Origin: a virus
Taxonomy: Duplodnaviria; Caudoviricetes
DNA: 64,000 nt
Virus record (IMG/VR): IMGVR_UViG_3300020420_000671
Direction: 5' to 3' (one strand)
Part shown: piece after piece, positions 1 to 64,000 of the stretch
How the letters are laid out: each line of letters opens with the position of its first letter
Numbering within the stretch: position 1 is the first letter of the stretch
Position numbers and translations under genes: made by a program
Notes under the pieces: generated by a model
Seen by the model: only the letters and a program-made list of their open reading frames with translations
Told to the model about the DNA's origin: nothing
The model's database searches: none

Positions 1-531
1 CAACAGAAGAGCACCAATACCAATGCTCCAAGTAGTTGCTTTATTCTGCCACTCTTTTTCGTATGCTTCAAGATCATTTTCTTTTAACCATTTCTCATAG
101 TCTGGACGCTTCTCTGGATTTTCTGCCCAGGCTTTAGCCGCTTCAATACCAATCTTGCCTTTGTAAGGACAAGGAGTACCTGCCATCTCCATGGCTTCAA
201 ACACTCTTGCATCTTGACATAACAAACTGACCGCCGCAACCTTCATACCCATACCATATAATGATCTAGATAGTTTTAGTCTTTCACAGTTTAGATCTCT
301 GATTGTTGTACCACCGGCAATACCCAACACCTGTGTTTGTACTGCGGCACTGGTTCCTGTAGAACATACATCTTGATTGTTAATCATCACATTAGGAGCA
401 GAAGCAGTAGGTGGTGTTTTGTCCACTGTTGTTGTTCCTGTGACAGTTGATGTCACTGTATTCGTTTCTGCTTGTAAGGCCATAGGCCAGAAGAATGCGA
501 TTAATGATATAATAATTAAGATTTTTTTCAC
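1..531 (-). CDS. Conserved phage exported/membrane protein (partial, runs off the window start)
   Basis: Manual translation from GTG at 531: MKKILIIISLIAFFWPMALQAETNTVTSTVTG...CERLKLSRSLYGMGMKVAAVSLLCQDARVFEAMEMAGTPCP... It has a signal peptide, stays open to position 1, and has a late motif TAAATA at 586-581 upstream. Not in the ORF track. Confidence 0.85.
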   Translation of the reverse strand, partial: MKKILIIISLIAFFWPMALQAETNTVTSTVTGTTTVDKTPPTASAPNVMINNQDVCSTGTSAAVQTQVLGIAGGTTIRDLNCERLKLSRSLYGMGMKVAAVSLLCQDARVFEAMEMAGTPCPYKGKIGIEAAKAWAENPEKRPDYEKWLKENDLEAYEKEWQNKATTWSIGIGALLL

Positions 532-580
532 TGTGTTTTGCCCTCTAAACTTTCTTTTTAAGTCAAATTTGCTTCAGTGT

Positions 581-586
581 TATTTA
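581..586 (-). promoter_or_regulatory. T4-like late promoter core TAAATA
   Basis: Reverse strand reads GATAAATA upstream of the 1..531 CDS, divergent from the 639 motif. Confidence 0.55.
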
Positions 587-638
587 TCACCTGGTGTAAA
601 AATTTTTACACCTAGTATTATAAGAGTGTATTATAGAA

Positions 639-644
639 TAAATA
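639..644 (+). promoter_or_regulatory. Late promoter TAAATA, 5 nt before ATG 650 (leaderless)
   Basis: TAAATA-aacgt-ATG. Confidence 0.6.
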
Positions 645-649
645 AACGT

Positions 650-916
650 ATGGACGACAGCAACGCACAGATGAAAAGAGAGCAAGAAGAGTTCAATCAA
701 GCATTCGACGAATTATGGGGTCCTATAACACACCATATTAACCCGGTCACTTTACCAGAAGAAATAGCAGATTTAGAAAGAAAAAGAATCATTTTAGCTT
801 TAGATGTTAATGACGGAAATAGAACACGGGCGGCTGATCAATTAGGTCTAGGAAGAACTAATTTGATAGCAAAATTGAAAAAGTATGAATTGGATGAATA
901 CTTAGAAGCTTGTTAG
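650..916 (+). CDS. Fis-type (HTH_8) DNA-binding protein
   Basis: C-terminal ERKRIILALDVNDGNRTRAADQLGLGRTNLIAKLKKY is a Fis/NtrC HTH. The start is moved from 377 to ATG 650 because the upstream part is antisense to the real minus-strand gene. Confidence 0.8.
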   Translation: MDDSNAQMKREQEEFNQAFDELWGPITHHINPVTLPEEIADLERKRIILALDVNDGNRTRAADQLGLGRTNLIAKLKKYELDEYLEAC

Positions 917-1027
917 AGCCCTCACGCTCTGCAATTTTATTTAGCTTAGATTTCACTTTTAAGCTGACCAGCCTTTTGTCCTGGTATATACAACAAAGCA
1001 GATATTGCTAATTCAAAAAAAGGATAT

Positions 1028-1561
1028 ATGATGATTGAAGGATTTGTGATACCAAAAGTCACATTTAGAACTAGAGTGTTTGACAACACCAAAATGGAAA
1101 ACAGCTGGCAAGACGTCACTACTGATGATTACCTCAAAGGGAAGAGAGTAGTTCTGTTTAGTTTACCAGGTGCGTTTACTCCTACATGTTCAACTTATCA
1201 ATTGCCCGGCTTTGAAGAAAATTATGATGCTATTCGTAACCAAGATATAGACGAAGTGTATTGTATTTCAGTAAACGACGCATTTGTAATGAATGCTTGG
1301 GGCAAAGATCAAAAAATTCAAAACGTGAAGATGATACCAGACGGATCGGGAAACTTTACTAGATACATGGGAATGTTGATAGGTAAAAATCACCTAGGCT
1401 TTGGTATGCGTAGTTGGAGATACATGGCAATTATTAATGATGGCATCGTAGAAAAATGGTGGCAAGAGCCCGGTATCAATAATGATGGATCCGACGATGA
1501 TCCGTATATCGAAACCACTCCAGAAAACTGTATAAGTTATCTGAGAACTAAATTATCTTAG
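1028..1561 (+). CDS. Peroxiredoxin (Prx5/redoxin family)
   Basis: KGKRVVLFSLPGAFTPTCS, CISVNDAFVMNAW, IPDG, SWRY motifs. Confidence 0.92.
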   Translation: MMIEGFVIPKVTFRTRVFDNTKMENSWQDVTTDDYLKGKRVVLFSLPGAFTPTCSTYQLPGFEENYDAIRNQDIDEVYCISVNDAFVMNAWGKDQKIQNVKMIPDGSGNFTRYMGMLIGKNHLGFGMRSWRYMAIINDGIVEKWWQEPGINNDGSDDDPYIETTPENCISYLRTKLS

Positions 1562-1570
1562 GGAGAAAAT

Positions 1571-1771
1571 ATGTATAAATTAATTATGATCATTTCAGCT
1601 GGACTGATGCTCACAGCCTGTGGTACAAGTTATATAACCAATGATGGCAAAAGACTATTAGAAAATAGTGCTTTAGGTTGTGTAGCAGGTGAAGTATTGT
1701 TTGGCGAATGTGCCAAAGGTGCGGCAGTCGGTGCTGGTGCTACTGTAATTTCTGATCAAAAGAAGGATTAG
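1571..1771 (+). CDS. Small lipoprotein with glycine zipper
   Basis: Lipobox LMLTAC followed by GCVAGEVLFGECAKGAAVGAGA; SD GGAG upstream. Confidence 0.7.
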   Translation: MYKLIMIISAGLMLTACGTSYITNDGKRLLENSALGCVAGEVLFGECAKGAAVGAGATVISDQKKD

Positions 1772-2171
1772 ATTTTATCGACATCTCAATGAAGTCGCCT
1801 AAGAAGTCAAAATGATATGCCAACTTGCCAAACAGCTCTTGGTGTAACACTTCTGAAACAATTTCATAACTAGATTTTCCTATCTGAGAATAATAACTTT
1901 TCTGTATTCCGTAACGTTTTCCGTAATTAGGAAATACACCCCTAACAAATAAGCAAGTATCGCCGAGAGTTTTAGCATCATACTTTTTTTGTTCTTGTAA
2001 AGTTAGATAACATTGAGCAAATGTTTTCTGAGGTAGGAAATTAGGTTTATCAATGAAAGAAGCCAACAACATTACGATGTAAGACTCGATCTCTAAAGGG
2101 AGTTCGTAACCAGACTTACATTGTGTTTCTTTTACGACATCGTAAAAGGCTGAAGAGTAAGCATCTTCCAT
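1740..2171 (-). CDS. Hypothetical protein
   Basis: Long ORF; likely start ATG 2171, 5 nt after TAAATA (2182-2177). Confidence 0.7.
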   Translation of the reverse strand: MEDAYSSAFYDVVKETQCKSGYELPLEIESYIVMLLASFIDKPNFLPQKTFAQCYLTLQEQKKYDAKTLGDTCLFVRGVFPNYGKRYGIQKSYYSQIGKSSYEIVSEVLHQELFGKLAYHFDFLGDFIEMSIKSNPSFDQKLQ

Positions 2172-2193
2172 AAAAATATTTAGCAAAAAACAC

Positions 2194-2222
2194 TTGACAG
2201 TTGTATGGATAGATGTTAAAGT
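2194..2222 (+). promoter_or_regulatory. Sigma70-type promoter for tRNA-Trp and downstream gene
   Basis: TTGACA (2194) N17 TAAAGT (2217) with extended TG. Confidence 0.7.
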
Positions 2223-2233
2223 TTAAAAACATT

Positions 2234-2308
2234 ATGGGTGTAGTGTTAATGGTAGCACGTCGGTCTCCAAAACCGAAAGTAGGGGTTCAAATCCTCTCAC
2301 CTATGCCA
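2234..2308 (+). tRNA. trnW: tRNA-Trp (CCA)
   Basis: Acceptor ATGGGTG/CACCTAT, anticodon stem TCGGT/ACCGA with loop CTCCAAA, TTCAAAT T-loop, encoded CCA. Confidence 0.95.
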
Positions 2309-2330
2309 ACTGAAGGAGTAAATAGAACGT

Positions 2331-2816
2331 ATGAAAATATTCGGAAAAAAGTTAGAAGACTTTTACAAATGGGTAAAAGGCACAGAACTTGTAATACTAG
2401 AAGACATTGATGTTAAAGAAGATCCTGTGAGACCAGAACTAACTTTAGAATGGCGTAAGGAATACGGTAGACAAATATACGGTTTAAAATATGAAGACAG
2501 CATAGAAGGAGTAGTATGTGTTGCTTATACTAAAGGCGTTCCCTATAGTGTTCGAGAACTTGAATTGATGAGTGAGAATGCCAATATGAAAAGTGATGCT
2601 GATACTGCCGTTGCTTATACAGTATGGTCACGTAAGAGGGGTGCTGGTAAGGAAATTATAGCTAAACTGTTGGAACATGTTCAAAAAAAGACCGAACTAA
2701 AACGTATGGTCACACTTTCACCTTTGACCCCTATGGCAACACACTTTCACATAAGAAATGGTGCCAAATTGATAAAACATAACCCGGATACACAAAATTT
2801 CGAGTACAAACTGTAA
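2331..2816 (+). CDS. Hypothetical protein, possible GNAT-like fold
   Basis: SD GGAG; YTVWSRKRGAGKEII resembles acetyl-CoA binding motif A. Confidence 0.6.
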   Translation: MKIFGKKLEDFYKWVKGTELVILEDIDVKEDPVRPELTLEWRKEYGRQIYGLKYEDSIEGVVCVAYTKGVPYSVRELELMSENANMKSDADTAVAYTVWSRKRGAGKEIIAKLLEHVQKKTELKRMVTLSPLTPMATHFHIRNGAKLIKHNPDTQNFEYKL

Positions 2817-2887
2817 ATACGGTTAAATCGACCAAAAATTTCTACAATTAACTACAGCTTTAATTGGCAAATCACCCACCAAAAAAG

Positions 2888-2916
2888 TTGACAAACTGAT
2901 TAAATATTGTTATAAT
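2888..2916 (+). promoter_or_regulatory. Perfect sigma70 consensus early promoter
   Basis: TTGACA-N17-TATAAT with A-rich UP element. Confidence 0.9.
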
Positions 2917-2945
2917 ATATTTAATTATTCATAGCGGAGATCAGA

Positions 2946-3431
2946 ATGCATATTACTACTAGAGGCGGTTCAAAAACACAGAAGAAATATGTCAAAAGCA
3001 TGGCTGATTTCTGTGGTGAAAAATTACTTGGTTCAAGATTATATCCAAAAATTGAATTGAGAATAGAACTTGTTAAAGACCTAATGAAAAAAGAAAAGAT
3101 CTATGGTGATGCTATTTGGGAAGACGATGAACGTTATCCAAAAGAGTTCCATATCAGAGCAGATGCTTCGCAACCTTTAAGACGTGTGTTAGAAACTATA
3201 GCACACGAAATGGTACATGTCAAACAGTATGCTAAGAATGAATTACATGAATACACAATGAAAAAAGGACATAGATATAAAGGAAAATTCTTTTCTGATA
3301 AACTAGATTACTGGGATGAGCCATGGGAAATAGAAGCTCATGGTAGAGAAACTGGTTTGTTTGTACGTTGGGCAGAAAAAAATAAACTTGGTAAAAGAAA
3401 ATGGACCCAAGATCCTGGAGAAGCCCAATAG
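2946..3431 (+). CDS. Zn metallopeptidase-like protein (HEXXH)
   Basis: TIAHEMVHVKQY plus downstream PWEIEA. Confidence 0.75.
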   Translation: MHITTRGGSKTQKKYVKSMADFCGEKLLGSRLYPKIELRIELVKDLMKKEKIYGDAIWEDDERYPKEFHIRADASQPLRRVLETIAHEMVHVKQYAKNELHEYTMKKGHRYKGKFFSDKLDYWDEPWEIEAHGRETGLFVRWAEKNKLGKRKWTQDPGEAQ

Positions 3432-3524
3432 AAGCATGGATATACTTCTTGCTTTTCTTCCGCTAATTGGTATTTACGGATTTGTAATTTGGTTACTGGT
3501 TATGTGGAACAACGAAAAAATCTC

Positions 3525-3553
3525 TTGACAAATTAGCTTTTCTTTGTTATATT
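3525..3553 (+). promoter_or_regulatory. Sigma70-type early promoter
   Basis: TTGACA-N17-TATATT with extended TG. Confidence 0.8.
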
Positions 3554-3559
3554 AGTAGT

Positions 3560-4273
3560 ATGACATTTATAACAAAAGAGGCACCCGTGACACAGGCAAT
3601 CCAAACACAAACTGCTTTGGCAGTAGCATTTATGGCAGATAGACTCAATAAAGGCTATATCAAAGAAACAAGAAGATTTTCAGAAGATACGCCAACACAA
3701 TTTGCTAACAAAGAAATTGTAAAATTTTATTTTAACGAAGAGCATAGCTTTACACCAGAGGATTACGTGAAGGCTATTCCTACAGATGAAGACTTTGATA
3801 GTGTAGATTTAGCCCTTACACATTTCAAAAGATATTCCATGGAATTACTAGGCGACGGCTTATCTGATTTCCAAAAGAGTGTGTTTGGTTCTATTCAAGG
3901 TACAACTGTACAGAAAAATCAACTAGGACTAGTTTCTTATGTTCCTGAGTTAGTAAGAAGAGAAATATCAGACGCAAAGCTCAAAAAATTATTAAGAATA
4001 GAGTACAGAGATAGCAAACCAATTGGTCAGCATGGTGAAGGATGTTATGGTAACCTTAAGATACTAGACAGAAAATGGAGCCAAAACTGGGAAAGCTATA
4101 ACTATGTTGCTGACTTTGGAGGTAACATTGTAAGTTTTATGAATAAAATTAAATTTAATATAGATCAAAGATTGAACTTCAAAGCCAAAATAAAAGCACA
4201 TCAAGAAAATAATTTGTTTAAAGTTCAAGAGACAAGATTGAACTATCTGAGAATTACGAAAAATGCAAAATAA
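3560..4273 (+). CDS. Hypothetical protein
   Basis: 237-aa ORF directly behind the promoter; an alternative GTG start about 27 nt downstream has SD AGAGG. Confidence 0.75.
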   Translation: MTFITKEAPVTQAIQTQTALAVAFMADRLNKGYIKETRRFSEDTPTQFANKEIVKFYFNEEHSFTPEDYVKAIPTDEDFDSVDLALTHFKRYSMELLGDGLSDFQKSVFGSIQGTTVQKNQLGLVSYVPELVRREISDAKLKKLLRIEYRDSKPIGQHGEGCYGNLKILDRKWSQNWESYNYVADFGGNIVSFMNKIKFNIDQRLNFKAKIKAHQENNLFKVQETRLNYLRITKNAK

Positions 4274-4760
4274 CATTAAAATTATTAATGAGACAACTTT
4301 ACAAAAAATAGGTTTTAGAACTGACCTTGATGAAAAATGGGTTGAAGCTTACACAAAATTATCTAGACTTGAGCCTATGTTAGTAAATGTAACCAAGGTT
4401 CAAAGCAATATCATCACAATGGAAAATCTTACAAAAAGTCATGAGATGTCATTTAGAATGTTTTTGGACACTATGATAGCAAACTCTACAGAAACAAACC
4501 AAAATTTTATATCCAATTTCTTTACTTTAATCAAAAACTTGTGTATATTCGCTGAAAAGTATAACTTTTTCCACAACGACTTAAACGATGCTAATATACT
4601 GATAGATAGTAAAGGAAATATTAAACTTGTCGATCCTGACTCATTTGTCTTTATTAATAAGTTTGAGAGGTATAGATGTCAATGGAAATATACACAAATA
4701 ACAAAAGAATTTTTTGATGCTTTTTTTGAAAGGAAATATCATGAAACCTACGTACGATAA
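4263..4760 (+). CDS. Protein kinase-like (Ser/Thr or APH/RIO-like) protein
   Basis: Catalytic loop FFHNDLNDANILID followed by IKLVDPD (DFG-like). Confidence 0.7.
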   Translation: MQNNIKIINETTLQKIGFRTDLDEKWVEAYTKLSRLEPMLVNVTKVQSNIITMENLTKSHEMSFRMFLDTMIANSTETNQNFISNFFTLIKNLCIFAEKYNFFHNDLNDANILIDSKGNIKLVDPDSFVFINKFERYRCQWKYTQITKEFFDAFFERKYHETYVR

Positions 4761-4974
4761 CAAATGTATGATTACCTGTACAGACAACGATAATGTTGCT
4801 GAAGCAGAAGTTGATAGATTTGAAGAAAAGAAATTTTTAGATGTATTTTTAGCACAAAATAAAATACACATGGAATGGAACGGTAAAGTGTTTGTGGGCA
4901 ATAAACTAGGAATGGAATTCACAACACCAGGACCAGAAGAATTAGCAATACTGAAAGGAAGAGGAGATGCCTAA
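4741..4974 (+). CDS. Hypothetical protein
   Basis: SD AGGA before ATG 4741; coupled to clpP. Confidence 0.7.
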
Positions 4975-5551
4975 TCTAGTACCAGTCATTATAGAAAAAG
5001 AAGCAAGAGGAGAAAGAAGCTACGACATATATAGTAGACTTCTCAAGGACAGAATCATTATGTTAGACACTGATGTGAATAGCACCAGTGCCAGTTTAAT
5101 TGTAGCACAGATGCTTTTCTTAGAATCAACATCTCCTGGAAAACCTATTAATTTTTATATTAATTCACCAGGTGGTAGTGTAACTGCTGGAATGAGCATA
5201 TATGACACAATGCAATTTATAAAATCACCAATACATACAACAGTGATGGGAATTGCGGCAAGTATGGGAAGTTTTCTTGCTATGGCAGGAGAGCCAGGTA
5301 AAAGAGCGATATTACCTCATGCTAGACACATGATTCATCAGCCTAGTGGAGGAGCATCTGGACAGGCAAGTGATGTTGAGATAAGATACAAAGAATTACA
5401 GTATTGGAAAGAAACACTCACTGACTTGTATGTGAAACACATAGGTTTAGATAGAGAAAAGGTAGCCAAAGACATGGATAGAGATTTCTTTATGAGTGCT
5501 CAGGAATCTATCGATTATGGGTTAGCAGATTACATAGCAGAGAAAAAATAA
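4967..5551 (+). CDS. clpP: ATP-dependent Clp protease proteolytic subunit
   Basis: [35 protein letters not shown] (catalytic Ser), MIHQPSGG (His), DRDFFMSA. Confidence 0.97.
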
Positions 5552-5694
5552 TGGATAAGAAACATTGGGAACAAATAGAAAAAGAAAACGAATATATCAT
5601 GGAGAGAATGCATCCAGCAGTAATGATACCTGGATTCTTCATAGGAATTATGGTTTTAGTAGGATGCCTATTTAAAGGATACATGGGGTGGTAA
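5551..5694 (+). CDS. Small membrane protein
   Basis: Manual: [47 protein letters not shown]; overlaps the clpP stop (TAATG). Confidence 0.55.
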   Translation: MDKKHWEQIEKENEYIMERMHPAVMIPGFFIGIMVLVGCLFKGYMGW

Positions 5695-6125
5695 TGAAAA
5701 TTAAATTAGACTTAGAAAAAGTGAATAGCAAACTGCATTGGACAACATTGTACAGTGAAAAAATATTGCTGGCGGTGATAGGAACATTAACTATGTTAGC
5801 GGCCGGCATGGATATTTATAAAATGGTGTTAACACTTAATATTACACTTGCGGATTTATTTTTACTTTTTATCTATGCGGAAATCGTAGGTATGGTAGGA
5901 GCATTTTATATCAGTAATAGGATACCTGTTACTTTGCCAATTGTTATTGCTATGACGGCATTATGTAGATTAATAGTGCTACACAGTAAAGATGCTGATC
6001 CGTGGGTGCTTATCGCAGAAGCAGGTGCTATTTTAGTATTAGGTGGAGCCGCTTATATAATGAGCTACAAGGATAAATTGAGTTTGGAAAAAGAACAGTT
6101 AAGGAAACAAAATGAATCTAGTTAA
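5688..6125 (+). CDS. psiE: Phosphate-starvation-inducible PsiE family membrane protein
   Basis: LLFIYAEIVGMV...IPVTLPIVIAMTALCRLIVL, multiple TM helices. Confidence 0.8.
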   Translation: MVMKIKLDLEKVNSKLHWTTLYSEKILLAVIGTLTMLAAGMDIYKMVLTLNITLADLFLLFIYAEIVGMVGAFYISNRIPVTLPIVIAMTALCRLIVLHSKDADPWVLIAEAGAILVLGGAAYIMSYKDKLSLEKEQLRKQNESS

Positions 6126-6399
6126 AGAAAAAGTTGCTGAAATGAAAGGTATTCCAGAAGAGAAGGAACTTGTGGAAGCATTACAAAAGGCAATATTTGA
6201 AATCACGTTTAATAAGTTGGACGGCGAAGAAAGAATTATGACATGTACGAAAATTACAGATATGATTCCAGAAGATAAAAGACCAAAAACAGATAAGCCT
6301 GGTAAAGAAGGTACTATTACTGTTTGGGATATTAAAGCTGATGGATGGCGAAGTTTTCGTTACGACCGTGTTACTAAGGCAGTAGCATGTGTGTTCTAA
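6112..6399 (+). CDS. SH3-like/WYL_2-type phage protein
   Basis: ITFNKLDGEERIMTCT...VWDIKADGWRSFRYDRV. Confidence 0.75.
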   Translation: MNLVKEKVAEMKGIPEEKELVEALQKAIFEITFNKLDGEERIMTCTKITDMIPEDKRPKTDKPGKEGTITVWDIKADGWRSFRYDRVTKAVACVF

Positions 6400-6402
6400 A
6401 GA

Positions 6403-6479
6403 CTTCTCGTAGCTCAGCTGGATAGAGCGTCGGTTTGCGGAACCGGAGGCCACAGGTTCGAATCCTGTCGGGAAGGCCA
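6403..6479 (+). tRNA. trnR: tRNA-Arg (GCG)
   Basis: Acceptor CTTCTCG/CGGGAAG, D-stem GCTC/GAGC with A20, anticodon loop TT-GCG-GA, T-arm ACAGG-TTCGAAT-CCTGT, encoded CCA. Confidence 0.93.
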
Positions 6480-6494
6480 TTATAAGGAGATAAA

Positions 6495-6758
6495 ATGACT
6501 AAAAAGAATAAAGATTTTTCCGGTAACTTAATTAGGATATCAATACTGGAGAAAGAAATAGAGTTTGCTAGAAGCCAACTACAACCACATGATACTGGAC
6601 ATATTCATACAGCCATAAGCTGGTTAGAATCAAGACTAAATCATTTGAAAGGTATTAAAGAAGAAGAAATAGATTATCCTGATGGATATTCAAATGAATG
6701 GCGACAGCAACAACAAGATCCAAGACATAATCAATCTGCTTTTAAAGGAAACATTTAG
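6495..6758 (+). CDS. Hypothetical protein
   Basis: SD AAGGAG; 87 aa. Confidence 0.7.
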   Translation: MTKKNKDFSGNLIRISILEKEIEFARSQLQPHDTGHIHTAISWLESRLNHLKGIKEEEIDYPDGYSNEWRQQQQDPRHNQSAFKGNI

Positions 6759-7348
6759 TGAACAACACTTTTAACAATGTTTTTCCTACACTAGTTGGCA
6801 CTTTTGAATTAAAAACTGTCAACAACGAAACACTTATGAACAAGATGGACATGGCAGGTAACGTAGGGCATGGACTGATAGAAAATGGAGTAAGCAGTTA
6901 TGTTGGTGGAGAAGATTGTTTCTTAACAAGATTGAATATTGAAGACTTAAAAAAAGAAATACTATATCATTTGAATGAATACTGTTTTCAAGCAGGTATT
7001 GCTCCTAACTATATCATAAACAGTTGGGCTAATGTGCTTGAACAACAGGGATTAGTAAAAAGGCATAGGCATGAAAAATCAATCATTAGTGGTGCTTACT
7101 ATCCGAATGATAGTGATGCTAATTTAATTTTAGAAAATCCTAATACAATATTTCAAATGACACAAACGAATGTAAACGATAGCATTTACAATTCAGAAAA
7201 AATTTCAATTAAACCTAAGGCAGGTTTGTTGGTAATGTGGCCTAGTCACATCTATCATTATACAGAAAGCAATGATAAAAATAAAAGATACACGGTAAGT
7301 TTTAATACTTTAGACGAATCTTACAAAAGTGCACTAAATAGAAGATAA
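6758..7348 (+). CDS. Putative 2OG-Fe(II) oxygenase
   Basis: SWANV...HRHEKSIISGAYY...LVMWPSHIYH...RYTVSFN jelly-roll motifs. Confidence 0.8.
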   Translation: MNNTFNNVFPTLVGTFELKTVNNETLMNKMDMAGNVGHGLIENGVSSYVGGEDCFLTRLNIEDLKKEILYHLNEYCFQAGIAPNYIINSWANVLEQQGLVKRHRHEKSIISGAYYPNDSDANLILENPNTIFQMTQTNVNDSIYNSEKISIKPKAGLLVMWPSHIYHYTESNDKNKRYTVSFNTLDESYKSALNRR

Positions 7349-7377
7349 TTTAGATTAATCAGTAAAGGAGTAAAATT

Positions 7378-7578
7378 ATGTTAGCAGGATTTATAGTCAT
7401 GGTCACCGCGTTGTGGTCAATGGACAACAAGGAATATATAGATACAATGAACGAACAACTTGCCAAAGGATATAGTTGGGAACAGATAGAGTGTAGAGCT
7501 CCAACACCAGGAGTACCACATATTGCTATTGAGACTCCTTTAGGCAATAAGTATGTCTGTAACAAGCTAATCAAGTAA
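7378..7578 (+). CDS. Hypothetical protein with N-terminal hydrophobic segment
   Basis: SD AAGGAG; 66 aa. Confidence 0.7.
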   Translation: MLAGFIVMVTALWSMDNKEYIDTMNEQLAKGYSWEQIECRAPTPGVPHIAIETPLGNKYVCNKLIK

Positions 7579-7579
7579 T

Positions 7580-7655
7580 GCTGGCATAGCTCAGCTGGTA
7601 GAGCAACTGATTTGTAATCAGTAGGTCCGCGGTTCGAATCCGTGTGCCAGCACCA
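7580..7655 (+). tRNA. trnT: tRNA-Thr (TGT)
   Basis: Acceptor GCTGGCA/TGCCAGC, anticodon stem ACTGA/TCAGT with loop TT-TGT-AA, encoded CCA. Confidence 0.96.
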
Positions 7656-7874
7656 TTAATGGTCATAGACGTGCGGACCATCCTGTGTCTTAATAGGTTT
7701 ACAATAAGCAGTCACTCTGTGTTCTAGAGGAACTAAATTGCTATAGGAATAGTTTCCATACTGTCTTGGAATGCGTTGAGCATAGTATTGACAAACATCT
7801 ATACTTCTAAATATCATAGGATCTTTCTGTTGGGTCTCGCCTATCAAGACCACTAAGAGAAAGGCGTGGATCAT
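7656..7874 (-). CDS. Hypothetical protein
   Basis: 72 aa; coupled (TAATG) to the upstream minus-strand gene. Confidence 0.7.
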   Translation of the reverse strand: MIHAFLLVVLIGETQQKDPMIFRSIDVCQYYAQRIPRQYGNYSYSNLVPLEHRVTAYCKPIKTQDGPHVYDH

Positions 7875-8350
7875 TAGTAGCCTCTATTTACGTAAAGATA
7901 TGCTATTCCGATTACAAAGCCACATATGGTTACCCCCAACAAAATAACCGCACATATTTCTAACACCTTTTGTCTACGTTCTTCTTGAGCATAAATCATT
8001 GCCTGACGTTTTTTACGTATGTCACCTTCGGTCTTTAGAAGTTCATCCCAGGCACTTAATCCACGTGTCATTATTATTATCTGTTTCAATTGGTCCCGCA
8101 TGTCTTCTGCTTTTTTCTTTGCCATAAAGACTGCCATGGCTTCTTCTTCTACCGAACCTGAAGCAAATAATTTTTTAAATAATGGAGGTTTTTTGTTGTA
8201 TTCTTCAGCTTTCTTAATATCAGAAACACAATTCATCCAACGGCCTAAATCTCCTGCCATAGACTCTATGTCTCGGCCGACCGAAAATCCTGCTTTGATG
8301 GTGTTGAAAGCGGCTGTGGCCCCTGCCAATGCGGTTACTGGATCTATCAA
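7874..8350 (-). CDS. Hypothetical coiled-coil protein with C-terminal TM helix
   Basis: MIDPVTALAGATAAFNTIK...; late promoter TATAAATA upstream. Confidence 0.8.
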   Translation of the reverse strand: MIDPVTALAGATAAFNTIKAGFSVGRDIESMAGDLGRWMNCVSDIKKAEEYNKKPPLFKKLFASGSVEEEAMAVFMAKKKAEDMRDQLKQIIIMTRGLSAWDELLKTEGDIRKKRQAMIYAQEERRQKVLEICAVILLGVTICGFVIGIAYLYVNRGY

Positions 8351-8399
8351 TTTATTAGCCCTATTCTGTAACTTGTGGCCCTACTTTGGGTCTTCAAAG

Positions 8400-8407
8400 T
8401 ATTTATA
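8400..8407 (-). promoter_or_regulatory. T4-type late promoter TATAAATA
   Basis: Exact T4 gp55 consensus on the minus strand. Confidence 0.65.
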
Positions 8408-8444
8408 TGATAACCGTTTTGGTTATATAAGTATAAAATAATGG

Positions 8445-8473
8445 TTGACTAATAAAGTGCAAGATGTTATTAT
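8445..8473 (+). promoter_or_regulatory. Sigma70-type promoter of the ligase gene
   Basis: TTGACT-N17-TATTAT with extended TG. Confidence 0.75.
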
Positions 8474-8502
8474 TAGTTATAATTAAATTTTGAGAGGCAC
8501 AA

Positions 8503-9840
8503 ATGAGAACACAACCACAAGAAGTTATTACAAAATTAGAGGCAGATAATTCAAGGCTAGCAAAAGAATTGGTTTTGGCAGGAGCCATGAACGAAGGATT
8601 GGATGAATTTTTTGAAGGAGTCAAAATGGCACTTGATCCTTTATATACTTTTGGTGTAAAGAAGGTTCCAGAATCCAAAGTTGATGGACAAGGACTTAAA
8701 TGGGAAGTATTTAAAAAACTAGCAGACCAATTACATGACAGAGAACTTACAGGACATGATGCCAGAGATGCTATTCTGCTAACAAGAGACATAGCAACAA
8801 TAGAGCAATGGAATAAGTTTTATAGAAGAATTTTAATTAAAGATCTACGTTGTGGAGTCAGTGAAAAAACTGTAAACAAGGTAGCAAAGGATTTCCCACA
8901 GTATTCAATTCCAATTTTTACTTGTCCACTAGCACACGATTCAGCTAATCATGAAAAGAAAATGATTGGTAAGAAACAGGTAGAGGTAAAACTTGACGGT
9001 GTTAGGGTAATTACTATTATACAAGGTGATACAAGCCATGGTAATTTTAGCAGGGTAGAGATGTTTAGCAGAAATGGAAAACAGTTTCATAACTTTGGAC
9101 ATATCATTTCCGAAATAGAAGAAGTGATAAAAGATAATCCTCCACCATATGATTTGGTTTTGGACGGAGAAGTAATGAGTGCTAACTTCCAAGACCTTAT
9201 GAAACAGGTTCATAGAAAGAGTGGTGGTGTTGCCAAAGACGCAGTTCTACATTTATTTGATATGTGTCCATTATCCGAATTCCAAAAAGGTGTTTGGGAC
9301 AAGCCACAGTCATTTAGAAGCCAAGCAGTTAAGGCTTGGGTAGACCAGCATAGAAGCATTTTAAAGCACGTACAAACACTGGATTGGGAAGATGTGAACT
9401 TAGATACCCAAGAAGGTCAAGATCGCTTTGTAGAGCTTAATAAAGCGGCTGTAGACGGTGGTTATGAGGGGGTTATGATCAAAGATCCTGAAGCTGTCTA
9501 TGAATGTAAAAGAACACATAGTTGGTTGAAGGCAAAACCATTTATTGAAGTAACATTAAAGGTAGTTGCGGTTGAAGAAGGCACAGGCCGTAATGAAGGT
9601 AGATTGGGTGCCGTAATATTAGAAGGAGAAGATGATGGATACAATTATAGCCTTAACTGTGGGAGCGGCTTCACTGATGCTCAACGTGATGAGTACTGGA
9701 CTGAACGTGATAGTCTCATTGGTCAGCTAGTAGAAGTAAGGGCTGATGCTAGAACGCAGTCTCAAGATTCTGAAACGTATAGTCTCAGGTTCCCAAGATT
9801 CAAGTGCTTCCGAGGTTTCGAAGCAGGCGAAAAAGTTTAA
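8503..9840 (+). CDS. lig: ATP-dependent DNA ligase
   Basis: Motif I EVKLDGVR, LDGE, EGVMIK, WLKAK, CGSGF, SLRFPRF. Confidence 0.95.
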   Translation: MRTQPQEVITKLEADNSRLAKELVLAGAMNEGLDEFFEGVKMALDPLYTFGVKKVPESKVDGQGLKWEVFKKLADQLHDRELTGHDARDAILLTRDIATIEQWNKFYRRILIKDLRCGVSEKTVNKVAKDFPQYSIPIFTCPLAHDSANHEKKMIGKKQVEVKLDGVRVITIIQGDTSHGNFSRVEMFSRNGKQFHNFGHIISEIEEVIKDNPPPYDLVLDGEVMSANFQDLMKQVHRKSGGVAKDAVLHLFDMCPLSEFQKGVWDKPQSFRSQAVKAWVDQHRSILKHVQTLDWEDVNLDTQEGQDRFVELNKAAVDGGYEGVMIKDPEAVYECKRTHSWLKAKPFIEVTLKVVAVEEGTGRNEGRLGAVILEGEDDGYNYSLNCGSGFTDAQRDEYWTERDSLIGQLVEVRADARTQSQDSETYSLRFPRFKCFRGFEAGEKV

Positions 9841-9932
9841 TCCTCGCGAACGTAAGGACGGCGAAAAAATGACGGACAAAGAAAAAATGGACGCAGGATA
9901 CAAGGGTAAAACATTCACAATTAACGGTATAG

Positions 9933-10136
9933 ATGGAGATTTTTGATATGTATTGGTTAGTAGTTGTGTTAAGTATAGGAGGATATCCAGAAATGAATTT
10001 ACAGTTTGAATTCAGTAGAAGTTATTATTGTAATTTAGCTAAAGATAAATTTATACAAGCAGATCCGCCTACTATGAAAATTGGAGGTAAGAGTGTATCT
10101 TCAAAGATTAAGAGTATTGAGTGCGAAAAAAGATAA
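9933..10136 (+). CDS. Hypothetical protein
   Basis: 67 aa with hydrophobic N-terminus. Confidence 0.55.
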   Translation: MEIFDMYWLVVVLSIGGYPEMNLQFEFSRSYYCNLAKDKFIQADPPTMKIGGKSVSSKIKSIECEKR

Positions 10137-10152
10137 TTGAAAGGGTTTTAAA

Positions 10153-10533
10153 ATGAGGAGATTTATTTACGATTGTTGGAATCATATAATGGATGCTGAG
10201 GTTAATCCATTAAGACACATTCCAGATTTAAATGTTAGACACATGATTATGCAGGTTTTAGCTTTTATGTGGTCAGCAGTATTTTCAATTGCCATAGCAG
10301 ACAGTATTATGGCATTTGGTATAAGTGCTATGGTACACGTATTTTTTGTTGCGGCTGTGGTAATAACGGTAGCAACATTCAAAGTGGCAGAATATAAACC
10401 GGGTGTGTTCACTTGGAGAACAGGCTACCATTCTCATGGTAGAGGTAGAACATATACAATTTATAGGGATAAAAAAGGGAATGCCCATAAGGTAGAATTA
10501 CCTGAAGGTGATCCCGGCGGTGAGCATGAATGA
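10153..10533 (+). CDS. Hypothetical membrane protein
   Basis: Two TM helices; NPLRHIPD motif. Confidence 0.75.
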   Translation: MRRFIYDCWNHIMDAEVNPLRHIPDLNVRHMIMQVLAFMWSAVFSIAIADSIMAFGISAMVHVFFVAAVVITVATFKVAEYKPGVFTWRTGYHSHGRGRTYTIYRDKKGNAHKVELPEGDPGGEHE

Positions 10534-11209
10534 TATTAAATTTATAAGTCATGATAAACACGTATTAAAACACTTTCCTATCGTTCCCGCCAAAGATTGC
10601 TTACCGAAATGGTATGCTGATTTAAAGGCCACCGATCCTAATATTTCTAAATGTATGCCAGTACGTGATATGATCACTGCTGGCTACATTATTCCTAATC
10701 CTTATGAACAGGTAGTAGGTATATTAAGTGAAGATGATATAGAGAATCCGGAAGTGATTTTTCCGGTAGAAAGACCTGGAGAGTTTTTCACTGCTATGAA
10801 TCATATGACTGCTCCTAATGCCTTTCATACCCATGACCAATGTCCTGTTCACATTGACGGTAACAAAAAGTCTTATTACAAAATTAAATTGCCTTGGAGA
10901 ATTATTACTCCAAAAGGGTACAGTACACTTTTTATTCAACCTTTTTATCAGTTTACAACTGATTTTGTAATGTTACCTGCTATTATAGACACAGATGAGT
11001 ACGATCATAGTAATTTAATTTTTCCTTGTTACTTCAAAAAAGAAGTTGACATCAAACCTGGATCACCTCTGGTACAAGCAATACCGTTCAAGAGAGATCA
11101 GTGGCAACATTCATTATCATATGAAGAAGAAGGCACTTCGAGCAAGATGAATTTCTTCCTTAATAACATGTACAAGAGAGCTTTTCATCAGAAAAAGACT
11201 TTCAAATAA
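10526..11209 (+). CDS. Conserved marine-phage beta-sheet protein (DUF6065/dUTPase-like fold)
   Basis: KCMPVRDMITAGYII...PWRIITPKGYSTLF...IIDTD...GSPLVQAIPFKR. Confidence 0.6.
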   Translation: MNDIKFISHDKHVLKHFPIVPAKDCLPKWYADLKATDPNISKCMPVRDMITAGYIIPNPYEQVVGILSEDDIENPEVIFPVERPGEFFTAMNHMTAPNAFHTHDQCPVHIDGNKKSYYKIKLPWRIITPKGYSTLFIQPFYQFTTDFVMLPAIIDTDEYDHSNLIFPCYFKKEVDIKPGSPLVQAIPFKRDQWQHSLSYEEEGTSSKMNFFLNNMYKRAFHQKKTFK

Positions 11210-11210
11210 A

Positions 11211-11239
11211 TTGACTTTTATATATAAAGAATATATACT
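11211..11239 (+). promoter_or_regulatory. Sigma70-type promoter
   Basis: TTGACT-N17-TATACT. Confidence 0.8.
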
Positions 11240-11265
11240 ACTAAAAAATCACAGTTGGAGCTACC

Positions 11266-12540
11266 ATGGCAAAGAAAAGAAAAGGTAATATTTTTAAGAC
11301 AAAAGCCACTGAGCCTAAGTGGGACGATGCTAAAGATCTTACAGGTGAACAGTACAGTCGTAGAATGCATGCCGCACAAGAACATTATAGGATGGATTTT
11401 AAGACTGATGCTTATAAAAAATGGATAATAGAATACTGTAAAAGATCTGATAAATGGAAAGATGATGTTAAAACAATATCAAAATGTCCAGACAGAGAAT
11501 TTAGATCTGCTTTGGCAGGACTATGTAGATTGGCAAATATGGGTTGTCCTGATTACCATAAACCGTATGCCGAATACTGGAGAGGTTTGGCAGGCACTAT
11601 GGGAGAGGTCAAGCCACATTCTGAAACAATAGACAAATGGATACAAGAAATTGTAAACGTAGGTAGTACAATTAAAAAGACTGAAGATAAGAAAAAAGAA
11701 GCCGAGAAGAAGAAAGGTAATGTATACAAACCTAGTATACAAGAAAGAATTAAAGAACAAGCACATCTACAATCAGAAGCTATTGAAGACTGGTTAGAAA
11801 AGTGGACAAAGGATCCTAAAAAATTCAAAAAAGACGAGTTTAAATTTAGTAAACATTTTATATCAGCTAAAGTTACCCAAGCTCATGCTAGAGTCATGCT
11901 TGGTTGGTATGAACCTATGGCCGTTGAATTAAATGAAGTATTGAATCCTCCTACAAAAGCTGAATATGAAAGGATGACAGAAAAAGAAAAAGACCTTGCT
12001 GATCAACTGATAGAAGGATATTCAATATATGAAAAGAAGGATCTACAAAATCTATATGAAGGTTATACTAACTTATTAGGTGCTTTGAATATGCTGATAG
12101 ATATGGCTAAAGCTAGTAGAAAAACACGAAAAAGAGTGCCTAAGAGCAAGGACAAATTAGTACAAAAACTTAAATTTAGAATATCCGATGACAAGTATAA
12201 AGTAGCAAGTATCAACCCAATCGATATTATAGGCTGTAACGAGCTATGGGTATTCAATGTTAAAACAAGAAAGATAGGAAAATATGTGGCAAGTCAAATT
12301 GATCCGCTGAAACAAGAAAGAGAAGGCACTGGGTTGAGTGTGAAAGGGACAACTATTACACAATTTAAAGAATCACAGAGCATACAAAAAACTATTAGGA
12401 AACCGGAAGATAAACTTAAAGAATTCCATGACGCAGGTAAGGTTAAATTAAGAACCTATTTGGAAGACATTAATGCTGTGGAGATCAAGCTGAATGGTAG
12501 AATAAACAACGAAACTATTCTTCTTAAGGCAGTAAGATAA
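11266..12540 (+). CDS. Conserved T4-like phage hypothetical protein
   Basis: 424 aa; C-terminal WVFNVKTRK...KGTTI...QKTIRKPE...LNGRINNETILLK. Confidence 0.8.
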   Translation: MAKKRKGNIFKTKATEPKWDDAKDLTGEQYSRRMHAAQEHYRMDFKTDAYKKWIIEYCKRSDKWKDDVKTISKCPDREFRSALAGLCRLANMGCPDYHKPYAEYWRGLAGTMGEVKPHSETIDKWIQEIVNVGSTIKKTEDKKKEAEKKKGNVYKPSIQERIKEQAHLQSEAIEDWLEKWTKDPKKFKKDEFKFSKHFISAKVTQAHARVMLGWYEPMAVELNEVLNPPTKAEYERMTEKEKDLADQLIEGYSIYEKKDLQNLYEGYTNLLGALNMLIDMAKASRKTRKRVPKSKDKLVQKLKFRISDDKYKVASINPIDIIGCNELWVFNVKTRKIGKYVASQIDPLKQEREGTGLSVKGTTITQFKESQSIQKTIRKPEDKLKEFHDAGKVKLRTYLEDINAVEIKLNGRINNETILLKAVR

Positions 12541-12543
12541 ATA
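12538..12543 (+). promoter_or_regulatory. Late promoter, leaderless (N5 to ATG)
   Basis: TAAATA-cttgc-ATG 12549. Confidence 0.65.
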
Positions 12544-12548
12544 CTTGC

Positions 12549-13613
12549 ATGGATCAGATAACAAACATTAGAGAAGGTCTCGCTAAACTAACATCAGCAT
12601 TAGAGACTATTGTAACAAAGGATACACCAGCTACACCTGATGCGACTGTAAACAGTATCAGTGGTAATGCTATTCACGGTGGCAAAATCACTTTGTTAAG
12701 AAGCACAGGAATAAGAGATCAAGCAACTAGAACATCATTGCTTGTAGAAGATGATAAAATTACGGTAGGTAGTGCTGATATAGATAACGTAATGGGCGAT
12801 TTAACTGTTGAAGACAATCTTACAATAGGTGGCGAAATAAAAGCTAAAACATTAAGAGTAGACGAAACATATACAGATCAAAAACACAACACATCATTAG
12901 ATTTTCAAGTAGAAGGCGATACACGTTTAATTGGTTTACAATGGCGTAAGAAAGGTGAAGCAACTAAACAATTAGTTTGGCGTGATGATAGATTTTACAT
13001 AAGCAATACTGTTGATCTTCATAGAGATGCTTCATATAGTATTGATAACATTCCTGTAATTACACAGGACTCATTAGGTGCTACAGTAACTAAAAGTAAC
13101 CTTTCAACTGTAGGTAGATTACAAAATTTACAAACAGATGGTGATCTTACTGTGGACGATTATATTTTTTATGAAAGTGGTACAAGTAGATTAGGAATAG
13201 GAACAGAAGCACCAAACGGACAATTAAGTGTTTCTAGCGATGAAGCAGAATTCGTCGTTGATCCAGATTTTGACCACTTAAGAGTAGGTGCTTGGACGAC
13301 AAGTAAAATGTCTTTGATTACAGATAACAAAGAAAGAATTGTAATCAAACAGCACGGAGGAGTTGAAATAAAAGATAAGCTAGGAATCAACACAGCATAT
13401 CCTGGCGAAGATGTTGACTTAGAGGTCAAAGGTAATATAAGATTTAATGCCAAGAAGTTTACAGTTGGCGAATTTCCTCCCACAGAAGGTAATTATAATT
13501 TGGGAGACATACAGTATGATACAAATCCAAGACAAGGTGGATTCATCGGATGGGTTTGTATTATTCCAGGTAATCCTGGTACATGGAAGGGCTTTGGAGC
13601 GATAGAAAAATAA
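12549..13613 (+). CDS. Virion fibre/spike-like beta-helical protein
   Basis: Beta-rich repeats (RLGIGTEAP); C-terminal YNLGDI...GWVC...GNPGTWKGFG. Confidence 0.65.
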   Translation: MDQITNIREGLAKLTSALETIVTKDTPATPDATVNSISGNAIHGGKITLLRSTGIRDQATRTSLLVEDDKITVGSADIDNVMGDLTVEDNLTIGGEIKAKTLRVDETYTDQKHNTSLDFQVEGDTRLIGLQWRKKGEATKQLVWRDDRFYISNTVDLHRDASYSIDNIPVITQDSLGATVTKSNLSTVGRLQNLQTDGDLTVDDYIFYESGTSRLGIGTEAPNGQLSVSSDEAEFVVDPDFDHLRVGAWTTSKMSLITDNKERIVIKQHGGVEIKDKLGINTAYPGEDVDLEVKGNIRFNAKKFTVGEFPPTEGNYNLGDIQYDTNPRQGGFIGWVCIIPGNPGTWKGFGAIEK

Positions 13614-14029
13614 TGACAAAACTTTTTAATATTGATATTCAAGCTATTTCTGAAATAAAGTCAGGATTAAATGATCTTTCAAATTGGATTCTTACAATGG
13701 AAAGATTAGCCGGCACAAGTAATTCTAAACTGTCAATTGATAGTAAAGGAAGACTACACGTTGCTGGCAAGGAAGATACTATAATCCACGGTAATCTTGG
13801 TGTCGGAGTTGACACCGTACCAAATGATGTAGCTATAGAAACAAGTTTGCCAGTACGATTTCAAGGAAAGAAATTTGAAGTGAACAGTGATGTTCCTCGG
13901 ACTGGACTTTATAACAAGGGTGATATTATATGGAATGACGATCCTGTACCAAACGGTATTGTTGGTTGGATCTGTATAAGAACAGGCACCCCTGGAGAGT
14001 GGCGCACATTTGGGATGATTGGTGGATGA
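13613..14029 (+). CDS. Paralog of the C-terminal part of the preceding fibre-like protein
   Basis: YNKGDIIW...GWICIRTGTPGEWRTFG; start at ATG 13613 (TAATG coupling). Confidence 0.7.
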   Translation: MTKLFNIDIQAISEIKSGLNDLSNWILTMERLAGTSNSKLSIDSKGRLHVAGKEDTIIHGNLGVGVDTVPNDVAIETSLPVRFQGKKFEVNSDVPRTGLYNKGDIIWNDDPVPNGIVGWICIRTGTPGEWRTFGMIGG

Positions 14030-14352
14030 AGAAAGACGTAGATAAACAGGTAAACGCTTGGTACATGTTAGGCAGAGTTGCTCCGATAGGAGCTTTATTT
14101 TTACTTTGTCTAGTATTGATATTTGATGTATCAGGTTGGTTAGAACATACACTTATATTTTTAGGTACTGTATTTGCTGTTATTGCCTTTACATGGTGGT
14201 GGTGGGTTTTAGATACTGTCAAAGAACTTTTCAATTTACTAAAAGGTGCTCATAATAGATTTGACACAATAATCACTGATATCCAAGAAATCAAAAAAGA
14301 AATTAATGATAGTAATAGGAAACGGAACAAGCAGGACAACGATAAATCTTGA
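14026..14352 (+). CDS. Membrane protein (2 TM helices plus coiled coil)
   Basis: Start ATG 14026 overlaps the previous stop. Confidence 0.7.
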   Translation: MKKDVDKQVNAWYMLGRVAPIGALFLLCLVLIFDVSGWLEHTLIFLGTVFAVIAFTWWWWVLDTVKELFNLLKGAHNRFDTIITDIQEIKKEINDSNRKRNKQDNDKS

Positions 14353-14875
14353 CCGTTATCCTGAAACAAAGATAGGTTGTAATGCTATCTTTAGAGATAT
14401 TTACGTAGACCATCTGGTTTGTTGTGATAAGAAGATGGTCAAACAAGCCATCGGTGCTGGAGCTTCTCCAATTTATACACGACATAGATGGATAGCTGAT
14501 TTTCCAAAACAACAGGTAATTGCTTTACCAGAACTACCTTACAAAGGTGACAAAAGGCAAGATGATCCTTTTCATTGGGGTAGTGGGCCATATGCGTTAT
14601 TGTTAGCAACTACTTTGTCTAAATACATTAAGATTGTTGGATTTGATCTTTACGGAACTGAAGGCGGTAACACAAATAACGTTTATGTCAACACTGATGG
14701 ATATAAAACTTTACATGATGACGCTGTTGATTGGTCTTATTGGGTGTATCAAATCGCAAAACTTTTTGAATATAATCCAGACACAATATTTCATTTCTTT
14801 AATTTGGAGAACTGGAAGTGTCCAAAACAATGGGATTTTAAAAATATAAAGGTTGACAATATTAACAAATTATAA
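14306..14875 (+). CDS. MAF/MptE-like (GT-like Rossmann) protein
   Basis: VIGNGTSR, IGCNAIFRD, DHLVCCD, WGSGPYAL, IVGFDLYG. Confidence 0.6.
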   Translation: MIVIGNGTSRTTINLDRYPETKIGCNAIFRDIYVDHLVCCDKKMVKQAIGAGASPIYTRHRWIADFPKQQVIALPELPYKGDKRQDDPFHWGSGPYALLLATTLSKYIKIVGFDLYGTEGGNTNNVYVNTDGYKTLHDDAVDWSYWVYQIAKLFEYNPDTIFHFFNLENWKCPKQWDFKNIKVDNINKL

Positions 14876-14881
14876 TATAAT
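14853..14881 (+). promoter_or_regulatory. Perfect sigma70 consensus promoter upstream of queD
   Basis: TTGACA-N17-TATAAT. Confidence 0.85.
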
Positions 14882-14905
14882 GTAATAAACTTGGAAAGGT
14901 AAACT

Positions 14906-15355
14906 ATGGGAAAATACTATTCTACTAAAACATACGGACACAATATAGGATTAAGTGCTGTATTTAGACAGCCAAATGCTGATCATTCCCATTGTCATTT
15001 GCTACACGGATATAGTTTACAATTTAAATTTACTTTTGGTTGTAAAGAACTTGACAACAAAAATTGGGCAGTTGACTTTGGTGGATTGAAACCTTTGAAA
15101 GCATGGTTGGAAGACAACTTTGATCACAAATTATGTTTAGATAATAATGATCCACACATTGGAAAATTTAAAGAACTTGAAGCATTGGACCTCGCTGAAC
15201 TTAGAATGTTTGATGGTGTTGGTGCTGAAAAGTTTGCCGAACACGCATTTAACTTTGCTGACAAACTTATCAGGGAAAAAACAAATGATAGATGTTTTGT
15301 AGTGAGTGTTGAATGTGCTGAGCATGGTGCTAATTCTGCTATATACGAGAAATAA
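14906..15355 (+). CDS. queD: 6-carboxytetrahydropterin synthase / PTPS-family protein
   Basis: FRQ...HSHCHLLHGYS, WAVDFGGLK, DNFDH, GAEKFAE, VECAEHGANSA. Confidence 0.85.
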   Translation: MGKYYSTKTYGHNIGLSAVFRQPNADHSHCHLLHGYSLQFKFTFGCKELDNKNWAVDFGGLKPLKAWLEDNFDHKLCLDNNDPHIGKFKELEALDLAELRMFDGVGAEKFAEHAFNFADKLIREKTNDRCFVVSVECAEHGANSAIYEK

Positions 15356-15369
15356 GGCTACCATGTACA

Positions 15370-16251
15370 ATGGCAAAAATAGATAAATCACAATATACAA
15401 AAGAACAGTGGAAAGTCATTCGTGAGCAGAGGCGTAGGCAAAAAGCCGCAGATAGAGCTAAAAAGGCACAAAAGAATACTTTAGAAGCAAAAGACACAGA
15501 AAGAGCAGTTAAAGTAGCAGTTAATGAGCCTGTAGTAGATAAACGAGATAATTACATCGTTTGTTTGAAACACGGCACAAAGTACAGCTCACAATATGTA
15601 AACAATCTATACAACATGGTTAAGCGCCATTGTACTGTTCCATATGAATTTGTGTGTTTCACAGATGACATACGTGATATAAATCCAAACATCAAAACGA
15701 TTACACTAAAACACTTGGGAGTAAGTGGTTGGTGGTACAAGCCTATCTTCTTTGATAAAAATTTTCCTTTAGATGGCAATATACTTTACTTCGATCTTGA
15801 TGTTGTAATACACGAAAATATAGACAATCTTTTTTCTTATAATCCTGGAAAGTTTTTAATTTGTAGAGACTTCAACAGAAGCATTAGGCATGACTGGAGT
15901 AGAATGAATAGTAGTGTATTTAGATTAGTTTCAGGGTCATTGCCTTTTGTGTATGATGAGTTTATGGAAAACGCCGCAATGAACATGAGAAGGTTTCACG
16001 GTGACCAAGACTGGATATATGAAATGATGAGTGATAAAAAAAGTTTATGGATGTTTTGGCCAGACGAATGGATACGCAGTTACAAATGGGAAATGAGAGA
16101 TAGAGCCCATTTGGATAGGATCGGCGGTATAAGAAACTTTAAGGTAAAGGCAGATCCTATAGTACATCATCTATGTAATGTTGCTGTATTTCACGGAGAG
16201 CCACATCCACATCAAGTCGAGGACGATTGGGTAAAGGAGAATTGGAGATGA
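15370..16251 (+). CDS. Glycosyltransferase (GT-A fold) with basic N-terminal extension
   Basis: CLKHGTKY, FVCFTD, GWWYK, LYFDLDVVI (DxD), NSSV, GDQDWI, FHGEPHP. Confidence 0.8.
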   Translation: MAKIDKSQYTKEQWKVIREQRRRQKAADRAKKAQKNTLEAKDTERAVKVAVNEPVVDKRDNYIVCLKHGTKYSSQYVNNLYNMVKRHCTVPYEFVCFTDDIRDINPNIKTITLKHLGVSGWWYKPIFFDKNFPLDGNILYFDLDVVIHENIDNLFSYNPGKFLICRDFNRSIRHDWSRMNSSVFRLVSGSLPFVYDEFMENAAMNMRRFHGDQDWIYEMMSDKKSLWMFWPDEWIRSYKWEMRDRAHLDRIGGIRNFKVKADPIVHHLCNVAVFHGEPHPHQVEDDWVKENWR

Positions 16252-16463
16252 CAAACGAAGACTATAAAGTAGACCCGGGCTCTATTAATGTCGATCAACG
16301 TAAACAAGACACAAGAAGAGATGCTTGGGATAGAGACTACATGCCTGCTGATTGGAAAAAGCCTGAGCCAACAACTACAAAAAAAATATCAAATGCGGCA
16401 CCAGTTTTTGTGTTTGCATTTTTTTATGTTTGTGTATTGGTAATGATGGGTAGTATTAGATGA
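16248..16463 (+). CDS. Hypothetical protein with C-terminal TM helix
   Basis: SD GGAG before ATG 16248. Confidence 0.6.
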   Translation: MTNEDYKVDPGSINVDQRKQDTRRDAWDRDYMPADWKKPEPTTTKKISNAAPVFVFAFFYVCVLVMMGSIR

Positions 16464-16623
16464 TTAGATTATGGCACTATTGGTGCAAAGCTATGGGAAG
16501 TCGTGCTTATGATAACGACAGGAAAGACGATCATATACACAATATTATTAGAACATTTTGGTTTTTACTACATATTATAACTTGTTGTATGATTATAGCA
16601 GGTAACGGAAGGATGTTGAATAT

Positions 16624-17334
16624 ATGGTAGATAAATTTATTTTTGATGTTGACGGAACACTTACACCTAGTAGACAAGAAATTGATATGGACTTTGCTGT
16701 TTTCTTTACAGACTTCTGTGCTGAAAATGATGTATATCTTGTTACTGGTAGTGATAGAGAAAAAACAATAGAACAGGTAGGCGAGGAAATATATAGCTTG
16801 GCTGACAGAGTTTACAACTGTTCAGGTAGCGATGTATGGGATGGAAATGTTAATGTTTACACAAGTGATTGGAAGATTCCTGAAGAAGCAGAACAATGGT
16901 TAAAGGCAGAATGTAGATGTAGCGAGTTTCCATTGAGAACAGGTTTACATATTGAAAAAAGGCCTGGCATGATAAATTTTAGTGTAGTTGGTAGAAACGC
17001 AACTATGGGTGAACGAAAGTTATATGTAGAATACGATAACAAAACAAAGGAAAGAATTAAAATTGCCAAAGAATTCCAAAAGTTTTTTCCTGCCATACAA
17101 GCAGTGGTTGGTGGCGAAACTGGTATTGATATCTTTCCTTATGGCAAAGACAAGGCCCAAATTATAAATGATTTTGATGAACTTAATGATACTTTACACT
17201 TTTTTGGTGATAGAATGGATCCAGCAGGAAATGATTATCCTTTGAAAAGAGTAATACTTGACAATGATTTGGGTATGTGCTATAGTGTTAAAGACTGGAA
17301 ACACACATGGAAGTTATTAAAAAAACATGACTAG
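16624..17334 (+). CDS. HAD-IIB phosphomannomutase (eukaryotic PMM-like)
   Basis: FDVDGTLTPSR, VTGSD, EKRPGMINFSVVGRNA, GGETGIDIFP..DK, FFGDR...GNDYP. Confidence 0.85.
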   Translation: MVDKFIFDVDGTLTPSRQEIDMDFAVFFTDFCAENDVYLVTGSDREKTIEQVGEEIYSLADRVYNCSGSDVWDGNVNVYTSDWKIPEEAEQWLKAECRCSEFPLRTGLHIEKRPGMINFSVVGRNATMGERKLYVEYDNKTKERIKIAKEFQKFFPAIQAVVGGETGIDIFPYGKDKAQIINDFDELNDTLHFFGDRMDPAGNDYPLKRVILDNDLGMCYSVKDWKHTWKLLKKHD

Positions 17335-18343
17335 AAGAATAGGCTTCGCATGTAAATACATGCATGAAGATCAAACACAAAAGAAAAAGCTTCTGGAAGA
17401 AATTCAAAGGCCTTTGAATACAAGGTCCACAACTGTTGCTTGGTTAAATAGACAGACAAAAGAAGTAGCAGAAGAAAGACTATGGGATATTTGTAAACAC
17501 AACATTCAATCCTATTACAATTTAATTAAGTACGTGGGAGGACTACAACATGATTTACGAATGGTTAGACTTGGTTCCGATGTTTTGCCTGTTTACACTG
17601 AGCCTACTTGGGGCTATTTCTGGAAGCTACCTGATGTACGTAAATATTGCGAACAGGCTTTGGCACCAGTCGGTGAGTTGGCTCGCAGTCTTGATGTACG
17701 CCTTAGTATGCACCCTGGTCAGTTCACTGTCCTTGCTAGTGATAGTGACGATATAGTAAATAGAAGTGTAGAGGAGTTTGAATATCATGTTGATGTCGCA
17801 AGATGGATGGGGTACGGTAGACAATTCCAGGACTTTAAGATCAATGTCCACATCTCCGGCCGTAAGGGTCCAGCCGGTATCCTCAACGTCCACCCAAGAT
17901 TATCTCCGGAGGCGAGAAACACAATTACAATCGAAAACGACGAAAACTCGTGGGGTATCGACGCAAGTTTGGAGTTACGAAAACACCTCGCATTGGTGCT
18001 TGACATACACCATCACTGGGTCAAAACAGGTGAATATATTCAGCCTACCGACGATAGATTTTCTCGCATAATAGACAGTTGGCGTGGTGTGCGTCCTGTC
18101 ATACATTACTCTGTATCACGAGAAGACATACTAATTGATCATGATATAAACACACTACCAAACATGGAGAAGTTACTTGAACAAGGATACAAAAAACAAA
18201 AACTACGTGCTCATAGCGACTATATGTGGAATACTGCTGTTAACGATTGGGCTTTATCTTTTAGAGATTACGCTGATATAATGGTAGAAAGCAAGGCAAA
18301 GAATTTAGCGAGTATAAAACTCTTCGAATCGGCCAATAAATAA
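17327..18343 (+). CDS. uvdE: UV DNA damage endonuclease (UvsE/UvdE)
   Basis: IGFAC, RLSMHPGQF, INVH, IENDE, LVLDIHHHW, HYS, AHSD, MVESKAKNLA. Confidence 0.93.
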   Translation: MTRRIGFACKYMHEDQTQKKKLLEEIQRPLNTRSTTVAWLNRQTKEVAEERLWDICKHNIQSYYNLIKYVGGLQHDLRMVRLGSDVLPVYTEPTWGYFWKLPDVRKYCEQALAPVGELARSLDVRLSMHPGQFTVLASDSDDIVNRSVEEFEYHVDVARWMGYGRQFQDFKINVHISGRKGPAGILNVHPRLSPEARNTITIENDENSWGIDASLELRKHLALVLDIHHHWVKTGEYIQPTDDRFSRIIDSWRGVRPVIHYSVSREDILIDHDINTLPNMEKLLEQGYKKQKLRAHSDYMWNTAVNDWALSFRDYADIMVESKAKNLASIKLFESANK

Positions 18344-18365
18344 ATTTACGACAAAGGAGAAAACT

Positions 18366-18527
18366 ATGAAATGGTTAAAATCTAGAATCAGTGAAAGAAC
18401 ATCATGGGACGGAGCAGTATGTATCGCTCTAGGTCTTATGATATTATTCATGGCTCCCTTGGCAAAAATCGCGGCAGGATTAGCGATAGCTTGGGGTGTC
18501 TGGACTATTTGGAAGAAAGAAAAGTAA
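18366..18527 (+). CDS. Small two-TM membrane protein
   Basis: Manual: MKWLKSRISERTSWDGAVCIALGLMILFMAPLAKIAAGLAIAWGVWTIWKKEK; SD AAGGAG; TAAATA at 18337. Confidence 0.75.
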   Translation: MKWLKSRISERTSWDGAVCIALGLMILFMAPLAKIAAGLAIAWGVWTIWKKEK

Positions 18528-18815
18528 TTATAGTTCATCAATAGTAATATCGGCGTCGACAGGGATATTAAGTTTTCTTCTTTGTTCGACGCCCTTTTTT
18601 TGGGCAAAGCGTTTAGGATCACAATCAGGGCAGACGTGAACATATAAATCATCTAATCTTTTAGGATCAACTTTACCTTTTTCACGTTTAAATTCTATAT
18701 GACACTCATCGCACTTGAAAACGGCATAACTACGTAGACGCTTGTAAGGATGGCTCTTACCAGATTTGCTTTGTCTTACATAAAAACGCATTTCTTTTTC
18801 AATTCTTAAGAACAT
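18528..18815 (-). CDS. Zn-ribbon protein (2 x CxxC)
   Basis: FKCDECH and VCPDCD; late motif TAAATA 4 nt upstream of the ATG. Confidence 0.75.
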   Translation of the reverse strand: MFLRIEKEMRFYVRQSKSGKSHPYKRLRSYAVFKCDECHIEFKREKGKVDPKRLDDLYVHVCPDCDPKRFAQKKGVEQRRKLNIPVDADITIDEL

Positions 18816-18850
18816 AATGTATTTATTTACATTCGGATTGTAAAAGATTA

Positions 18851-18858
18851 TATAAATA
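18851..18858 (+). promoter_or_regulatory. T4-type late promoter TATAAATA
   Basis: Exact consensus upstream of the iscA/tail operon; back-to-back with the minus-strand TAAATA at 18820-18825. Confidence 0.7.
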
Positions 18859-18869
18859 CTAAGGAGCAG

Positions 18870-19199
18870 ATGATGTCAAACATACTATTTTTAACTGATC
18901 AAGCAAAGGAACAAATGGTTACAATGCTTGAAGAACATGATAAAAAAGCAGTTAGATTGTCCTTAAAGGGCGGTGGCTGTGCTGGTTTTAAATACGATTG
19001 GACATTGGCAGATGAAGCAGAAAAAGACGATGAAGTGATAGAACTTCCAAAAGGAAAGTTTTTAATTGACCCAGCGAGTATTATGTACTTGATTGGATCA
19101 AAAGTAGACTACAAGAAGGAAGTATTCGGTTCATATTTTTCAATTGAAAATCCAGCTTCAACATCAAGTTGTGGTTGTGGAGAGAGCATAGGATTTTAA
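18870..19199 (+). CDS. iscA: Fe-S cluster assembly accessory protein (HesB/IscA)
   Basis: VRLSLKGGGCAGFKY, VDY, FSIENP...CGCGESIG. Confidence 0.93.
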   Translation: MMSNILFLTDQAKEQMVTMLEEHDKKAVRLSLKGGGCAGFKYDWTLADEAEKDDEVIELPKGKFLIDPASIMYLIGSKVDYKKEVFGSYFSIENPASTSSCGCGESIGF

Positions 19200-19202
19200 T
19201 AC

Positions 19203-22200
19203 ATGGCTAGACAAGATATTTATTTAGGGGTTGAAGGTAACGACGGTACTGGTGATAGTATTCGTGAAGCATTTAAAAAAGCTAACGAAAACTTTACTGA
19301 ACTTTATGCTGTATTTGGACAAGGCGGAACAATCAGCTTTACAGCATTAAGTGATACACCCACAGCTATTACACCAAACGGACTTCTAATAGGTAACACG
19401 ACCGGAACAGAATTAATACAAAAAACATTAACAGGTGGTACAGGTATATCAATTGATAATACAAGTGCTACAAACATTACAATAACAAACACTGGTGCTA
19501 ATATTAATGCTGACACTAGTCCTATACTAGGTGGACCATTAAGTGGTAATGCTGTTTATCCTATAGGAAAAATTAACACATCTACTGCCGCTGTAGCAGA
19601 ATTTAATCAAACTCATGCTTCACAAATTACAATAGATGACCTTGTAACAGATAAAAAATATCAAGATAAAAATTACGCACCTCATACAGTCACACAAACT
19701 AATAAATCTGTGTATGCTAGATCTGAACCGACTAATGATGCGGAATACACACAAACAATTACAGAATATAGATCAGGTAACGTTGTAATATCCAACCATG
19801 GATTTGATAACAGCTTCAATGGTACACAATGGAAATATTCGACTACAAATACAGCACCAAATGGATTGACAAACAACACTGATTATTTTGTTAGATTTGT
19901 TTCTTCAGATCAACTCAGTCTACACACAACTAAAACTGAGGCACAAAATGATGACGATCTTACAAGAGTAAAAGTCAACATAGGTTTAGGATCAACAACT
20001 GCCGTAACAGGTACAGATGTAATTAAAGATCAAAGTTATAATGAAAGTTTATATGGTAATTACAGAATTGACGAAGTCATGCCGAGAAATGCTTCAGTTA
20101 GAAGACAGGGAGATGAATTAGCAGGACCTTTATATCTTTCAGACCATCCTGGTTATCTACAAGGCACTACAGGCCCTATAGAAGATAGACAAGCGGCTTC
20201 AAAACTTTATGTTGATAATTCTTCTTATGCGAGTACTGAAGATCTTTTTGTAACAAAACAAGGTGATGATACCCAAGCTAATACTCCAGTTGGTTTTGAA
20301 GGAAGAGGATTAAGCTATGCTTTTGGAAGTTTAAAAGCGGCGGCTTTAAAAGCACAAGAGATAATGGAGTCAGCACCAATAGAACCTGGTGCTTATAGAC
20401 AAACTATTACGTTCAATGCCGGCGACGGAATTTCATTAGTTACAAAATCTGAAACTAAAACACCTAACTCTGCGGCATCGAGTGCTATAAAATATTTACA
20501 AGGAAGTAAAAAGTTTGTACAAAAATCTGTAGTAGATTATGTAAAAGATAATTTTCCTACACACAGTTTCTTTGATACAAATGTTATTAATACAAACACA
20601 GAAAGTTTGTTATTTAAAAATAAAAAATTTATACAAGAAGAAGTTACAGCCTGGATTAATTATCAAATCAACACAGGAGCAACTGTAAGCTATAGTGATG
20701 GTACTGCTGACTTTACAGGATTCAAATACAGTTCAGCAAAATGTAAAAGAGATGTAGGATACATTGTTGACGCTTGGGAAAATGATTTAGCCAGAGGCGG
20801 AAACATTGAAACACGTAGAATAGCTTCAAGTTATCTAGCTGGTGCTGTGAATGCTGTAAACAAAAATACAAGTAACGCAGGTAATACTGTCAACCAAATA
20901 GCCCAAACAAATGCCGCAATCGAATTTGCTAGAGATTTAGTTAAGGATTATATTTTAACAGGAACAGCTTATCCTACAAAACAGGGATACTTCCAAGTTA
21001 ATGCTTCTAACTTAACTGGTACTGGTTTTAGATTTTATATTGGTACATCATCATACGCCAATGCTTATGTAAATGGTGGACTAGTTACCAAATCAGATGG
21101 AACACAACTTAACGTAAGCACATTCACATATGATTATACAACAGGATTTGCCGATGTAGTTACAACTACGACACATGGATTATCAGCAGGTAATACAGTA
21201 CAGCTAACTGGTATAAATGTTTCCTGTACATATGAAGGTTCAACACAGCAAAAAGTATATCCAGAACTTGTAAGTCAAGCAAACTGTTATAAATTTACAG
21301 TACAGAACACGGGTTACTTAGGAACAGCTCCTACATCAAATCAATTACAAATTTACGTAGGTCCAAGTAAGTACGGACACACTTATGTAAGTGGTGGTAC
21401 CATAAAAGGAACTTTAACAGAATTTTCTCCAACAGGAGCAACTTACAATCCTGCGACAGGAGATATGGTAATTACCATAGGTAACCATACCCTCACTACT
21501 TCTAACACAATTGAAATAGAACCAAACAGTTTTACGTTTACATGTGCCAAAGATAACAATGCTACATTACATTCTTATCCTAGAAAAGAATCTGTAACAT
21601 CATCGCCAAGCAGTGATCCAGCATACAATACAGCTTTAGCTATTACGGCAGTAGGCAGTACAACAATAACAGTTAATGTAGGTATATCTTCTGATACAAG
21701 TGTACACACTTTCGTAGGAGCAAGAACAAATGCTGTCAAGTATTACTCAGAAAGTAACACAATTACTGGTTTCAATTATAGTAACACAACAGGTTATGCT
21801 ACAATAACAACTTCAAATACACATAGTTTAGTAGCAGGAAACAAAGTCGAATTAGCTGACATTTATCTATCTTGTACAGCACCAACAGCAAGTAATACAT
21901 ATTACCCACAACCAATTTACGCAGATTACGGAACTGGTAACAAAGATATTCCTGGTAGAGCAAATACTCTTACAGAACTTATTGTAGATGTGATTGCTAA
22001 TGGATTAGGAAAAGTGCCTGCTCCAGTACAACCAGAAAAAGCTAACAACACTTGTGAAAGAGATTTGGGACTTATAATCGATGGTATGATAATCGATATT
22101 AGAAACGGAACAAATTCAAACTTCAACGCATTACAAGCGGCCAAGAGATATTTCAGTACACCTAGTGGAGCAAAAGCAAGAATAAGTCAAAAGACAGAAA

Positions 22201-25200
22201 CACTTGCGGCTATAACAAAAGCAAAATCCTATGTTAGAAGCGTTGTTTCTAATACAGATTTAAAAAGACAATCAAGATTATTCACAGTTGAAAGTGCTAA
22301 TTTATCAGGCACACAATTCCAAGTTGCCGTAGGTACTTCTAATACAGTTCATACTTACATCAGAGGTGGTACTGTTACTTTTGGAAATCAACAGTTTGCT
22401 ATAAACAATTTTGCTTATGATAATGTTACAGGAAAAGGTTTAATAACTACTACAACCACACACGGATTAACCACAGGTAATGTTGTTCAATTAGACGGTA
22501 TTGTATTTGAATGTAATACCGGTATCAAGGAGTATCCAGGAGAATTTTCAACAGACATTCCACAATACTTAGATAGCACTCTTTCAACAGTATCTGATAC
22601 AATTAAAAACGCATTAGATAATCAGTTTGATATTATTTTAGATATTTTAACAAACGGCTTTACAGCAGTAGATACTTATACAGTGGTTGAAGGTAGTACA
22701 TACAAGATTCAATTTAGTAATGGTGGATCAAACTACTACACTGACCAAGGTATAAACAGTAACGTAGATATTCTTCCAGGAAAAATTATTGTAGGTAAAA
22801 CTACCGGAGCAAGAGGTAGAATTGTAAAATATACAAGTGGTGTAGATTTAGGTAACGTTGCTTACGACGAAGTTGAAGTTGTATTAGTTGAGCCAAAAGA
22901 ATTTAGAATTGGTGAAGAACTAGAATATGGTAACGGAACAAAAGAGAAACAAATTTGTATCCATGTTGAATCAGGAATATACTACGAAGATTATCCTATT
23001 AAAGTTCCTGACAACGTATCAATTAAGGGAACAGACTTTAGACGTTGTCAAATCAGACCGGCACCGAGAATTTCTCAATCACCTTGGGCTAAAACTTATT
23101 TTTATAGAGATAAACTTTTAGACAATCTACAAATTACAGACTTTACCGGAGCAGACATTGCTACGGCACAAGATATTACAATTACAGGTACTAATGAAGC
23201 AGGCGGAGTTATTACTGTTACTCCAGCAGACAATATCGCTCCTATTGCTTGGGACGGTGCTTGGTTCTATACAGACAACGGCGCAGTTGGATTAATTTCA
23301 AACGCTGATGGTGGAAGTGACTTCAATGTTACTTTGACTGTAGATATTTTACCAAACTTGTCTAATATAAGTTCAGGTGCTTGGCATGTTAAGAAAACTG
23401 TCAATTACGGATATCACTATCTAACTGATCCAGGTGACGCAACTAGTGTGGCCAAACGTAACGACCAAATGGATGTATTCTTAATGAATGATGCTACAAG
23501 GTTAGCAAACATGTCATTCCAAGGACACGGTGGTTTTGCTCAGGTACTTGATCCAGCAGGACAAGTTCTTATTAAATCTCCATACACACAGGTTTGTGGA
23601 TCATTCTCAGGAAGTGTTAACAAACAAGCATTTAGAGGTGGTATGTTTATTGACGGTTTCTCAGGAAACTTAGAAACTGTTATCACAAGCAAAGATGACA
23701 ATTATACATTGAATGTTCAATCAGCTGTCGGAACAGGTTTGAGAATAAGAAAACCACAAACACCTGCTCCGTTCTTTATTAACGGTGTACGTTATCAGGT
23801 TGATGCTATATCAGAATATGATGGTGGAGCAGGAACAGGTAAACTTTTAATCAACAAACTTTCAAACGAAGGAAACGGCTACACTGATGCTATTCCAGGA
23901 AGTGGTACAGCTATATTCATTCAGACTGCTGGTAATAGGTCAATGTTGGCAAATGACTATACTCAGGTTAACGACTTAGGTTACGGATTATTTGTTAACA
24001 ACGCAGGTCTTTCAGAACAAGTTTCAACATTCACATACTACAACCACATAGCGTTCTTTAGTAACAACGGTTCAGAGATTAGAGCTCTTAACTGTTCTAA
24101 CGCAAATGGTAACTTTGGTTTAGTTGCGGCAGGATCAGATCCAAATGAAACTGTTGATGCTATTACTTCATTAAGAACTATGCAACAGCCTGCTAAGGTT
24201 TACAATGATGCTAGTAACACATACGGCTTCGGTGCTATTTCACATGCGGCTGGTGTTAACACAATCCATTTATATGATTGTGATTACCATCCATATCCTA
24301 ACAGTTTAATTGATGTTTACACTAGGGATGGAAGCGGAAACATCACAGCATTGAACACATATGAAGTCACAGCGGTATCGGCACTATCTGTTCCTACTTC
24401 TAACTCAGGAGGATACACGGGTGCTACAGGTCCTACAGGACGTAAAGGTGCTAACCAAACAATTTACAGATGTAACATATCAGGTGATACTGGATTAGCA
24501 AGTGCCATTACAGGTGACCATAATGTAAACTTGGCATCAGATGCTTCTCCTTACGTGATAATGAGAATGAATAAAAACCACTTGTTCTCAGGAGTATCAG
24601 GTGTTACAAGTATTAGACCATCAACAGCTTTGATATTTGATGAAAACTTAGATCAAGTTTATAGAACAATTAGCTTCAACAATCAAGACTCTGATAACAG
24701 TGCACTTGCGGCTGATAGGTTCCAAATAGTTTTTGATTCAGGATTTAAACATCTAAACCTTACAGTAAATCAAACAGAAGCTGTGAATAACACATACGCT
24801 GGTGCTGGTACAACAATGGGAGCAACGGTAGGTGACGTTGTAATTGCTATTGAAAAACTAACAGCGGCAGGTATTGCTAGAATCAATAATAACGATATGA
24901 TATTTGCTTGGGGAGGTAAACTTCACCAAGTATCAAACTACACGGATAGAACAACATTCGCTACAATTAATTTGTCCGATGTTGCGGCTTCTAATATTAA
25001 TAGTAATAACGGATTGTACACTGGTTCTGGTATAGCTAAAAAGGTTTATAGTGCTGGCGGAACTACAGCGATTACATTGACACTATCATTAGCGTCAAAT
25101 GAAGCGGCTAACATAACAGTTGGTATTTCAACATTAAGAGCAAACGGACATGACTTTGATAAAATTGGTACTGGTGGATTTAATACTACTAACTATCCTA

Positions 25201-27089
25201 GCATTATTTACGGTGAACCAGTTAACTCAGCTACACAGGCAAATGAAGTAAACGAAAGAGGAAAAGGTAGAGTATTCTTTGCTTCTACAGACCAAGACGG
25301 ATTCTTTAGAGTTGGTAAGTTCTTCAGTGTTGACCAAGGAACAGGTACAGTTACTTTTGCGGCATCGATTGCTATTAGTAACTTAGATGGACTAGGCTTT
25401 AAGCAAGGTGTTAGAATTACAGAATTTAGTAACGATGATACAATGGCAGATGCTGATCCAGCCGCGGTACCTACAGAATTTGCCGCTGAAGCATTCTTGA
25501 CAAGAAGATTACATTTCGATAGAACAGGAGCTTTACAAACAGTTGGTACAATAGGTCCTGGTGCGTTAGCAAGAGACGGTACAACACCTTTAACAGGAAA
25601 TTTAAATGCTGGTGGAACTAATAAAATATTTAACATGGCGGACCCAACCAATCAACAGGATGGGGCAACTAAATCATATGTAGATGCTAGAACTCCATTT
25701 GGCTCAGAAGCTATAGGAGTTAACATTGCCAACAGACAAACAAATGACTTCTTGGCATATACTGGTTCTAGTTACGACAACGTTACTCCAGCAGGTGACA
25801 TTGGCATTAGTGTCACAGGAAATATCGCTACATTTTCAATTACAGCAGATTCTATTGTAAACGCTGATGTAAACACAAACGCCGGTATAGCTCAAAGCAA
25901 GTTGGCAATGAATGCGGCAACTACAAGAGCTAATTCTACAGGCATTGCTCAAAGTGATTTAGGACTAGCAAGTTTTGACTCAGGTGACTTTACTGTAACA
26001 AATGGTTTTGTAACTTTAAAAGAAGGTAGTGTTGATTACGCAGACTTACCTGATATGGCGGCAAAAACTGTACTAGCAAATATAACCGCAGGCACAGCAG
26101 ACACAGTTGCAGTTACTATTGATGATTTAATTGACAACTATAGTAAATTCACAACTACTGGTGTTGCTTCTAGAATTGTACAAACTGGTACAGATGGTAG
26201 TATAGACGCACAGAAATTTAAACTTGATAACTATGATATCTTAGACCAAACTAACTTAACAATGACTCTTAAAACACCTGGTGGTGCTAAGGTATTTGAT
26301 ACTGTCGGATCAGTAGCAAGTAACACAACTACAACATTCCCAGGTACTATACAGATAGGTGACACAGATACTGCGGCATCTTTCTTCCAAAAGAATAGTA
26401 GCTATGGAGATCCAAGTGATGCTACACTTAACGAACCAAGATTAGCAAGTGATTGGGTATACACTTCATTTATAGAAGCTCCAGGAGAAAAGGGAGCATC
26501 TTCAACAGGTATAGCTGTAGGAGCAGGTACAGGATTTACAGCCGCAGGTGAAATAGCAGTCATAGCAAACAACAATGTGGCGGCTATTAAATTTACACAA
26601 ACAGCGGCAAGCCCTTCAAGTAATAATGGATATGCTTTAGGAACATCTGCTTTAAGATATTCTACAGTTTATGCTACAGCATTAGATGGTTTGGCAACTT
26701 CAGCAAAATACGCTGACTTGGCAGAAAACTATCTAGCAGATAATGATTACGAAGTAGGAACCGTGCTTATATTTGGTGGTGAACAAGAACTTACTACAAC
26801 AAATATTAAGGGAGATACCAAGGTAGCAGGTGTTGTTTCAGAAAATCCAGCACACTTAATGAACAGCCAATTAGAAGGTGACCATGTTACGCCATTGGCA
26901 CTACAAGGTAGAACTCCTTGTAAAGTAATTGGCACAGTCAAAAAAGGTGACATGATTGTTACAAGTGCGGTAGCAGGATACGGTATGGTAAACAACGTAC
27001 CAGGTATAGGAACAATAATTGGTAAAGCAGTGGGCACAAAAGATGATGACGGACATGGCATTGTTGAAGTTGTGATAGGGAGAGTATAA
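19203..27089 (+). CDS. Giant (2628 aa) tail fibre/baseplate structural protein
   Basis: N-terminal gp9/gp10-like NDGTGDSIREAFKKANENFTELY, internal beta repeats, C-terminal YADLAE...VAGVVS.NPA...ALQGR.PCKV intramolecular chaperone-like domain. Confidence 0.85.
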   Translation: MARQDIYLGVEGNDGTGDSIREAFKKANENFTELYAVFGQGGTISFTALSDTPTAITPNGLLIGNTTGTELIQKTLTGGTGISIDNTSATNITITNTGANINADTSPILGGPLSGNAVYPIGKINTSTAAVAEFNQTHASQITIDDLVTDKKYQDKNYAPHTVTQTNKSVYARSEPTNDAEYTQTITEYRSGNVVISNHGFDNSFNGTQWKYSTTNTAPNGLTNNTDYFVRFVSSDQLSLHTTKTEAQNDDDLTRVKVNIGLGSTTAVTGTDVIKDQSYNESLYGNYRIDEVMPRNASVRRQGDELAGPLYLSDHPGYLQGTTGPIEDRQAASKLYVDNSSYASTEDLFVTKQGDDTQANTPVGFEGRGLSYAFGSLKAAALKAQEIMESAPIEPGAYRQTITFNAGDGISLVTKSETKTPNSAASSAIKYLQGSKKFVQKSVVDYVKDNFPTHSFFDTNVINTNTESLLFKNKKFIQEEVTAWINYQINTGATVSYSDGTADFTGFKYSSAKCKRDVGYIVDAWENDLARGGNIETRRIASSYLAGAVNAVNKNTSNAGNTVNQIAQTNAAIEFARDLVKDYILTGTAYPTKQGYFQVNASNLTGTGFRFYIGTSSYANAYVNGGLVTKSDGTQLNVSTFTYDYTTGFADVVTTTTHGLSAGNTVQLTGINVSCTYEGSTQQKVYPELVSQANCYKFTVQNTGYLGTAPTSNQLQIYVGPSKYGHTYVSGGTIKGTLTEFSPTGATYNPATGDMVITIGNHTLTTSNTIEIEPNSFTFTCAKDNNATLHSYPRKESVTSSPSSDPAYNTALAITAVGSTTITVNVGISSDTSVHTFVGARTNAVKYYSESNTITGFNYSNTTGYATITTSNTHSLVAGNKVELADIYLSCTAPTASNTYYPQPIYADYGTGNKDIPGRANTLTELIVDVIANGLGKVPAPVQPEKANNTCERDLGLIIDGMIIDIRNGTNSNFNALQAAKRYFSTPSGAKARISQKTETLAAITKAKSYVRSVVSNTDLKRQSRLFTVESANLSGTQFQVAVGTSNTVHTYIRGGTVTFGNQQFAINNFAYDNVTGKGLITTTTTHGLTTGNVVQLDGIVFECNTGIKEYPGEFSTDIPQYLDSTLSTVSDTIKNALDNQFDIILDILTNGFTAVDTYTVVEGSTYKIQFSNGGSNYYTDQGINSNVDILPGKIIVGKTTGARGRIVKYTSGVDLGNVAYDEVEVVLVEPKEFRIGEELEYGNGTKEKQICIHVESGIYYEDYPIKVPDNVSIKGTDFRRCQIRPAPRISQSPWAKTYFYRDKLLDNLQITDFTGADIATAQDITITGTNEAGGVITVTPADNIAPIAWDGAWFYTDNGAVGLISNADGGSDFNVTLTVDILPNLSNISSGAWHVKKTVNYGYHYLTDPGDATSVAKRNDQMDVFLMNDATRLANMSFQGHGGFAQVLDPAGQVLIKSPYTQVCGSFSGSVNKQAFRGGMFIDGFSGNLETVITSKDDNYTLNVQSAVGTGLRIRKPQTPAPFFINGVRYQVDAISEYDGGAGTGKLLINKLSNEGNGYTDAIPGSGTAIFIQTAGNRSMLANDYTQVNDLGYGLFVNNAGLSEQVSTFTYYNHIAFFSNNGSEIRALNCSNANGNFGLVAAGSDPNETVDAITSLRTMQQPAKVYNDASNTYGFGAISHAAGVNTIHLYDCDYHPYPNSLIDVYTRDGSGNITALNTYEVTAVSALSVPTSNSGGYTGATGPTGRKGANQTIYRCNISGDTGLASAITGDHNVNLASDASPYVIMRMNKNHLFSGVSGVTSIRPSTALIFDENLDQVYRTISFNNQDSDNSALAADRFQIVFDSGFKHLNLTVNQTEAVNNTYAGAGTTMGATVGDVVIAIEKLTAAGIARINNNDMIFAWGGKLHQVSNYTDRTTFATINLSDVAASNINSNNGLYTGSGIAKKVYSAGGTTAITLTLSLASNEAANITVGISTLRANGHDFDKIGTGGFNTTNYPSIIYGEPVNSATQANEVNERGKGRVFFASTDQDGFFRVGKFFSVDQGTGTVTFAASIAISNLDGLGFKQGVRITEFSNDDTMADADPAAVPTEFAAEAFLTRRLHFDRTGALQTVGTIGPGALARDGTTPLTGNLNAGGTNKIFNMADPTNQQDGATKSYVDARTPFGSEAIGVNIANRQTNDFLAYTGSSYDNVTPAGDIGISVTGNIATFSITADSIVNADVNTNAGIAQSKLAMNAATTRANSTGIAQSDLGLASFDSGDFTVTNGFVTLKEGSVDYADLPDMAAKTVLANITAGTADTVAVTIDDLIDNYSKFTTTGVASRIVQTGTDGSIDAQKFKLDNYDILDQTNLTMTLKTPGGAKVFDTVGSVASNTTTTFPGTIQIGDTDTAASFFQKNSSYGDPSDATLNEPRLASDWVYTSFIEAPGEKGASSTGIAVGAGTGFTAAGEIAVIANNNVAAIKFTQTAASPSSNNGYALGTSALRYSTVYATALDGLATSAKYADLAENYLADNDYEVGTVLIFGGEQELTTTNIKGDTKVAGVVSENPAHLMNSQLEGDHVTPLALQGRTPCKVIGTVKKGDMIVTSAVAGYGMVNNVPGIGTIIGKAVGTKDDDGHGIVEVVIGRV
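20990..22540 (+). repeat. Four degenerate repeats of about 90-100 aa inside the giant fibre
   Basis: GTS...Y..GG.V...F.Y...TG...T...HGL..GN.VQL.GI...C...YP recurs at about 20990, 21290, 21630 and 22280. Confidence 0.75.
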
Positions 27090-27370
27090 TGGCTATTCTA
27101 ACTATAAACATAGGAACAAGTGCTAACAAGGGCGATGGCGATCCGTTAAGAGTTGCGTTCGATAAAATTAACAAAAACTTTGCTGAACTTGATCTTACTA
27201 ATACTAAAAGAGATGTTGTTGGTTCAGTGTTCGCAGATGATTCTACTTTATTAGTAGATGCTGTTAATGGAGTGATACCAGGTTATGTAAGTTTACAAAC
27301 TTTAAAAACTGTGGCGGCGGCAAGCACAGACTTTGCTGATTTTAAAACAAGAATAGCGAACCTGACATAG
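27089..27370 (+). CDS. Short structural protein with gp9/gp10-like N-terminal anchor
   Basis: INIGTSANKGDGDPLRVAFDKINKNFAEL. Confidence 0.8.
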   Translation: MAILTINIGTSANKGDGDPLRVAFDKINKNFAELDLTNTKRDVVGSVFADDSTLLVDAVNGVIPGYVSLQTLKTVAAASTDFADFKTRIANLT

Positions 27371-27385
27371 AGAGGATGATTAAAT

Positions 27386-29425
27386 ATGGCAAATAGATTT
27401 CCAATTATAGTTGACAGAGATGATCAAAACAAGCTAAAAGAATTACCGTCAGGTGATAATCTCGATCTTACAGGATCAGGTATAGTTGGTGCTGGAAATA
27501 TATCAGCAACTGGGCTTACAATTAATAATATTAGCTATAATCCATTTAGCGGTAGTTGGAACGATCTAGCAGATAAACCAACAGTAGCGGCAACAACAAC
27601 GGACTTACCAGAAGGCACTAATCAATACTTTACCAACGAGCGAGTAGATGATAGAGTTGCGGCAGTCCTAAGAGAAGGTACTGGAATAGATATCCAGTAT
27701 GACGATCTTAATGGCACTATCACAATTACAAATACAGGAACAAGCAGTGGAGGTAGTGGAGGACTTGCTCCAGCAACAAACTTTGACGGATTAGCAAATA
27801 ATCAAATTATTAAATATTCAACAACAGGTAATACCGATGGCGGAGCGGCATGGGTAAACGGAAGCATTAACTACAGTGAAATTGTTGGAACACCTAGTCT
27901 TGCTACTGTAGCTACCACTGGTAGTTACACTAATCTTACAAATAAACCTACTTTGGTAGATGACATAAGTGATTTAGCTGATGTAGATACTATTTCTAAT
28001 CCTCCAGCAACAGGACAAGTCTTAAAATGGGACGGTGGCAAATGGGCACCAGCAGATGATATTACAACAGGAGGTTCAGGCCTAAACGCAGATACACTAG
28101 ATGGATTTGATGGATCTTATTATTTAAATTATGTTAACTTAACAAATAAGCCAACCTTATTCGATAGTCAGTTTAGTTCATTAACAGGAACTCCTACAAC
28201 TTTATCAGGTTATGGAATTACAGATGCCATTAGTTCTAATCAAAGCTATACGCAAAACGGATCCATTACAATTAATGATGACAATGGATTACAAATCGGC
28301 GGCAGTTCCATAAGTAAGGTTTCATTAGGTATTACAGGCGGTAATGTTGTTTTACAAAATTTAGTTAATGAACAAGACTTTGAAATAAAAGTCAAACCTA
28401 TTGCTGGTGTAACTACAGCATTAAAAGTTGATACAGGTTCTGGTAGAGTAGGTATATATAAAACTACACCAACAAGAACACTAGACGTTGGAGGCGACGT
28501 TGGCGCTACAAACTTCTTTGGTGGCGGATCAAACTTAACAGGTATTACTCTTACACAGGTTACTACAGCTGGATCAGAAACAACTAACAGCGTGAGTTTT
28601 GGAAACGTAAATCCATCAGCTGATAGTGCTTATAGTTTAGGGTCTAACACTATTAGATGGGCAAACACTTATACAGATAACTTATCTATTGACGGAGGTT
28701 CAACATTCGCAGATGGAGCATTAAGTATTAAAACAGGCACAGGTAGTGTAGCTAGGATTGATTTATATTGTGAAACAAACAATGTCCATTACGTAAGAAT
28801 AGAACCACCAGCACATGCCAACTATACTGGAAATGTCACACTTACATTACCCAACACTTCAGGTACTATTGCTCGTACAGCAGATATTCCTACTGTACCA
28901 TCAACTATAAGTTCATTCACAAATGACTCAGGTTATATTACAGATATTACAGCACAAAGTATTAACAGCCTTAGTGATGTTACGATTACAAGTGTACAAA
29001 ACGATCAAATTTTAAAATACAATAGCTCATCAGGAAAATGGGAGAACGGCACAGGCGGTGGCCAGGTTGGAAACTTTACATTATCTAGTAGTGTAATTGA
29101 TACTGACGATAGTTCACAAATTGTTATGACACCAAGTGTTAGAATGAGCAGTGACTTAACTGTTGACGGAAATCTAACTGCTCAAAGATTTACAGCAGAC
29201 AGTTTTGAAAGTTCAGGAGTAGGTACGCCTCAAATAGATAGTGCTAGTTCAATAGAACTTATAGCACAGGATCAAGTTAAAATAACTAATAGTCCATTGA
29301 GATTGGCAAGTTTCACTACTACCCAAAGAGATGCATTAACGGCCGGCAACGGAGATACTATTTACAATACAACGACCAATAAGTTCCAAGGATATGCAAA
29401 CGGTGCTTGGGTTGATTTACATTAA
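27386..29425 (+). CDS. Tail fibre protein
   Basis: Repeated SY.NL.NKPT and L.DV...QILK...KW motifs, Gly/Thr-rich. Confidence 0.8.
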   Translation: MANRFPIIVDRDDQNKLKELPSGDNLDLTGSGIVGAGNISATGLTINNISYNPFSGSWNDLADKPTVAATTTDLPEGTNQYFTNERVDDRVAAVLREGTGIDIQYDDLNGTITITNTGTSSGGSGGLAPATNFDGLANNQIIKYSTTGNTDGGAAWVNGSINYSEIVGTPSLATVATTGSYTNLTNKPTLVDDISDLADVDTISNPPATGQVLKWDGGKWAPADDITTGGSGLNADTLDGFDGSYYLNYVNLTNKPTLFDSQFSSLTGTPTTLSGYGITDAISSNQSYTQNGSITINDDNGLQIGGSSISKVSLGITGGNVVLQNLVNEQDFEIKVKPIAGVTTALKVDTGSGRVGIYKTTPTRTLDVGGDVGATNFFGGGSNLTGITLTQVTTAGSETTNSVSFGNVNPSADSAYSLGSNTIRWANTYTDNLSIDGGSTFADGALSIKTGTGSVARIDLYCETNNVHYVRIEPPAHANYTGNVTLTLPNTSGTIARTADIPTVPSTISSFTNDSGYITDITAQSINSLSDVTITSVQNDQILKYNSSSGKWENGTGGGQVGNFTLSSSVIDTDDSSQIVMTPSVRMSSDLTVDGNLTAQRFTADSFESSGVGTPQIDSASSIELIAQDQVKITNSPLRLASFTTTQRDALTAGNGDTIYNTTTNKFQGYANGAWVDLH

Positions 29426-29434
29426 GGAGCAGAC

Positions 29435-31039
29435 ATGAGTGAAAAAGAATATGTTGTTACCTTAAACAAAGGTGTAGACTACTCACAATTCAATCAAGAA
29501 ATGATTGCTTCGACTGGAGCAGGAGATATTCCAGATAGAACTGTTGATGTAGCTAACGCTAGACACTTGTCTACAAGAAACACACACTACGCCTTAACAG
29601 ATGCTGAAGCTGTAGCATTAAGAAATGACGCAAGAGTGACTGACGTACAACTTCGTCCAGAAGACAGAGATGATATTGAAATTGGATATGATGCTATACA
29701 GACGGCAGATTTTAACAAATCATCTGCAGACTCAGGAGATTACAGAGACTGGGGTAAAATAAGACATAGCTTTGTAGAAAACAAATATGGAACATCAACT
29801 TCTTTAAGTTCAAATCCATTTGATAGACCTTATTCAATGGATGGAACTGGTGTAGACGTTGTTATACAAGATAGCGGTCTACAGGTAGACCATCCTGAAT
29901 TTAGAGATGCTGACGGAAACAGCAGAGTACAATTAATTGATTGGTTTGCTGAATCAGGAGTTACAGGATCACAAGATGCTAACCATTATAGAGATTATGA
30001 TGGACACGGTACACATTGCGGAGGAACAGCAACCGGATTAAATTTTGGTTGGGCCAGTAACGCTAGAGTGTATAGTGTTAAGGTAGGTGGATTGGAAGGT
30101 AGTGGAGATTCAGGAACAGGTATAAGTATCAGTAGTTGTTTTGATGTAATCAAAGGCTGGCATCAAAACAAACCGATTGATCCAAAGACAGGATATAAAC
30201 GTCCAACCATTGTAAATGCTAGTTGGGGTTACAGTGGAAACATAGGAAGTAGTTTTAGCAACATAGAAAGCTATGTGTATAGAGGAGTAACTTATAACTC
30301 AAGCACAGCAGGCTGGTCAAGCACAACAGCATATCATAGAGACACATATGGATTTTATCCTTATTATAGATTTCCAGTTTACAGATATCCATTAAGGGTA
30401 GCTGATGTTGATGCTGATGTACAAGATTGTATAGATGCTGGTGTACATATTTGTATAGCCGCAGGTAATAATAGTTTCAAAGCAGATACTTCCGTAGGGC
30501 CAGGAGTTGATTACGATAATGTAATTTTTTGGAGTGGTGGTTCAAACAATTACTATCACAGAGGCAGTTCACCTTTTGATGAAACAGCTAACATGGTAGG
30601 TTGTACAGATAGCACTCCTGAAAACGCAACAACAGAAAGAAAGACTAGTTTCAGCACAACAGGACCTGGGGTGTCAATATTTGCCGCTGGTGAAAATATT
30701 ATGAGCTGTTTCAGTACAACAAATAGATATACTGATGGTGCGTACTTTGGAGACAGCAGTTTCAGAGTAGGAAATATAAGCGGAACATCAATGGCATCAC
30801 CACAGGTATGCGGAGTGGGTGCTTTATATTTACAAGCTGATCCTAGCTTAACTCCAGCCCAATTGAAAAATAAATTAGAAAATGATGCCTTGGCAGTTTT
30901 GAAAGATGAATCAAACAACGCTAACTACGGTGACACAACAGATATATGTGGTGCTGAAAACAGAATGTTGTTTAATAGATACAATAGAGCAAATCCTTAT
31001 ACTAGTAACATATACGGTATGAGAAAAAAGAATAGGTAA
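29435..31039 (+). CDS. S8 (subtilisin-like) serine peptidase, probably virion-associated
   Basis: Catalytic triad VDVVIQDSG / HGTHCGG / SGTSMASPQV. Confidence 0.92.
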   Translation: MSEKEYVVTLNKGVDYSQFNQEMIASTGAGDIPDRTVDVANARHLSTRNTHYALTDAEAVALRNDARVTDVQLRPEDRDDIEIGYDAIQTADFNKSSADSGDYRDWGKIRHSFVENKYGTSTSLSSNPFDRPYSMDGTGVDVVIQDSGLQVDHPEFRDADGNSRVQLIDWFAESGVTGSQDANHYRDYDGHGTHCGGTATGLNFGWASNARVYSVKVGGLEGSGDSGTGISISSCFDVIKGWHQNKPIDPKTGYKRPTIVNASWGYSGNIGSSFSNIESYVYRGVTYNSSTAGWSSTTAYHRDTYGFYPYYRFPVYRYPLRVADVDADVQDCIDAGVHICIAAGNNSFKADTSVGPGVDYDNVIFWSGGSNNYYHRGSSPFDETANMVGCTDSTPENATTERKTSFSTTGPGVSIFAAGENIMSCFSTTNRYTDGAYFGDSSFRVGNISGTSMASPQVCGVGALYLQADPSLTPAQLKNKLENDALAVLKDESNNANYGDTTDICGAENRMLFNRYNRANPYTSNIYGMRKKNR

Positions 31040-31057
31040 ATACAGTAGGAAACAGAT

Positions 31058-31756
31058 ATGGCAATACAAACAGTAAACATAGGAACAATAGCAAACGACG
31101 GTACAGGTGATGACCTACGTGAAGCGTTTGTAAAAGTAAACAACAACTTCGCAGAACTAGATGCTAGAGATCCTGAAAAAACCACAGGTGCTAATCTTGG
31201 CACATCGGGTGAAGGAGTATTTGCTCAAGTAAGTGCCGCAGAGATGCAGTTTAAAAAATTAGTAGCTGGCACGGCCGTAAGTTTAGCAAGTGACAACAAC
31301 ACTATTACAATTAATTCTACAGCAACTGGCTTACCGCAATTACAGGTGTTTGCTGATAATACTAATGCTACTTTTGACGCTAACAATACAGCATTAACAC
31401 TAGCAGGTGGAAATTTAGTTACAACAAATTTAGTTGGAAGCACAATAACTATTACTTCAGAAACTTCGTTGTTTACAGACACAACTCCTAAACTTGCCGC
31501 AAACTTAGATGGACAACAAAAAGAAATCATTAATACAAGTGATATTAAAAGTACAATATATGGCGTCGATATTAGAAATATAAAAGATGTTGCTCCATAT
31601 TTAACTTTTGATCAAGGTCTTGCTTTTCCAACATCTTTCAGTAGTTCATTAGACTACCTAGTTGACGCCTTAAGCGTTGACTTTGACAACGGAACATCTA
31701 CATTTACAGCATCAGCATTACCTACCGCAGATATGGGTACACTTCCTACAGCATAA
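31058..31756 (+). CDS. Structural protein with gp9/gp10-like N-terminal anchor
   Basis: VNIGTIANDGTGDDLREAFVKVNNNFAEL; late TAAATA at 31037. Confidence 0.82.
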   Translation: MAIQTVNIGTIANDGTGDDLREAFVKVNNNFAELDARDPEKTTGANLGTSGEGVFAQVSAAEMQFKKLVAGTAVSLASDNNTITINSTATGLPQLQVFADNTNATFDANNTALTLAGGNLVTTNLVGSTITITSETSLFTDTTPKLAANLDGQQKEIINTSDIKSTIYGVDIRNIKDVAPYLTFDQGLAFPTSFSSSLDYLVDALSVDFDNGTSTFTASALPTADMGTLPTA

Positions 31757-31776
31757 ATATAGTATAGGAGTACAAA

Positions 31777-34734
31777 ATGTCTGAACTATGGACTGTAAAC
31801 ACAGGGCACAATCTCGGAACATATAACGAAAGCATTACGCAAACTATTGCTTTACCTATCAATACCGTAGATAGTCTAACATTAATAAGTGGCTCTCTTC
31901 CTGGCGGTTTACGAATAGCAAATAATAATAGTTTGATAGGAACTCCATATGAAGTAAAATCACTAAAAGAATTTCAGTTTGTTCTACGTGCTAGAAAAGG
32001 AAATACAATAGATGATAGAACATTTAATATCACAATCGACGGAGCAGATGCTCCTACTTGGGTAACCAATGAAGGTTCTTTACCATTAGGTCCTAATCAA
32101 AAATTTTATATACTAGATAGTAGTCCGGTTGATTTTCAACTACAGGTAATAGATCCTGATATACCAGCAGGAGATAATCTAGAATACTTTATAGCTGATG
32201 GAGATGGAGAATTACCTCCAGGTATAGAACTAGGAAATACAACAGGAAAACTTACAGGCATTGTTGAACCTTTGTTGGCATTAGAAAAAAGAGCCGCTTC
32301 TGGATTTTATGATTCAAATACATTTGGAGAATTTCCTTTTGATTTTGGTGTACAAAGTTTTAATGGTTATTCAAGTTTTTATTATGATACGAATTTTTAT
32401 GATTTTGCTATACCAACACAAAGTCCAAAAAAATTAAATAGATTCTATGATTTTACAGTTAGTGTTAGTGACGGAATAGTAATAGCCAAGAGACCATTTC
32501 AAATTTATCTTGTAGGTGATGATTTCCTTAGAACAGATAATACAATCATGCAGATAGGAACAGGATTATTTACAGCAGATAACACATTCCTAAGAGCTCC
32601 TGTTTGGTTGACTCCAAGTGATTTAGGATTTAGGAGAGCTAACAATTACGTTACTTTATTCTTAGATGTGTATGATCCTACAAGCAATCAAGGACTAATC
32701 AGTTTCACAGTAAAAAAAGCTAATCCAGATGGAACAGCAAGTGCTTTACCTCCAGGATTAAGTATTGATTCTACAACAGGCGAAATCGCAGGATTAGTTC
32801 CTTATCAACCTGCTGTTACAAAAGAATATAAATTTACTATTGAAGCTCTAAGACAACTTGGATCAGCCGCTAGTACATCTTTCCAATCATATTTCAATAA
32901 CATAGGCGTTGGCCAAACTTGGTCAGGAGAACAAAATGTTCCTTTCTTTAATTTTGCTGAACAAAACTTTATAGGACAAAACAACGAAACTGGTTGGATT
33001 GTTTTTAATTCTGTTCCTGTAACAACAGCAGATGCTAGTGATAATTCAAAATATACTCTACAAGGAGTAATTGATAAATCTGTTTGGGTGGTGAAAAATG
33101 GTAGAGTAGTTGGAACAGCAACTGATAAAACTTTAACAAGAGTAGAGCAAGGTGATAGTGATTTAATTAGATCGAGTTTTAAAGGCAGTATTACTGATGT
33201 TGGTTTTAGAACATTTGATGGTAACGGGGCAGTGACTTCCAACAAAGTAGTTACAATGTCCTTTTATGATTATGATGAAAGGATTACATCTGAAACAAAT
33301 CAGGTTATAGGAAAAGATAAAACCTTTACAGTAAAATTACTAGGAGAAGTAGAAAGTGTAATTACGTGGAATACAGCGAGTGATCTCGGAAACTTACGAG
33401 CAAACTTTATTTCAACTTTGTCAGTAAATGCTACAAGCACAGTACCTAATGCCATTTTAGTGTATTCATTAGATTCAGGTAGATTACCTCCTGGAATAAC
33501 ATTAGCTATTGATGGACAATTACAAGGAAAAGTTAGACAGTTTGGAGAAGTTGGTAAGCCCGGACTGACCACCATTGATAAAGCAACTGGAGCATTTACG
33601 TTAGACGGTGGTACAACAACACTTGATAGATCATATACGTTCACAGTTACAGCACAAGATCAATTTGGATTTAGTGCTACAACAAGAACGTTTACTATAT
33701 CAACAACTGATCCAGATGATTTGTTATATAGCAGTATCTCAATGGTACCATTAATGAAAAATACTGATAGATTAAGTTTTAGGAATTTTATATCTGATCC
33801 AAATATATTTCCTCCACAGGCAGTATACAGACCAAACGATCCTGCTTTTGGATTACAAGATCAAATCAAAGCATTAGCATACGCAGGAATTGAAACAAAA
33901 GAGGTACAAGAATTTGTTGGAGCTGTGGCGAAAAATCATCTAAAGAAACAATACAAGTTCGGAGCAGTAAAAAAAGCTGTGGCGAAAAATGTTGGCTCTA
34001 ATGACACAGTATATGAAGTTATCTATGTTGAACTAGTTGATCCTTCGGAGCCTACAGCAGGAGAGACAAAAGAACAGTTTATCACAACAACTTCTAAAAA
34101 CGTTACGGTTGATAGTGTTCAGTTTGAGGTTAATGATGATAACACTGGTGTAGGTACTGGACAAGGATTTTTTGACATAGGACTAAGAGGTGGGGCAGGA
34201 AAATCGCCTGCTTCTACAGGAACAATAACAATCTTTGCTAGAACATCTCCGTTATTGTTTACTCCAGGAAATCAAATTACAGTTACAGATCAATCAGGCA
34301 ATGTTATTGTTGTTGCTGATATAGATGACAGTATTAACAGTGATCCTCTTAGACTTCGTCCAATTACTAATACGATTAAGATTGATAGTAATGCTATTAA
34401 GATAAGCGATAGTGCTGATCAAAGAAAGTACATCAGTAATATAACAAATATGAGAAAACGTATTAGAGCATTAGGAAATAATTTAAGAGAATTTTATCCA
34501 TTATGGATGCGAACATCACAAGCAACTGGCCAAGCTGAATTAGGTTTTATTTTAGCAGTACCTTTGGTGTATTGTAAACCAGGACAAGCTGATGCTGTTT
34601 TACTAAACATAACAAACAGTAATTTTGATTTTAAAAAATTAAACATAGAAATAGATCGTTATAACATAGACTCAACAAAAAATAACAGTAATGAACAATA
34701 CATCAAATTTGCTGATTTCCAATTTAACGTCTAA
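31777..34734 (+). CDS. Putative Ig-domain structural (baseplate/tail) protein
   Basis: Repeated G.LP.GL.L...TG.I.G and Y.FTV.A.D Ig-like modules; TAAATA at 31754. Confidence 0.78.
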   Translation: MSELWTVNTGHNLGTYNESITQTIALPINTVDSLTLISGSLPGGLRIANNNSLIGTPYEVKSLKEFQFVLRARKGNTIDDRTFNITIDGADAPTWVTNEGSLPLGPNQKFYILDSSPVDFQLQVIDPDIPAGDNLEYFIADGDGELPPGIELGNTTGKLTGIVEPLLALEKRAASGFYDSNTFGEFPFDFGVQSFNGYSSFYYDTNFYDFAIPTQSPKKLNRFYDFTVSVSDGIVIAKRPFQIYLVGDDFLRTDNTIMQIGTGLFTADNTFLRAPVWLTPSDLGFRRANNYVTLFLDVYDPTSNQGLISFTVKKANPDGTASALPPGLSIDSTTGEIAGLVPYQPAVTKEYKFTIEALRQLGSAASTSFQSYFNNIGVGQTWSGEQNVPFFNFAEQNFIGQNNETGWIVFNSVPVTTADASDNSKYTLQGVIDKSVWVVKNGRVVGTATDKTLTRVEQGDSDLIRSSFKGSITDVGFRTFDGNGAVTSNKVVTMSFYDYDERITSETNQVIGKDKTFTVKLLGEVESVITWNTASDLGNLRANFISTLSVNATSTVPNAILVYSLDSGRLPPGITLAIDGQLQGKVRQFGEVGKPGLTTIDKATGAFTLDGGTTTLDRSYTFTVTAQDQFGFSATTRTFTISTTDPDDLLYSSISMVPLMKNTDRLSFRNFISDPNIFPPQAVYRPNDPAFGLQDQIKALAYAGIETKEVQEFVGAVAKNHLKKQYKFGAVKKAVAKNVGSNDTVYEVIYVELVDPSEPTAGETKEQFITTTSKNVTVDSVQFEVNDDNTGVGTGQGFFDIGLRGGAGKSPASTGTITIFARTSPLLFTPGNQITVTDQSGNVIVVADIDDSINSDPLRLRPITNTIKIDSNAIKISDSADQRKYISNITNMRKRIRALGNNLREFYPLWMRTSQATGQAELGFILAVPLVYCKPGQADAVLLNITNSNFDFKKLNIEIDRYNIDSTKNNSNEQYIKFADFQFNV

Positions 34735-34757
34735 TAAATATTTTGTTGGAGTAACAT

Positions 34758-35507
34758 ATGGCTGGTATTAGCAAGTCCCAAAAATTAGAATTATCAAACA
34801 TAGCTGTAGAACTAGATAAAGAAGAAGTTGGTTTAATAAGATACGTCCTTGAGAATTATTTCACAATGACTTCTGTAGCTAGATTGGTGAATACTTTAAA
34901 GTCCTGTAAATATGCTGTAGAAAATAATATCCCTGGAGATTTTGTTGAATGTGGAGTATGGCGAGGCGGACATGGAATATTAGCAAAGAAAATATTTGAA
35001 CGCATGGGGTCTAACAAAAAAGTTTGGATGTATGATACATTTGAAGGAATGGCAGAACCAACAGAATTTGATGTCAATGCTCGGACTAAAGAAAAGGCCA
35101 CTGTTAAATATCATCAAACCAAAACAGAGACGCATGTTGATTGGTGTTACGCATCTTTAGAAGATGTCAAGAAATGTTGTCAGGTATCTGGTTTAGACAT
35201 AAATGCAGTTACGTTTATAAAAGGAGACGTGTGCGAAACACTTAAAGATCCTATCAATAGACCGACACAGATAAGTGTGCTTAGATTGGACACTGATTGG
35301 TATCAATCTACTAAAACAGAATTACATTGGTTGTATCCTGTTTTAAGCAATAATGGTGTGCTTATTATCGATGATTATGGGCATTGGCAAGGATCTCGTA
35401 AGGCAGTAGACGAATATTTCGCCAAAAATCCATATAAACCTTTGTTTAACGTAGTAGACTTTACTGGACGTTCAGCAATTAAGATAAATAATATGACAGG
35501 AGAATAG
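34758..35507 (+). CDS. TylF/MycF/NovP-family O-methyltransferase
   Basis: PGDFVECGVWRGG, DTFEGM, LRLDTDWYQST, IIDDYGHWQGSRKAVDEY. Confidence 0.92.
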   Translation: MAGISKSQKLELSNIAVELDKEEVGLIRYVLENYFTMTSVARLVNTLKSCKYAVENNIPGDFVECGVWRGGHGILAKKIFERMGSNKKVWMYDTFEGMAEPTEFDVNARTKEKATVKYHQTKTETHVDWCYASLEDVKKCCQVSGLDINAVTFIKGDVCETLKDPINRPTQISVLRLDTDWYQSTKTELHWLYPVLSNNGVLIIDDYGHWQGSRKAVDEYFAKNPYKPLFNVVDFTGRSAIKINNMTGE

Positions 35508-35508
35508 C

Positions 35509-36081
35509 ATGGCTAGTAATATAAATGATACAGGTGTAAACAAAGATTACCCAGTAGCAGGTCAAGATAACGATTCACAGGGCTTTAGAGATAACTTTAA
35601 TGTTATCAAGGACAATTTTGTAGCCGCAAAAAGCGAGATAGAAACCCTACAAACAAACACAGCAAAGCTAAACGCTTCTAATAATTTTCTTGGCAACAAT
35701 ATTCAAAACGCAAACTTCATTGACAATAGCTATGGTTATTTTGCTGGAGGTACTGTAAACTCTAGTCAAAACGTAAACTATAGTAACGGTAATTTTCAAT
35801 CTTTTACTGTTGGCGCAGATATTACATTAACATTAACTGAGTGGCCGGCAACTACTAAAGCAGGTGTTGTAAGAGTGTATGTCAACAATGACGGAGTGCA
35901 AAGAACAATTACCTTTGCTTCTAATGCTGGCGCTGGAACTTTAAAAAAGAGCAGTGACTGGTCAGGCGCAGGGAATACATTTGTAATAGATACTCCGAAC
36001 ACAAGAACTTACGTTTTTGAATTCATTAGTTACGACGCTGGAGCAACTGTATTCGCAGATTACATCGGTTACTTTGAATAA
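35509..36081 (+). CDS. Virion structural protein
   Basis: YPVAGQDNDSQGFRDNF..IK.NF..AK.EI..LQ N-terminus; TAAATA at 35485. Confidence 0.7.
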   Translation: MASNINDTGVNKDYPVAGQDNDSQGFRDNFNVIKDNFVAAKSEIETLQTNTAKLNASNNFLGNNIQNANFIDNSYGYFAGGTVNSSQNVNYSNGNFQSFTVGADITLTLTEWPATTKAGVVRVYVNNDGVQRTITFASNAGAGTLKKSSDWSGAGNTFVIDTPNTRTYVFEFISYDAGATVFADYIGYFE

Positions 36082-36311
36082 TGATTCATCCATTTAGCGA
36101 AGATACTGCTAATATGTCTGTATCCGATATACACGAAAAACTTGCCGAACTATCCAAAAAATACTTCCAAACCCAAAATCCACAGGTAAGAGAACAATTA
36201 CAAACATTTATTGAATTCTATAAGCAAGAAGCTAGAATAAAAGAAGAAAAAGAAAAACAACAAGAACAAAATGGCGATTTAGATCTTGACAATTTGATCA
36301 ATATATCGTAA
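36081..36311 (+). CDS. Hypothetical protein
   Basis: 76 aa, coupled to the previous gene. Confidence 0.7.
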   Translation: MIHPFSEDTANMSVSDIHEKLAELSKKYFQTQNPQVREQLQTFIEFYKQEARIKEEKEKQQEQNGDLDLDNLINIS

Positions 36312-36314
36312 AAT
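36286..36314 (+). promoter_or_regulatory. Sigma70-type promoter of the dnaE fragment
   Basis: TTGACA-N17-TAAAAT, 7 nt before the ATG. Confidence 0.75.
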
Positions 36315-36321
36315 ACAATTA

Positions 36322-36843
36322 ATGCTAATGAAAACAGACAATTTTGGAATTCCCAGATTCACGAGCGAGGATCTAATAGATTTAATCTATGAAGGTAATA
36401 TTAATAAGTGCCACACAGTTCTATGTGATCCTAGTGACGATATAGATAGATTTAACACACTAGCAGAACACTCTGGTATTCCTAAATTAAAAAAATATAA
36501 AGAGATAGATGTATCAAAAGAACAGTTTGACGAAGTGTGTCAAAATGAATGGTTCATGCCAGATTATTACAAAACACTAGATATAGAGAAATACGTAAAA
36601 GATAAGTGTAAAGATCAACAAGAAATTGATAGAGTAGAAAAAGAACTAATAGAGTATAAAAAAAGACAGATGTACAATCTTCTTAGATACATGGTTTATC
36701 TAGTTGACTTTATGAGAGAAAACCACATAGTGTGGGGTGTAGGAAGAGGTTCGAGTGTAGCCAGTTATATACTATATTTAATTGGTATACATAAAGTTAA
36801 TTCGATCCAATATGAGCTAGATTACACCGAGTTCTTGAGATAA
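36322..36843 (+). CDS. dnaE: DNA polymerase III alpha subunit fragment (split family C polymerase)
   Basis: ELIEYKKR...YMVYLVDFMR...VWGVGRGSSVASYILYLIGIHKVNSIQY.L...EFLR. Confidence 0.82.
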   Translation: MLMKTDNFGIPRFTSEDLIDLIYEGNINKCHTVLCDPSDDIDRFNTLAEHSGIPKLKKYKEIDVSKEQFDEVCQNEWFMPDYYKTLDIEKYVKDKCKDQQEIDRVEKELIEYKKRQMYNLLRYMVYLVDFMRENHIVWGVGRGSSVASYILYLIGIHKVNSIQYELDYTEFLR

Positions 36844-36870
36844 GTACATATATAATAAAGGAGGTCAGTT

Positions 36871-37263
36871 ATGGCAGTCAGACAAACAGGTAGAAAACAA
36901 TACCGTACAATGCAAGGTAAGAACATTGATATGGATCTTCTACGCCAGAGAAATGAACTTACTCCAGCAGTTGGCAACGTAAGAGTTAACGCTAGAGGAG
37001 ATGAATTAGGTCCAGGCGGAAAGATCGTTAGAAAACGTGAAGATGTCCTTAGAGACTATTACGAAGATAATGTTCCTGCTACAGAGTTTGAAACTCCAGC
37101 TACTTCAGTCAAAGAAGAAGCCGATGAAGCTCCAGCAGTACAAGTAGAAGAAGTTAAAAAATCTTCGAGTGTAAAAACAAAGTCTGGAAAAACAAAAGCT
37201 GAAACAGCTGAAGAAGATTGGGTAGAAGACAAAGACGGCAATTTTGTTAAAAGAGGTGCGTAA
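36871..37263 (+). CDS. Hypothetical protein
   Basis: SD AAGGAGG; TAAGTA late-like motif at 36841. Confidence 0.8.
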   Translation: MAVRQTGRKQYRTMQGKNIDMDLLRQRNELTPAVGNVRVNARGDELGPGGKIVRKREDVLRDYYEDNVPATEFETPATSVKEEADEAPAVQVEEVKKSSSVKTKSGKTKAETAEEDWVEDKDGNFVKRGA

Positions 37264-37661
37264 TGGCAACTAATCTACATACTATACAGGGAGACCTTAC
37301 CCCTGTTAAAAATAGAGTCTTGGTAAGAGATATGTATTTTGGAGAGCAAAAGACAGCAGGTGGTTTAATTATCTCAAATGATGACGGAACCACAAGAGGT
37401 ATATATCCTAGATGGGCAAAAGTTTATGCCAAAGGTCCAACTAATAATGATGACTATAATAATGGTGATTGGATATTAGTTGAACATGGTAGATGGACTA
37501 GAGGAGTAAAAATCAATAACGGCAATGAGGAAATTGAACTTAGAATGGTAGAAGCTGAAAGTGTTCTAGCAGTAAGTGAGGAGAAACCTACGGACGCTAT
37601 TATTGGTAAGGAGTACTCCGACGGACCTGTAGATATTAGACCAGAAGAATTTACAAGGTGA
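37263..37661 (+). CDS. groES: Co-chaperonin GroES (T4 gp31-like role)
   Basis: PVKNRVLV...KTAGGLII mobile loop...VYAKGP...GDWIL. Confidence 0.88.
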   Translation: MATNLHTIQGDLTPVKNRVLVRDMYFGEQKTAGGLIISNDDGTTRGIYPRWAKVYAKGPTNNDDYNNGDWILVEHGRWTRGVKINNGNEEIELRMVEAESVLAVSEEKPTDAIIGKEYSDGPVDIRPEEFTR

Positions 37662-38125
37662 TTGAATTGATAGATTTAGAAACTGTTCGTAGGAACATAC
37701 CAGAAGAAAAAAGCACAGACAAGATTGATCTAAACAAGTATAAAAACTTTGTACAAGAAGTGACGTCTGCGGAATCAAATAATAGTTCATTTATGACTGA
37801 AAGAATTAAGCAACTTGAATTCGATTCCAAAACAAATATAGCTTTACTGATGACAGGAGCAATTGGTATAGCATCAGAAGGAGGCGAATTTGCTGAAATT
37901 ATTAAAAAATGTGTATTTCAAGGTAAGCCTATGGACGACGATACCAAATATCATATTAAGCGAGAACTTGGCGATATTATTTGGTATTGGATTAATTCAT
38001 GTAGAGCATTGGATTTAGATCCAAATGAAGTTATAAAAGAAAATGTTAACAAACTTAAGGCAAGATATCCAGGCGGTGAATTTGATGTACACTATTCCGA
38101 AAATAGAAAACAAGGTGATTTATAG
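37658..38125 (+). CDS. mazG: MazG-like nucleotide pyrophosphohydrolase
   Basis: GIASEGGEFAEIIKK...RELGDIIWY...NVNKLKARYP. Confidence 0.9.
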   Translation: MIELIDLETVRRNIPEEKSTDKIDLNKYKNFVQEVTSAESNNSSFMTERIKQLEFDSKTNIALLMTGAIGIASEGGEFAEIIKKCVFQGKPMDDDTKYHIKRELGDIIWYWINSCRALDLDPNEVIKENVNKLKARYPGGEFDVHYSENRKQGDL

Positions 38126-38135
38126 CCAAAAGTAG

Positions 38136-38164
38136 TTGACATTCCGAGTTGTTTATGTTATTAT
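38136..38164 (+). promoter_or_regulatory. Sigma70-type promoter
   Basis: TTGACA-N17-TATTAT with extended TG. Confidence 0.8.
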
Positions 38165-38184
38165 AAACAAAATAGGAGTGTATA

Positions 38185-38349
38185 ATGAAGTTTCCAAAAC
38201 CACAATCAAGCGGCATTGGTACAACTGGAGTTGTAGGTGTTGCTTTAATGACTTTACATTTAATTGGCATGATAGAAGGCTGGGGTTGGCCTATACTTTA
38301 TATTCTACTAATCCTCATAGCAATGGGACAGGAGAATAGGAAAGGATAA
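38185..38349 (+). CDS. Small two-TM membrane protein
   Basis: Manual: MKFPKPQSSGIGTTGVVGVALMTLHLIGMIEGWGWPILYILLILIAMGQENRKG; SD AGGAG. Confidence 0.7.
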   Translation: MKFPKPQSSGIGTTGVVGVALMTLHLIGMIEGWGWPILYILLILIAMGQENRKG

Positions 38350-39023
38350 TGGGTAAAAGTGTTTACGACATAATTAAAAGACGTAAGCATGTGGTTCATT
38401 ACGACATGAATAAAATTCCATCTAAAGTAGAGATATTGAAATGTTTAAGAGCGTCATGGTCAATGACTCCTTCAAAACAAAACTGCCATCCTTATAGTAT
38501 TAATATATTAGGTCCGGAACACAAAGAACAAAAAATTAAACTATGGAATTTAGTAAAAGATAATCATTTTACAATGGAAGAAAAAGGTGTAAAAGTAGGA
38601 ATGATAGACGAAGTAAGCGGTAGCATTAATCCTTACTATTATCATATAAGGAAAAATCCTTACACACTTATCATTACACCAAGGCTAGTTCTAAAACAAA
38701 ATGAACATTATACAAGGAAGATTAAAGGGGGACATTACATGGAGCAGATGGACCCTGTTAGAATGGAAAACAGAAAAGATATAAATGCTATCTCAGTTGA
38801 GGTAGGTATGTTTGCGGCAAATCTCTGTTCAATATTAATGGAGCGTGGTTTGGATATATCATATACAAATTGCTTTCCAACTGATATAAAACATTGGAAA
38901 GAATTTCCTTTTATAAAGTATGCTCCTGTTCTACTAGTTAGTATAGGAAAGGCTGAAAATTATAGGGGCCGTGTCCAAGGAGATACAAAAGCTCCCTTTG
39001 AAGATATAATAGAATGGAGGTAG
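38349..39023 (+). CDS. Nitroreductase-family protein
   Basis: IIKRRKHVVHYD...P...TPSKQNCHPY...AISVEVG...GLDISYT...LLVSIG. Confidence 0.72.
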   Translation: MGKSVYDIIKRRKHVVHYDMNKIPSKVEILKCLRASWSMTPSKQNCHPYSINILGPEHKEQKIKLWNLVKDNHFTMEEKGVKVGMIDEVSGSINPYYYHIRKNPYTLIITPRLVLKQNEHYTRKIKGGHYMEQMDPVRMENRKDINAISVEVGMFAANLCSILMERGLDISYTNCFPTDIKHWKEFPFIKYAPVLLVSIGKAENYRGRVQGDTKAPFEDIIEWR

Positions 39024-39335
39024 AATGAAAAAATATAAAAGAAATTGGTTAGAAAGAAAACTTGATGAATACAATCATACTATGGAATTAATTAGAACAA
39101 TTCTGCCGATTGCTATATTGATCATACAAGTTATAATATTATTGAAGGTTTTATGATAGAAGAAATACTTAAAGATTTAAAAGCATTAAGAGATGAGATG
39201 TTATCAGTAAACTGGCCTGCTCAGAGATTAAGTAATATTATTACAATATATGAGATAAAGTTACAAGAGCAAAAAAGTGAAAGTCAAAAATTACAGGATG
39301 ATTTAGAGCCTATAGAATAAGGTACAGGAGATAGT

Positions 39336-39881
39336 ATGGCGACACATGGAATGATAGATTTAGAAACACTTGGGGTTAATCCTGATAGTGTTATCGTAAC
39401 AGTTGGTGCTATTAAGTTTAATCCATTTGATAATGCTGAACCTCATAATCCTTTGTATCTCAGATGTGATATAGAAGAACAAAGTGAAAATTTAAATAGA
39501 AAAATAGATGATAACACAATGAAGTGGTGGAGTAAACAACCACAAGAAATACAAGACGAAGCATTTGGAGATCATGAAAGAGTGGACAGTGGCGAACTTA
39601 CAAAACAATTAAACAAGTGGTGCGTAGGTTTAGATTATATTTGGTGCCAAGGACCTACCTTTGATTTTGTAATATTACAGGACTTATATAAAAATTTAGG
39701 CAAACCTGTGCCTTGGAACTTTTGGCAGATTAGAGATAGTAGAACATTGTTTAAAATGTTGCCACAGGATCCAAGAAAAAAGATACAACAATCAGCACAC
39801 AACGCCTTAGCAGATTGTTATTATCAAGCAAAATGCGTTCAAGACACATATAAACATTTTGGAGTTAAAAGTGAAAGCTAG
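39336..39881 (+). CDS. DEDD 3'-5' exo(ribo)nuclease (RNase T/Rv2179c-like)
   Basis: MIDLETLG, WCQGPTFD, RDSRT, HNALADCYYQ. Confidence 0.88.
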   Translation: MATHGMIDLETLGVNPDSVIVTVGAIKFNPFDNAEPHNPLYLRCDIEEQSENLNRKIDDNTMKWWSKQPQEIQDEAFGDHERVDSGELTKQLNKWCVGLDYIWCQGPTFDFVILQDLYKNLGKPVPWNFWQIRDSRTLFKMLPQDPRKKIQQSAHNALADCYYQAKCVQDTYKHFGVKSES

Positions 39882-40182
39882 AAAATTAATTGACGGAACT
39901 GTAGTAGAAGAATTAGAGCAACCAGTTAATTTAGTTATTGAAACCAAATGTCCGAGCAAATGGAAAATCATTGATATGGAAACAGGACAGGCATATATTG
40001 GTACAGATAAAAATAAAAAGTTTCAATATTGGCAAGCCATAGATAATGATAGATTGACAAATATAGAAAAAGAACTTAAAATGTTAAATGAGAAGTTAGG
40101 AAAACATATTGAATTTATTGATCAAACATATGAAGGACTTAAAAACCCAATCAATGCGGCTAGGAGGTGGTTAGGACGATGA
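39871..40182 (+). CDS. Hypothetical protein
   Basis: GTG start about 39871 with SD GGAG; TKCPSKW motif. Confidence 0.6.
   Translation: MKARKLIDGTVVEELEQPVNLVIETKCPSKWKIIDMETGQAYIGTDKNKKFQYWQAIDNDRLTNIEKELKMLNEKLGKHIEFIDQTYEGLKNPINAARRWLGR
40054..40082 (+). promoter_or_regulatory. Internal sigma70-type promoter upstream of the clamp loader
   Basis: TTGACA-N17-TAAAAT inside the preceding CDS. Confidence 0.6.
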
Positions 40183-41096
40183 AGGAACTTTGGGTAGAAA
40201 AATATAGGCCGAAGGACGTAAAAGGATATGTGTTTCGGGATGAGCATCAAAGAAAACAAGTTGAGCAGTGGATAAAGGATGGTACTATTCCCCATTTATT
40301 GTTTAGCGGAAATGCTGGTATAGGTAAAACAACTCTAGCTAAAATTTTATTAACACAATTAGAAATAAATGACTTAGACGTATTAGAGATTAATGCCAGT
40401 AGAACTAATAGTGTAGAAGACGTTAGAGATAAGATTGTAAACTTTGTACAAATGATTCCGTTTGGAGCATTTAAGGTTGTATTGCTAGATGAGGCAGATT
40501 ATCTAAGTCCAAACGCACAAGCGGCATTGCGTGGTGTGATGGAAGAATATCATACAACAAGCAGGTTCATACTTACTTGTAACTATCCAAACAGGATTAT
40601 TCCAGCACTACATTCAAGATGTCAAGGCTTTCATATTGAACGTATTGATCAAACAGAATTTACTGCTCGTGTAGCAGAGATATTAATTGCTGAAGAAATT
40701 ACACCAGACATTGATACACTAGATACATACGTTAAGGCTACGTATCCTGATTTACGTAAGTGTATAAATATGGTACAAATGAATAGTGTAAGTGGTGAGC
40801 TTGTTCCTCCGCAAAAGAGTGATGCTGGAGAAAGTGATTGGAAACTTGAGATGACTGAACTATTCAAAGCAGGACAGATTTCTAAAGCAAGAAAACTTGT
40901 CTGTAGCCAAGCAAGACCAGAAGAGATAGAAGATGTTTACAAATGGCTTTATGACAACATTGATCTGTTTGGAAATGAAGAAAAACAGGAAAGTGCTATA
41001 TTGATTATAAAACAAGGATTAGTAGATCATACATTGGTTTCCGACCCAGAAATAAATTTGGCGGCTACTATGATCCGGTTAGCAAGAATGAAATGA
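40179..41096 (+). CDS. Sliding-clamp loader small subunit (RFC / T4 gp44-like AAA+)
   Basis: [41 protein letters not shown]. Confidence 0.95.
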
Positions 41097-41437
41097 CATA
41101 CCTTGTTAATGACAACTGTATAAAATGCAAACACATGGATTGCGTTGAGGTTTGTCCTGTAGACTGTTTCTACGAGGGTGAAAACATGTTGGTGATAAAT
41201 CCAGACGAATGTATTGACTGTGGTGTTTGTGAGCCTGAATGTCCTGTGGATGCTATAATACAAGATTTTGATGATCCTCAAAACAAATGGTATGATTTAA
41301 ATTTTAAATATTCAAACGAATGGCCAAACATTACAGAAAAACGTGACGCCGATGTCCCTGCTGATGCTTCTGAATACAAAGATATGAAAGATAAATTCGA
41401 TAAGTATTTTTCAGAGAAGCCCGGTAAAGGTGATTAA
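41093..41437 (+). CDS. fdxA: 7Fe ferredoxin (FdxA type)
   Basis: [47 protein letters not shown]. Confidence 0.93.
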
Positions 41438-41757
41438 TGAAATTAAAATGTAAGCATATTCTATTAAGTCATAAAGACGCAGAAAATAGTACTCACGATA
41501 GACCTTTAGGCGTTGCTGTTAAAGAAGCCGAAAGAATAATCAAAGAACTTAAAACAGGTGGTATTTCATTTGCCGAAGCCGCAGGAACATTTAGTGCCTG
41601 TGCCAGTGGTCCAAGACAGGGCGGAGATCTTGGTTGGTTTGAAGAACATAAGATGCATCCAGACTTTTCAGAAGCAGTCAAGGTTATAGGAGTAGATACA
41701 ATAGGACCTCCTGTGATTACTCCTTGGGGTGTTCACATAGTATTGAGGACAGGATGA
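41437..41757 (+). CDS. ppiC: Parvulin-type peptidyl-prolyl cis-trans isomerase
   Basis: CKHILL, FAEAA..FSAC.S...GGDLGWF...M...F..A, TPWGVHIV. Confidence 0.92.
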   Translation: MKLKCKHILLSHKDAENSTHDRPLGVAVKEAERIIKELKTGGISFAEAAGTFSACASGPRQGGDLGWFEEHKMHPDFSEAVKVIGVDTIGPPVITPWGVHIVLRTG

Positions 41758-42284
41758 ATATTAAAAAATACGATTGGAACTATCTAATCACACAAAAAGA
41801 TAGGGATATGGTTTGTGACGATGTACGTCAAGCGATAGATGATGGAAAGTTTTGGACCAATAGTCCTAAATTTCAAACAAACTTCAATGTATTTGGATTG
41901 CCAAGTCCACATTGGATGAAACTTAAAATGAGTTTTATCATGAGTTGTTTTATGTTTTTAGAAAAAGAAGTACAAATTAAAAATATTCAAGCATGGAGTT
42001 TTATGACAAAACTACCAGGAGAAGATAGAGAAAAGCTATGGCATCATCACTGGCATGATATAAGCACAAACAGTATAAGTGGTGTATACTACGCACACTT
42101 ACCTGAAGCAGATGATGACTGCGGAACAGAATTTGCGCCTGATGGACCTAAAGAAAAATCAAGACACATGGAACCACCATTGTTAGGTGGCTGGATAATT
42201 TACGAAAGTAAAGAATGGCATCGACCAGGAAAATTAAAATCTGAAGATTCAAGATTTATCGTTGCCGCAGATATGATGTACTAG
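41754..42284 (+). CDS. Putative 2OG-Fe(II) oxygenase-like protein
   Basis: WHHHWH...SGVYY...GTEF...WHRP...RFIVA. Confidence 0.65.
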   Translation: MNIKKYDWNYLITQKDRDMVCDDVRQAIDDGKFWTNSPKFQTNFNVFGLPSPHWMKLKMSFIMSCFMFLEKEVQIKNIQAWSFMTKLPGEDREKLWHHHWHDISTNSISGVYYAHLPEADDDCGTEFAPDGPKEKSRHMEPPLLGGWIIYESKEWHRPGKLKSEDSRFIVAADMMY

Positions 42285-42293
42285 GAGTTTCAA

Positions 42294-42959
42294 ATGGAAG
42301 TAAAATTAATAAGCTATTCCCAACCTGTGGAAAATTTAACAGCCCGGCATCTTATAGATGCTCAAGACTTGATTGCTTTTTGTGCTAGAGTAAGTAATCC
42401 GTCAAATCAAATGAATACAGAAACTAGTGAAAAACTAATCAAATATCTAGTGAAGCATAAACATTGGTCACCATTGGAGATGGTTAGTGCCTGTTTAGAA
42501 ATAAAAACCACAAGAGATATAGCACATCAAATTGTAAGACATCGTAGTTTTAGTTTTCAAGAATTTAGTCAACGCTATGCTGATCCAGAAGCACAGGGTG
42601 AGATGTTTGAGTACAGTGAAGCAAGGTTACAAGATCCTAAGAATAGACAAAATTCTGTAGAAGTTGAAGATTCAAAACTTCAACAGGAATGGGAATGGGC
42701 TCAAAGACGTATAGCTGTTTTGGCCAAGAAAGAATATGATTGGGCTATTAAAAAAGGTATTGCAAAAGAACAAGCTAGGAAAGTTCTACCTGAAGGCCTT
42801 ACAAAAACCACACTCTATATGAATGGAACCTTAAGAAGTTGGGCCCATTATATCGAGTTACGTGGAGCAAATGGCACACAAAAAGAACACATGGATATTG
42901 CTCACGCTTGTGCCAGCGTCATCAGTAATATTTTTCCGTTGGTTGACGAACTAAACTAG
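42294..42959 (+). CDS. thyX: Flavin-dependent thymidylate synthase
   Basis: HWSPLE, RHRSFSFQEFSQRY, ARKVLP, MNGTLRSW.HYIELR, TQKEH. Confidence 0.96.
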   Translation: MEVKLISYSQPVENLTARHLIDAQDLIAFCARVSNPSNQMNTETSEKLIKYLVKHKHWSPLEMVSACLEIKTTRDIAHQIVRHRSFSFQEFSQRYADPEAQGEMFEYSEARLQDPKNRQNSVEVEDSKLQQEWEWAQRRIAVLAKKEYDWAIKKGIAKEQARKVLPEGLTKTTLYMNGTLRSWAHYIELRGANGTQKEHMDIAHACASVISNIFPLVDELN

Positions 42960-43679
42960 TTCATCACCATATACTTCTAACACTTCTTTTACTGCTTCAT
43001 GCCTTTCAATATCTGTATGCGAAAAGGTCACACATGCCAATCTACTAGCAGACGGGTGTCTGCTTAGGTTACCTATAAAATCCAAAAGGCCGTTATCTTT
43101 CATACGGTCAGCTTGATTCAGGTCACCAGTGACTGCCATTTTTGATCCTTCTCCTAAACGAGTGAGTAACATTTTCATTTGACTTACTGTTGAATTCTGC
43201 ATTTCGTCAGCAATGATATAAGCATTTTTAAAAGTTCTGCCACGCATATATGCTAATGGAGAAATTTCTATAACACCTTCATTAATCATTCCTTCTATTT
43301 CTCGAGCGTTAAAATACTCTCTTAAAACATCAAATACAGGTCGTGTCCATGGAGCCATCTTTTGCTCCAATGTTCCTGGTAAAAATCCAAGATCTTCATC
43401 TACAGAAACTGCTGGTCTTGTTACAATAATTTTGTCAACTTGGCCTTCTTTAAAAAGTTTTACAGCCGTTAATACCGCAATGATCGTTTTTCCTGTCCCA
43501 GCCGGACCAATCCCAAAGACTACGTCTTTTCTCGTGTCAGCAAGGGTAAGCAGGTAGGTTTCCTGTGATCTGTTTCGCGGATATATTTTAACGATTTTTT
43601 TCTTTTCAGGGAGATAATTAGTTAGTTGTACAACATTATTGTGAAAGTTTTTGCTCTTTCGAGCCCTCTTTGCACTCAT
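42951..43679 (-). CDS. phoH: PhoH-family ATPase
   Basis: GPAGTGKT, TRPAV, LGFLPG, YMRGRTF, DEMQN, GDLNQAD; start ATG 43679 with SD AAGGAGG. Confidence 0.95.
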   Translation of the reverse strand: MSAKRARKSKNFHNNVVQLTNYLPEKKKIVKIYPRNRSQETYLLTLADTRKDVVFGIGPAGTGKTIIAVLTAVKLFKEGQVDKIIVTRPAVSVDEDLGFLPGTLEQKMAPWTRPVFDVLREYFNAREIEGMINEGVIEISPLAYMRGRTFKNAYIIADEMQNSTVSQMKMLLTRLGEGSKMAVTGDLNQADRMKDNGLLDFIGNLSRHPSASRLACVTFSHTDIERHEAVKEVLEVYGDELV

Positions 43680-43728
43680 GAAGTGTCCTCCTTTATATGA
43701 CTTCTGTAGGCATTTCTTCCTACACAAA

Positions 43729-43781
43729 TATTTAGTAGGTGAACCCAAAGAGTTAAACACAAAGACAATTATGGATAAATA
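43729..43781. promoter_or_regulatory. Divergent late promoter pair
   Basis: TAAATA on the minus strand (43734-43729, towards phoH) and on the plus strand (43776-43781). Confidence 0.55.
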
Positions 43782-43803
43782 ATACTAACATACAGGAAAA
43801 CCA

Positions 43804-44340
43804 ATGAAAGACGTTTTAGAGGTAATAAAAAACATACAAAGCATATACGAAAGCGATGTATCTTTTCAAGTTTTAAAAGACTTTGAAAGGGTGCTAGACG
43901 ACCTTGATTTGTATGTTTATGAAAACTGGATGGATGGAGAGCTAGTAAGTGGACCTAAAATAGGTAGACATTGGGTTACTTGTTCATTTATGTGGGATCG
44001 TGATAAAATGCCTGATCCTATGGGTGGTAAAAGACTTTTAGATTATGACTGTAAAGTTTCATATAAAAGAGATACTATAATTAAACCACGTAAAATACGT
44101 AAACCTGATGATATAAGACCTGGAACTAAAAAGGGTAAATTAGACGTCGAACCTATATGGGTAGTTGAAATAATGATGCCTAAGAAGTTGATAGCTGACA
44201 TTTATACTGGCTACAAAGCACAGGAAGATATAGGCACAGATCCTACTGTAACTCCAAGTATTGCTCCAGAAATACAACCTGCTGAAGTAGGTGCTGAAGC
44301 AACTAATGTAGTAACACAAGGCGCAGAGGATATAGCATAA
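43804..44340 (+). CDS. Conserved jumbo-phage hypothetical protein (late)
   Basis: LKDFERVLD..DLYVYENW..GE...GP...RHWV...PDPMGGKRL. Confidence 0.8.
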   Translation: MKDVLEVIKNIQSIYESDVSFQVLKDFERVLDDLDLYVYENWMDGELVSGPKIGRHWVTCSFMWDRDKMPDPMGGKRLLDYDCKVSYKRDTIIKPRKIRKPDDIRPGTKKGKLDVEPIWVVEIMMPKKLIADIYTGYKAQEDIGTDPTVTPSIAPEIQPAEVGAEATNVVTQGAEDIA

Positions 44341-45044
44341 TGGGATTACTATCTAACGATTTACAATTTTTAGTAGATAATGTTCTTGAAATAGATTCAT
44401 ACAAATCAAAAATGGGTACAGATAGAGATATTGTTACCCTTGCTTTTTCAGTAAACGGAAAAGAACCAGCCACTGATTTAGAAAATTTTATAGAAAAAGG
44501 ATATCCTTTTGTATTAGATGCTGATGTGACTAGTGGTGAACAATCAGACGGAACTTACAAAGTGTTTGTAGAAATAGAAAGAAACAAGGATGTAGGTTCA
44601 CAAATTATGGAAATAGCTGACGGTGTAACAAAACTTGCTAATGTTGATAATCTTAGATTTAGATATTACAAGAACTTTAAAAGCAAAGAACTAAACAACG
44701 AAAACATCAACGAAGAATTACCATTAGATGGCGAAGCATACGATGTCAAAACAAAAGAATCACATTTAGAAAATTACAAAAACTTTTTTACAAACAGTTA
44801 TGCAGAAAGCATTAATATAGTAGGTGATACACTTACTGTTAAAAATACCTACCAACAACCTGTTCACTTCGAAGTTATTGACTTTGGTAAGGGAATGGAA
44901 ATAAACGAAACAATTAACATGGATCACATGTCAGAAGTAATATGGCTTACAAAGTATTTAGGTGATTACAACATCAACAAATATGGTAAGGATTTAGTTT
45001 TACAAAATGAAGGATATGTGCTCAAGCTAAGAAGGATACAATAA
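44340..45044 (+). CDS. Conserved jumbo-phage hypothetical protein (late)
   Basis: IDSYKSKMG.D.DIV.L.F...FIEKGY.FVLDAD..SGE. Confidence 0.8.
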   Translation: MGLLSNDLQFLVDNVLEIDSYKSKMGTDRDIVTLAFSVNGKEPATDLENFIEKGYPFVLDADVTSGEQSDGTYKVFVEIERNKDVGSQIMEIADGVTKLANVDNLRFRYYKNFKSKELNNENINEELPLDGEAYDVKTKESHLENYKNFFTNSYAESINIVGDTLTVKNTYQQPVHFEVIDFGKGMEINETINMDHMSEVIWLTKYLGDYNINKYGKDLVLQNEGYVLKLRRIQ

Positions 45045-45193
45045 TGAACTGTTGTTTAAACTGCGGTCATGAACAACACGACGGGCCACTATGGAAAGAA
45101 TTTCTTGATGGTGATAATAAGCCTGTCATGATTGAAGTGTGCAAACAGTATAGAGGTGAAGTTTGCCAAGAAGAGGAAACTGTAGATGGCTAA
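45044..45193 (+). CDS. Small Cys-rich protein
   Basis: Manual: MNCCLNCGHEQHDGPLWKEFLDGDNKPVMIEVCKQYRGEVCQEEETVDG; coupled on both sides. Confidence 0.6.
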   Translation: MNCCLNCGHEQHDGPLWKEFLDGDNKPVMIEVCKQYRGEVCQEEETVDG

Positions 45194-46034
45194 AGAGCAT
45201 TTTAAATTTGATTTTGAAGAATGGATGGCCGAAGAGCTTATCCATAGAGATGACTGGAAAGATTGGTACGAAGCTATGTGCGAAATCTTACCATTATGGG
45301 AAGTAGATACTGTAGAACGTGTAGCAGGTTTTATTGCTCAGTGTGGACACGAGTCCGGGGGCTTTAGAGTGTTAAGCGAAAACTTAAACTATAGTGCCAA
45401 AGCATTAAACACTATATTTCCAAAATACTTTAGGAGAGCAGGAAGAGATGCGAACGATTATCATAGAAAGCCTGAAAAGATTGCAAACGTTATCTATGCT
45501 AATAGGATGGACAATGGCGATAGTGATTCAGGAGACGGTTGGCGTTTCAGAGGAGGTGGAATACTTCAACTCACTGGAAGATACAACTATACAGAATTTG
45601 GAAAAGCAGTAGAAATGTCTCCAGAAGAAGCAGTTGACTATGTACGCACAAAGAAAGGTGCGTTAGATTCAGCTTGTTGGTTTTGGGATACAAATAACAT
45701 TAACAAATACTGTGATAACCAAGACATTGTTGGTATGACAAAACGTATCAATGGTGGAACCATAGGCTTAGAAGATCGTAAGAAACATTACATACATGCG
45801 TTGGATGTTTTTGGCGGAGACTTTGAAGAGCCTGAAGTGGATTATAATCAAACAATAAAACAAGGTTCAAGAGGACCATTAGTAGCAGAAGTACAGGAAA
45901 AACTAGATATTTCTCCAGCAGATGGAATATTCGGCCCTGGAACTGCTAAAATTGTTAAACACTGGCAGAGTTCAAATGGACTAGTGGCTGATGGTATAGT
46001 AGGACCAAAAACATTGGGAAAGTTGTTAGGGTAA
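45186..46034 (+). CDS. Endolysin: GH19 lysozyme/chitinase-like domain plus C-terminal PG-binding domain
   Basis: FIAQCGHES, ENLNYSA, DGWRFRGGGILQLTGRYNY, TKRINGG..GLEDR; QEKL...ADGIFGPGT...ADGIVGPKT. Confidence 0.93.
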   Translation: MAKEHFKFDFEEWMAEELIHRDDWKDWYEAMCEILPLWEVDTVERVAGFIAQCGHESGGFRVLSENLNYSAKALNTIFPKYFRRAGRDANDYHRKPEKIANVIYANRMDNGDSDSGDGWRFRGGGILQLTGRYNYTEFGKAVEMSPEEAVDYVRTKKGALDSACWFWDTNNINKYCDNQDIVGMTKRINGGTIGLEDRKKHYIHALDVFGGDFEEPEVDYNQTIKQGSRGPLVAEVQEKLDISPADGIFGPGTAKIVKHWQSSNGLVADGIVGPKTLGKLLG

Positions 46035-46039
46035 AGAGT

Positions 46040-46432
46040 ATGGGGATTTTCGGTGGTTTGAAATTGCTTCTAGTAGTGGGGCTTCTTGCTGGTGCTGGTG
46101 GCGGTTTATTTTACGTTAAAAATTTAAAAGCAAACTTAGATTTAGCAAAGGCAAATGTTGCTAAACTGGAGTCTGCTGTTGAAACAAGTGAAGCAAGTTT
46201 GGCTTTACTTAAAAAGGATAATGCTAGATTAAATGATCTTGCTGATCAACTTGGCGTGGATCTAAAAAAATCAGAACAGTATGGGGATGAACTCCGTGCT
46301 ACATTAAATAAACATGACCTAACACACTTGGCAAATAAAAAGCCAGGTTTGATAGAAAAACGAATGCAGGATAAAACAGATGCACTATGGAAAGATCTCG
46401 AGTCTATTACTGATTCTACTCCTACTGAGTAG
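46040..46432 (+). CDS. Inner-membrane spanin (Rz-like)
   Basis: N-terminal TM helix plus long coiled coil, directly after the endolysin. Confidence 0.75.
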   Translation: MGIFGGLKLLLVVGLLAGAGGGLFYVKNLKANLDLAKANVAKLESAVETSEASLALLKKDNARLNDLADQLGVDLKKSEQYGDELRATLNKHDLTHLANKKPGLIEKRMQDKTDALWKDLESITDSTPTE

Positions 46433-46760
46433 TTGCAGTTCATTCAGACCCGACCCAGAAATTAAGATAGTAACCAAGATAGAAAAAACTGTGGTTCCTA
46501 TACAACCACTACCTAAGCCAGTACAGATGAACGACATCAAGATATATGTTGTTTCTCCAAGCGAAAACTTTGAAGAGTTTAAGAAAGAGTTTGAAGCTAA
46601 GAACGGTGGTGATTCATATATAGCAATAAGTGTTAAGGACTATCAAAATTTAGCAAAAAACTTTGCTGAACTAAGACGCTATATAGAACAGCAAAAAGCC
46701 ATTATAGTATATTATGAGAAAGCTGTCCAACCTGTACCTGCTGATAATACTACTGAATAA
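46380..46760 (+). CDS. Outer-membrane spanin lipoprotein (Rz1-like)
   Basis: Lipobox LLLLSSC, Pro-rich linker, overlaps the i-spanin 3' end. Confidence 0.78.
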   Translation: MHYGKISSLLLILLLLSSCSSFRPDPEIKIVTKIEKTVVPIQPLPKPVQMNDIKIYVVSPSENFEEFKKEFEAKNGGDSYIAISVKDYQNLAKNFAELRRYIEQQKAIIVYYEKAVQPVPADNTTE

Positions 46761-46778
46761 TCAGTAAATCTTTCCGCT

Positions 46779-46786
46779 TATAAATA
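46779..46786 (+). promoter_or_regulatory. T4-type late promoter, leaderless (N5 to ATG)
   Basis: TATAAATA-cattc-ATG 46792. Confidence 0.7.
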
Positions 46787-46791
46787 CATTC

Positions 46792-47472
46792 ATGAGCGTA
46801 TTAGATATTTTACGAGCCAAAAGACATAAAACAAAATTCCACAAGCGATTAGGTGAAGAAAACAGCTACGGTTACAGAGCTATGGAGTTTGATTCTTATG
46901 AATGGGCCAACAGCATTTTATTCTTAGGCTGTAGTCATGTGTTTGGTATGGGAAATTACATAGAGGATACTATACCTTATCTAGTTTCTAAATTAAGTGG
47001 TGACCCAACTATCAACATGGGTATATGTGGTGGAAGTATTGATACTGTTTATCATAACACTTTCGCATGTATAGAAAAAGGATATATTCCAAAACAGGTT
47101 GTAGTATTATGGCCTCAAGCATCAAGACAGTTTTATTACAAAGGCGATAAGATTGGAAGTTTTATAGTTGGCGCCAATCTAGGAAATTGGAGTGAAAAAG
47201 CAGAAGCGGCTTTATGGCAACAACATATCATAAGCGACGAAAATTACCTAACAAAAGCATATCTGGGCGTAAGTGCAGTTAACAAGGCGTGGCAACTAGA
47301 AAACGTAAAAGTATTAAATTTTTCAATTATAAGGAAAGATTCTACATATTTTTTAAAAGGAAAGTATCCTGTTACTCCCCTACCTAGACGTGTAGATACA
47401 GCACAAGATGATGTACATTGGGGGCCAAAGACACATTTGAACTATGCCAAAATTATACATAAATACTTGTGA
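46792..47472 (+). CDS. SGNH/GDSL-like hypothetical protein
   Basis: ILFLGCSHVFG, INMGICGGS, D..HWGP..H. Confidence 0.6.
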   Translation: MSVLDILRAKRHKTKFHKRLGEENSYGYRAMEFDSYEWANSILFLGCSHVFGMGNYIEDTIPYLVSKLSGDPTINMGICGGSIDTVYHNTFACIEKGYIPKQVVVLWPQASRQFYYKGDKIGSFIVGANLGNWSEKAEAALWQQHIISDENYLTKAYLGVSAVNKAWQLENVKVLNFSIIRKDSTYFLKGKYPVTPLPRRVDTAQDDVHWGPKTHLNYAKIIHKYL

Positions 47473-47762
47473 TGGAAGCAATATACGAAATGATAGCAAG
47501 AATGGCCTCTGATAGACTGTGGATTTACACAGCACTAGCAGGTTCTCTATTTGGAGCCGCATTTTTGTTCTGGTTCAAAGACACAAGAATGGCTACATGG
47601 GCAGTTGCTAAATTTGATCGTACATTAGAATATCTAGTAAATCGATGGGGTTGGACTTGGTTACAGAATGATCCTAACGCTTGGCGTGTTAAGTATCCTA
47701 AAATTACAAGTAAGATAGATGAACTAGAAGCCAGAATTAAAAAATTAGAAAAGAAGAAATAA
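47472..47762 (+). CDS. Membrane protein
   Basis: One TM helix; TAAATA 6 nt upstream. Confidence 0.72.
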   Translation: MEAIYEMIARMASDRLWIYTALAGSLFGAAFLFWFKDTRMATWAVAKFDRTLEYLVNRWGWTWLQNDPNAWRVKYPKITSKIDELEARIKKLEKKK

Positions 47763-47763
47763 A

Positions 47764-48216
47764 ATGTTTGATCAATTAGGAATGGAACTTACAGACTTGT
47801 TAGCACCATGGATTGCTATTTTAATATCTTTATCGGCGGTATTTTGGTTTAAGGATTTTGCCGTCAACTTAATGAGCGGATTAAAATTTAAATTCAACCC
47901 AGCGTTCAACGAAGGTGATCATATCATACTAGATGATTGTGATGCCATCATTGTTAAGATTGGTTTGCGAGAATCAGTATTTGGTGTTTACAGTGACAAA
48001 GGTTATGTTTGGCAATATATTTCAAATGATAGAATTAAATTACATAAACTTGAAAAGATTATAAACAAGAATCTACATCTAGATAGCGAAGCAGAAAAAG
48101 GAAGACGCTTACAAGCTATGATTGATAAAGCACAAAATGAGGACATAGATCATAACAGAGATGATATTGCTAAGAACAAAAAAGAAATTGAAGACATAAA
48201 AAGAGGGAGAAAATAA
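47764..48216 (+). CDS. Truncated MscS-like protein (TM helix plus beta domain)
   Basis: FKDFAVNLMSGL....FNEGDHIIL...IVKIGLRES matches the MscS TM3/beta domain pattern. Confidence 0.68.
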   Translation: MFDQLGMELTDLLAPWIAILISLSAVFWFKDFAVNLMSGLKFKFNPAFNEGDHIILDDCDAIIVKIGLRESVFGVYSDKGYVWQYISNDRIKLHKLEKIINKNLHLDSEAEKGRRLQAMIDKAQNEDIDHNRDDIAKNKKEIEDIKRGRK

Positions 48217-48572
48217 TGCCTAGAAAGAAACCTGAGGAACTTGAAGTAAGTAAAAAAGCCGATGCTGAGGTCGTAGTGCCTGCTTCAAAAGAAGGTGTAA
48301 GTAAAAAGGTAAAATTAGATTTGGAAGTTGATACAAGTGTAAAAGACTTGGGTCCTAATCCTTTTGCTTGGATTATTCATTTAGCAAGAGCAGTAGATGC
48401 TTGGAGAATATTTCCAAGGATCTTTATTACAATGTATATTTTTTTACTATACAAATGCGTAATTTGGTTTATGGCTCTTGAAAATCCAACCTTAGAACAG
48501 TCAGGTTTAATATCTGTTGTTGTTGGTGCTGGAGCCGCTTGGTTTGGTTTGTATACCAGTTCAAGAAAATAA
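48216..48572 (+). CDS. Holin-like two-TM membrane protein
   Basis: AVDAWRIFPRIFITMY...WFM....EQSGLISVVVGAGAAWFGLY; near the lysis genes. Confidence 0.55.
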   Translation: MPRKKPEELEVSKKADAEVVVPASKEGVSKKVKLDLEVDTSVKDLGPNPFAWIIHLARAVDAWRIFPRIFITMYIFLLYKCVIWFMALENPTLEQSGLISVVVGAGAAWFGLYTSSRK

Positions 48573-48575
48573 CAC

Positions 48576-48604
48576 TTGACATTTGACAAAGAAAGTAATA
48601 TAAT
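48576..48604 (+). promoter_or_regulatory. Perfect sigma70 promoter, 6 nt before the ATG
   Basis: TTGACA-N17-TATAAT-ttaact-ATG 48611. Confidence 0.88.
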
Positions 48605-48610
48605 TTAACT

Positions 48611-49696
48611 ATGAGATTTAGAGATATTAAAATTGCTGAAGCGAATAAAGGATCTAACGTAGTAAGGTATAACACCGAACTGGCGATGTTGACTGCTTTC
48701 AGTGGAGGAACAACTTTAAAAGATATTCCAGATGAAGCACTTGTCAATCCTAAAGCAACAAAAGTTGAAATAAAAAAGGTAGCCAAGTACTTTGATCAAA
48801 AAAAGTTTGATCAATGGATGACAATTAGTAATACATATAAAGAAAAAATATTATCTCATAGTGGAAAATTACCTCAACAATATGATTGGGTTGGCGGAAG
48901 CAACATAGGACCAGTAGCTGATTTAGTATTTAAGGATCATCCAGCTAGTGGAATAAGTGTAAAAGACGCATCCGGAATTACTCTAGCAAATCTAACACCT
49001 AAGGCTCTAGGTTTGGAACCATTGAAGGGCAAAGATGTGTTTCAATCATATGCTGATAAAGAATTTAAAAAATTTAAGATAAGAGTTTTTAATTTAATGA
49101 TGGACGAAGCAGAAGCAAGTCCTGGACAAGTTATACATCCAAGACCTAGTGGAAAAGAACGAAGTATGATGTTCGATGAAGAAAGTAAAAAATTTGTAAT
49201 TAAATATGACAAAGGTGTATTGAATCTTGATAGGAATGAAGTAATAAGAACTTCACCAAAAAATGCTTTATGGCAAAGAGTATTTGGTGATTGGTATCAA
49301 TCTAATTTTCAAAAATACAAAGACATAATGCGGCCACTTGTAAAAACAATTTCAAGAAGCTTCAAAGAAATAATGGGTAATGCTCTTTCAGATAGTGATA
49401 CCCTAAAAAAACTTTTACAGTTTGAAGACAAACCTTACTACTATGCTACTCCAAAAAAAATGTATTTTGTTCCGTCTGCCAAAGAGGCAGGAGATCTAGA
49501 ACTTAAAGCAATTGACTATGATGATCCAGATGGTACCAGTCAATTATTTAAAGCAAAGATTGGTAATGTTAACAGTGACGATGGAGCAGTCATAGATATC
49601 TACATACGTTTTGCAAATGGATTATTTGCTACTAATTCAACAGCCCGAGTACAAAGTATTAAGAACCCTGAACTGATAGCTTGGGACCTCATATAA
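48611..49696 (+). CDS. Putative PD-(D/E)xK nuclease-like protein with capsid-targeting-like leader
   Basis: N-terminus MRFRDIKIAE; ADLVF...GISVK motif. Confidence 0.5.
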   Translation: MRFRDIKIAEANKGSNVVRYNTELAMLTAFSGGTTLKDIPDEALVNPKATKVEIKKVAKYFDQKKFDQWMTISNTYKEKILSHSGKLPQQYDWVGGSNIGPVADLVFKDHPASGISVKDASGITLANLTPKALGLEPLKGKDVFQSYADKEFKKFKIRVFNLMMDEAEASPGQVIHPRPSGKERSMMFDEESKKFVIKYDKGVLNLDRNEVIRTSPKNALWQRVFGDWYQSNFQKYKDIMRPLVKTISRSFKEIMGNALSDSDTLKKLLQFEDKPYYYATPKKMYFVPSAKEAGDLELKAIDYDDPDGTSQLFKAKIGNVNSDDGAVIDIYIRFANGLFATNSTARVQSIKNPELIAWDLI

Positions 49697-49709
49697 AATA
49701 AGTAATAGT

Positions 49710-50558
49710 ATGGACTATTACGATCTATTAGGCGTATCAAGACAAGCCTCCGACAAAGACTTAAAAAATGCTTTCAAAAACAAAGCCAGAGAACACCATC
49801 CCGACAAAGGTGGTGATCCTGAAAAGTTCAAACAAGTCAACGAGGCTTATCAAAATTTAAGCGATCCTCAAAAGCGTCAGATGTATGATCAATTTGGAAC
49901 TACTGACCCACAACAAGCAGGTTTCAATCAAGGCGGACAAACTTTCCATTTTACAGGAGATGGCTTTGGTGGTGGTATTAACATTAATGATATAATGAAC
50001 CAATTCGGTATGGGTGGTTTTGGACAAAGACAAATGGCTAACCAGGATGTCACGATCGGGTGTAGGATAACACTTAATGAAATATATACTGGTAAGAATG
50101 TTATTGCTAATTATAGACTTAATAATGGACAAGAACAAACTGTAGACATAAAGATTCCACCTGGAATAATTCCCGGAGATAAAATTAAATATTCAGGAAT
50201 GGGTCAAAGGGATATAAATGGTATTCCTCCAGGAGATCTATATGTTCAAATTCAAGTTTTAAGAGATAGAGATTGGGCTATCAATGGACTGGATTTGTTG
50301 ACAGAAAAGAAAGTGAGTGTTTTAGATTTGATGACAGGAACAACATTTAATGTAGACACTCCGGCAGGCAACAGTATAAGACTTACAATTCCAAAAGGCA
50401 CACAACCTAATACTGTATTCAACGTAACAGGAAAAGGCTTACATAACAGAAGAACAGGTAATATAGGAAACATACATGTCAAAATAATAGGTACAGTTCC
50501 TAAAAATTTAGACAACGAAGATGTAAACGCAATTGAGCAAATACGGAGAAAAAATTAG
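49710..50558 (+). CDS. dnaJ: DnaJ-family co-chaperone (J-domain plus C-terminal domain, no Zn finger)
   Basis: DYYDLLGV...HHPDKGGD..KFKQVNEAY; G/F-rich linker; GDLYVQI. Confidence 0.93.
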   Translation: MDYYDLLGVSRQASDKDLKNAFKNKAREHHPDKGGDPEKFKQVNEAYQNLSDPQKRQMYDQFGTTDPQQAGFNQGGQTFHFTGDGFGGGININDIMNQFGMGGFGQRQMANQDVTIGCRITLNEIYTGKNVIANYRLNNGQEQTVDIKIPPGIIPGDKIKYSGMGQRDINGIPPGDLYVQIQVLRDRDWAINGLDLLTEKKVSVLDLMTGTTFNVDTPAGNSIRLTIPKGTQPNTVFNVTGKGLHNRRTGNIGNIHVKIIGTVPKNLDNEDVNAIEQIRRKN

Positions 50559-50587
50559 TTGACAAATATGTGTGAAATATGTATAAT
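50559..50587 (+). promoter_or_regulatory. Perfect sigma70 promoter overlapping a late TAAATA, upstream of clpA
   Basis: TTGACA-N17-TATAAT-AAATA. Confidence 0.85.
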
Positions 50588-50613
50588 AAATAAAAAATTA
50601 GGAGTGTATAAGA

Positions 50614-52875
50614 ATGGTTGAACCATCTGAAGAATTACAGGTAGTTTTTGAAAAAGCAAATAAAGATGCTAAAAAGTTAAAACATGATTATGTTACTTTA
50701 GAGCACTTGTTTTTTGCGATGTGTTGTAGTGACAACTTTATGAAGATACTAGAAGGGTATGGAGTAACTATTACAAAACTTAAAGACGAACTACATGACT
50801 ATCTTCAAAACAAATTAGATGATATCAAGAGAACTGACGACAAGCCGTATAAACCAAAGAAAACACAAACTGTTGAAAGAGTCATGAACAGAGCTTTCAC
50901 TCAAGTCTTGTTTAGTGGTAGACAGCATATTGATATTACTGATGTATTTTTATCTATGCTTAATGAGAAAAAATCATTCAGCACATACATTGCGACAGCA
51001 AACGGAGTTAACAAAGATAAGTTTAATGAATATATTAACGCCGAATATGTTAGCACTATCGAAGATGAGGAATTAGCAGGAGTTGCCCAAAGGGCTTTAA
51101 GAGCATTTACGACTAACCTCAATACTAAAGTTACGCAAGGTAAAATAGATCCTGTAATTGGCAGACAAGACGAGCTTGAAACGATATGTTTAAGTTTAGG
51201 TAGGCGTTTAAAGAATAACGTTTTGCTAGTAGGAGATCCAGGCGTTGGTAAAACTGCTATAGCCGAAGGTTTAGCATATAGAATTGTTAACAAAGTTGTT
51301 CCTAAGTTCCTAGAAGAATATAGTGTTTACAATCTAGATATAGGCTCAATGTTAGCAGGCTCTAAATATAGAGGAGACTTTGAAGAAAGATTTAAATTAG
51401 TTATGTCAGCTATTAAAAAGCAAGGCAAAACAATAGTATTCATTGATGAAGCACACATGATTAACGGTGCTGGTGCTGGTGGCGGAAACAGCTCAAATGA
51501 TTTGGCCAATATGTTGAAACCAGCTCTAGGTAAAGGTGACATCAAGGTTGTTGCTTCAACCACTTGGGAAGAATATAGAAAATACTTTGAGAAAGATAGA
51601 GCACTAATGCGTAGATTTCAACGTGTAAGTGTTGATGAACCTGATAAGAAAACTTCAGAAGATATCCTTAAAGGTATTAAAAAGTATTACGAGGACTTTC
51701 ATAACGTAGTAATTACAGATGAGGCGATTGACGAGTCAATCAAATTAAGTGTCAAATACATGACTGATAAAAAATTACCTGATAAAGCTATTGACTTGAT
51801 TGATCTAGCATGTTCAAGATTTAATTTGAAAGAAAAAGTACCGGAAGTTAAGACTGTAACTCCTGAAGAAATAAAGTTCGAACTTGCTAAGGTAGTAAAT
51901 TTACCTCCAGAACAAATACAACAAAAAGAAACAAATAATTTAAGTAAACTTAATAAAAACTTAAAACTAAATGTATATGGCCAGGATAATGCTATAGATG
52001 AAATAGTTGATAAGATCTTGGTAGCACAGGCAGGACTTAAATCAGAAGATAAACCAATTGGTTCATTTGTTTTCATGGGTCCAACTGGTGTAGGTAAAAC
52101 TGAATTAGCAAAACAATTGGCTAAACATTTAAGCATTAATTTAGCAAGATTTGATATGAGTGAATATCAAGAGAAACATAGTGTAAGTAAGCTGATTGGT
52201 TCACCTCCAGGATATGTTGGTCATGATGAACATTCAGGACAGTTGATTAATAAACTACAGGAACATCCTAATTGTGTATTGTTACTAGATGAAGTAGAAA
52301 AAGCACATCCTGATATTTCGCAAATTCTATTACAGTTAATGGATAACGGAAAAATTACAGGTAGTGACGGTAAAGAAGCAGACGCTAGAAATTGTATTTT
52401 AATATTAACAACTAATCTTGGTGCTGAGCAGGCAGAAAAAAATACAATAGGATTTAGTCAAGATATGGATATCGCTTATGGAGATGAGGAATTTAAAAGA
52501 TTCTTTGCTCCTGAATTTAGAAATAGACTTGACGGTGTTGTTGTGTTTGGAAAACTAGACAAACCAATTATGTTAAAAATTGTTGGAAAATTCCTAGTTG
52601 AGTTGAGAAATATGTTAACGGATAAAAATGTAAAATGTGAAATATCTGATTCTGCTTTAGATCATCTAGTCGATAATGGGTTTGATAGCAAGATGGGTGC
52701 TAGACCTATGCAGAGATACATAGACAAAAACATTAAACGTCCTTTAAGTAAATTACTGTTGTTCGGTGAATTAAAAGATGGCGGCACAGTAAAAATTGAT
52801 ATTGAAAAAGATCAAATAAAACTTATTCCACTAGAAAAAAAGGTCACCCATGTTACTGAAAAAGAAAACAGCTAG
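50614..52875 (+). CDS. clpA: Clp ATPase (ClpA type; two AAA+ domains, no middle domain)
   Basis: Clp-N domain, GDPGVGKT, KYRGDFEER, FIDEAH, GPTGVGKT, DMSEY.EKH.VSKLIGSPPGYVG, IGF loop, PEFRNRLD, GARP. Confidence 0.94.
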   Translation: MVEPSEELQVVFEKANKDAKKLKHDYVTLEHLFFAMCCSDNFMKILEGYGVTITKLKDELHDYLQNKLDDIKRTDDKPYKPKKTQTVERVMNRAFTQVLFSGRQHIDITDVFLSMLNEKKSFSTYIATANGVNKDKFNEYINAEYVSTIEDEELAGVAQRALRAFTTNLNTKVTQGKIDPVIGRQDELETICLSLGRRLKNNVLLVGDPGVGKTAIAEGLAYRIVNKVVPKFLEEYSVYNLDIGSMLAGSKYRGDFEERFKLVMSAIKKQGKTIVFIDEAHMINGAGAGGGNSSNDLANMLKPALGKGDIKVVASTTWEEYRKYFEKDRALMRRFQRVSVDEPDKKTSEDILKGIKKYYEDFHNVVITDEAIDESIKLSVKYMTDKKLPDKAIDLIDLACSRFNLKEKVPEVKTVTPEEIKFELAKVVNLPPEQIQQKETNNLSKLNKNLKLNVYGQDNAIDEIVDKILVAQAGLKSEDKPIGSFVFMGPTGVGKTELAKQLAKHLSINLARFDMSEYQEKHSVSKLIGSPPGYVGHDEHSGQLINKLQEHPNCVLLLDEVEKAHPDISQILLQLMDNGKITGSDGKEADARNCILILTTNLGAEQAEKNTIGFSQDMDIAYGDEEFKRFFAPEFRNRLDGVVVFGKLDKPIMLKIVGKFLVELRNMLTDKNVKCEISDSALDHLVDNGFDSKMGARPMQRYIDKNIKRPLSKLLLFGELKDGGTVKIDIEKDQIKLIPLEKKVTHVTEKENS

Positions 52876-53533
52876 TCTCTTTTACAACAAGTATCTTTAT
52901 AAGCTAAGACTACGTAACCCTATTGGTGCTATTTTTAGGGGTATGAATCTAGGATTTGCTAAACAAAAGCTAGATGAAATGCAAAGAGATGCTGAAGCAG
53001 ATATATCAATTAAGAGTCCATTCCGTGTTTGGCGTGGTGAATCGAAACACATTAGCTTAGAATTGTTCATGGATAATTGCGTAATTTATTCTTTTTTAGA
53101 GAATAACAAGGCAAAAGCATCAGTACGTTGTGAAGGACAAAAACTCGATATCTATTCCAACGAACCTAATTGGTTATTGGAACTAGCAGAAAAAATTGGA
53201 GCAATTGAATTCCATGAGCCTGCCACAGATGATATAGCAAATTTTTTAGCTAACAATGCTGTAAACACAGTAGTTACAGATAAAGACAATGAATGGCCTT
53301 ACAAAGCCTTTTTAGCAAAAAGAGTTGATAGTAGATTTGCTGATTTTTGTAGACAAAATTCAAAGCACATAAAAATAGGAAACAGAGCATTAAGGGCTAT
53401 AGAAAAAGACCATTGGACACAAGGTTTTTACTTTAGATGTAAAACAGAAAAATATCTTATGTTAGCTAAGATAGCCGCAGGAACTGGAATTACCAAAGTC
53501 ATCAAATATGTTAGCGAGAACGATTTGGCATAA
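52850..53533 (+). CDS. Hypothetical protein
   Basis: 227-aa ORF. Confidence 0.75.
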   Translation: MLLKKKTASLFYNKYLYKLRLRNPIGAIFRGMNLGFAKQKLDEMQRDAEADISIKSPFRVWRGESKHISLELFMDNCVIYSFLENNKAKASVRCEGQKLDIYSNEPNWLLELAEKIGAIEFHEPATDDIANFLANNAVNTVVTDKDNEWPYKAFLAKRVDSRFADFCRQNSKHIKIGNRALRAIEKDHWTQGFYFRCKTEKYLMLAKIAAGTGITKVIKYVSENDLA

Positions 53534-53541
53534 ATACTTGT

Positions 53542-53883
53542 ATGCCAAGTAGTAGTGAAATAATTTTATCAGCAAACACACATCCTGGAGATAGCACGAC
53601 TGAAACTATCACAGGAAGTAACTTTCGTGGTGATGGTTATTACGGTAGAGCAGACGGTTTACACACCGTAATGTATGATTATACCGGTTTAACTGGAACA
53701 ATTACCATACAAGGAACGTTAGCTACAACACCAACAGATTCTGATTGGTTTGACGTAGATTCTATTACTGCGTCAACAGAAACAGCAATCAAGTATGCTA
53801 ATTTTACTGGTAACTTTGTTTACATTAGAGCTAAGGTTGTATACACAGACGGTACAATAAATAGTATCAGAATGAATCATTAA
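53542..53883 (+). CDS. Probable virion protein (beta-sandwich)
   Basis: TAAATA-N5-ATG; GTITIQGTLA....DWF...FTGNFVYIRA. Confidence 0.7.
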   Translation: MPSSSEIILSANTHPGDSTTETITGSNFRGDGYYGRADGLHTVMYDYTGLTGTITIQGTLATTPTDSDWFDVDSITASTETAIKYANFTGNFVYIRAKVVYTDGTINSIRMNH

Positions 53884-53892
53884 GGAAGTGCT

Positions 53893-54159
53893 ATGGAAAA
53901 CTTTATCAACATCGTTTTTGACACAAAGCAAGAAGTAGATGACATAGTTGTCTCTGAAGTAGCAACATCAGCATCAAATGCCTTACTAGAAGAAGAAACA
54001 GGCTACGAGCTGTACGACACAAACGATGGCAAAACAGTTCTAACAGTTGAAACACATGTACAACTAGATGAACAAGCGTCAAATGATGTGGCAAAGAAAA
54101 TAGCAAATAAATTATTTGATTTAGGATATAATAACTTTGACATTGAAGTGAGTGTCTAA
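53893..54159 (+). CDS. Acidic hypothetical protein
   Basis: 88 aa; SD AAGGA. Confidence 0.7.
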   Translation: MENFINIVFDTKQEVDDIVVSEVATSASNALLEEETGYELYDTNDGKTVLTVETHVQLDEQASNDVAKKIANKLFDLGYNNFDIEVSV

Positions 54160-55229
54160 TGCGTTTTTATCATTTTAAACTAGACGAAAAGGTTCGACCG
54201 CCACGTCCTCAGACTGGTTTAGATCCTGAGCGTCTAAAAAAAATTGATAGAATTACACGTAAACTACAAAGCGATCCTGAACTAGTAGATGAAATTTTTA
54301 CCCAGATAAGCACTAAAGCAAAAGACATAGAAGGCAATTTTATTAATAGATTTATAGCTATGTTGAATCCGGATAATACTAGACCGGAAGCAGATCAAGC
54401 ATTTTCAAACTTTTTAAGAAAGTATGCTGAAGTTATTTCCGAAGTTGAAAGTACAACAGAAGAAAAATTTGCTTTTATTGGTAATCTAGGAAAGAAAAGC
54501 TATGTAGACACAGGTAAACTTTTAAAGCCAGGAAAGTCAAGCTGGGACGATTGGTTAGCAAATGACGACTTTGCCAGAAAATTATTTGACCATGCGTTCG
54601 GCGATCCAAGACTTACTACTGACAATAAGGGTCCAGGCGAAGCGGCCCTGGCTATTCTTTCTCCAGATATAAAATTATCAATTGGCGGAAGTGGTGACAT
54701 AGAAGTAAAAAATACACCAGTTGAAGTAAAAGCGGCGGCTGGACAAAGCACAGGTGCTGGAAGGCTTACTCCAACAAAAAACACTCTCGGTAATTATGAT
54801 TCTAAGGTAGTAGCTAAAATGTTATTTCCAAACGATCAAACCAAGCAAGATGCGTTAAATCAAAATTATAGAAACTGTTCAGCAAATATTTTTGGTAAAT
54901 TTGTAGAAGATTTTCAACTAGAGACTAATCAAGTACAAACTTTACTATCTAATATATTCAAAGAAGAAAGCATACAAGACATGGTTTCTAAGGTTGCGGC
55001 AAAGGGTAAAAACATAACTGGAAAAGACCTTCTTGGATTAAGCATTTACAATTACGGTAGATCACAAAATGATGAACATTTTTTAATACTTGTTAAGTCC
55101 ACTAGATCCAGCTTATATTTCCAGATAGACAATTGGGATCAGCCTGGTCTACAATTTGGTTTAACTGTGTTTGGAAGCGATGCACGTACTGTAGGTCAAA
55201 CGCAAATTGGAATCTTAAAGAGAGCTTAA
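54159..55229 (+). CDS. Putative PD-(D/E)xK nuclease-like protein with capsid-targeting-like leader
   Basis: N-terminus MRFYHFKLDE; GPGEAAL...SGDIEV....VEVKA. Confidence 0.55.
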   Translation: MRFYHFKLDEKVRPPRPQTGLDPERLKKIDRITRKLQSDPELVDEIFTQISTKAKDIEGNFINRFIAMLNPDNTRPEADQAFSNFLRKYAEVISEVESTTEEKFAFIGNLGKKSYVDTGKLLKPGKSSWDDWLANDDFARKLFDHAFGDPRLTTDNKGPGEAALAILSPDIKLSIGGSGDIEVKNTPVEVKAAAGQSTGAGRLTPTKNTLGNYDSKVVAKMLFPNDQTKQDALNQNYRNCSANIFGKFVEDFQLETNQVQTLLSNIFKEESIQDMVSKVAAKGKNITGKDLLGLSIYNYGRSQNDEHFLILVKSTRSSLYFQIDNWDQPGLQFGLTVFGSDARTVGQTQIGILKRA

Positions 55230-55577
55230 ATTTTTTTCTCTATCTAAAAACTTATATTCAACTTTTTCTGGTTCAAACTGCTGTAAGGCATCAAATACTT
55301 TTTGTATATCTAAAGGACCGCATGTATAAACATCTAATTGTATTAACCCAGGTTTACATTCATCCCAAACATGTATAGCAACATGACTGGTTTCTATAAC
55401 AGTCACACAGGTAATACCTCTATTGCCTTCCATATCGCAATACTTTGCGTAGGGACCTAGCATGATTCTCATGCCTATTGACTCTATTAAACTTTTTGCC
55501 CAACCCACTATTTGATGTTCGTTATTAGGTGGATTCTTTACTTCTGACCTAACAATCAGATGCTTGTGCTGTAACAT
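55215..55577 (-). CDS. speD: S-adenosylmethionine decarboxylase proenzyme
   Basis: KHLI, GNRGITCVTVIETSHVAIHVWDE, IQLDVYTC. Confidence 0.88.
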   Translation of the reverse strand: MLQHKHLIVRSEVKNPPNNEHQIVGWAKSLIESIGMRIMLGPYAKYCDMEGNRGITCVTVIETSHVAIHVWDECKPGLIQLDVYTCGPLDIQKVFDALQQFEPEKVEYKFLDREKNLSSL

Positions 55578-55620
55578 AAGCGTATCCTTTTTAGGTTCTA
55601 CTTATCTCGAACTAACTTTT

Positions 55621-55644
55621 GTATTTACATATATTGATAAATAC
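55621..55644. promoter_or_regulatory. Back-to-back late promoters (inverted repeat)
   Basis: GTATTTA-N10-TAAATAC between speD and the head-cargo cluster. Confidence 0.6.
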
Positions 55645-55672
55645 TTTATAATAACGTATACAAGGTGTTATC

Positions 55673-56542
55673 ATGACAAAAACATTTAAAGATTATCTAA
55701 AAGAAAGCGGTTTACAGTACTATACTGGTGTTAAAAAACACGGTGAAGAGTACATGAAAAAAGCGGCTAAAGCAGGTCGTGAAGGAGCTAGCCAAGAAGA
55801 ACTAGGACGCCTAAAGGACAAATACAGTAAAGCAGAAAAGAATAAAAAAACTACTGAAGCTGATATGCAACGTGGCATGGGTGCTTTAGATAAATTTAGA
55901 GAATTATATAGAAAAGGTATTGGCACAAATGATGACGAAGTTGTTTTGAAAGAGTTGATTGACGTAATTAATGATGATACTTTACAAGATGATTTTCCAC
56001 AACTTAAATCTTTTACAAGTGCATCACCGTTTGACGACTCAGAGATAGTCCAAGCAAAAGATGTACCTGGAAATAGTGCTGATGAAAAAATTATGTCACT
56101 CATAAAAGCAATTGATGATGATTCATGGGTAGATGGTTTCGCTCAAATGTTGACGAAAGATTTCAACATGAGTGATAATGAAGAACTTGATAGAGTTCAG
56201 GAACTTGCTGGTGTACAAACAAATGAAGAAACATATGATGGAGATGATTTCTATAATAACTATGGTGACATGTGGTACAACGAAGATGAGATCATGGACG
56301 AAGCAGAATATCAAGGACGTAAAGTAAAGCTAGGCAAACCAATGCGTGGCGATGTAAAAAAGTTCAAAGTATACGTTAAAGATCCAAAAACTAAAAATGT
56401 TAAAAAAGTAAACTTTGGTGATCCTAACATGAAAATTAAAAAATCTAATCCGGCACGTAGAAGAAGTTTCCGTGCTAGACACAACTGTGATAATCCAGGA
56501 CCAAGAACAAAAGCTAGATATTGGTCATGTAGGAAATGGTAA
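55673..56542 (+). CDS. Modular internal-head-like protein with C-terminal DUF6321-like basic module
   Basis: MTKTFKDYLKE leader; C-terminal KKVNFG...RRRSFRARHNCD.PG...KARYWSC. Confidence 0.75.
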   Translation: MTKTFKDYLKESGLQYYTGVKKHGEEYMKKAAKAGREGASQEELGRLKDKYSKAEKNKKTTEADMQRGMGALDKFRELYRKGIGTNDDEVVLKELIDVINDDTLQDDFPQLKSFTSASPFDDSEIVQAKDVPGNSADEKIMSLIKAIDDDSWVDGFAQMLTKDFNMSDNEELDRVQELAGVQTNEETYDGDDFYNNYGDMWYNEDEIMDEAEYQGRKVKLGKPMRGDVKKFKVYVKDPKTKNVKKVNFGDPNMKIKKSNPARRRSFRARHNCDNPGPRTKARYWSCRKW

Positions 56543-56896
56543 ATGAAAATATTTGAAATTTTTAATAAAGAAATAGAAGATAAAATGCCCTACGATGTAG
56601 TAGATGACGTTCATTTTCATTTGCTTAATGACGATATGTTTTATAGAAAATATTATCTTCCGTGTATGGAAAAAATAAGAGCAGAGAAAAATGAAAAAGT
56701 GATTCAAGGTCATATGGATCCTATGATCCATAAAGGAATCAATCATTATGTTATAAAATATGACATAGATAAAACACCCACTGATTTAATGACTCCAGAG
56801 GAAGTAAAATCATTAAAGGACAGGGTTTTGGATCACGAACGAAATCCTGATAAGGAGTTACAAAGTGCACCTGAGACAGATATTCGAAGACCGTAA
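56543..56896 (+). CDS. Hypothetical protein with CTS-like leader
   Basis: MKIFEIFNKE. Confidence 0.72.
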   Translation: MKIFEIFNKEIEDKMPYDVVDDVHFHLLNDDMFYRKYYLPCMEKIRAEKNEKVIQGHMDPMIHKGINHYVIKYDIDKTPTDLMTPEEVKSLKDRVLDHERNPDKELQSAPETDIRRP

Positions 56897-57749
56897 AACG
56901 GCTGTCTTTGCTTTAGGTAGACTGAATCCAGCTACCATTGGCCATGAAAGACTAGTTAACAAAATCAAAGAACAAAAAGGTGATCCTTTCCTTTTCTTAA
57001 CTGACCGACCATCAAAATTACCTGACGATCCTTTAGCACCGCAAGAAAAATTAGAGTGGGCACAAAAAAGTTTTGACGGAATACAAATTAGATTAGCAAA
57101 AACAATAGCTACAGCGGCAAATCAATTATATAGACAAGGTTACAATGAAATTACATTCTTAGAAGGTGAAGATAAATTATTTAATATACTTAAAAATTAC
57201 AACGGAAAGTTTGATGGCAAAAAAGGTCCTATTGAATTTCCCTTTAAGTTCGATAAATTAAATTACGTTAGGCTAGAAAGAAATGCTGACGATCCTGGTG
57301 CTTCAGGAATGAGTGCTACAAAGCTAAGACAATTTGCTCAAAATAATGATCTAGAAAAATTTACTTCAGGACTAGCTCAAAAGGCACAACCAAATGCGGA
57401 AAAAATGATGCGTCAGTTACAAGGAGCATTAGGTGTTGATCCTGTTGAAGAAGATTTACAAGAGCTAGAAGTAAAACAGCAAAAACCAAAGATAGATGTA
57501 TTGAATAACATTGCCGCAAGGACAGATGGAAGACCTTTTCCTTTGAGTTGGAACGCAGGTAAAGATGAAATATCAGTTGGAGGTAAAATGTTTGTATCTC
57601 CAAAGACAGCAAATAAATTTTTACGTTTCTTCGATAATCAAGAAAAGGAAAATCAAGAACTTATGAAAAAAGCACTAGGAAGTGCTAAAACAGCCGCTCA
57701 GCTTTTTAAAAATTTAGGCTTTGAATTTAAACTTGATATGGAGAGATAA
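56865..57749 (+). CDS. HIGH-family nucleotidyltransferase (phage cytidyltransferase-like) with CTS-like leader
   Basis: MHLRQIFE; FALGRLNPATIGH..L, PL..QEK, GMSATKLR. Confidence 0.8.
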   Translation: MHLRQIFEDRKTAVFALGRLNPATIGHERLVNKIKEQKGDPFLFLTDRPSKLPDDPLAPQEKLEWAQKSFDGIQIRLAKTIATAANQLYRQGYNEITFLEGEDKLFNILKNYNGKFDGKKGPIEFPFKFDKLNYVRLERNADDPGASGMSATKLRQFAQNNDLEKFTSGLAQKAQPNAEKMMRQLQGALGVDPVEEDLQELEVKQQKPKIDVLNNIAARTDGRPFPLSWNAGKDEISVGGKMFVSPKTANKFLRFFDNQEKENQELMKKALGSAKTAAQLFKNLGFEFKLDMER

Positions 57750-57961
57750 TGGATATTAAAACTCTTCAAAAACTTGCTGGCATAAATGAATTTCAAGGTT
57801 ACAGACCTGTTAGCATAGAAAATATGAGTCATACTGCTAGTGCTTTGAAGGCAAAGGAAAAGCGTTTAGGAGTAAAACCAGGCGATCGCGATTGGTTCAA
57901 GTTGTGGTTTAACTTACCTTACCTTACTGGTCCTGCTCAATTTAGGAGTAGAAAGAAATGA
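57749..57961 (+). CDS. Small protein with CTS-like leader
   Basis: MDIKTLQKLAGINE. Confidence 0.7.
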   Translation: MDIKTLQKLAGINEFQGYRPVSIENMSHTASALKAKEKRLGVKPGDRDWFKLWFNLPYLTGPAQFRSRKK

Positions 57962-58506
57962 AAATAAGACAAATTTTTGAAGCAGTTGAAGGTAAACTAG
58001 AACTAACAAAATTGCCTTATAAAACAGGAGATCTTTCTCCAGTTCTTTCTAAGGACAATGTAGAATATCATTATAATGTGCTATCCAAAGGATATGTAAA
58101 TAGATATAATAATCAAGAAGGTGATCCAAAATTTAATTATGGTGGTGCTATGTTACACAATTTATTTTGGTCACAACTAAAGAAACCAGCAGGGTCAAAT
58201 TTACCTACAGGAGCAATTAAAAATTTAATTGAAGAAAACCATGAAGACTATTCTACGTTTAAAAATAGCGTGGTAGTTTTAGCAATGGGTATACAAGGTA
58301 GTGGTTGGGTCTATCTATCAAAAAACGGAGATCTTAAAACAACTCCTAATCAAAGTTATAAAACAGATATACTAATGCCTATAGATATGTGGGAACATAG
58401 TTTTACTGATTATATTCCGGCAAAAGATGCTAAGAAAAAGTATTTACAAAACATATTTAAGATAGTAAACTGGGACGTAATAAACAATAGGATAGACGGA
58501 AAATGA
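57958..58506 (+). CDS. sod: Fe/Mn superoxide dismutase with CTS-like leader
   Basis: MKIRQIFE; LPY..DL.P.LS...VEYHY, HNLFW, GSGWVYL, IDMWEH; all four metal ligands present. Confidence 0.9.
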   Translation: MKIRQIFEAVEGKLELTKLPYKTGDLSPVLSKDNVEYHYNVLSKGYVNRYNNQEGDPKFNYGGAMLHNLFWSQLKKPAGSNLPTGAIKNLIEENHEDYSTFKNSVVVLAMGIQGSGWVYLSKNGDLKTTPNQSYKTDILMPIDMWEHSFTDYIPAKDAKKKYLQNIFKIVNWDVINNRIDGK

Positions 58507-61500
58507 AATTTGGTGATTTCAAAGTAAAAGAAGAAGCCGCTGGCGTTGGCATAATTACAAAACAAAACGCAACCAAAGATGTTCCTGTTGGCGGTGAATA
58601 TATGAATGTGAAAAAACTTGGTTTGGGCAAAGGTAAGCCAAAAAAACATCCTAAAAAAGTACGAGGATCAAAGACCAATGTATTATTCAATTTAGGAATG
58701 GCCGAGAAGGAAGACAAAGGCGAAGACATGAAAGGTTTTGATCCTGAAACAGTACAAGCCCTAGCTAGACTTAGATCCAAATATCCACATGCCAAAGATC
58801 CGTTAGACGCACTTCTAAAATCAGTTCTTGCTACAGATAGAGATAACGATGCTGTTGACGATACGCAAGATGATAAGATCAGTAAAAACAAAACAACGGT
58901 TAGTAAACTTGAACCTGAGATTATAAGATTAAAAAGCAGATTGAGAGATGTAGAACTTCAGTTGAAAAATAAAGTGAAGGTAGGAGAGGCAGAACAATTA
59001 GACGAATTTATCCCCGCAGTGGCCGCAAGAATTGCTACTAGTGTTTTACCTAACATCGCAAAAAATTCTTCGCACCTAGGAGCCACAGGAGCTGGTACAG
59101 CAATAGGTGATAAGTTATTCAAACAGATTAAAAAAACTAGAAATGCCAATAAAGGTGTAGGACTAAAGGGTAGAAATCTAAGAGCTAAACAACTTTCACA
59201 AACCAATGAAGTTACAGCAAAGGATTTAAGTAGCGACAGCGAAGTTTACGTCGATATGGATGGCGTTCTAGCTGATTTCTTTGGTGCTTGGAAAAAACTT
59301 GTAGGTAAAGATTGGCGACAAATAAAAGATTTAGATGGAGCGTTACAGAAGATTAGGGATAAGGAAGATTTTTGGTTAAACATTCCTATTACTTCAAATG
59401 CTATGAATCTTTTAAATTTGATAAAAGAACTTAAAGGCAAATATAATATATTAAGTGCTCCTCTTCCAAACGATCCTAATGCTGAACCCCACAAACGTGA
59501 ATGGATCAAAAAGAATCTATCAGCCTTTCCACCGAGCAAGGTTATAATTACATCTAATAAAGCAGTACACGCTACCCAACCAGACGGAACACCAAACATC
59601 CTAATAGATGACTTTGGGAAAAATATTGAAAAATGGGAAGCGGCAGGCGGTGTTGGATTCAAACACAAGGATCACAAGTTTGAAAGAACTGTTAAAAATC
59701 TTAAACAAAATATGAAAGAAGATCTAGAAGAGCAACAGTTAGATGAATTTTTTCAATATTTTAAAATGTTAAAATATGGTTGGAAAACAGGCATGTGGCT
59801 GTGGAACAACAAATGGGCTATTGCGTTTATAGGCATTTCTTACAAGGCTTTTAAATGGGTTGCTGATGCTATAGCATGGCTTAAACCCTTCCTTGACAAT
59901 CCAGTAGTAAAAGCATTAGGAAGATATGGATTACCTGCTATAGGAGTTGCTATTGCGTTATATGGTGGAAAAAAACTATACGACCAAATAACAAAAGCAG
60001 AGAACGAAAAAGACTTGGAAAAAATATTAGCAAACTTTGAAGCAGATCAAGAAGAACTTGCTATGCTTAAAAAAGAATTAGAAATTATATCGAAAAAAAG
60101 CAAAACTACTGAAGCAAAAATGAGCAAAGATTCCATTAAAAGCATACACAAAACAGCTGACAAAATTAAAGATAAACCAAAAGCCAAAAAGTCAATAGGC
60201 AATTGGGCAAAAGAAAGAGGAATGGATCCTGAAGGAGCAATTTACGCAATAGCTACAAATATGAAAAAGCGTAAGCAAGGAAAAAAAATTACAGGATTAG
60301 GCAAGGAGTCTTACACAAGAGATGAACTTCCACAAATAAGTCAAAAACATTTAGTGAAGATTCCGCACACGATGGAAACTGTTTATGTCAAAGACATAGT
60401 CCCAGTACAAAAAGAAAGATTAAAAGAAAATCATAAAAAACAACTTTACAAAATACTAGATGGAAGATTTAATCCTATTGTGGTAGACTGTTACGATAGA
60501 ATAGTCAACGGTCATCACAGATATGACATCCTTAAAATGCTTCAGATGGAAAGCATTACAGTTGCTAAACTTCCTTTTACATTAGAATTTTTATTAGAAA
60601 TAACTAGAAGAGATTTCTTAAAAGGGCTTGGCGCCACAGCGGCAATGTCCATGGTACCGAAGGCCGCAAAAGCGTTGGCCAACAACAAGGAACAATGGTA
60701 TGTTATAGATGAAAAAGGCAGATTACAAGGACCTATGGATAGTAATAAAGCAAAAACTGTATCCATTGCTTATCCAAAAAAATTACCGGCTATAGAACCT
60801 GCTCCTGAAGGTTTTGAAATAATAATTGCCCAAGGATCAAGTACTAAATTGAATATGGCTTTTACAAAAGCCGAGTTTGCTATAAAGAAAATATATGCTA
60901 GAAGATTTCCTGGAAAGACTGTGAATGTAAATCGCAAAATAATTAAATTACAGGGTAGAGCAATAGAGGCGGCAGGTTCATCTTATGTAGCTACTCAGAG
61001 TGCTTATGTTAAGAAAACTACAGAAGAAAGCGTTGAAGAAGGAAATTTATTATCAAATCCACAGAACTCTATTTTGGTTAGAAAAAAAGATGGTTATGAC
61101 CATTATAAACTTGCCACGCACATAGCAAACATAAAAGGAATGTCACCAAAGGTTGCCGCTAGGAATAAGCAAGACATATTCATTCAATTTTATGGTGGTG
61201 AAAAAGAAAAACAATACATGATGAAAAATCTTAAACGTATAGGATATGATGTACAACCTGCTGATGGATATAAAGATACACATTTCGACGAAAACATAGA
61301 CGGATCATACATATTAAGAGTGAGAGAAAATTTTGCTGATGGTAAGAAAAAAGGTAAAAGTAGACCAGGACGTGTTAAACGTTCAGGAGCAAGTTGTAAA
61401 GGATCAGTTACAAGTTTAAGAGCAAAAGCAAAGAAAGCATCAGGTGAACGTGCTAAGATGTATCATTGGTGTGCTAATATGAAGGGTGGTAAAAAGAAAA

Positions 61501-62423
61501 CTGAAGCATATACCCAAGATGAATTTTTTAAAATTTTAGTAGAAAGTACTCCACAACAGCTCGAAGAAGGTATAGCAGATACACTTAAAAAACTTCCTAA
61601 GAATTTATTATCAAAAGTGACACCTATAATTAAAAAGATCCCAAAGACAGCAAAAAATTTAACCTTAATGGCAGTATTGCTTGGTACAATGGTAAATGCT
61701 GTTGCGGCAGGAGATATGGCCAAAGTCAATACACCACTTGATAAACTTAATAATATGACAACTATGAGCACTACAATGGACACAGGTACTGATGCTGACG
61801 TTGGGCCAGGGCATACAATGCCTGACAAAATAAAGGTATTAAAAATGCCAACACCTCCACCAGCACCGGGTGCAGATACTCCAGATGGAACAAAAAATGA
61901 TGGTACAAACACACAGACAACAAAAGATGGTAATCGTACTGTGTCAAGTGGAGCAGGTACATATACATTTTCACCAGATGGGAAATTATTAAAGTATGAA
62001 ACTCCTAAAATAAAAGGATATCAACAAATACATGATCTAGTTAAAAAAACAGTCACAGTTGATGCTAATACATCTGTTACAATGGACAAAGATTTTGGTA
62101 ACTTATCCAAAGCAGATAAAGAATTATTGAAAAAGAATGATCCTAATTTTGATAAAAGTACATCAGTAATAGATCAAAAAGCAACTTATGACATGAGCGG
62201 TAACCTTATAAGCAAAGATCATACTGGTATAAAGTCCGGAGCAGTATCGATTGGTATTGGTGGAGATGGAAATAAGAGTTTTAAATTTGACGCAGGAGGA
62301 GGAAAGGTATATAAAGCAAGTAGTGCCGATATGCCAGCGGCTAAGAAAACTTTAAGCAAAATGCAGACGGATTTGAACAAAGCAAAAGATCAGAGTGCGC
62401 CATTTGCAAACAAATCGACCTAG
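58503..62423 (+). CDS. 1306-aa modular polyprotein (HAD 5'-nucleotidase, ParB/Srx-like, membrane and signal-peptide modules)
   Basis: MKFGDFKVKE leader; YVDMDGVLADF...LIDD (NT5C-like); PIVVD...IVNGHHRY; TRRDFLK; repeated (L/V/T)xE junctions. Confidence 0.8.
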   Translation: MKFGDFKVKEEAAGVGIITKQNATKDVPVGGEYMNVKKLGLGKGKPKKHPKKVRGSKTNVLFNLGMAEKEDKGEDMKGFDPETVQALARLRSKYPHAKDPLDALLKSVLATDRDNDAVDDTQDDKISKNKTTVSKLEPEIIRLKSRLRDVELQLKNKVKVGEAEQLDEFIPAVAARIATSVLPNIAKNSSHLGATGAGTAIGDKLFKQIKKTRNANKGVGLKGRNLRAKQLSQTNEVTAKDLSSDSEVYVDMDGVLADFFGAWKKLVGKDWRQIKDLDGALQKIRDKEDFWLNIPITSNAMNLLNLIKELKGKYNILSAPLPNDPNAEPHKREWIKKNLSAFPPSKVIITSNKAVHATQPDGTPNILIDDFGKNIEKWEAAGGVGFKHKDHKFERTVKNLKQNMKEDLEEQQLDEFFQYFKMLKYGWKTGMWLWNNKWAIAFIGISYKAFKWVADAIAWLKPFLDNPVVKALGRYGLPAIGVAIALYGGKKLYDQITKAENEKDLEKILANFEADQEELAMLKKELEIISKKSKTTEAKMSKDSIKSIHKTADKIKDKPKAKKSIGNWAKERGMDPEGAIYAIATNMKKRKQGKKITGLGKESYTRDELPQISQKHLVKIPHTMETVYVKDIVPVQKERLKENHKKQLYKILDGRFNPIVVDCYDRIVNGHHRYDILKMLQMESITVAKLPFTLEFLLEITRRDFLKGLGATAAMSMVPKAAKALANNKEQWYVIDEKGRLQGPMDSNKAKTVSIAYPKKLPAIEPAPEGFEIIIAQGSSTKLNMAFTKAEFAIKKIYARRFPGKTVNVNRKIIKLQGRAIEAAGSSYVATQSAYVKKTTEESVEEGNLLSNPQNSILVRKKDGYDHYKLATHIANIKGMSPKVAARNKQDIFIQFYGGEKEKQYMMKNLKRIGYDVQPADGYKDTHFDENIDGSYILRVRENFADGKKKGKSRPGRVKRSGASCKGSVTSLRAKAKKASGERAKMYHWCANMKGGKKKTEAYTQDEFFKILVESTPQQLEEGIADTLKKLPKNLLSKVTPIIKKIPKTAKNLTLMAVLLGTMVNAVAAGDMAKVNTPLDKLNNMTTMSTTMDTGTDADVGPGHTMPDKIKVLKMPTPPPAPGADTPDGTKNDGTNTQTTKDGNRTVSSGAGTYTFSPDGKLLKYETPKIKGYQQIHDLVKKTVTVDANTSVTMDKDFGNLSKADKELLKKNDPNFDKSTSVIDQKATYDMSGNLISKDHTGIKSGAVSIGIGGDGNKSFKFDAGGGKVYKASSADMPAAKKTLSKMQTDLNKAKDQSAPFANKST

Positions 62424-62444
62424 GAAATAAAGGTAAATAATACT

Positions 62445-62663
62445 ATGTTAGTTAGAGAAATAATTAAGGAATACGCTACACAAGGAGCGACTGTCGCAGG
62501 TAATGTACCAGCAGTAGCGAACCCTAGTATGGCTTATGGACATAGACCTAAGGGTAAAAATGGCTTACCACAAGCTCCACAAAAGAAAAACAAGGATGGA
62601 ACAGCTAAAAACGCATTGGATATTAGTAACAATTTAATGGGCGGTAAGACCATTAAGAGATAA
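62445..62663 (+). CDS. Small basic protein with CTS-like leader
   Basis: TAAATA-N5-ATG; MLVREIIKE. Confidence 0.75.
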   Translation: MLVREIIKEYATQGATVAGNVPAVANPSMAYGHRPKGKNGLPQAPQKKNKDGTAKNALDISNNLMGGKTIKR

Positions 62664-62682
62664 ATACTAAAAAGGAAGCAAA

Positions 62683-63618
62683 ATGAGAGAAAAGGACCTT
62701 AAAGAAGATTTAGCAACGCTGGCTTACAAAGCCGAAGCAGACCATGAAGTACAGATGGCTAGATCAGATCTATATAAAATAGCCAAATACTCTATCAAGC
62801 TACACGAAATGATGAAGGGTGTAACTGAGCAAGAGGGTATTGAAGGTTGGGTTCAATCTAAAATTACAAAAGCCGCAGATTACATAGGTTCAGTATACCA
62901 TTATCTAGACTATGAAATGAAGTTTGATGAAATGACTGAAGCTAAAAAAGCAAAACCAGATTACATTGATATTGACGGCGATGGCGATAAAAAAGAGCCA
63001 ATGAAAAAAGCAGTCAAGGATAAAGCTAAGAAGAAAAAAGTTAAAGAAGGTATGATGGACGACGAAGTAAAATCCATACTTATGAAGCATCCAAAAGAAT
63101 TCGCAAAACTGAGAGCATCAGAAGATTTGATGGACGTTTATGGCACTCCGTTATATCAAGAATTGTTTGAATATTTTTCAGATTCAGGTGAAATGCCATA
63201 TGGTACTCAAAAGGGCAGAGACGGTGATCCTGTCCAGTGGATGAACGATGAGCTAGATGACATGGGTGTATTTGACCAACCAGAAAAAATGAATGTATCA
63301 GCCGCAGACAAAAGATTAAACACACCTGCTTTCAAAAAAATGCAAGCCGGAGATAAACGTTATAGTGATAAAACTGAAGAAACATACGAAAGTTATCTAC
63401 AGGAAAAACTTAACAAAACAAGAAAGTATAAAACACTACTGGAATCTGTTGGAAAACCAATTTCAGAAGAAGAATTTGACACCCTTGCTGAGAAACAAGA
63501 TGCTTGTTATCACAAGGTAAAGTCCAGATACAAAGTTTGGCCTAGCGCCTATGCCTCTGGTGCTCTAGTTCAGTGCCGTAAAAAGGGTGCTAAGAACTGG
63601 GGTAACAAGAGCAAGTGA
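62683..63618 (+). CDS. Modular internal-head-like protein
   Basis: MREKDLKE; modules GWVQSKITKAADY, PDYIDIDGDGD, MPYG..K.RDGDP, KQDACYHKVKSRYKVWPSAYASG; TAAATA at 62661. Confidence 0.78.
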   Translation: MREKDLKEDLATLAYKAEADHEVQMARSDLYKIAKYSIKLHEMMKGVTEQEGIEGWVQSKITKAADYIGSVYHYLDYEMKFDEMTEAKKAKPDYIDIDGDGDKKEPMKKAVKDKAKKKKVKEGMMDDEVKSILMKHPKEFAKLRASEDLMDVYGTPLYQELFEYFSDSGEMPYGTQKGRDGDPVQWMNDELDDMGVFDQPEKMNVSAADKRLNTPAFKKMQAGDKRYSDKTEETYESYLQEKLNKTRKYKTLLESVGKPISEEEFDTLAEKQDACYHKVKSRYKVWPSAYASGALVQCRKKGAKNWGNKSK

Positions 63619-64000
63619 AACTAAGACAACTCATAAGCATTATCGAAAACGCTGACCAAGACAGTACAGAAGTCACTGTTGGCAATTATACCACAACACA
63701 TTTTTATATGTGTGGAAGTGCGATCAAGACAGCAGAAAAACACGGGGAAAAGCCCGGTATGGAAGATTTAGTCCGTTTACAAGATATGATTTATAAACTT
63801 GAAAAAGCAGTTATGGATACTGGCGAAGCAACATCTGAAGCAAAACAATTTGCTCAAAAATTACATAACGAAATAATGGATAAAGCAAAAGAGATTGGCA
63901 TCGAAGACGAAATTGTTGACTACCAAGAAGATCATAGAGACAGTATTTTAAAAGGCGATCCTAAGCCTGGATTTGGGCGTGTGGATGTTGAAGAAAATTG
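63615..64000 (+). CDS. Hypothetical protein with CTS-like leader (partial, runs off the window end)
   Basis: Manual: GTG start overlapping the previous TGA; MKLRQLISIIENADQD... open to the end. Confidence 0.7.
   Translation, partial: MKLRQLISIIENADQDSTEVTVGNYTTTHFYMCGSAIKTAEKHGEKPGMEDLVRLQDMIYKLEKAVMDTGEATSEAKQFAQKLHNEIMDKAKEIGIEDEIVDYQEDHRDSILKGDPKPGFGRVDVEEN

Follow-up and report, generated by a model that had tools for sequence, protein, structure and literature searches.

[quoted passage not shown] Specifically, gp21 removes the N-termini MKTYQEFIAE from IPII and IPIII, MKTFKEF... from IPI, MAKINELLRE from gp24 and MLKEQLIAE from gp22 (PMC8442874, PMC9026906, PMC5694885), and mutagenesis of the 10-residue IPIII tag assigned targeting to residues 4 and 7 and processing to residues 8 and 10 (PMC9026906). 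Most of the T4 core proteins with such sites (gp22, gp67, gp68) are degraded and expelled (PMC5694885). A T4-type gp21 propeptide is taken here to be an N-terminal segment of approximately 10–19 amino acids that ends in Glu and has Leu, Ile or Val at position -2.

Comparable processing is known from other phages. In the giant phages phiKZ, 201phi2-1 and SPN3US, as in the system proposed below, many head-internal proteins are substrates of a gp21-related protease that cuts after Glu, and are delivered to the cell (PMC5694885, PMC10052503); there, however, the motif is S/A/G-x-E, propeptides often exceed 100 residues, and both phage family and cargo are unrelated. Among T4-like cyanophages, purified S-SM1 virions were found by mass spectrometry to contain T4-GC190, GC119, GC1454 and GC1455 (counts of 25, 13, 10 and 7, respectively; Sullivan et al., 2010, PMC3037559, Table S8), and the cytidyltransferase orthologue of S-PM2, whose N-terminus differs, was not detected in S-PM2 virions (PMC3037559). 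The virion accessory proteins were not tied to any targeting tag in that study.

The locus described here, known from sequence alone, lies in a 64-kb stretch of phage DNA (hereafter the window). It resembles the T4 CTS system in that short putative N-terminal propeptides with an [L/I]-x-Glu end precede otherwise unrelated cargo, in that the genes for this cargo vary and lie in a cluster, and in that a gp21-family protease occurs in the lineage. It differs in its looser and often shorter consensus (8–9 residues in the MKLRQLFE type), in its at least 11 cargo genes, which include recognizable enzymes and a 1306-aa multi-module protein, and in belonging to what is probably a distant, ~350-kb marine relative of T4. 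No match to the IPI/IPII/IPIII families was returned for any cargo by Pfam or PHROG, and only the tag is similar. The residue pattern of the T4 gp24, gp22 and gp21 propeptides (MAKINELLRE, MLKEQLIAE, MNEPQLLIE) recurs in MLVREIIKE and MKIFEIFNKE of the window and in MKINELLTE of the relative G007, but the T4 proteins are shell, scaffold and protease with conserved bodies, whereas the bodies here are accessory enzymes and basic proteins. With the cyanophage virion proteins GC190, GC119, GC1454 and GC1455 the locus has in common families or modules (those of 56865 and 62683), leaders of the same type (MKKFSAFLNE, MLSFKELQE) and a clustering of the genes outside the main structural module; the cyanophage clusters of PMC3037559, in contrast, are smaller, and neither an SOD nor an NT5C polyprotein was reported there.

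A locus of genes with a common type of leader

All ten plus-strand genes from 54159 to the end of the window, as well as an outlying gene at 48611, open with a leader of 8–14 residues composed of a basic residue near position 2, spaced hydrophobics and [L/I/V]-x-Glu at the end. Every leader quoted in the preliminary description of this DNA was recovered at the start given for it. The sole other gene in block 54159-64000, speD (minus strand, 55215-55577), is without a leader. The tagged genes are as follows:

48611..49696, plus strand: outlying tagged gene, 361 aa; leader MRFRDIKIAE; cargo without assigned family
54159..55229, plus strand: tagged gene, 356 aa; leader MRFYHFKLDE, then a variable linker
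55673..56542, plus strand: tagged gene, 289 aa; leader MTKTFKDYLKE; basic Cys-containing C-terminal module phrog_7595
56543..56896, plus strand: tagged gene, 117 aa; leader MKIFEIFNKE; no assigned family; kept in relatives
56865..57749, plus strand: tagged cytidyltransferase-like nucleotidyltransferase, 294 aa; leader MHLRQIFE; GTG start with AAGGAG 7 nt upstream
57749..57961, plus strand: tagged small basic protein, 70 aa; leader MDIKTLQKLAGINE
57958..58506, plus strand: tagged Fe/Mn superoxide dismutase (SOD), 182 aa; leader MKIRQIFE(AVE)
58503..62423, plus strand: tagged modular protein, 1306 aa, net charge +72; leader MKFGDFKVKE
62445..62663, plus strand: tagged small basic protein, 72 aa; leader MLVREIIKE
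62683..63618, plus strand: tagged gene, 311 aa; leader MREKDLKE
63615..64000, plus strand: tagged gene, cut off by the window end; leader MKLRQLISIIE; GTG start

Judged from their sequence and by analogy with T4, the leaders are likely to be T4-type capsid-targeting propeptides that mark head cargo. Block 54159-64000 plus 48611 is probably the packaged-protein locus of an uncultured, ~350-kb marine T4-like phage and, by the same analogy, probably the counterpart of the T4 internal-protein and Alt genes. In such a locus, each cargo would be preceded by an amphipathic propeptide of 8–14 residues with an [L/I/V]-x-Glu end, which would bind the scaffolding core during head assembly such that the protein becomes enclosed in the prohead; a gp21-family prohead protease would then cut after Glu and probably also at similar sites between modules of the 1306-aa protein, and the mature cargo would remain in the head with the DNA, likely to exit with it at infection. 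The idea of packaging is well supported by circumstantial evidence together with published virion proteomics of homologues. For this phage itself, the cutting of the leaders, the packaging and injection of the cargo, and the roles of the cargo, counter-defence among them, are inferences.

Putative cargo proteins

The earlier proposal that the tag precedes metabolic enzymes is borne out by domains of an Fe/Mn SOD, a cytidyltransferase-like nucleotidyltransferase and an NT5C nucleotidase. Its companion claim, that the domains start immediately behind the Glu, is correct for two genes, the SOD and the cytidyltransferase. In the 356-aa protein, a linker of variable length follows the leader. Specifically, the SOD at 57958 matches Sod_Fe_N with 43.9 bits (Pfam cut-off 27) and Sod_Fe_C with 63.1 bits (cut-off 20.9), aligns with SODs of the PDB at E of about 1e-20, and has its residue 14 aligned with residue 2 of E. 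coli FeSOD, which amounts to an N-terminal extension of 13 residues. For the cytidyltransferase at 56865, a member of the family of cyanophage core gene T4-GC190, the family match begins at residue 3-9.

The 1306-aa protein contains the NT5C nucleotidase and an internal Tat-signal-like segment, and its orthologues differ by blocks that are present or absent and are bounded by hydrophobic-x-Glu sites. As a separate observation, the hydrophobic and Tat-like segments of this protein are unusual for head cargo. In the 356-aa protein, alignment of homologues reveals invariant E161, D180 and E189-x-K191, and a structural model (pLDDT 74) has a disordered leader and linker. Its best fold matches are restriction endonucleases (HhaI, NhoI, MspI and HinP1I), weak as they are (Z 3.3-3.8, Foldseek E 0.48), and a Foldseek comparison of the model with the PDB yielded no match at E <= 0.001; the resemblance to a PD-(D/E)xK nuclease is suggestive only. 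Further links lead to cyanophage virions: modules of 62683 recur in the virion proteins T4-GC119 (S-SM2_109, S-RIM8 gp114), and also in P-SSM4_156, and the phrog_7595 module of 55673 occurs in T4-GC119 as well.

Among the alternatives, the one that survives best accepts that the tag targets the prohead core, and holds that the tagged proteins are assembly or core components, or neutralizers of DNA charge, which end up degraded or inert and form no 'first-strike kit'. The fate of T4 gp22, gp67 and gp68 is in keeping with it, as are the strongly basic character of several cargo proteins (the 1306-aa protein and two small proteins of net charge +8 each) and the many internal hydrophobic-x-Glu sites of the 1306-aa protein. 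Nevertheless, family signatures are intact in the SOD, the nucleotidyltransferase and NT5C, and the cyanophage homologues persist in mature virions with many peptide counts, such that we regard this alternative as very unlikely.

Non-randomness and portability of the leader

The resemblance among the leaders is not due to chance. Pairwise N-terminal similarity among the 11 genes is 4.0, versus -1.6 +/- 1.0 in random 11-gene sets, none of 20,000 of which reached that value; this test is unbiased, being unaffected by post-hoc motif definition. Of the 11 cluster genes, 10 match the T4 gp21 consensus in its strict form, [LIV]-x-E with the Glu at residue 8-14, versus 5 of the 76 other genes of the window, where the motif is rare (Fisher 8e-9, an optimistic value, as are the Fisher values generally, since both motifs were defined post hoc, after the data had been seen). 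The exception is 56543, the leader of which ends in N-K-E. Gene duplication fails to explain the shared tags, as 48611 and 54159 show no paralogy when compared with each other (E = 0.34).

Similarity to individual T4 sequences is another matter. The leader of 55673, MTKTFKDYLKE, comes closest to T4, lying near MKTFKEF (IPI) and MKTYQEFIAE (IPIII), and it alone stands out (score 30) when all N-termini are compared with MKTYQEFIAE by ungapped BLOSUM similarity; by that measure the cluster did not stand apart from other genes, either in the window (p = 0.10) or in G007 (p = 0.57), and direct homology to the T4 CTS was therefore no longer used to argue for the set as a whole. A profile derived from five T4 propeptides was likewise set aside, as it separates mainly through the Glu at residues 6-14 of the cluster genes and its top ranks are mixed. 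The residue 4/7/8/10 pattern fits cyanophage GC190, which starts MKKFSAFL[NKT]E or MKSFSQFLTE (aromatic at 4 and 7, Leu 8, Glu 10), and fits 55673, 54159 and 56543 in part, and tags of 8–9 residues (MKIRQIFE, MLVREIIKE) cannot be placed on the T4 10-residue numbering. As far as sequence comparison goes, the likeness of the leaders to the T4 CTS is one of class only.

Conservation of the leader is apparent in relatives. Twenty homologues of the 356-aa protein, with identity down to 39%, retain the leader M-R-[YA]-x-[EQ]-F-x-x-E with invariant M1 and R2, followed by an indel-rich linker and then a conserved body. The GenBank phage collection yielded no record near-identical to the window and no homologue of the 356-aa protein. 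A 346.7-kb JGI contig bears a 69%-identical homologue. Orthologues of other tagged genes have similar starts (MKIRQLFE for the SOD in L006, MRFRDIKIIE for 48611 in L002); the orthologue of 63615 in L001 is 309 aa long and is the final gene of the cluster there, and the motif L-K-K-L-A-G-I-N-E-F of the 57749 protein is kept in relatives.

The preliminary description had suggested scanning relatives with the leader motif. A degenerate DNA scan of IMG/VR for M-K-[ILFM]-[RS]-Q-[ILFM]-F-E returned 111 loci, with 83 matches at ORF starts that represent 58 unique proteins in 13 cargo families (single linkage). Two ~60-kb phage records (G018, G019) with an MKFRQIFE start and without gp21 were taken as chance or unrelated matches. 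The Leu, Arg and Gln codons of the tag vary freely among the matches while the peptide is kept, and the tag is selected at the peptide level. It is also independent of its cargo and portable: orthologous NT5C cargo carries three variants (window, MKFGDFKVKE; L006, MRGYNFIRKANE; L108, MKLRQLFE); bacterial FeSOD lacks the tag; and the cyanophage DUF6267/T4-GC71 family lacks it, yet the G007 copy of the same family has it. The notion that this phage had newly extended the tag does not hold, as uncultured T4-like jumbo phages carry it widely and the homologous core genes of T4-like cyanophages have it already.

These data also bear on a second alternative, in which the N-terminus has no sorting role and is a favoured translation-initiation region (A-rich codons, Lys/Arg at position 2), a generic helix or the recognition peptide of a modifying enzyme. 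MK starts are indeed favoured in AT-rich genomes, and the score trained on T4 propeptides discriminates weakly. However, the leader is missing from the other 76 window genes as a set, the peptide outlasts variation of its synonymous codons, translation does not explain the conserved Glu and hydrophobic residue at -2, and no modifying enzyme was seen adjoining the clusters; the absence of a sorting role appears highly improbable.

Head protease, gene context and promoters

If the leaders are capsid-targeting propeptides, a gp21-type protease (Peptidase_S77, PF03420) would be expected in the same phages. The 64-kb window contains neither a head protease nor a head module. A gp21-type protease is encoded in G007, a relative colinear with the window (identity of 67% for ClpA, 61% for the clamp loader and 57% for the ligase), where it lies inside a gp20-gp23 head module that also has gp22 and two small core-like genes; the tagged cluster of G007 itself is placed after ClpA. 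A Peptidase_S77 gene occurs in all three tag-bearing IMG/VR records that are at least 90% complete (G003, G006, G017) and in three further partial records. No gp21 match was found in the partial relatives G001, G002 and G008-G012, which are only 5-37% complete, so that the absence carries no weight. Taken together, the tag co-occurs with gp21-type proteases.

The gene context gives rise to the least probable alternative, marginally below the previous one, in which the leader is a degron or chaperone handle that times protein abundance through phage proteostasis (ClpA-like unfoldase, ClpP, DnaJ) and is no capsid signal: DnaJ (49710) and a ClpA-like gene (50614) immediately precede the cluster, both in the window and in every syntenic relative, ClpP is encoded at 4967-5551 and ClpS on the contig of a relative, but G003 has ~14 tagged genes and gp21 yet no ClpA match, tagged homologues of T4-like cyanophages end in virions, and the tag fits the gp21 cleavage consensus.

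Expression of the block had been ascribed to late promoters, and this is correct in part. The block contains no canonical late promoter TATAAATA, of which there are five copies window-wide versus 9.7 expected. The ATAAATA core occurs at 53530, 53857, 55637 and 62660, in or just before the block; the first two are the nearest copies upstream of the first tagged gene in the block, and window-wide 13 of 16 copies lie no more than 40 nt upstream of a gene start, a location for which 4.9% of positions qualify. The promoter-like elements are:

48576-48604, before 48611: perfect sigma70-type promoter, 12/12 matches
53530..53536, plus strand: ATAAATA late-promoter-like core, 5 nt ahead of the ATG of 53542
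55624..55652, plus strand: sigma70-like promoter TTTACA-17-TATAAT upstream of 55673, 11/12 matches; overlaps the ATAAATA at 55637
62660..62666, plus strand: ATAAATA late-promoter-like core, 16 nt upstream of 62683

Given the strong sigma70-type promoters before 48611 and 55673, part of the expression could be early.

Implications

A more far-reaching composite, which we consider unlikely to hold in its entirety, would have a sequence-predictable tag loading a working SOD, an NMNAT-like nucleotidyltransferase, a dNMP nucleotidase and a nuclease-like protein into the capsid, the loaded polyprotein being cut into modules by the head protease and one module baring a Tat signal only after cleavage, by which a protein that had been injected could be exported again, into the host periplasm. 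Were this composite true, genomes alone would suffice to read the 'injected proteome' of uncultured T4-like phages, that of cyanophages included.

The known T4 mechanism is left unchanged by these findings; what is extended is its reach and its list of cargo. If the reading of the leaders as capsid-targeting propeptides is true, it would explain an old puzzle, namely the presence of the cyanophage core 'cytitidyltransferase' and its neighbours in virions, and the SOD, the nucleotidyltransferase, the nucleotidase and the possible nuclease would become candidates for early-acting functions. Natural tag variants would also be on offer for T4-based protein-delivery vectors. More broadly, a simple N-terminal rule would pick out the packaged proteins of uncultured marine and freshwater T4-like phages, a large and abundant group.

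Tagged N-termini of the cluster

The leaders quoted in the preliminary description were confirmed in the sequence on all plus-strand genes from 54159 to the end of the window, as well as on the gene at 48611; the last gene is truncated at the window end, and its orthologue in the relative L001 closes the cluster there. When scored without a predefined motif, pairwise N-terminal similarity within these 11 genes was 4.0, while random sets of 11 drawn from the window's 87 genes scored -1.6 +/- 1.0 (0/20,000 reached 4.0). Similarly, the consensus of the T4 prohead protease gp21, [LIV]-x-E ending at residue 8-14, is found in 10 of the 11 cluster genes versus 5 of the 76 others. Strong direct similarity to T4 MKTYQEFIAE is seen only for 55673 (MTKTFKDYLKE), and such similarity does not separate the whole tagged set from the other genes of the window; as a whole, the leaders thus resemble the T4 tag in class rather than by sequence identity. 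To the same class belong the N-termini that the protease removes in T4, as given in the T4 record: MKTYQEFIAE (IPII/IPIII), MKTFKEF... (IPI), MAKINELLRE (gp24), and MLKEQLIAE (gp22). The minus-strand gene speD (S-adenosylmethionine decarboxylase, 55215-55577) lies within the tagged cluster without a leader, a position conserved in three relatives (L001, L002, L006).

The leader as a portable add-on

Several sequence comparisons argue that the leader is a portable add-on selected at the peptide level. Firstly, 20 homologues of the 356-aa protein (54159), with identities down to 39%, retain it (MRYxxFKLVE, MRAFEFLTE and similar), followed by an indel-bearing linker and then a well-conserved body; AlphaFold models the leader and linker of the 356-aa protein with low confidence and the body with high confidence. 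Secondly, the phage superoxide dismutase (SOD) carries 13 additional N-terminal residues relative to E. coli FeSOD, orthologues of the NT5C protein bear differing leaders (MKFGDFKVKE in the window, MRGYNFIRKANE in L006, MKLRQLFE in L108), and the DUF6267 family is tagged in the relative G007 (MRLRQLFKE); cyanophage copies open directly on the conserved motif. Additionally, when IMG/VR was scanned with a degenerate DNA pattern for M-K-[ILFM]-[RS]-Q-[ILFM]-F-E, 111 loci were found, and at 83 of them the match opens an ORF 60 aa or longer; these represent 58 distinct proteins in 13 cargo families, among which a cytidyltransferase-like family predominates and SOD, with others, also occurs. Across these proteins the Leu, Arg, and Gln codons of the tag vary freely.

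A T4-type head protease and homologues found in virions

No head genes are present in the window. The gp21 homologue was identified in a colinear relative, the 167.5-kb IMG/VR record G007, which matches the window across ~35 genes (identity 67% for ClpA, 61% for the clamp loader, 57% for the ligase). Its own tagged cluster directly follows ClpA (MRLRQLFKE, MKLRQLFE, MRANEFITE, MRAKEIFE, MRAKEFIKE, MKINELLTE), and its head module has the T4 order: portal, two small core-like genes, Peptidase_S77 (gp21), scaffold, and major capsid protein. Peptidase_S77 is likewise encoded in all three tag-bearing records at least 90% complete (G003, G006, G017) and in three partial ones.

The tagged nucleotidyltransferase (56865) is a member of the cyanophage core family T4-GC190, whose proteins in S-SM1, P-SSM4, P-SSM2, and S-RIM8 start MKKFSAFL[NKT]E or MKSFSQFLTE, with neighbours starting MLSFKELQE or MLSFRALSE. 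The 311-aa protein (62683) has modules in common with T4-GC119, a cyanophage protein whose gene lies between g16 and g17. In purified S-SM1 virions, counts were 25 for GC190, 13 for GC119, 10 for GC1454, and 7 for GC1455 (Sullivan et al., 2010, PMC3037559, Table S8). The GC190 tag is aromatic at positions 4 and 7 and has Leu at position 8 and Glu at position 10; a review reports these four positions to be decisive in the targeting and processing of T4 IPIII (PMC9026906). Within the literature searched, no published link was found between these cyanophage proteins and a capsid-targeting tag.

In T4, tagged proteins are targeted to the scaffolding core, cut once after Glu, retained, and delivered (PMC8442874, PMC3012670, PMC9026906, PMC5694885). 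The most serious alternative to an injected payload is a narrower form of the same reading, in which the proteins enter the prohead without delivery as active enzymes.

Other explanations and the Clp neighbourhood

A recognition peptide for a modifying enzyme would be another reading of the leader; no candidate for such an enzyme was found here. The conserved DnaJ and ClpA genes adjoining the cluster, together with ClpP, suggest a Clp-related degron:

4967-5551, ClpP
49710-50558, DnaJ
50614-52875, ClpA-like AAA+ protein

Against this, G003 combines many tags with gp21 while lacking ClpA, and the cyanophage homologues end in virions. In all syntenic relatives (L087, L091, L071, G007) the tagged cluster is immediately preceded by DnaJ-ClpA, and one relative's contig also encodes ClpS and HSP20. 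A translation-start feature or generic helix fails as an explanation, given that the motif is missing from the other 76 genes, the five consensus matches apart, and that codons vary synonymously.

Promoters and timing

The claim that late promoters drive the block held in part: ATAAATA cores are present, but no canonical T4 late promoter occurs in 54159-64000, and sigma70-type promoters precede two tagged genes, that of 55673 matching 11/12 consensus positions. The elements are:

53530, 53857, 55637, 62660, plus strand, ATAAATA copies in or near the block
48576-48604, perfect sigma70 consensus (TTGACA-17-TATAAT), upstream of tagged gene 48611
50559-50587, perfect sigma70 consensus (TTGACA-17-TATAAT), upstream of the ClpA-like gene

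In this phage ATAAATA is a genuine element ahead of genes: of its 16 plus-strand copies in the window, 13 precede a gene start by at most 40 nt (e.g., 12537, 46780, 47459, 53530). Given these elements, late expression of the block is plausible, though not exclusive. At several genes the core stands 3-5 nt ahead of the start codon (ATAAATACTTGY-ATG), a spacing that suggests late mRNAs almost without a leader.

Cargo proteins

Recognisable cargo domains are Fe/Mn SOD, cytidyltransferase-like nucleotidyltransferase, and NT5C nucleotidase, the last within a 1306-aa protein (58503-62423). None of the cargo proteins yielded evidence of a counter-defence function. An E...D...E-x-K pattern is invariant in the 356-aa protein, which finds its best fold matches among restriction endonucleases; because the scores are weak, a nuclease-like nature is no more than a lead. 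With a net charge of +72, the 1306-aa protein is strongly basic; it is also modular, its orthologues measuring 973 aa (L001) and 613 aa (L006). Blocks found in some orthologues and missing from others have hydrophobic-x-Glu sites at both ends, including one right before an internal Tat-like segment (boundaries marked /):

residues 406-416, LEE/QQLDE/F
residues 697-718, LLE/ITRRDFLK (Pfam TAT_signal)
residues 844-846, VEE/G

Such boundaries fit processing into modules.

The source phage and its relatives

The window (35% GC, nearly all genes on the plus strand) is a piece of an uncultured phage genome with no near match among GenBank phages. Close IMG/VR relatives, by identity of the 356-aa protein, are L001 (98%) and L002 (90%). 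CheckV rates a 78-kb relative as 22% complete, with an expected genome size of ~350 kb, and other syntenic fragments give the same value. Three tRNA genes are present:

2234-2308, tRNA-Trp(cca)
6403-6479, tRNA-Arg(gcg)
7580-7655, tRNA-Thr(tgt)

The 356-aa protein has a homologue (69% identity) on a 346,728-bp JGI contig, L156, where the neighbours of that homologue include heme oxygenase, ferredoxin-dependent bilin reductase, ClpS, HSP20, ribosomal protein S21, and curli CsgF/CsgG. The pigment genes among them are a hint that this group of jumbo phages infects cyanobacteria. Elsewhere in the window, three ORFs (19203-27089, 27089-27370, and 31058-31756), one of 2628 aa, share a start module of ~28 residues, …G-x-x-x-x-D-G-T-G-D-x-[LI]-R-x-A-F-x-K-x-N, probably a fibre-attachment domain; among them lie an S8 subtilase (29435-31039) and a 985-aa Ig-domain protein.

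Significance of the tagged cluster

The tagged leaders are confirmed, and the interpretation of the cluster as an injected payload is supported in part, with packaging in the head probable and injection a proposed further step. The mechanism itself is already known from T4, and loading of varied proteins by T4-like phages through the capsid targeting sequence (CTS) has been suggested in reviews (PMC9026906). What the analysis adds is the tie of the tagged cluster to a colinear relative bearing gp21, the breadth of the MKLRQLFE-type tag, and the connection with cyanophage proteins experimentally found in virions.

What the first reader, a model, noticed from the sequence alone, without database searches (positions are those of the whole stretch)
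58503..62423. 1306-aa polyprotein that looks designed for prohead-protease processing
Unrelated domains are joined by short acidic linkers ending in Glu: VKE|, MAE|, QLDE|F (59007), TNE|V (59211), QLDE|F (59748), TTE|A (60114), GKE|S (60309), LLE|I (60600), VEE|G (61041), VRE|N (61329), KTE|A (61506), LEE|G (61569). This would give about ten products from one packaged precursor, a viral-polyprotein-like strategy in a bacteriophage that fixes stoichiometry and keeps toxic modules latent until head maturation.
Basis: partly seen in the sequence, partly recalled or inferred. Interest (0 to 1): 0.85.

Follow-up and report, generated by a model that had tools for sequence, protein, structure and literature searches.

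The report
Modular phage polyprotein with Glu-cut junctions
A marine jumbo phage related to T4 strings about a dozen unrelated protein modules into one 1306-residue precursor whose joints all match the cutting site of the T4 head protease, so it probably loads many enzymes into the capsid as one chain and then cuts them apart.

Summary
Eleven sites coincide with module joints seen by comparing homologues. LEE|1022 has no such support and lies inside a confidently predicted helix.

The protein is the longest member I saw of a large uncultured marine family: 2111 clusters at 50% identity match its basic module. Members share a T4-like leader (MKFGDFKVKE; T4 IPII/IPIII have MKTYQEFIAE), swappable cargo modules and a basic Cys/His end module.

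Across 166 unrelated upstream contexts in the family:
- The residue before the basic module is Glu in 166, never Asp.
- P3 is L/I/V/M/F in 134 (background 22%), which is the T4 gp21 rule (L/I-x-E).

Further support:
- The basic module gains a trailing Glu only when another module follows.
- A Pfam-significant Tat signal starts directly after LLE|699.
- Three long related virus records carrying the family encode gp21-like protease and gp23.
- Independent metagenomes bridge every joint.

Nothing shows cleavage or packaging directly, and this phage's own protease gene was not available. The family was absent from the cultured-phage collection, and I found no description of it.

The scan noted the same grammar before, on this genome and on others; those notes are unchecked AI readings. 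Verdict: new variant of a known kind.

The parts
58503..58532 (+). Leader, aa 1-10, MKFGDFKVKE. It resembles the T4 capsid-targeting sequence and ends in V-K-E.
   Evidence: T4 IPII/IPIII begin MKTYQEFIAE and IPI begins MKTFKEF...ITE. In the family, 98 of 113 distinct N-termini start M[KR] and 82 of 113 have [LIVMF]xE within residues 5-14.
58533..58706 (+). Conserved first module, aa 11-68 (EAAGVGIITKQN...NVLFNLGMAE). Basic; function unknown.
   Evidence: It is present in most long family members. It ends NLG[LM]xE in 74 of 75 contexts and is followed by many different modules.
58707..59006 (+). Acidic module, aa 69-168 (helical in a low-confidence model). Ends QLDE.
   Evidence: It is absent in P0005 (MAE|SERLDE|LLPAV) and sits elsewhere in P0066, P0087 and P0094. 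Helix prediction comes from a poor model.
59007..59210 (+). Hydrophobic and basic module, aa 169-236. Ends TNE.
   Evidence: Homologues keep it with different neighbours.
59211..59747 (+). NT5C-type 5'(3')-deoxyribonucleotidase module, aa 237-415, with the DMDGV motif.
   Evidence: Pfam PF06941 scores 25.5 bits against a cut-off of 24.8. phrog_2643 gives E 8e-23 over 245-401. The same domain is a stand-alone gene in phage Melnitz. Family tails end PVEE|, MSE| or IAE|.
59748..60113 (+). Module aa 416-537 with Trp/Ala/Gly-rich hydrophobic stretches, plus a helical tail (low-confidence model). Ends TTE.
   Evidence: The sequence is. The module is absent from P0002 and P0006 and present in P0003 and P0021. 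Membrane insertion is my reading of the sequence, not a tool result: no 19-residue window there reaches Kyte-Doolittle 1.5.
60114..60308 (+). Small basic module, aa 538-602 (AKMSKDSIKS...; helical at moderate confidence). Ends GKE.
   Evidence: Glu precedes it in 16 of 19 distinct upstream contexts. Contexts are shown. In the otherwise poor N-terminal model, residues about 541-590 are helical with block pLDDT 58-77.
60309..60599 (+). ParB N-domain / sulfiredoxin-fold module, aa 603-699 (NGHHRYD). Ends LLE.
   Evidence: Foldseek matches ParB and Srx chains at probability 1.0. phrog_620 also hits. Glu precedes it in 12 of 12 contexts. Block pLDDT is 61-82.
60600..61040 (+). Twin-arginine (Tat) signal ITRRDFLKGLGATAAMSMVPKAAKA plus a passenger of about 120 aa; aa 700-846. 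Ends VEE.
   Evidence: Pfam TAT_signal scores 23.8 bits against a cut-off of 22.7 at 699-718. Homologues show two upstream contexts, FLLE|ITRR and QVLEE|MDRR, and different passengers.
61041..61328 (+). Orphan alpha/beta module, aa 847-942 (GNLLSNPQNS...). Ends VRE.
   Evidence: Glu precedes it in 21 of 21 distinct upstream contexts. A loose end of a foreign contig falls at 61043.
61329..61505 (+). Family-defining basic Cys/His module, aa 943-1001 (NFADGKKKGKSRPGRVKR...MYHWCANMK). Here it is followed by KTE.
   Evidence: Alignment A1. The profile finds 2111 cluster representatives. Glu at P1 in 166 of 166 contexts. It ends at the stop codon in most members and gains [ST]E only when another module follows.
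61506..62423 (+). Terminal part, aa 1002-1306 plus stop. It has a helical stretch, a Sec-like signal or anchor (NLTLMAVLLGTMVNAVAAGD), a low-complexity linker and a beta-rich domain.
   Evidence: A hydropathy peak starts at 1052-1055. AF2 gives helices at 1005-1086 and a beta domain at about 1112-1242 with block pLDDT 51-85. Homologue P0014 carries a different domain after about aa 1101.
55624..55652 (+). Sigma-70-like promoter (TTTACA-17-TATAAT) overlapping a T4-late-like ATAAATA at 55637-55643. It lies ahead of the tightly packed gene run 55673-62423.
   Evidence: On the + strand, 14 of 16 ATAAATA copies lie 5-45 nt upstream of gene starts; no random set out of 20000 reached that. A terminator-like hairpin lies at 55560-55583.
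57958..58506 (+). Fe/Mn superoxide dismutase gene with the leader MKIRQIFE. Its stop overlaps the polyprotein start (ATGA).
   Evidence: Pfam Sod_Fe_C E 2.7e-17 and Sod_Fe_N E 3.5e-11. Leader; the overlap is visible.

Best explanation
The ORF encodes a capsid-addressed polyprotein. It is a multi-module version of the internal (ejection) proteins of T4-type phages.

Proposed mechanism, all inferred:
1. The 10-residue leader binds the scaffolding core, so the whole chain is built into the prohead.
2. The gp21-type prohead protease, which cuts after Glu at (L/I/V)-x-E, removes the leader and severs the chain at the module joints. I expect cuts after E10, E68, E168, E236, E415, E537, E602, E699, E846, E942 and E1001.
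3. This frees about eleven products inside the head: an NT5C nucleotidase, a ParB/Srx-fold protein, a small basic Cys/His protein that probably binds DNA, a hydrophobic module that may insert into membrane, and several orphans.
4. The products leave with the DNA at infection.
5. Cutting after E699 puts a Tat signal at a free N-terminus. That product, and perhaps the terminal Sec-like module, could then be exported by the new host.

Shown here by computation: the module architecture, the joint grammar, the likeness of the leader to the T4 leader, and the presence of gp21 and gp23 in related virus records that carry the family.
For: 1. Leader.
- MKFGDFKVKE resembles T4 MKTYQEFIAE.
- Family leaders such as MRAREFVIE, MRFYEFVTE and MKIVEITE are closer still.
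- Minimal members of 65 aa are just a leader plus the basic module, like the small T4 IPs (compare).

2. Joint grammar.
- P1 is Glu in 166/166, 101/101, 21/21, 12/12 and 74/75 distinct contexts.
- P3 is hydrophobic in 81% of contexts (background 22%), while P2 and P4 are free.
- Asp never occurs at P1 although it is commoner than Glu. Both Glu codons are used.
- This matches the published gp21 motif L/I-X-E, and the finding that Asp at CTS position 10 blocks processing in T4 (PMC9026906).

3. The basic module ends ...KKK(stop) when it is last and ...KK[ST]E when another module follows.

4. A Tat signal over Pfam's cut-off begins two residues after LLE|699. In homologues it follows either of two upstream modules, always 3 residues after L-x-E. 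Tat signals work at N-termini (established knowledge).

5. Three long related virus records with the family (191, 340 and 221 kb; estimated 100%, 91% and 63% complete) all encode Peptidase_S77 (gp21) and gp23. The G001 capsid protein and scaffold have VAE|A and IAE|A where T4 gp23 has LTE|A.

6. Neighbouring genes carry the same kind of leader, including an Fe/Mn SOD.

7. In the AF2 model of aa 603-1306, sites 699, 846, 942 and 1001 fall in low-confidence segments between folded parts. The NT5C and ParB envelopes lie wholly between sites.

8. Cargo Pfam families across the family are of host-takeover or ejection-protein type: SLT, LysM, GNAT, NUDIX, Sod_Cu, CCA-adding enzyme, sigma-70 region 4.
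Against: - No proteomic or biochemical evidence exists for packaging or cleavage. No cultured phage in the collection carries the basic module, so no virion proteome can be consulted.
- The cognate protease of this phage was not seen, because the genome is not held. G002 and G003 are only distant relatives.
- The nearest promoter-like site is a sigma-70 type 2.9 kb upstream, and no exact TATAAATA is near. This is softened by an overlapping ATAAATA late-like motif. T4 ipIII/ipII also have sigma-70-like sites, with late promoters further upstream.
- P3 is not hydrophobic at E236 (T), E537 (T), E602 (G) and E1001 (K).
- P1' is often Asn. The Glu could formally be the first residue of each module.
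- Hydrophobic and export-signal modules are unusual cargo for a capsid interior.
- AF2 of the N-terminal half was uninformative.
Confidence: 0.65

Rival explanations
1. An uncleaved multidomain 'polyvalent' protein. Only the leader, if anything, is removed. The Glu-ending joints are flexible linkers and hooks for module shuffling by recombination, and the domains act while tethered together.
For: - Polyvalent proteins with 2-15 domains are widespread in phages, and some are delivered unprocessed (PMC5512222).
- The motif ENFADGK recurs at joints that are not followed by the basic module (P0090, P0110, P0083). That fits recombination within a shared DNA word.
- There is no direct evidence of cleavage.
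Against: - A plain linker would tolerate Asp and would not constrain P3. Observed: 0 Asp in 166 contexts and 81% hydrophobic P3.
- A trailing Glu is added only when a module follows.
- An internal Tat signal would be useless in an uncut chain.
- One codon is too short to serve as a recombination hook.
Confidence: 0.15
2. A true polyprotein cut after Glu, but in the cytoplasm of the producing cell by another protease. Candidates are an embedded or separately encoded metallopeptidase, or a host enzyme. In this reading it is an early-gene expression device and the products are not packaged. The Tat, Sec-like and hydrophobic modules would go to the envelope of the infected cell, for example for superinfection exclusion.
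For: - A sigma-70-like promoter heads the gene run.
- The export-signal and hydrophobic modules make most sense in the producing cell.
- Some family members carry an HExxH module (P0070 HELIH). G001 encodes a stand-alone HEMIH protein nearby.
Against: - The leader matches the T4 capsid-targeting sequence rather than any export or protease tag.
- (L/I/V)-x-E is the gp21 rule, and no other Glu-specific protease is known in T4-type phages (PMC9026906).
- The query itself has no peptidase motif.
- The minimal leader-plus-basic-module members of 65 aa look like internal proteins.
Confidence: 0.12
3. The long ORF is an artefact: a chimeric assembly, or several genes fused by sequencing error.
For: Its size and module count are extreme for the family, and the source is a metagenome.
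Against: - Contigs from four other runs in three studies match at 100% identity, without indels, and bridge every joint.
- A relative 84% identical over residues 1-993 exists on an IMG/VR contig.
- Dozens of 700-1224-aa homologues share long collinear parts.
Confidence: 0.02

Closest known systems
Phage T4 internal proteins IPI, IPII, IPIII and Alt: capsid-targeting sequence plus gp21 processing
   Same: - A short N-terminal leader M-K/R-x-x-x-F/I-x-x-E ending in a (L/I/V)-x-E site.
- A small basic product.
- Highly variable cargo behind a conserved leader.
- Genes clustered among non-structural genes.
- A gp21-type protease in related virus records.
   Different: T4 IPs are single-module proteins from separate genes, and only the leader is removed (Alt also loses a C-terminal piece). 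Here up to about 12 modules, including enzymes and export-signal proteins, sit in one ORF with the site repeated at every joint. The basic Cys/His module has no T4 counterpart: no match in cultured phages.
Polyvalent proteins of phages and conjugative elements (Iyer, Burroughs, Anand, de Souza, Aravind 2017, PMC5512222)
   Same: Many unrelated effector domains in one polypeptide, predicted to travel with the DNA. ParB-like domains occur, and some family members have HExxH peptidase modules. The authors themselves draw the analogy to viral polyproteins.
   Different: There, release is ascribed to embedded peptidase domains, and no Alt-family ART of T4-like phages occurs in a genuine polyvalent protein. 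Here a trans-acting prohead protease and a capsid-targeting leader are implied. The query has no peptidase domain, and the joints follow a strict short motif.
Inner-body and ejection proteins of phiKZ, 201phi2-1 and SPN3US, cut by gp175/gp245 proteases
   Same: Jumbo phages. Many head-internal proteins are cut after Glu at a three-residue motif (S/A-x-E in phiKZ), often at several sites per protein (PMC9026906).
   Different: Those cleavages mainly remove propeptides from single proteins. A chain of unrelated enzymes separated by sites is not described there. The motif here has a hydrophobic P3, as in T4.
T4 scaffold proteins gp22, gp67 and gp68
   Same: The T4 record annotates gp22 as a head scaffolding protein degraded by gp21. 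From my own knowledge, gp22, gp67 and gp68 are cut at many L/I-x-E sites.
   Different: They are destroyed to peptides so the head can empty. They are not cut into folded functional modules.

Membership tests
T4-type capsid-targeted internal protein (CTS plus gp21 processing) | N-terminal leader of about 10 residues with hydrophobic residues near positions 4 and 7 and a (L/I)-x-E site at positions 8-10 | tested here: met
   MKFGDFKVKE has F3, F6, V8 and E10. T4 has MKTYQEFIAE. The roles of positions 4, 7, 8 and 10 come from PMC9026906.
T4-type capsid-targeted internal protein (CTS plus gp21 processing) | The phage encodes a gp21-type (Peptidase_S77) prohead protease and a T4-type head | tested here: inconclusive
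   The genome of this window is not held. Three long related virus records that carry the family have PF03420 and PF07068.
T4-type capsid-targeted internal protein (CTS plus gp21 processing) | The protein is present in virions with the leader removed | not testable with these tools
   No cultured carrier exists in the phage collection, and no proteome is available.
Polyvalent proteins (Iyer et al. 2017) | Several unrelated effector domains in one phage polypeptide | tested here: met
   NT5C, a ParB/Srx fold, a Tat passenger, a basic module and orphan modules.
Polyvalent proteins (Iyer et al. 2017) | Embedded peptidase (MPTase or similar) for self-release | tested here: not met
   The query has no peptidase family hit and no HExxH motif. 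HExxH is present in some relatives, such as P0070.
NT5C 5'(3')-deoxyribonucleotidase (PF06941) | Profile match over the curated cut-off, and the HAD motif DxDG | tested here: met
   25.5 bits against 24.8 over residues 248-382. The motif VDMDGVLADF is present. phrog_2643 gives E 8e-23.
ParB N-domain / sulfiredoxin fold | The fold, and a GxxR-type motif | tested here: met
   Foldseek probability 1.0 to ParB, Noc and Srx chains, although E is only 2e-3 and above. The motif NGHHRYD is present. Pfam ParB_N does not reach its cut-off in the query.
Twin-arginine signal peptide (PF10518) | The consensus S/T-R-R-x-F-L-K, a hydrophobic region and an AxA site | tested here: met
   ITRRDFLKGLGATAAMSMVPKAAKA scores 23.8 bits against a cut-off of 22.7.
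Twin-arginine signal peptide (PF10518) | Located at the N-terminus of the exported protein | tested here: not met
   It starts at residue 700 of 1306. The feature would be met only after a cut at E699, which is the hypothesis under test.

The most novel reading that the evidence does not exclude
Marine T4-related phages may use a plug-and-play grammar: a capsid-targeting leader, any number of cargo modules separated by (V/I/L)-x-E, and a basic end module. This would load whole sets of enzymes into the head as one chain. Head-protease cutting would also unmask Tat and Sec-like signals, so that proteins injected with the DNA are re-exported by the new host's own translocases into its periplasm or envelope. 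Such a capsid-to-cytoplasm-to-periplasm delivery route has not been described for virion cargo.
Probability: 0.3. Interest if true: 0.9.

Novelty: new variant of a known kind. Interest (0 to 1): 0.78.

Why it matters
If the chain is packaged and cut as proposed, three things follow.

- The T4 internal-protein system would be a general cargo-loading grammar rather than a coliphage curiosity. It would be used by thousands of marine phage protein clusters to deliver nucleotidases, superoxide dismutases, tRNA CCA-adding enzymes, acetyltransferases, cell-wall enzymes and many orphans at the moment of infection.
- It would be a bacteriophage counterpart of the polyprotein strategy of RNA viruses, but with the cutting done in trans by the head-maturation protease.
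- It would give a simple sequence rule for predicting virion-delivered effectors in uncultured phages, and natural design rules for multi-cargo packaging in T4-based delivery vectors.

The Tat signal exposed by cutting would make a new question testable: can injected phage proteins reach the periplasm?

Tried and rejected
- Whole-genome search for the cognate protease and capsid gene: no genome is held for this window.
- Megablast of the region, and tblastn of the basic module, against cultured phages: no match. tblastn of the whole protein found only stand-alone NT5C genes.
- G002 and G003 as stand-ins for the window's genome: they are only patchily similar, 64-81% identity over short pieces.
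- AF2 of aa 1-620 with a 22-row alignment: mean pLDDT 37.6. It is unusable for domain boundaries.
- ESM Atlas feature search for aa 700-846 and 1002-1306: no usable hit.
- Foldseek PDB search of the 603-1306 model: only the ParB/Srx part is recognised.
- Naive statistics on the residue at BLAST HSP ends: noisy. Glu is enriched only to about 14% because of Lys-rich spurious HSPs. The peak-based test gives p about 0.02. I replaced it with anchor-motif counts.
- Exact T4 late promoter TATAAATA near the gene: none. The shorter ATAAATA motif does show positional enrichment.
- Literature searches for a described polyprotein of this kind in T4-like phages: none found in the open library.

Full report
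**Observation**

The ORF at 58503-62423 on the + strand is open and encodes 1306 residues. The parts that can be recognised are unrelated to one another:
- an NT5C deoxyribonucleotidase at 248-382 (Pfam 25.5 bits against a cut-off of 24.8; phrog_2643 E 8e-23);
- a ParB-like stretch (phrog_620), which the structure model and Foldseek place in the ParB N-domain / sulfiredoxin fold at 603-699;
- a twin-arginine signal at 699-718 that passes Pfam's cut-off although it lies 700 residues into the chain.

**Context**

All genes in the window run on the + strand. They include a clamp loader, an endolysin, a ClpA/B-like ATPase and baseplate or fibre proteins. The clamp loader is 55% identical to those of PA5oct-type Pseudomonas jumbo phages. 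Earlier notes of this scan place the window in a genome of more than 300 kb. No whole genome is held.

The gene occurs at near identity in marine, seawater and ballast-water metagenomes from several studies. Contigs from four other runs in three studies tile it at 100% identity, without indels, and bridge every module joint. The long ORF is therefore real and not a chimera.

**A large modular family**

A word-indexed search found 243 relatives. The 120 best are listed, and they are 718-1224 aa long. They share pieces of the query in different orders and combinations and carry further domains: CCA-adding enzyme, Cu/Zn SOD, GNAT and ParB_N.

A profile of the conserved basic module (NFADGKKKGKSRPGRVKR...MYHWCANMK, alignment A1) finds 2111 cluster representatives at 50% identity, 1647 of them at E <= 1e-10. 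In most of the listed representatives the module lies at or near the C-terminus.

Cargo families in 148 of these representatives include NT5C, GNAT, Sod_Cu, ParB_N, pterin dehydratase, sigma-70 region 4, nucleotidyltransferases, NUDIX, SLT, LysM, GH19, dCMP deaminase and methyltransferases. Most modules match nothing.

Minimal members are 65 aa: a 8-9-residue leader directly followed by the basic module, for example MRAREFVIE|NFADGK.... The module has no tblastn match in the cultured-phage collection.

**The leader**

Of 113 distinct N-termini, 98 start M-K/R and 82 have [LIVMF]-x-E within residues 5-14. Typical forms are MRAREFVIE, MRFYEFVTE, MKIVEITE and, in the query, MKFGDFKVKE.

Translated from the T4 record, IPII and IPIII begin MKTYQEFIAE|A and IPI begins MKTFKEF...ITE|A. 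In T4 these ten residues are the capsid-targeting sequence. Positions 4 and 7 matter for targeting and positions 8 and 10 for processing, and Asp at position 10 blocks processing (PMC9026906).

Several neighbours in the window carry similar leaders: the genes at 48611, 54159, 56543, 57958, 62445 and 62683. The gene at 57958 is an Fe/Mn SOD whose stop overlaps the polyprotein start.

**The joints**

Homologues that keep one module but change its neighbour give the exact boundaries. In every well-sampled case the last residue before the next module is Glu.

Counts over distinct upstream hexamers:

| Anchor | Glu at P1 |
|---|---|
| Basic module, first data set | 101 of 101 |
| Basic module, 50%-identity representatives | 166 of 166 |
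| GNLIPNPQ module (aa 847 in the query) | 21 of 21 |
| ParB module | 12 of 12 |
| AKMSK module | 16 of 19 |
| Tat module | 5 of 5 |
| N-module end NLG[LM]xE | 74 of 75 |

- In the representative set, P3 is L/I/V/M/F in 134 of 166 contexts against a background of 22%. P2 and P4 are unconstrained.
- Asp never occurs at P1, although Asp codons outnumber Glu codons in these genes. Both Glu codons are used.
- The basic module ends ...KKK(stop) when it is last and ...KK[ST]E when another module follows.
- Short spacers often carry a second site, as in MAE|SIDE|V, LLE|VTSE|G and MAE|SERLDE|L.
- This is the published gp21 rule: cleavage after Glu in L/I-X-E with few other determinants.

For the query, eleven of the twelve sites (E10, 68, 168, 236, 415, 537, 602, 699, 846, 942, 1001) are supported in this way. 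E1022 has no shuffling support and lies in a confidently predicted helix. A further boundary near aa 1101, inside the exported terminal part, has no Glu.

**The protease**

Three long related virus records that carry the family (191, 340 and 221 kb; estimated 100%, 91% and 63% complete) all encode a Peptidase_S77 (gp21) protein and a gp23 capsid protein. The two records without a match are estimated at 41% and 35% complete.

In the 191-kb genome the gene order is portal, small core protein, gp21, acidic scaffold, gp23. The scaffold begins ...QAIAE|A. The capsid protein has ...QVVAE|ANTT where T4 gp23 has ...FLTE|AEIGG. I know the T4 cut after Glu65 from the literature, not from a tool result.

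**Structure**

- The model of aa 603-1306 has mean pLDDT 54.
- The ParB domain, a helical stretch at 1005-1086 and a beta domain at about 1112-1242 are moderately confident.
- Sites 699, 846, 942 and 1001 lie in low-confidence segments between these parts.
- Site 1022 lies inside a helix with pLDDT about 80.
- The model of aa 1-620 is unusable, with mean pLDDT 37.6.
- The NT5C envelope (245-401) lies between E236 and E415.

**Export signals**

After LLE|699 the chain reads ITRRDFLKGLGATAAMSMVPKAAKA. Homologues have the same arrangement with another passenger (P0006). They also have it behind a different upstream module (QVLEE|MDRRQFM...), always three residues after L-x-E.

The terminal part has one strongly hydrophobic segment ending AVAAGD. 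Tat signals act at free N-termini, which is established knowledge. An internal one therefore makes sense only if the chain is cut there. This argument is indirect but independent of the joint statistics.

**Timing**

- The gene run 55673-62423 follows a terminator-like hairpin and a sigma-70-like promoter scoring 11 of 12.
- There is no exact TATAAATA nearby.
- The shorter ATAAATA lies 5-45 nt upstream of gene starts in 14 of its 16 + strand copies; none of 20000 random sets reached that. One copy overlaps the promoter at 55637.
- In T4, ipIII and ipII likewise have sigma-70-like sites, with late promoters further upstream before gene e.
- Timing therefore does not decide the question.

**Conclusion**

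The best-supported reading is a capsid-addressed precursor cut at (V/I/L/M)-x-E joints by the prohead protease (confidence 0.65). The rivals are:
- an uncut polyvalent protein whose joints are linkers or recombination hooks (0.15);
- cutting in the cytoplasm by another protease, without packaging (0.12);
- an assembly artefact (0.02).

**Comparison with what is known**

The mechanism extends the T4 internal-protein / capsid-targeting / gp21 system. It overlaps in concept with the polyvalent proteins of Iyer et al. (PMC5512222) and with the Glu-specific processing of jumbo-phage ejection proteins.

Two things appear not to have been described. One is the repetition of the site at every joint of a multi-enzyme chain. 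The other is the family itself: no description turned up in the open literature library, and the basic module is absent from the cultured-phage collection.

The scan's own earlier notes record the same leader and xxE grammar on this genome and on other genomes. Those are unchecked AI notes, not independent evidence.

Noticed in passing
window 57958-58506: An Fe/Mn superoxide dismutase carries the leader MKIRQIFE in front of the usual SOD start. Other family members embed a Cu/Zn SOD as a module, so SOD is a recurrent cargo.
   Followed up: partly
window 62683-63618 and 55673-56542; L066 8477-8926; L028: A second conserved Cys-containing basic C-terminal motif (...Y[KD]VWPSAYASG..V.C...) ends other leader-bearing neighbours. 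It recurs in related virus records and may be an alternative end module to NFADGK...HWCANMK.
   Followed up: no
window, 16 sites on the + strand (for example 12537, 18852, 31753, 34734, 35484, 46780, 53530, 55637, 62660): ATAAATA lies 5-45 nt upstream of gene starts in 14 of 16 copies, and only 5 copies are on the other strand. It looks like the core of a T4-type late promoter. Some copies are only 6 nt from the ATG, which leaves no room for a ribosome-binding site.
   Followed up: partly
window 48576-48604 and 50559-50587: Perfect 12-of-12 sigma-70 consensus promoters (TTGACA-17-TATAAT) lie directly upstream of the leader-bearing gene at 48611 and of the ClpA/B-like ATPase gene at 50614.
   Followed up: no
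P0070 aa about 130-150; L066 5574-6815: Some family members, and a neighbouring gene in the 191-kb relative, carry HExxH motifs (HELIH, HEMIH). These resemble the metallopeptidase domains of polyvalent proteins.
   Followed up: no
window 19203-27089, 27089-27370, 31058-31756: A 2628-aa ORF and two smaller ORFs share an N-terminal motif (...NIGT.AN.G.GD.LR.AF.K.N.NF.EL). In the ORF at 31058 it matches the N-termini of baseplate and tail-fibre connector families.
   Followed up: no
window 58527-58530, 60588, 61043, 61498-61517 (contig loose ends in runs X3, X4, X7): Contigs of co-occurring relatives stop matching the query at or within a few bases of the leader end and of the joints at E699, E846 and E1001. 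This shows module swapping in natural populations.
   Followed up: partly
window about 61800 (aa about 1101): A module boundary without Glu. Homologue P0014 shares the Sec-like anchor but carries a different C-terminal domain, so the passenger can be swapped behind a shared export segment.
   Followed up: no
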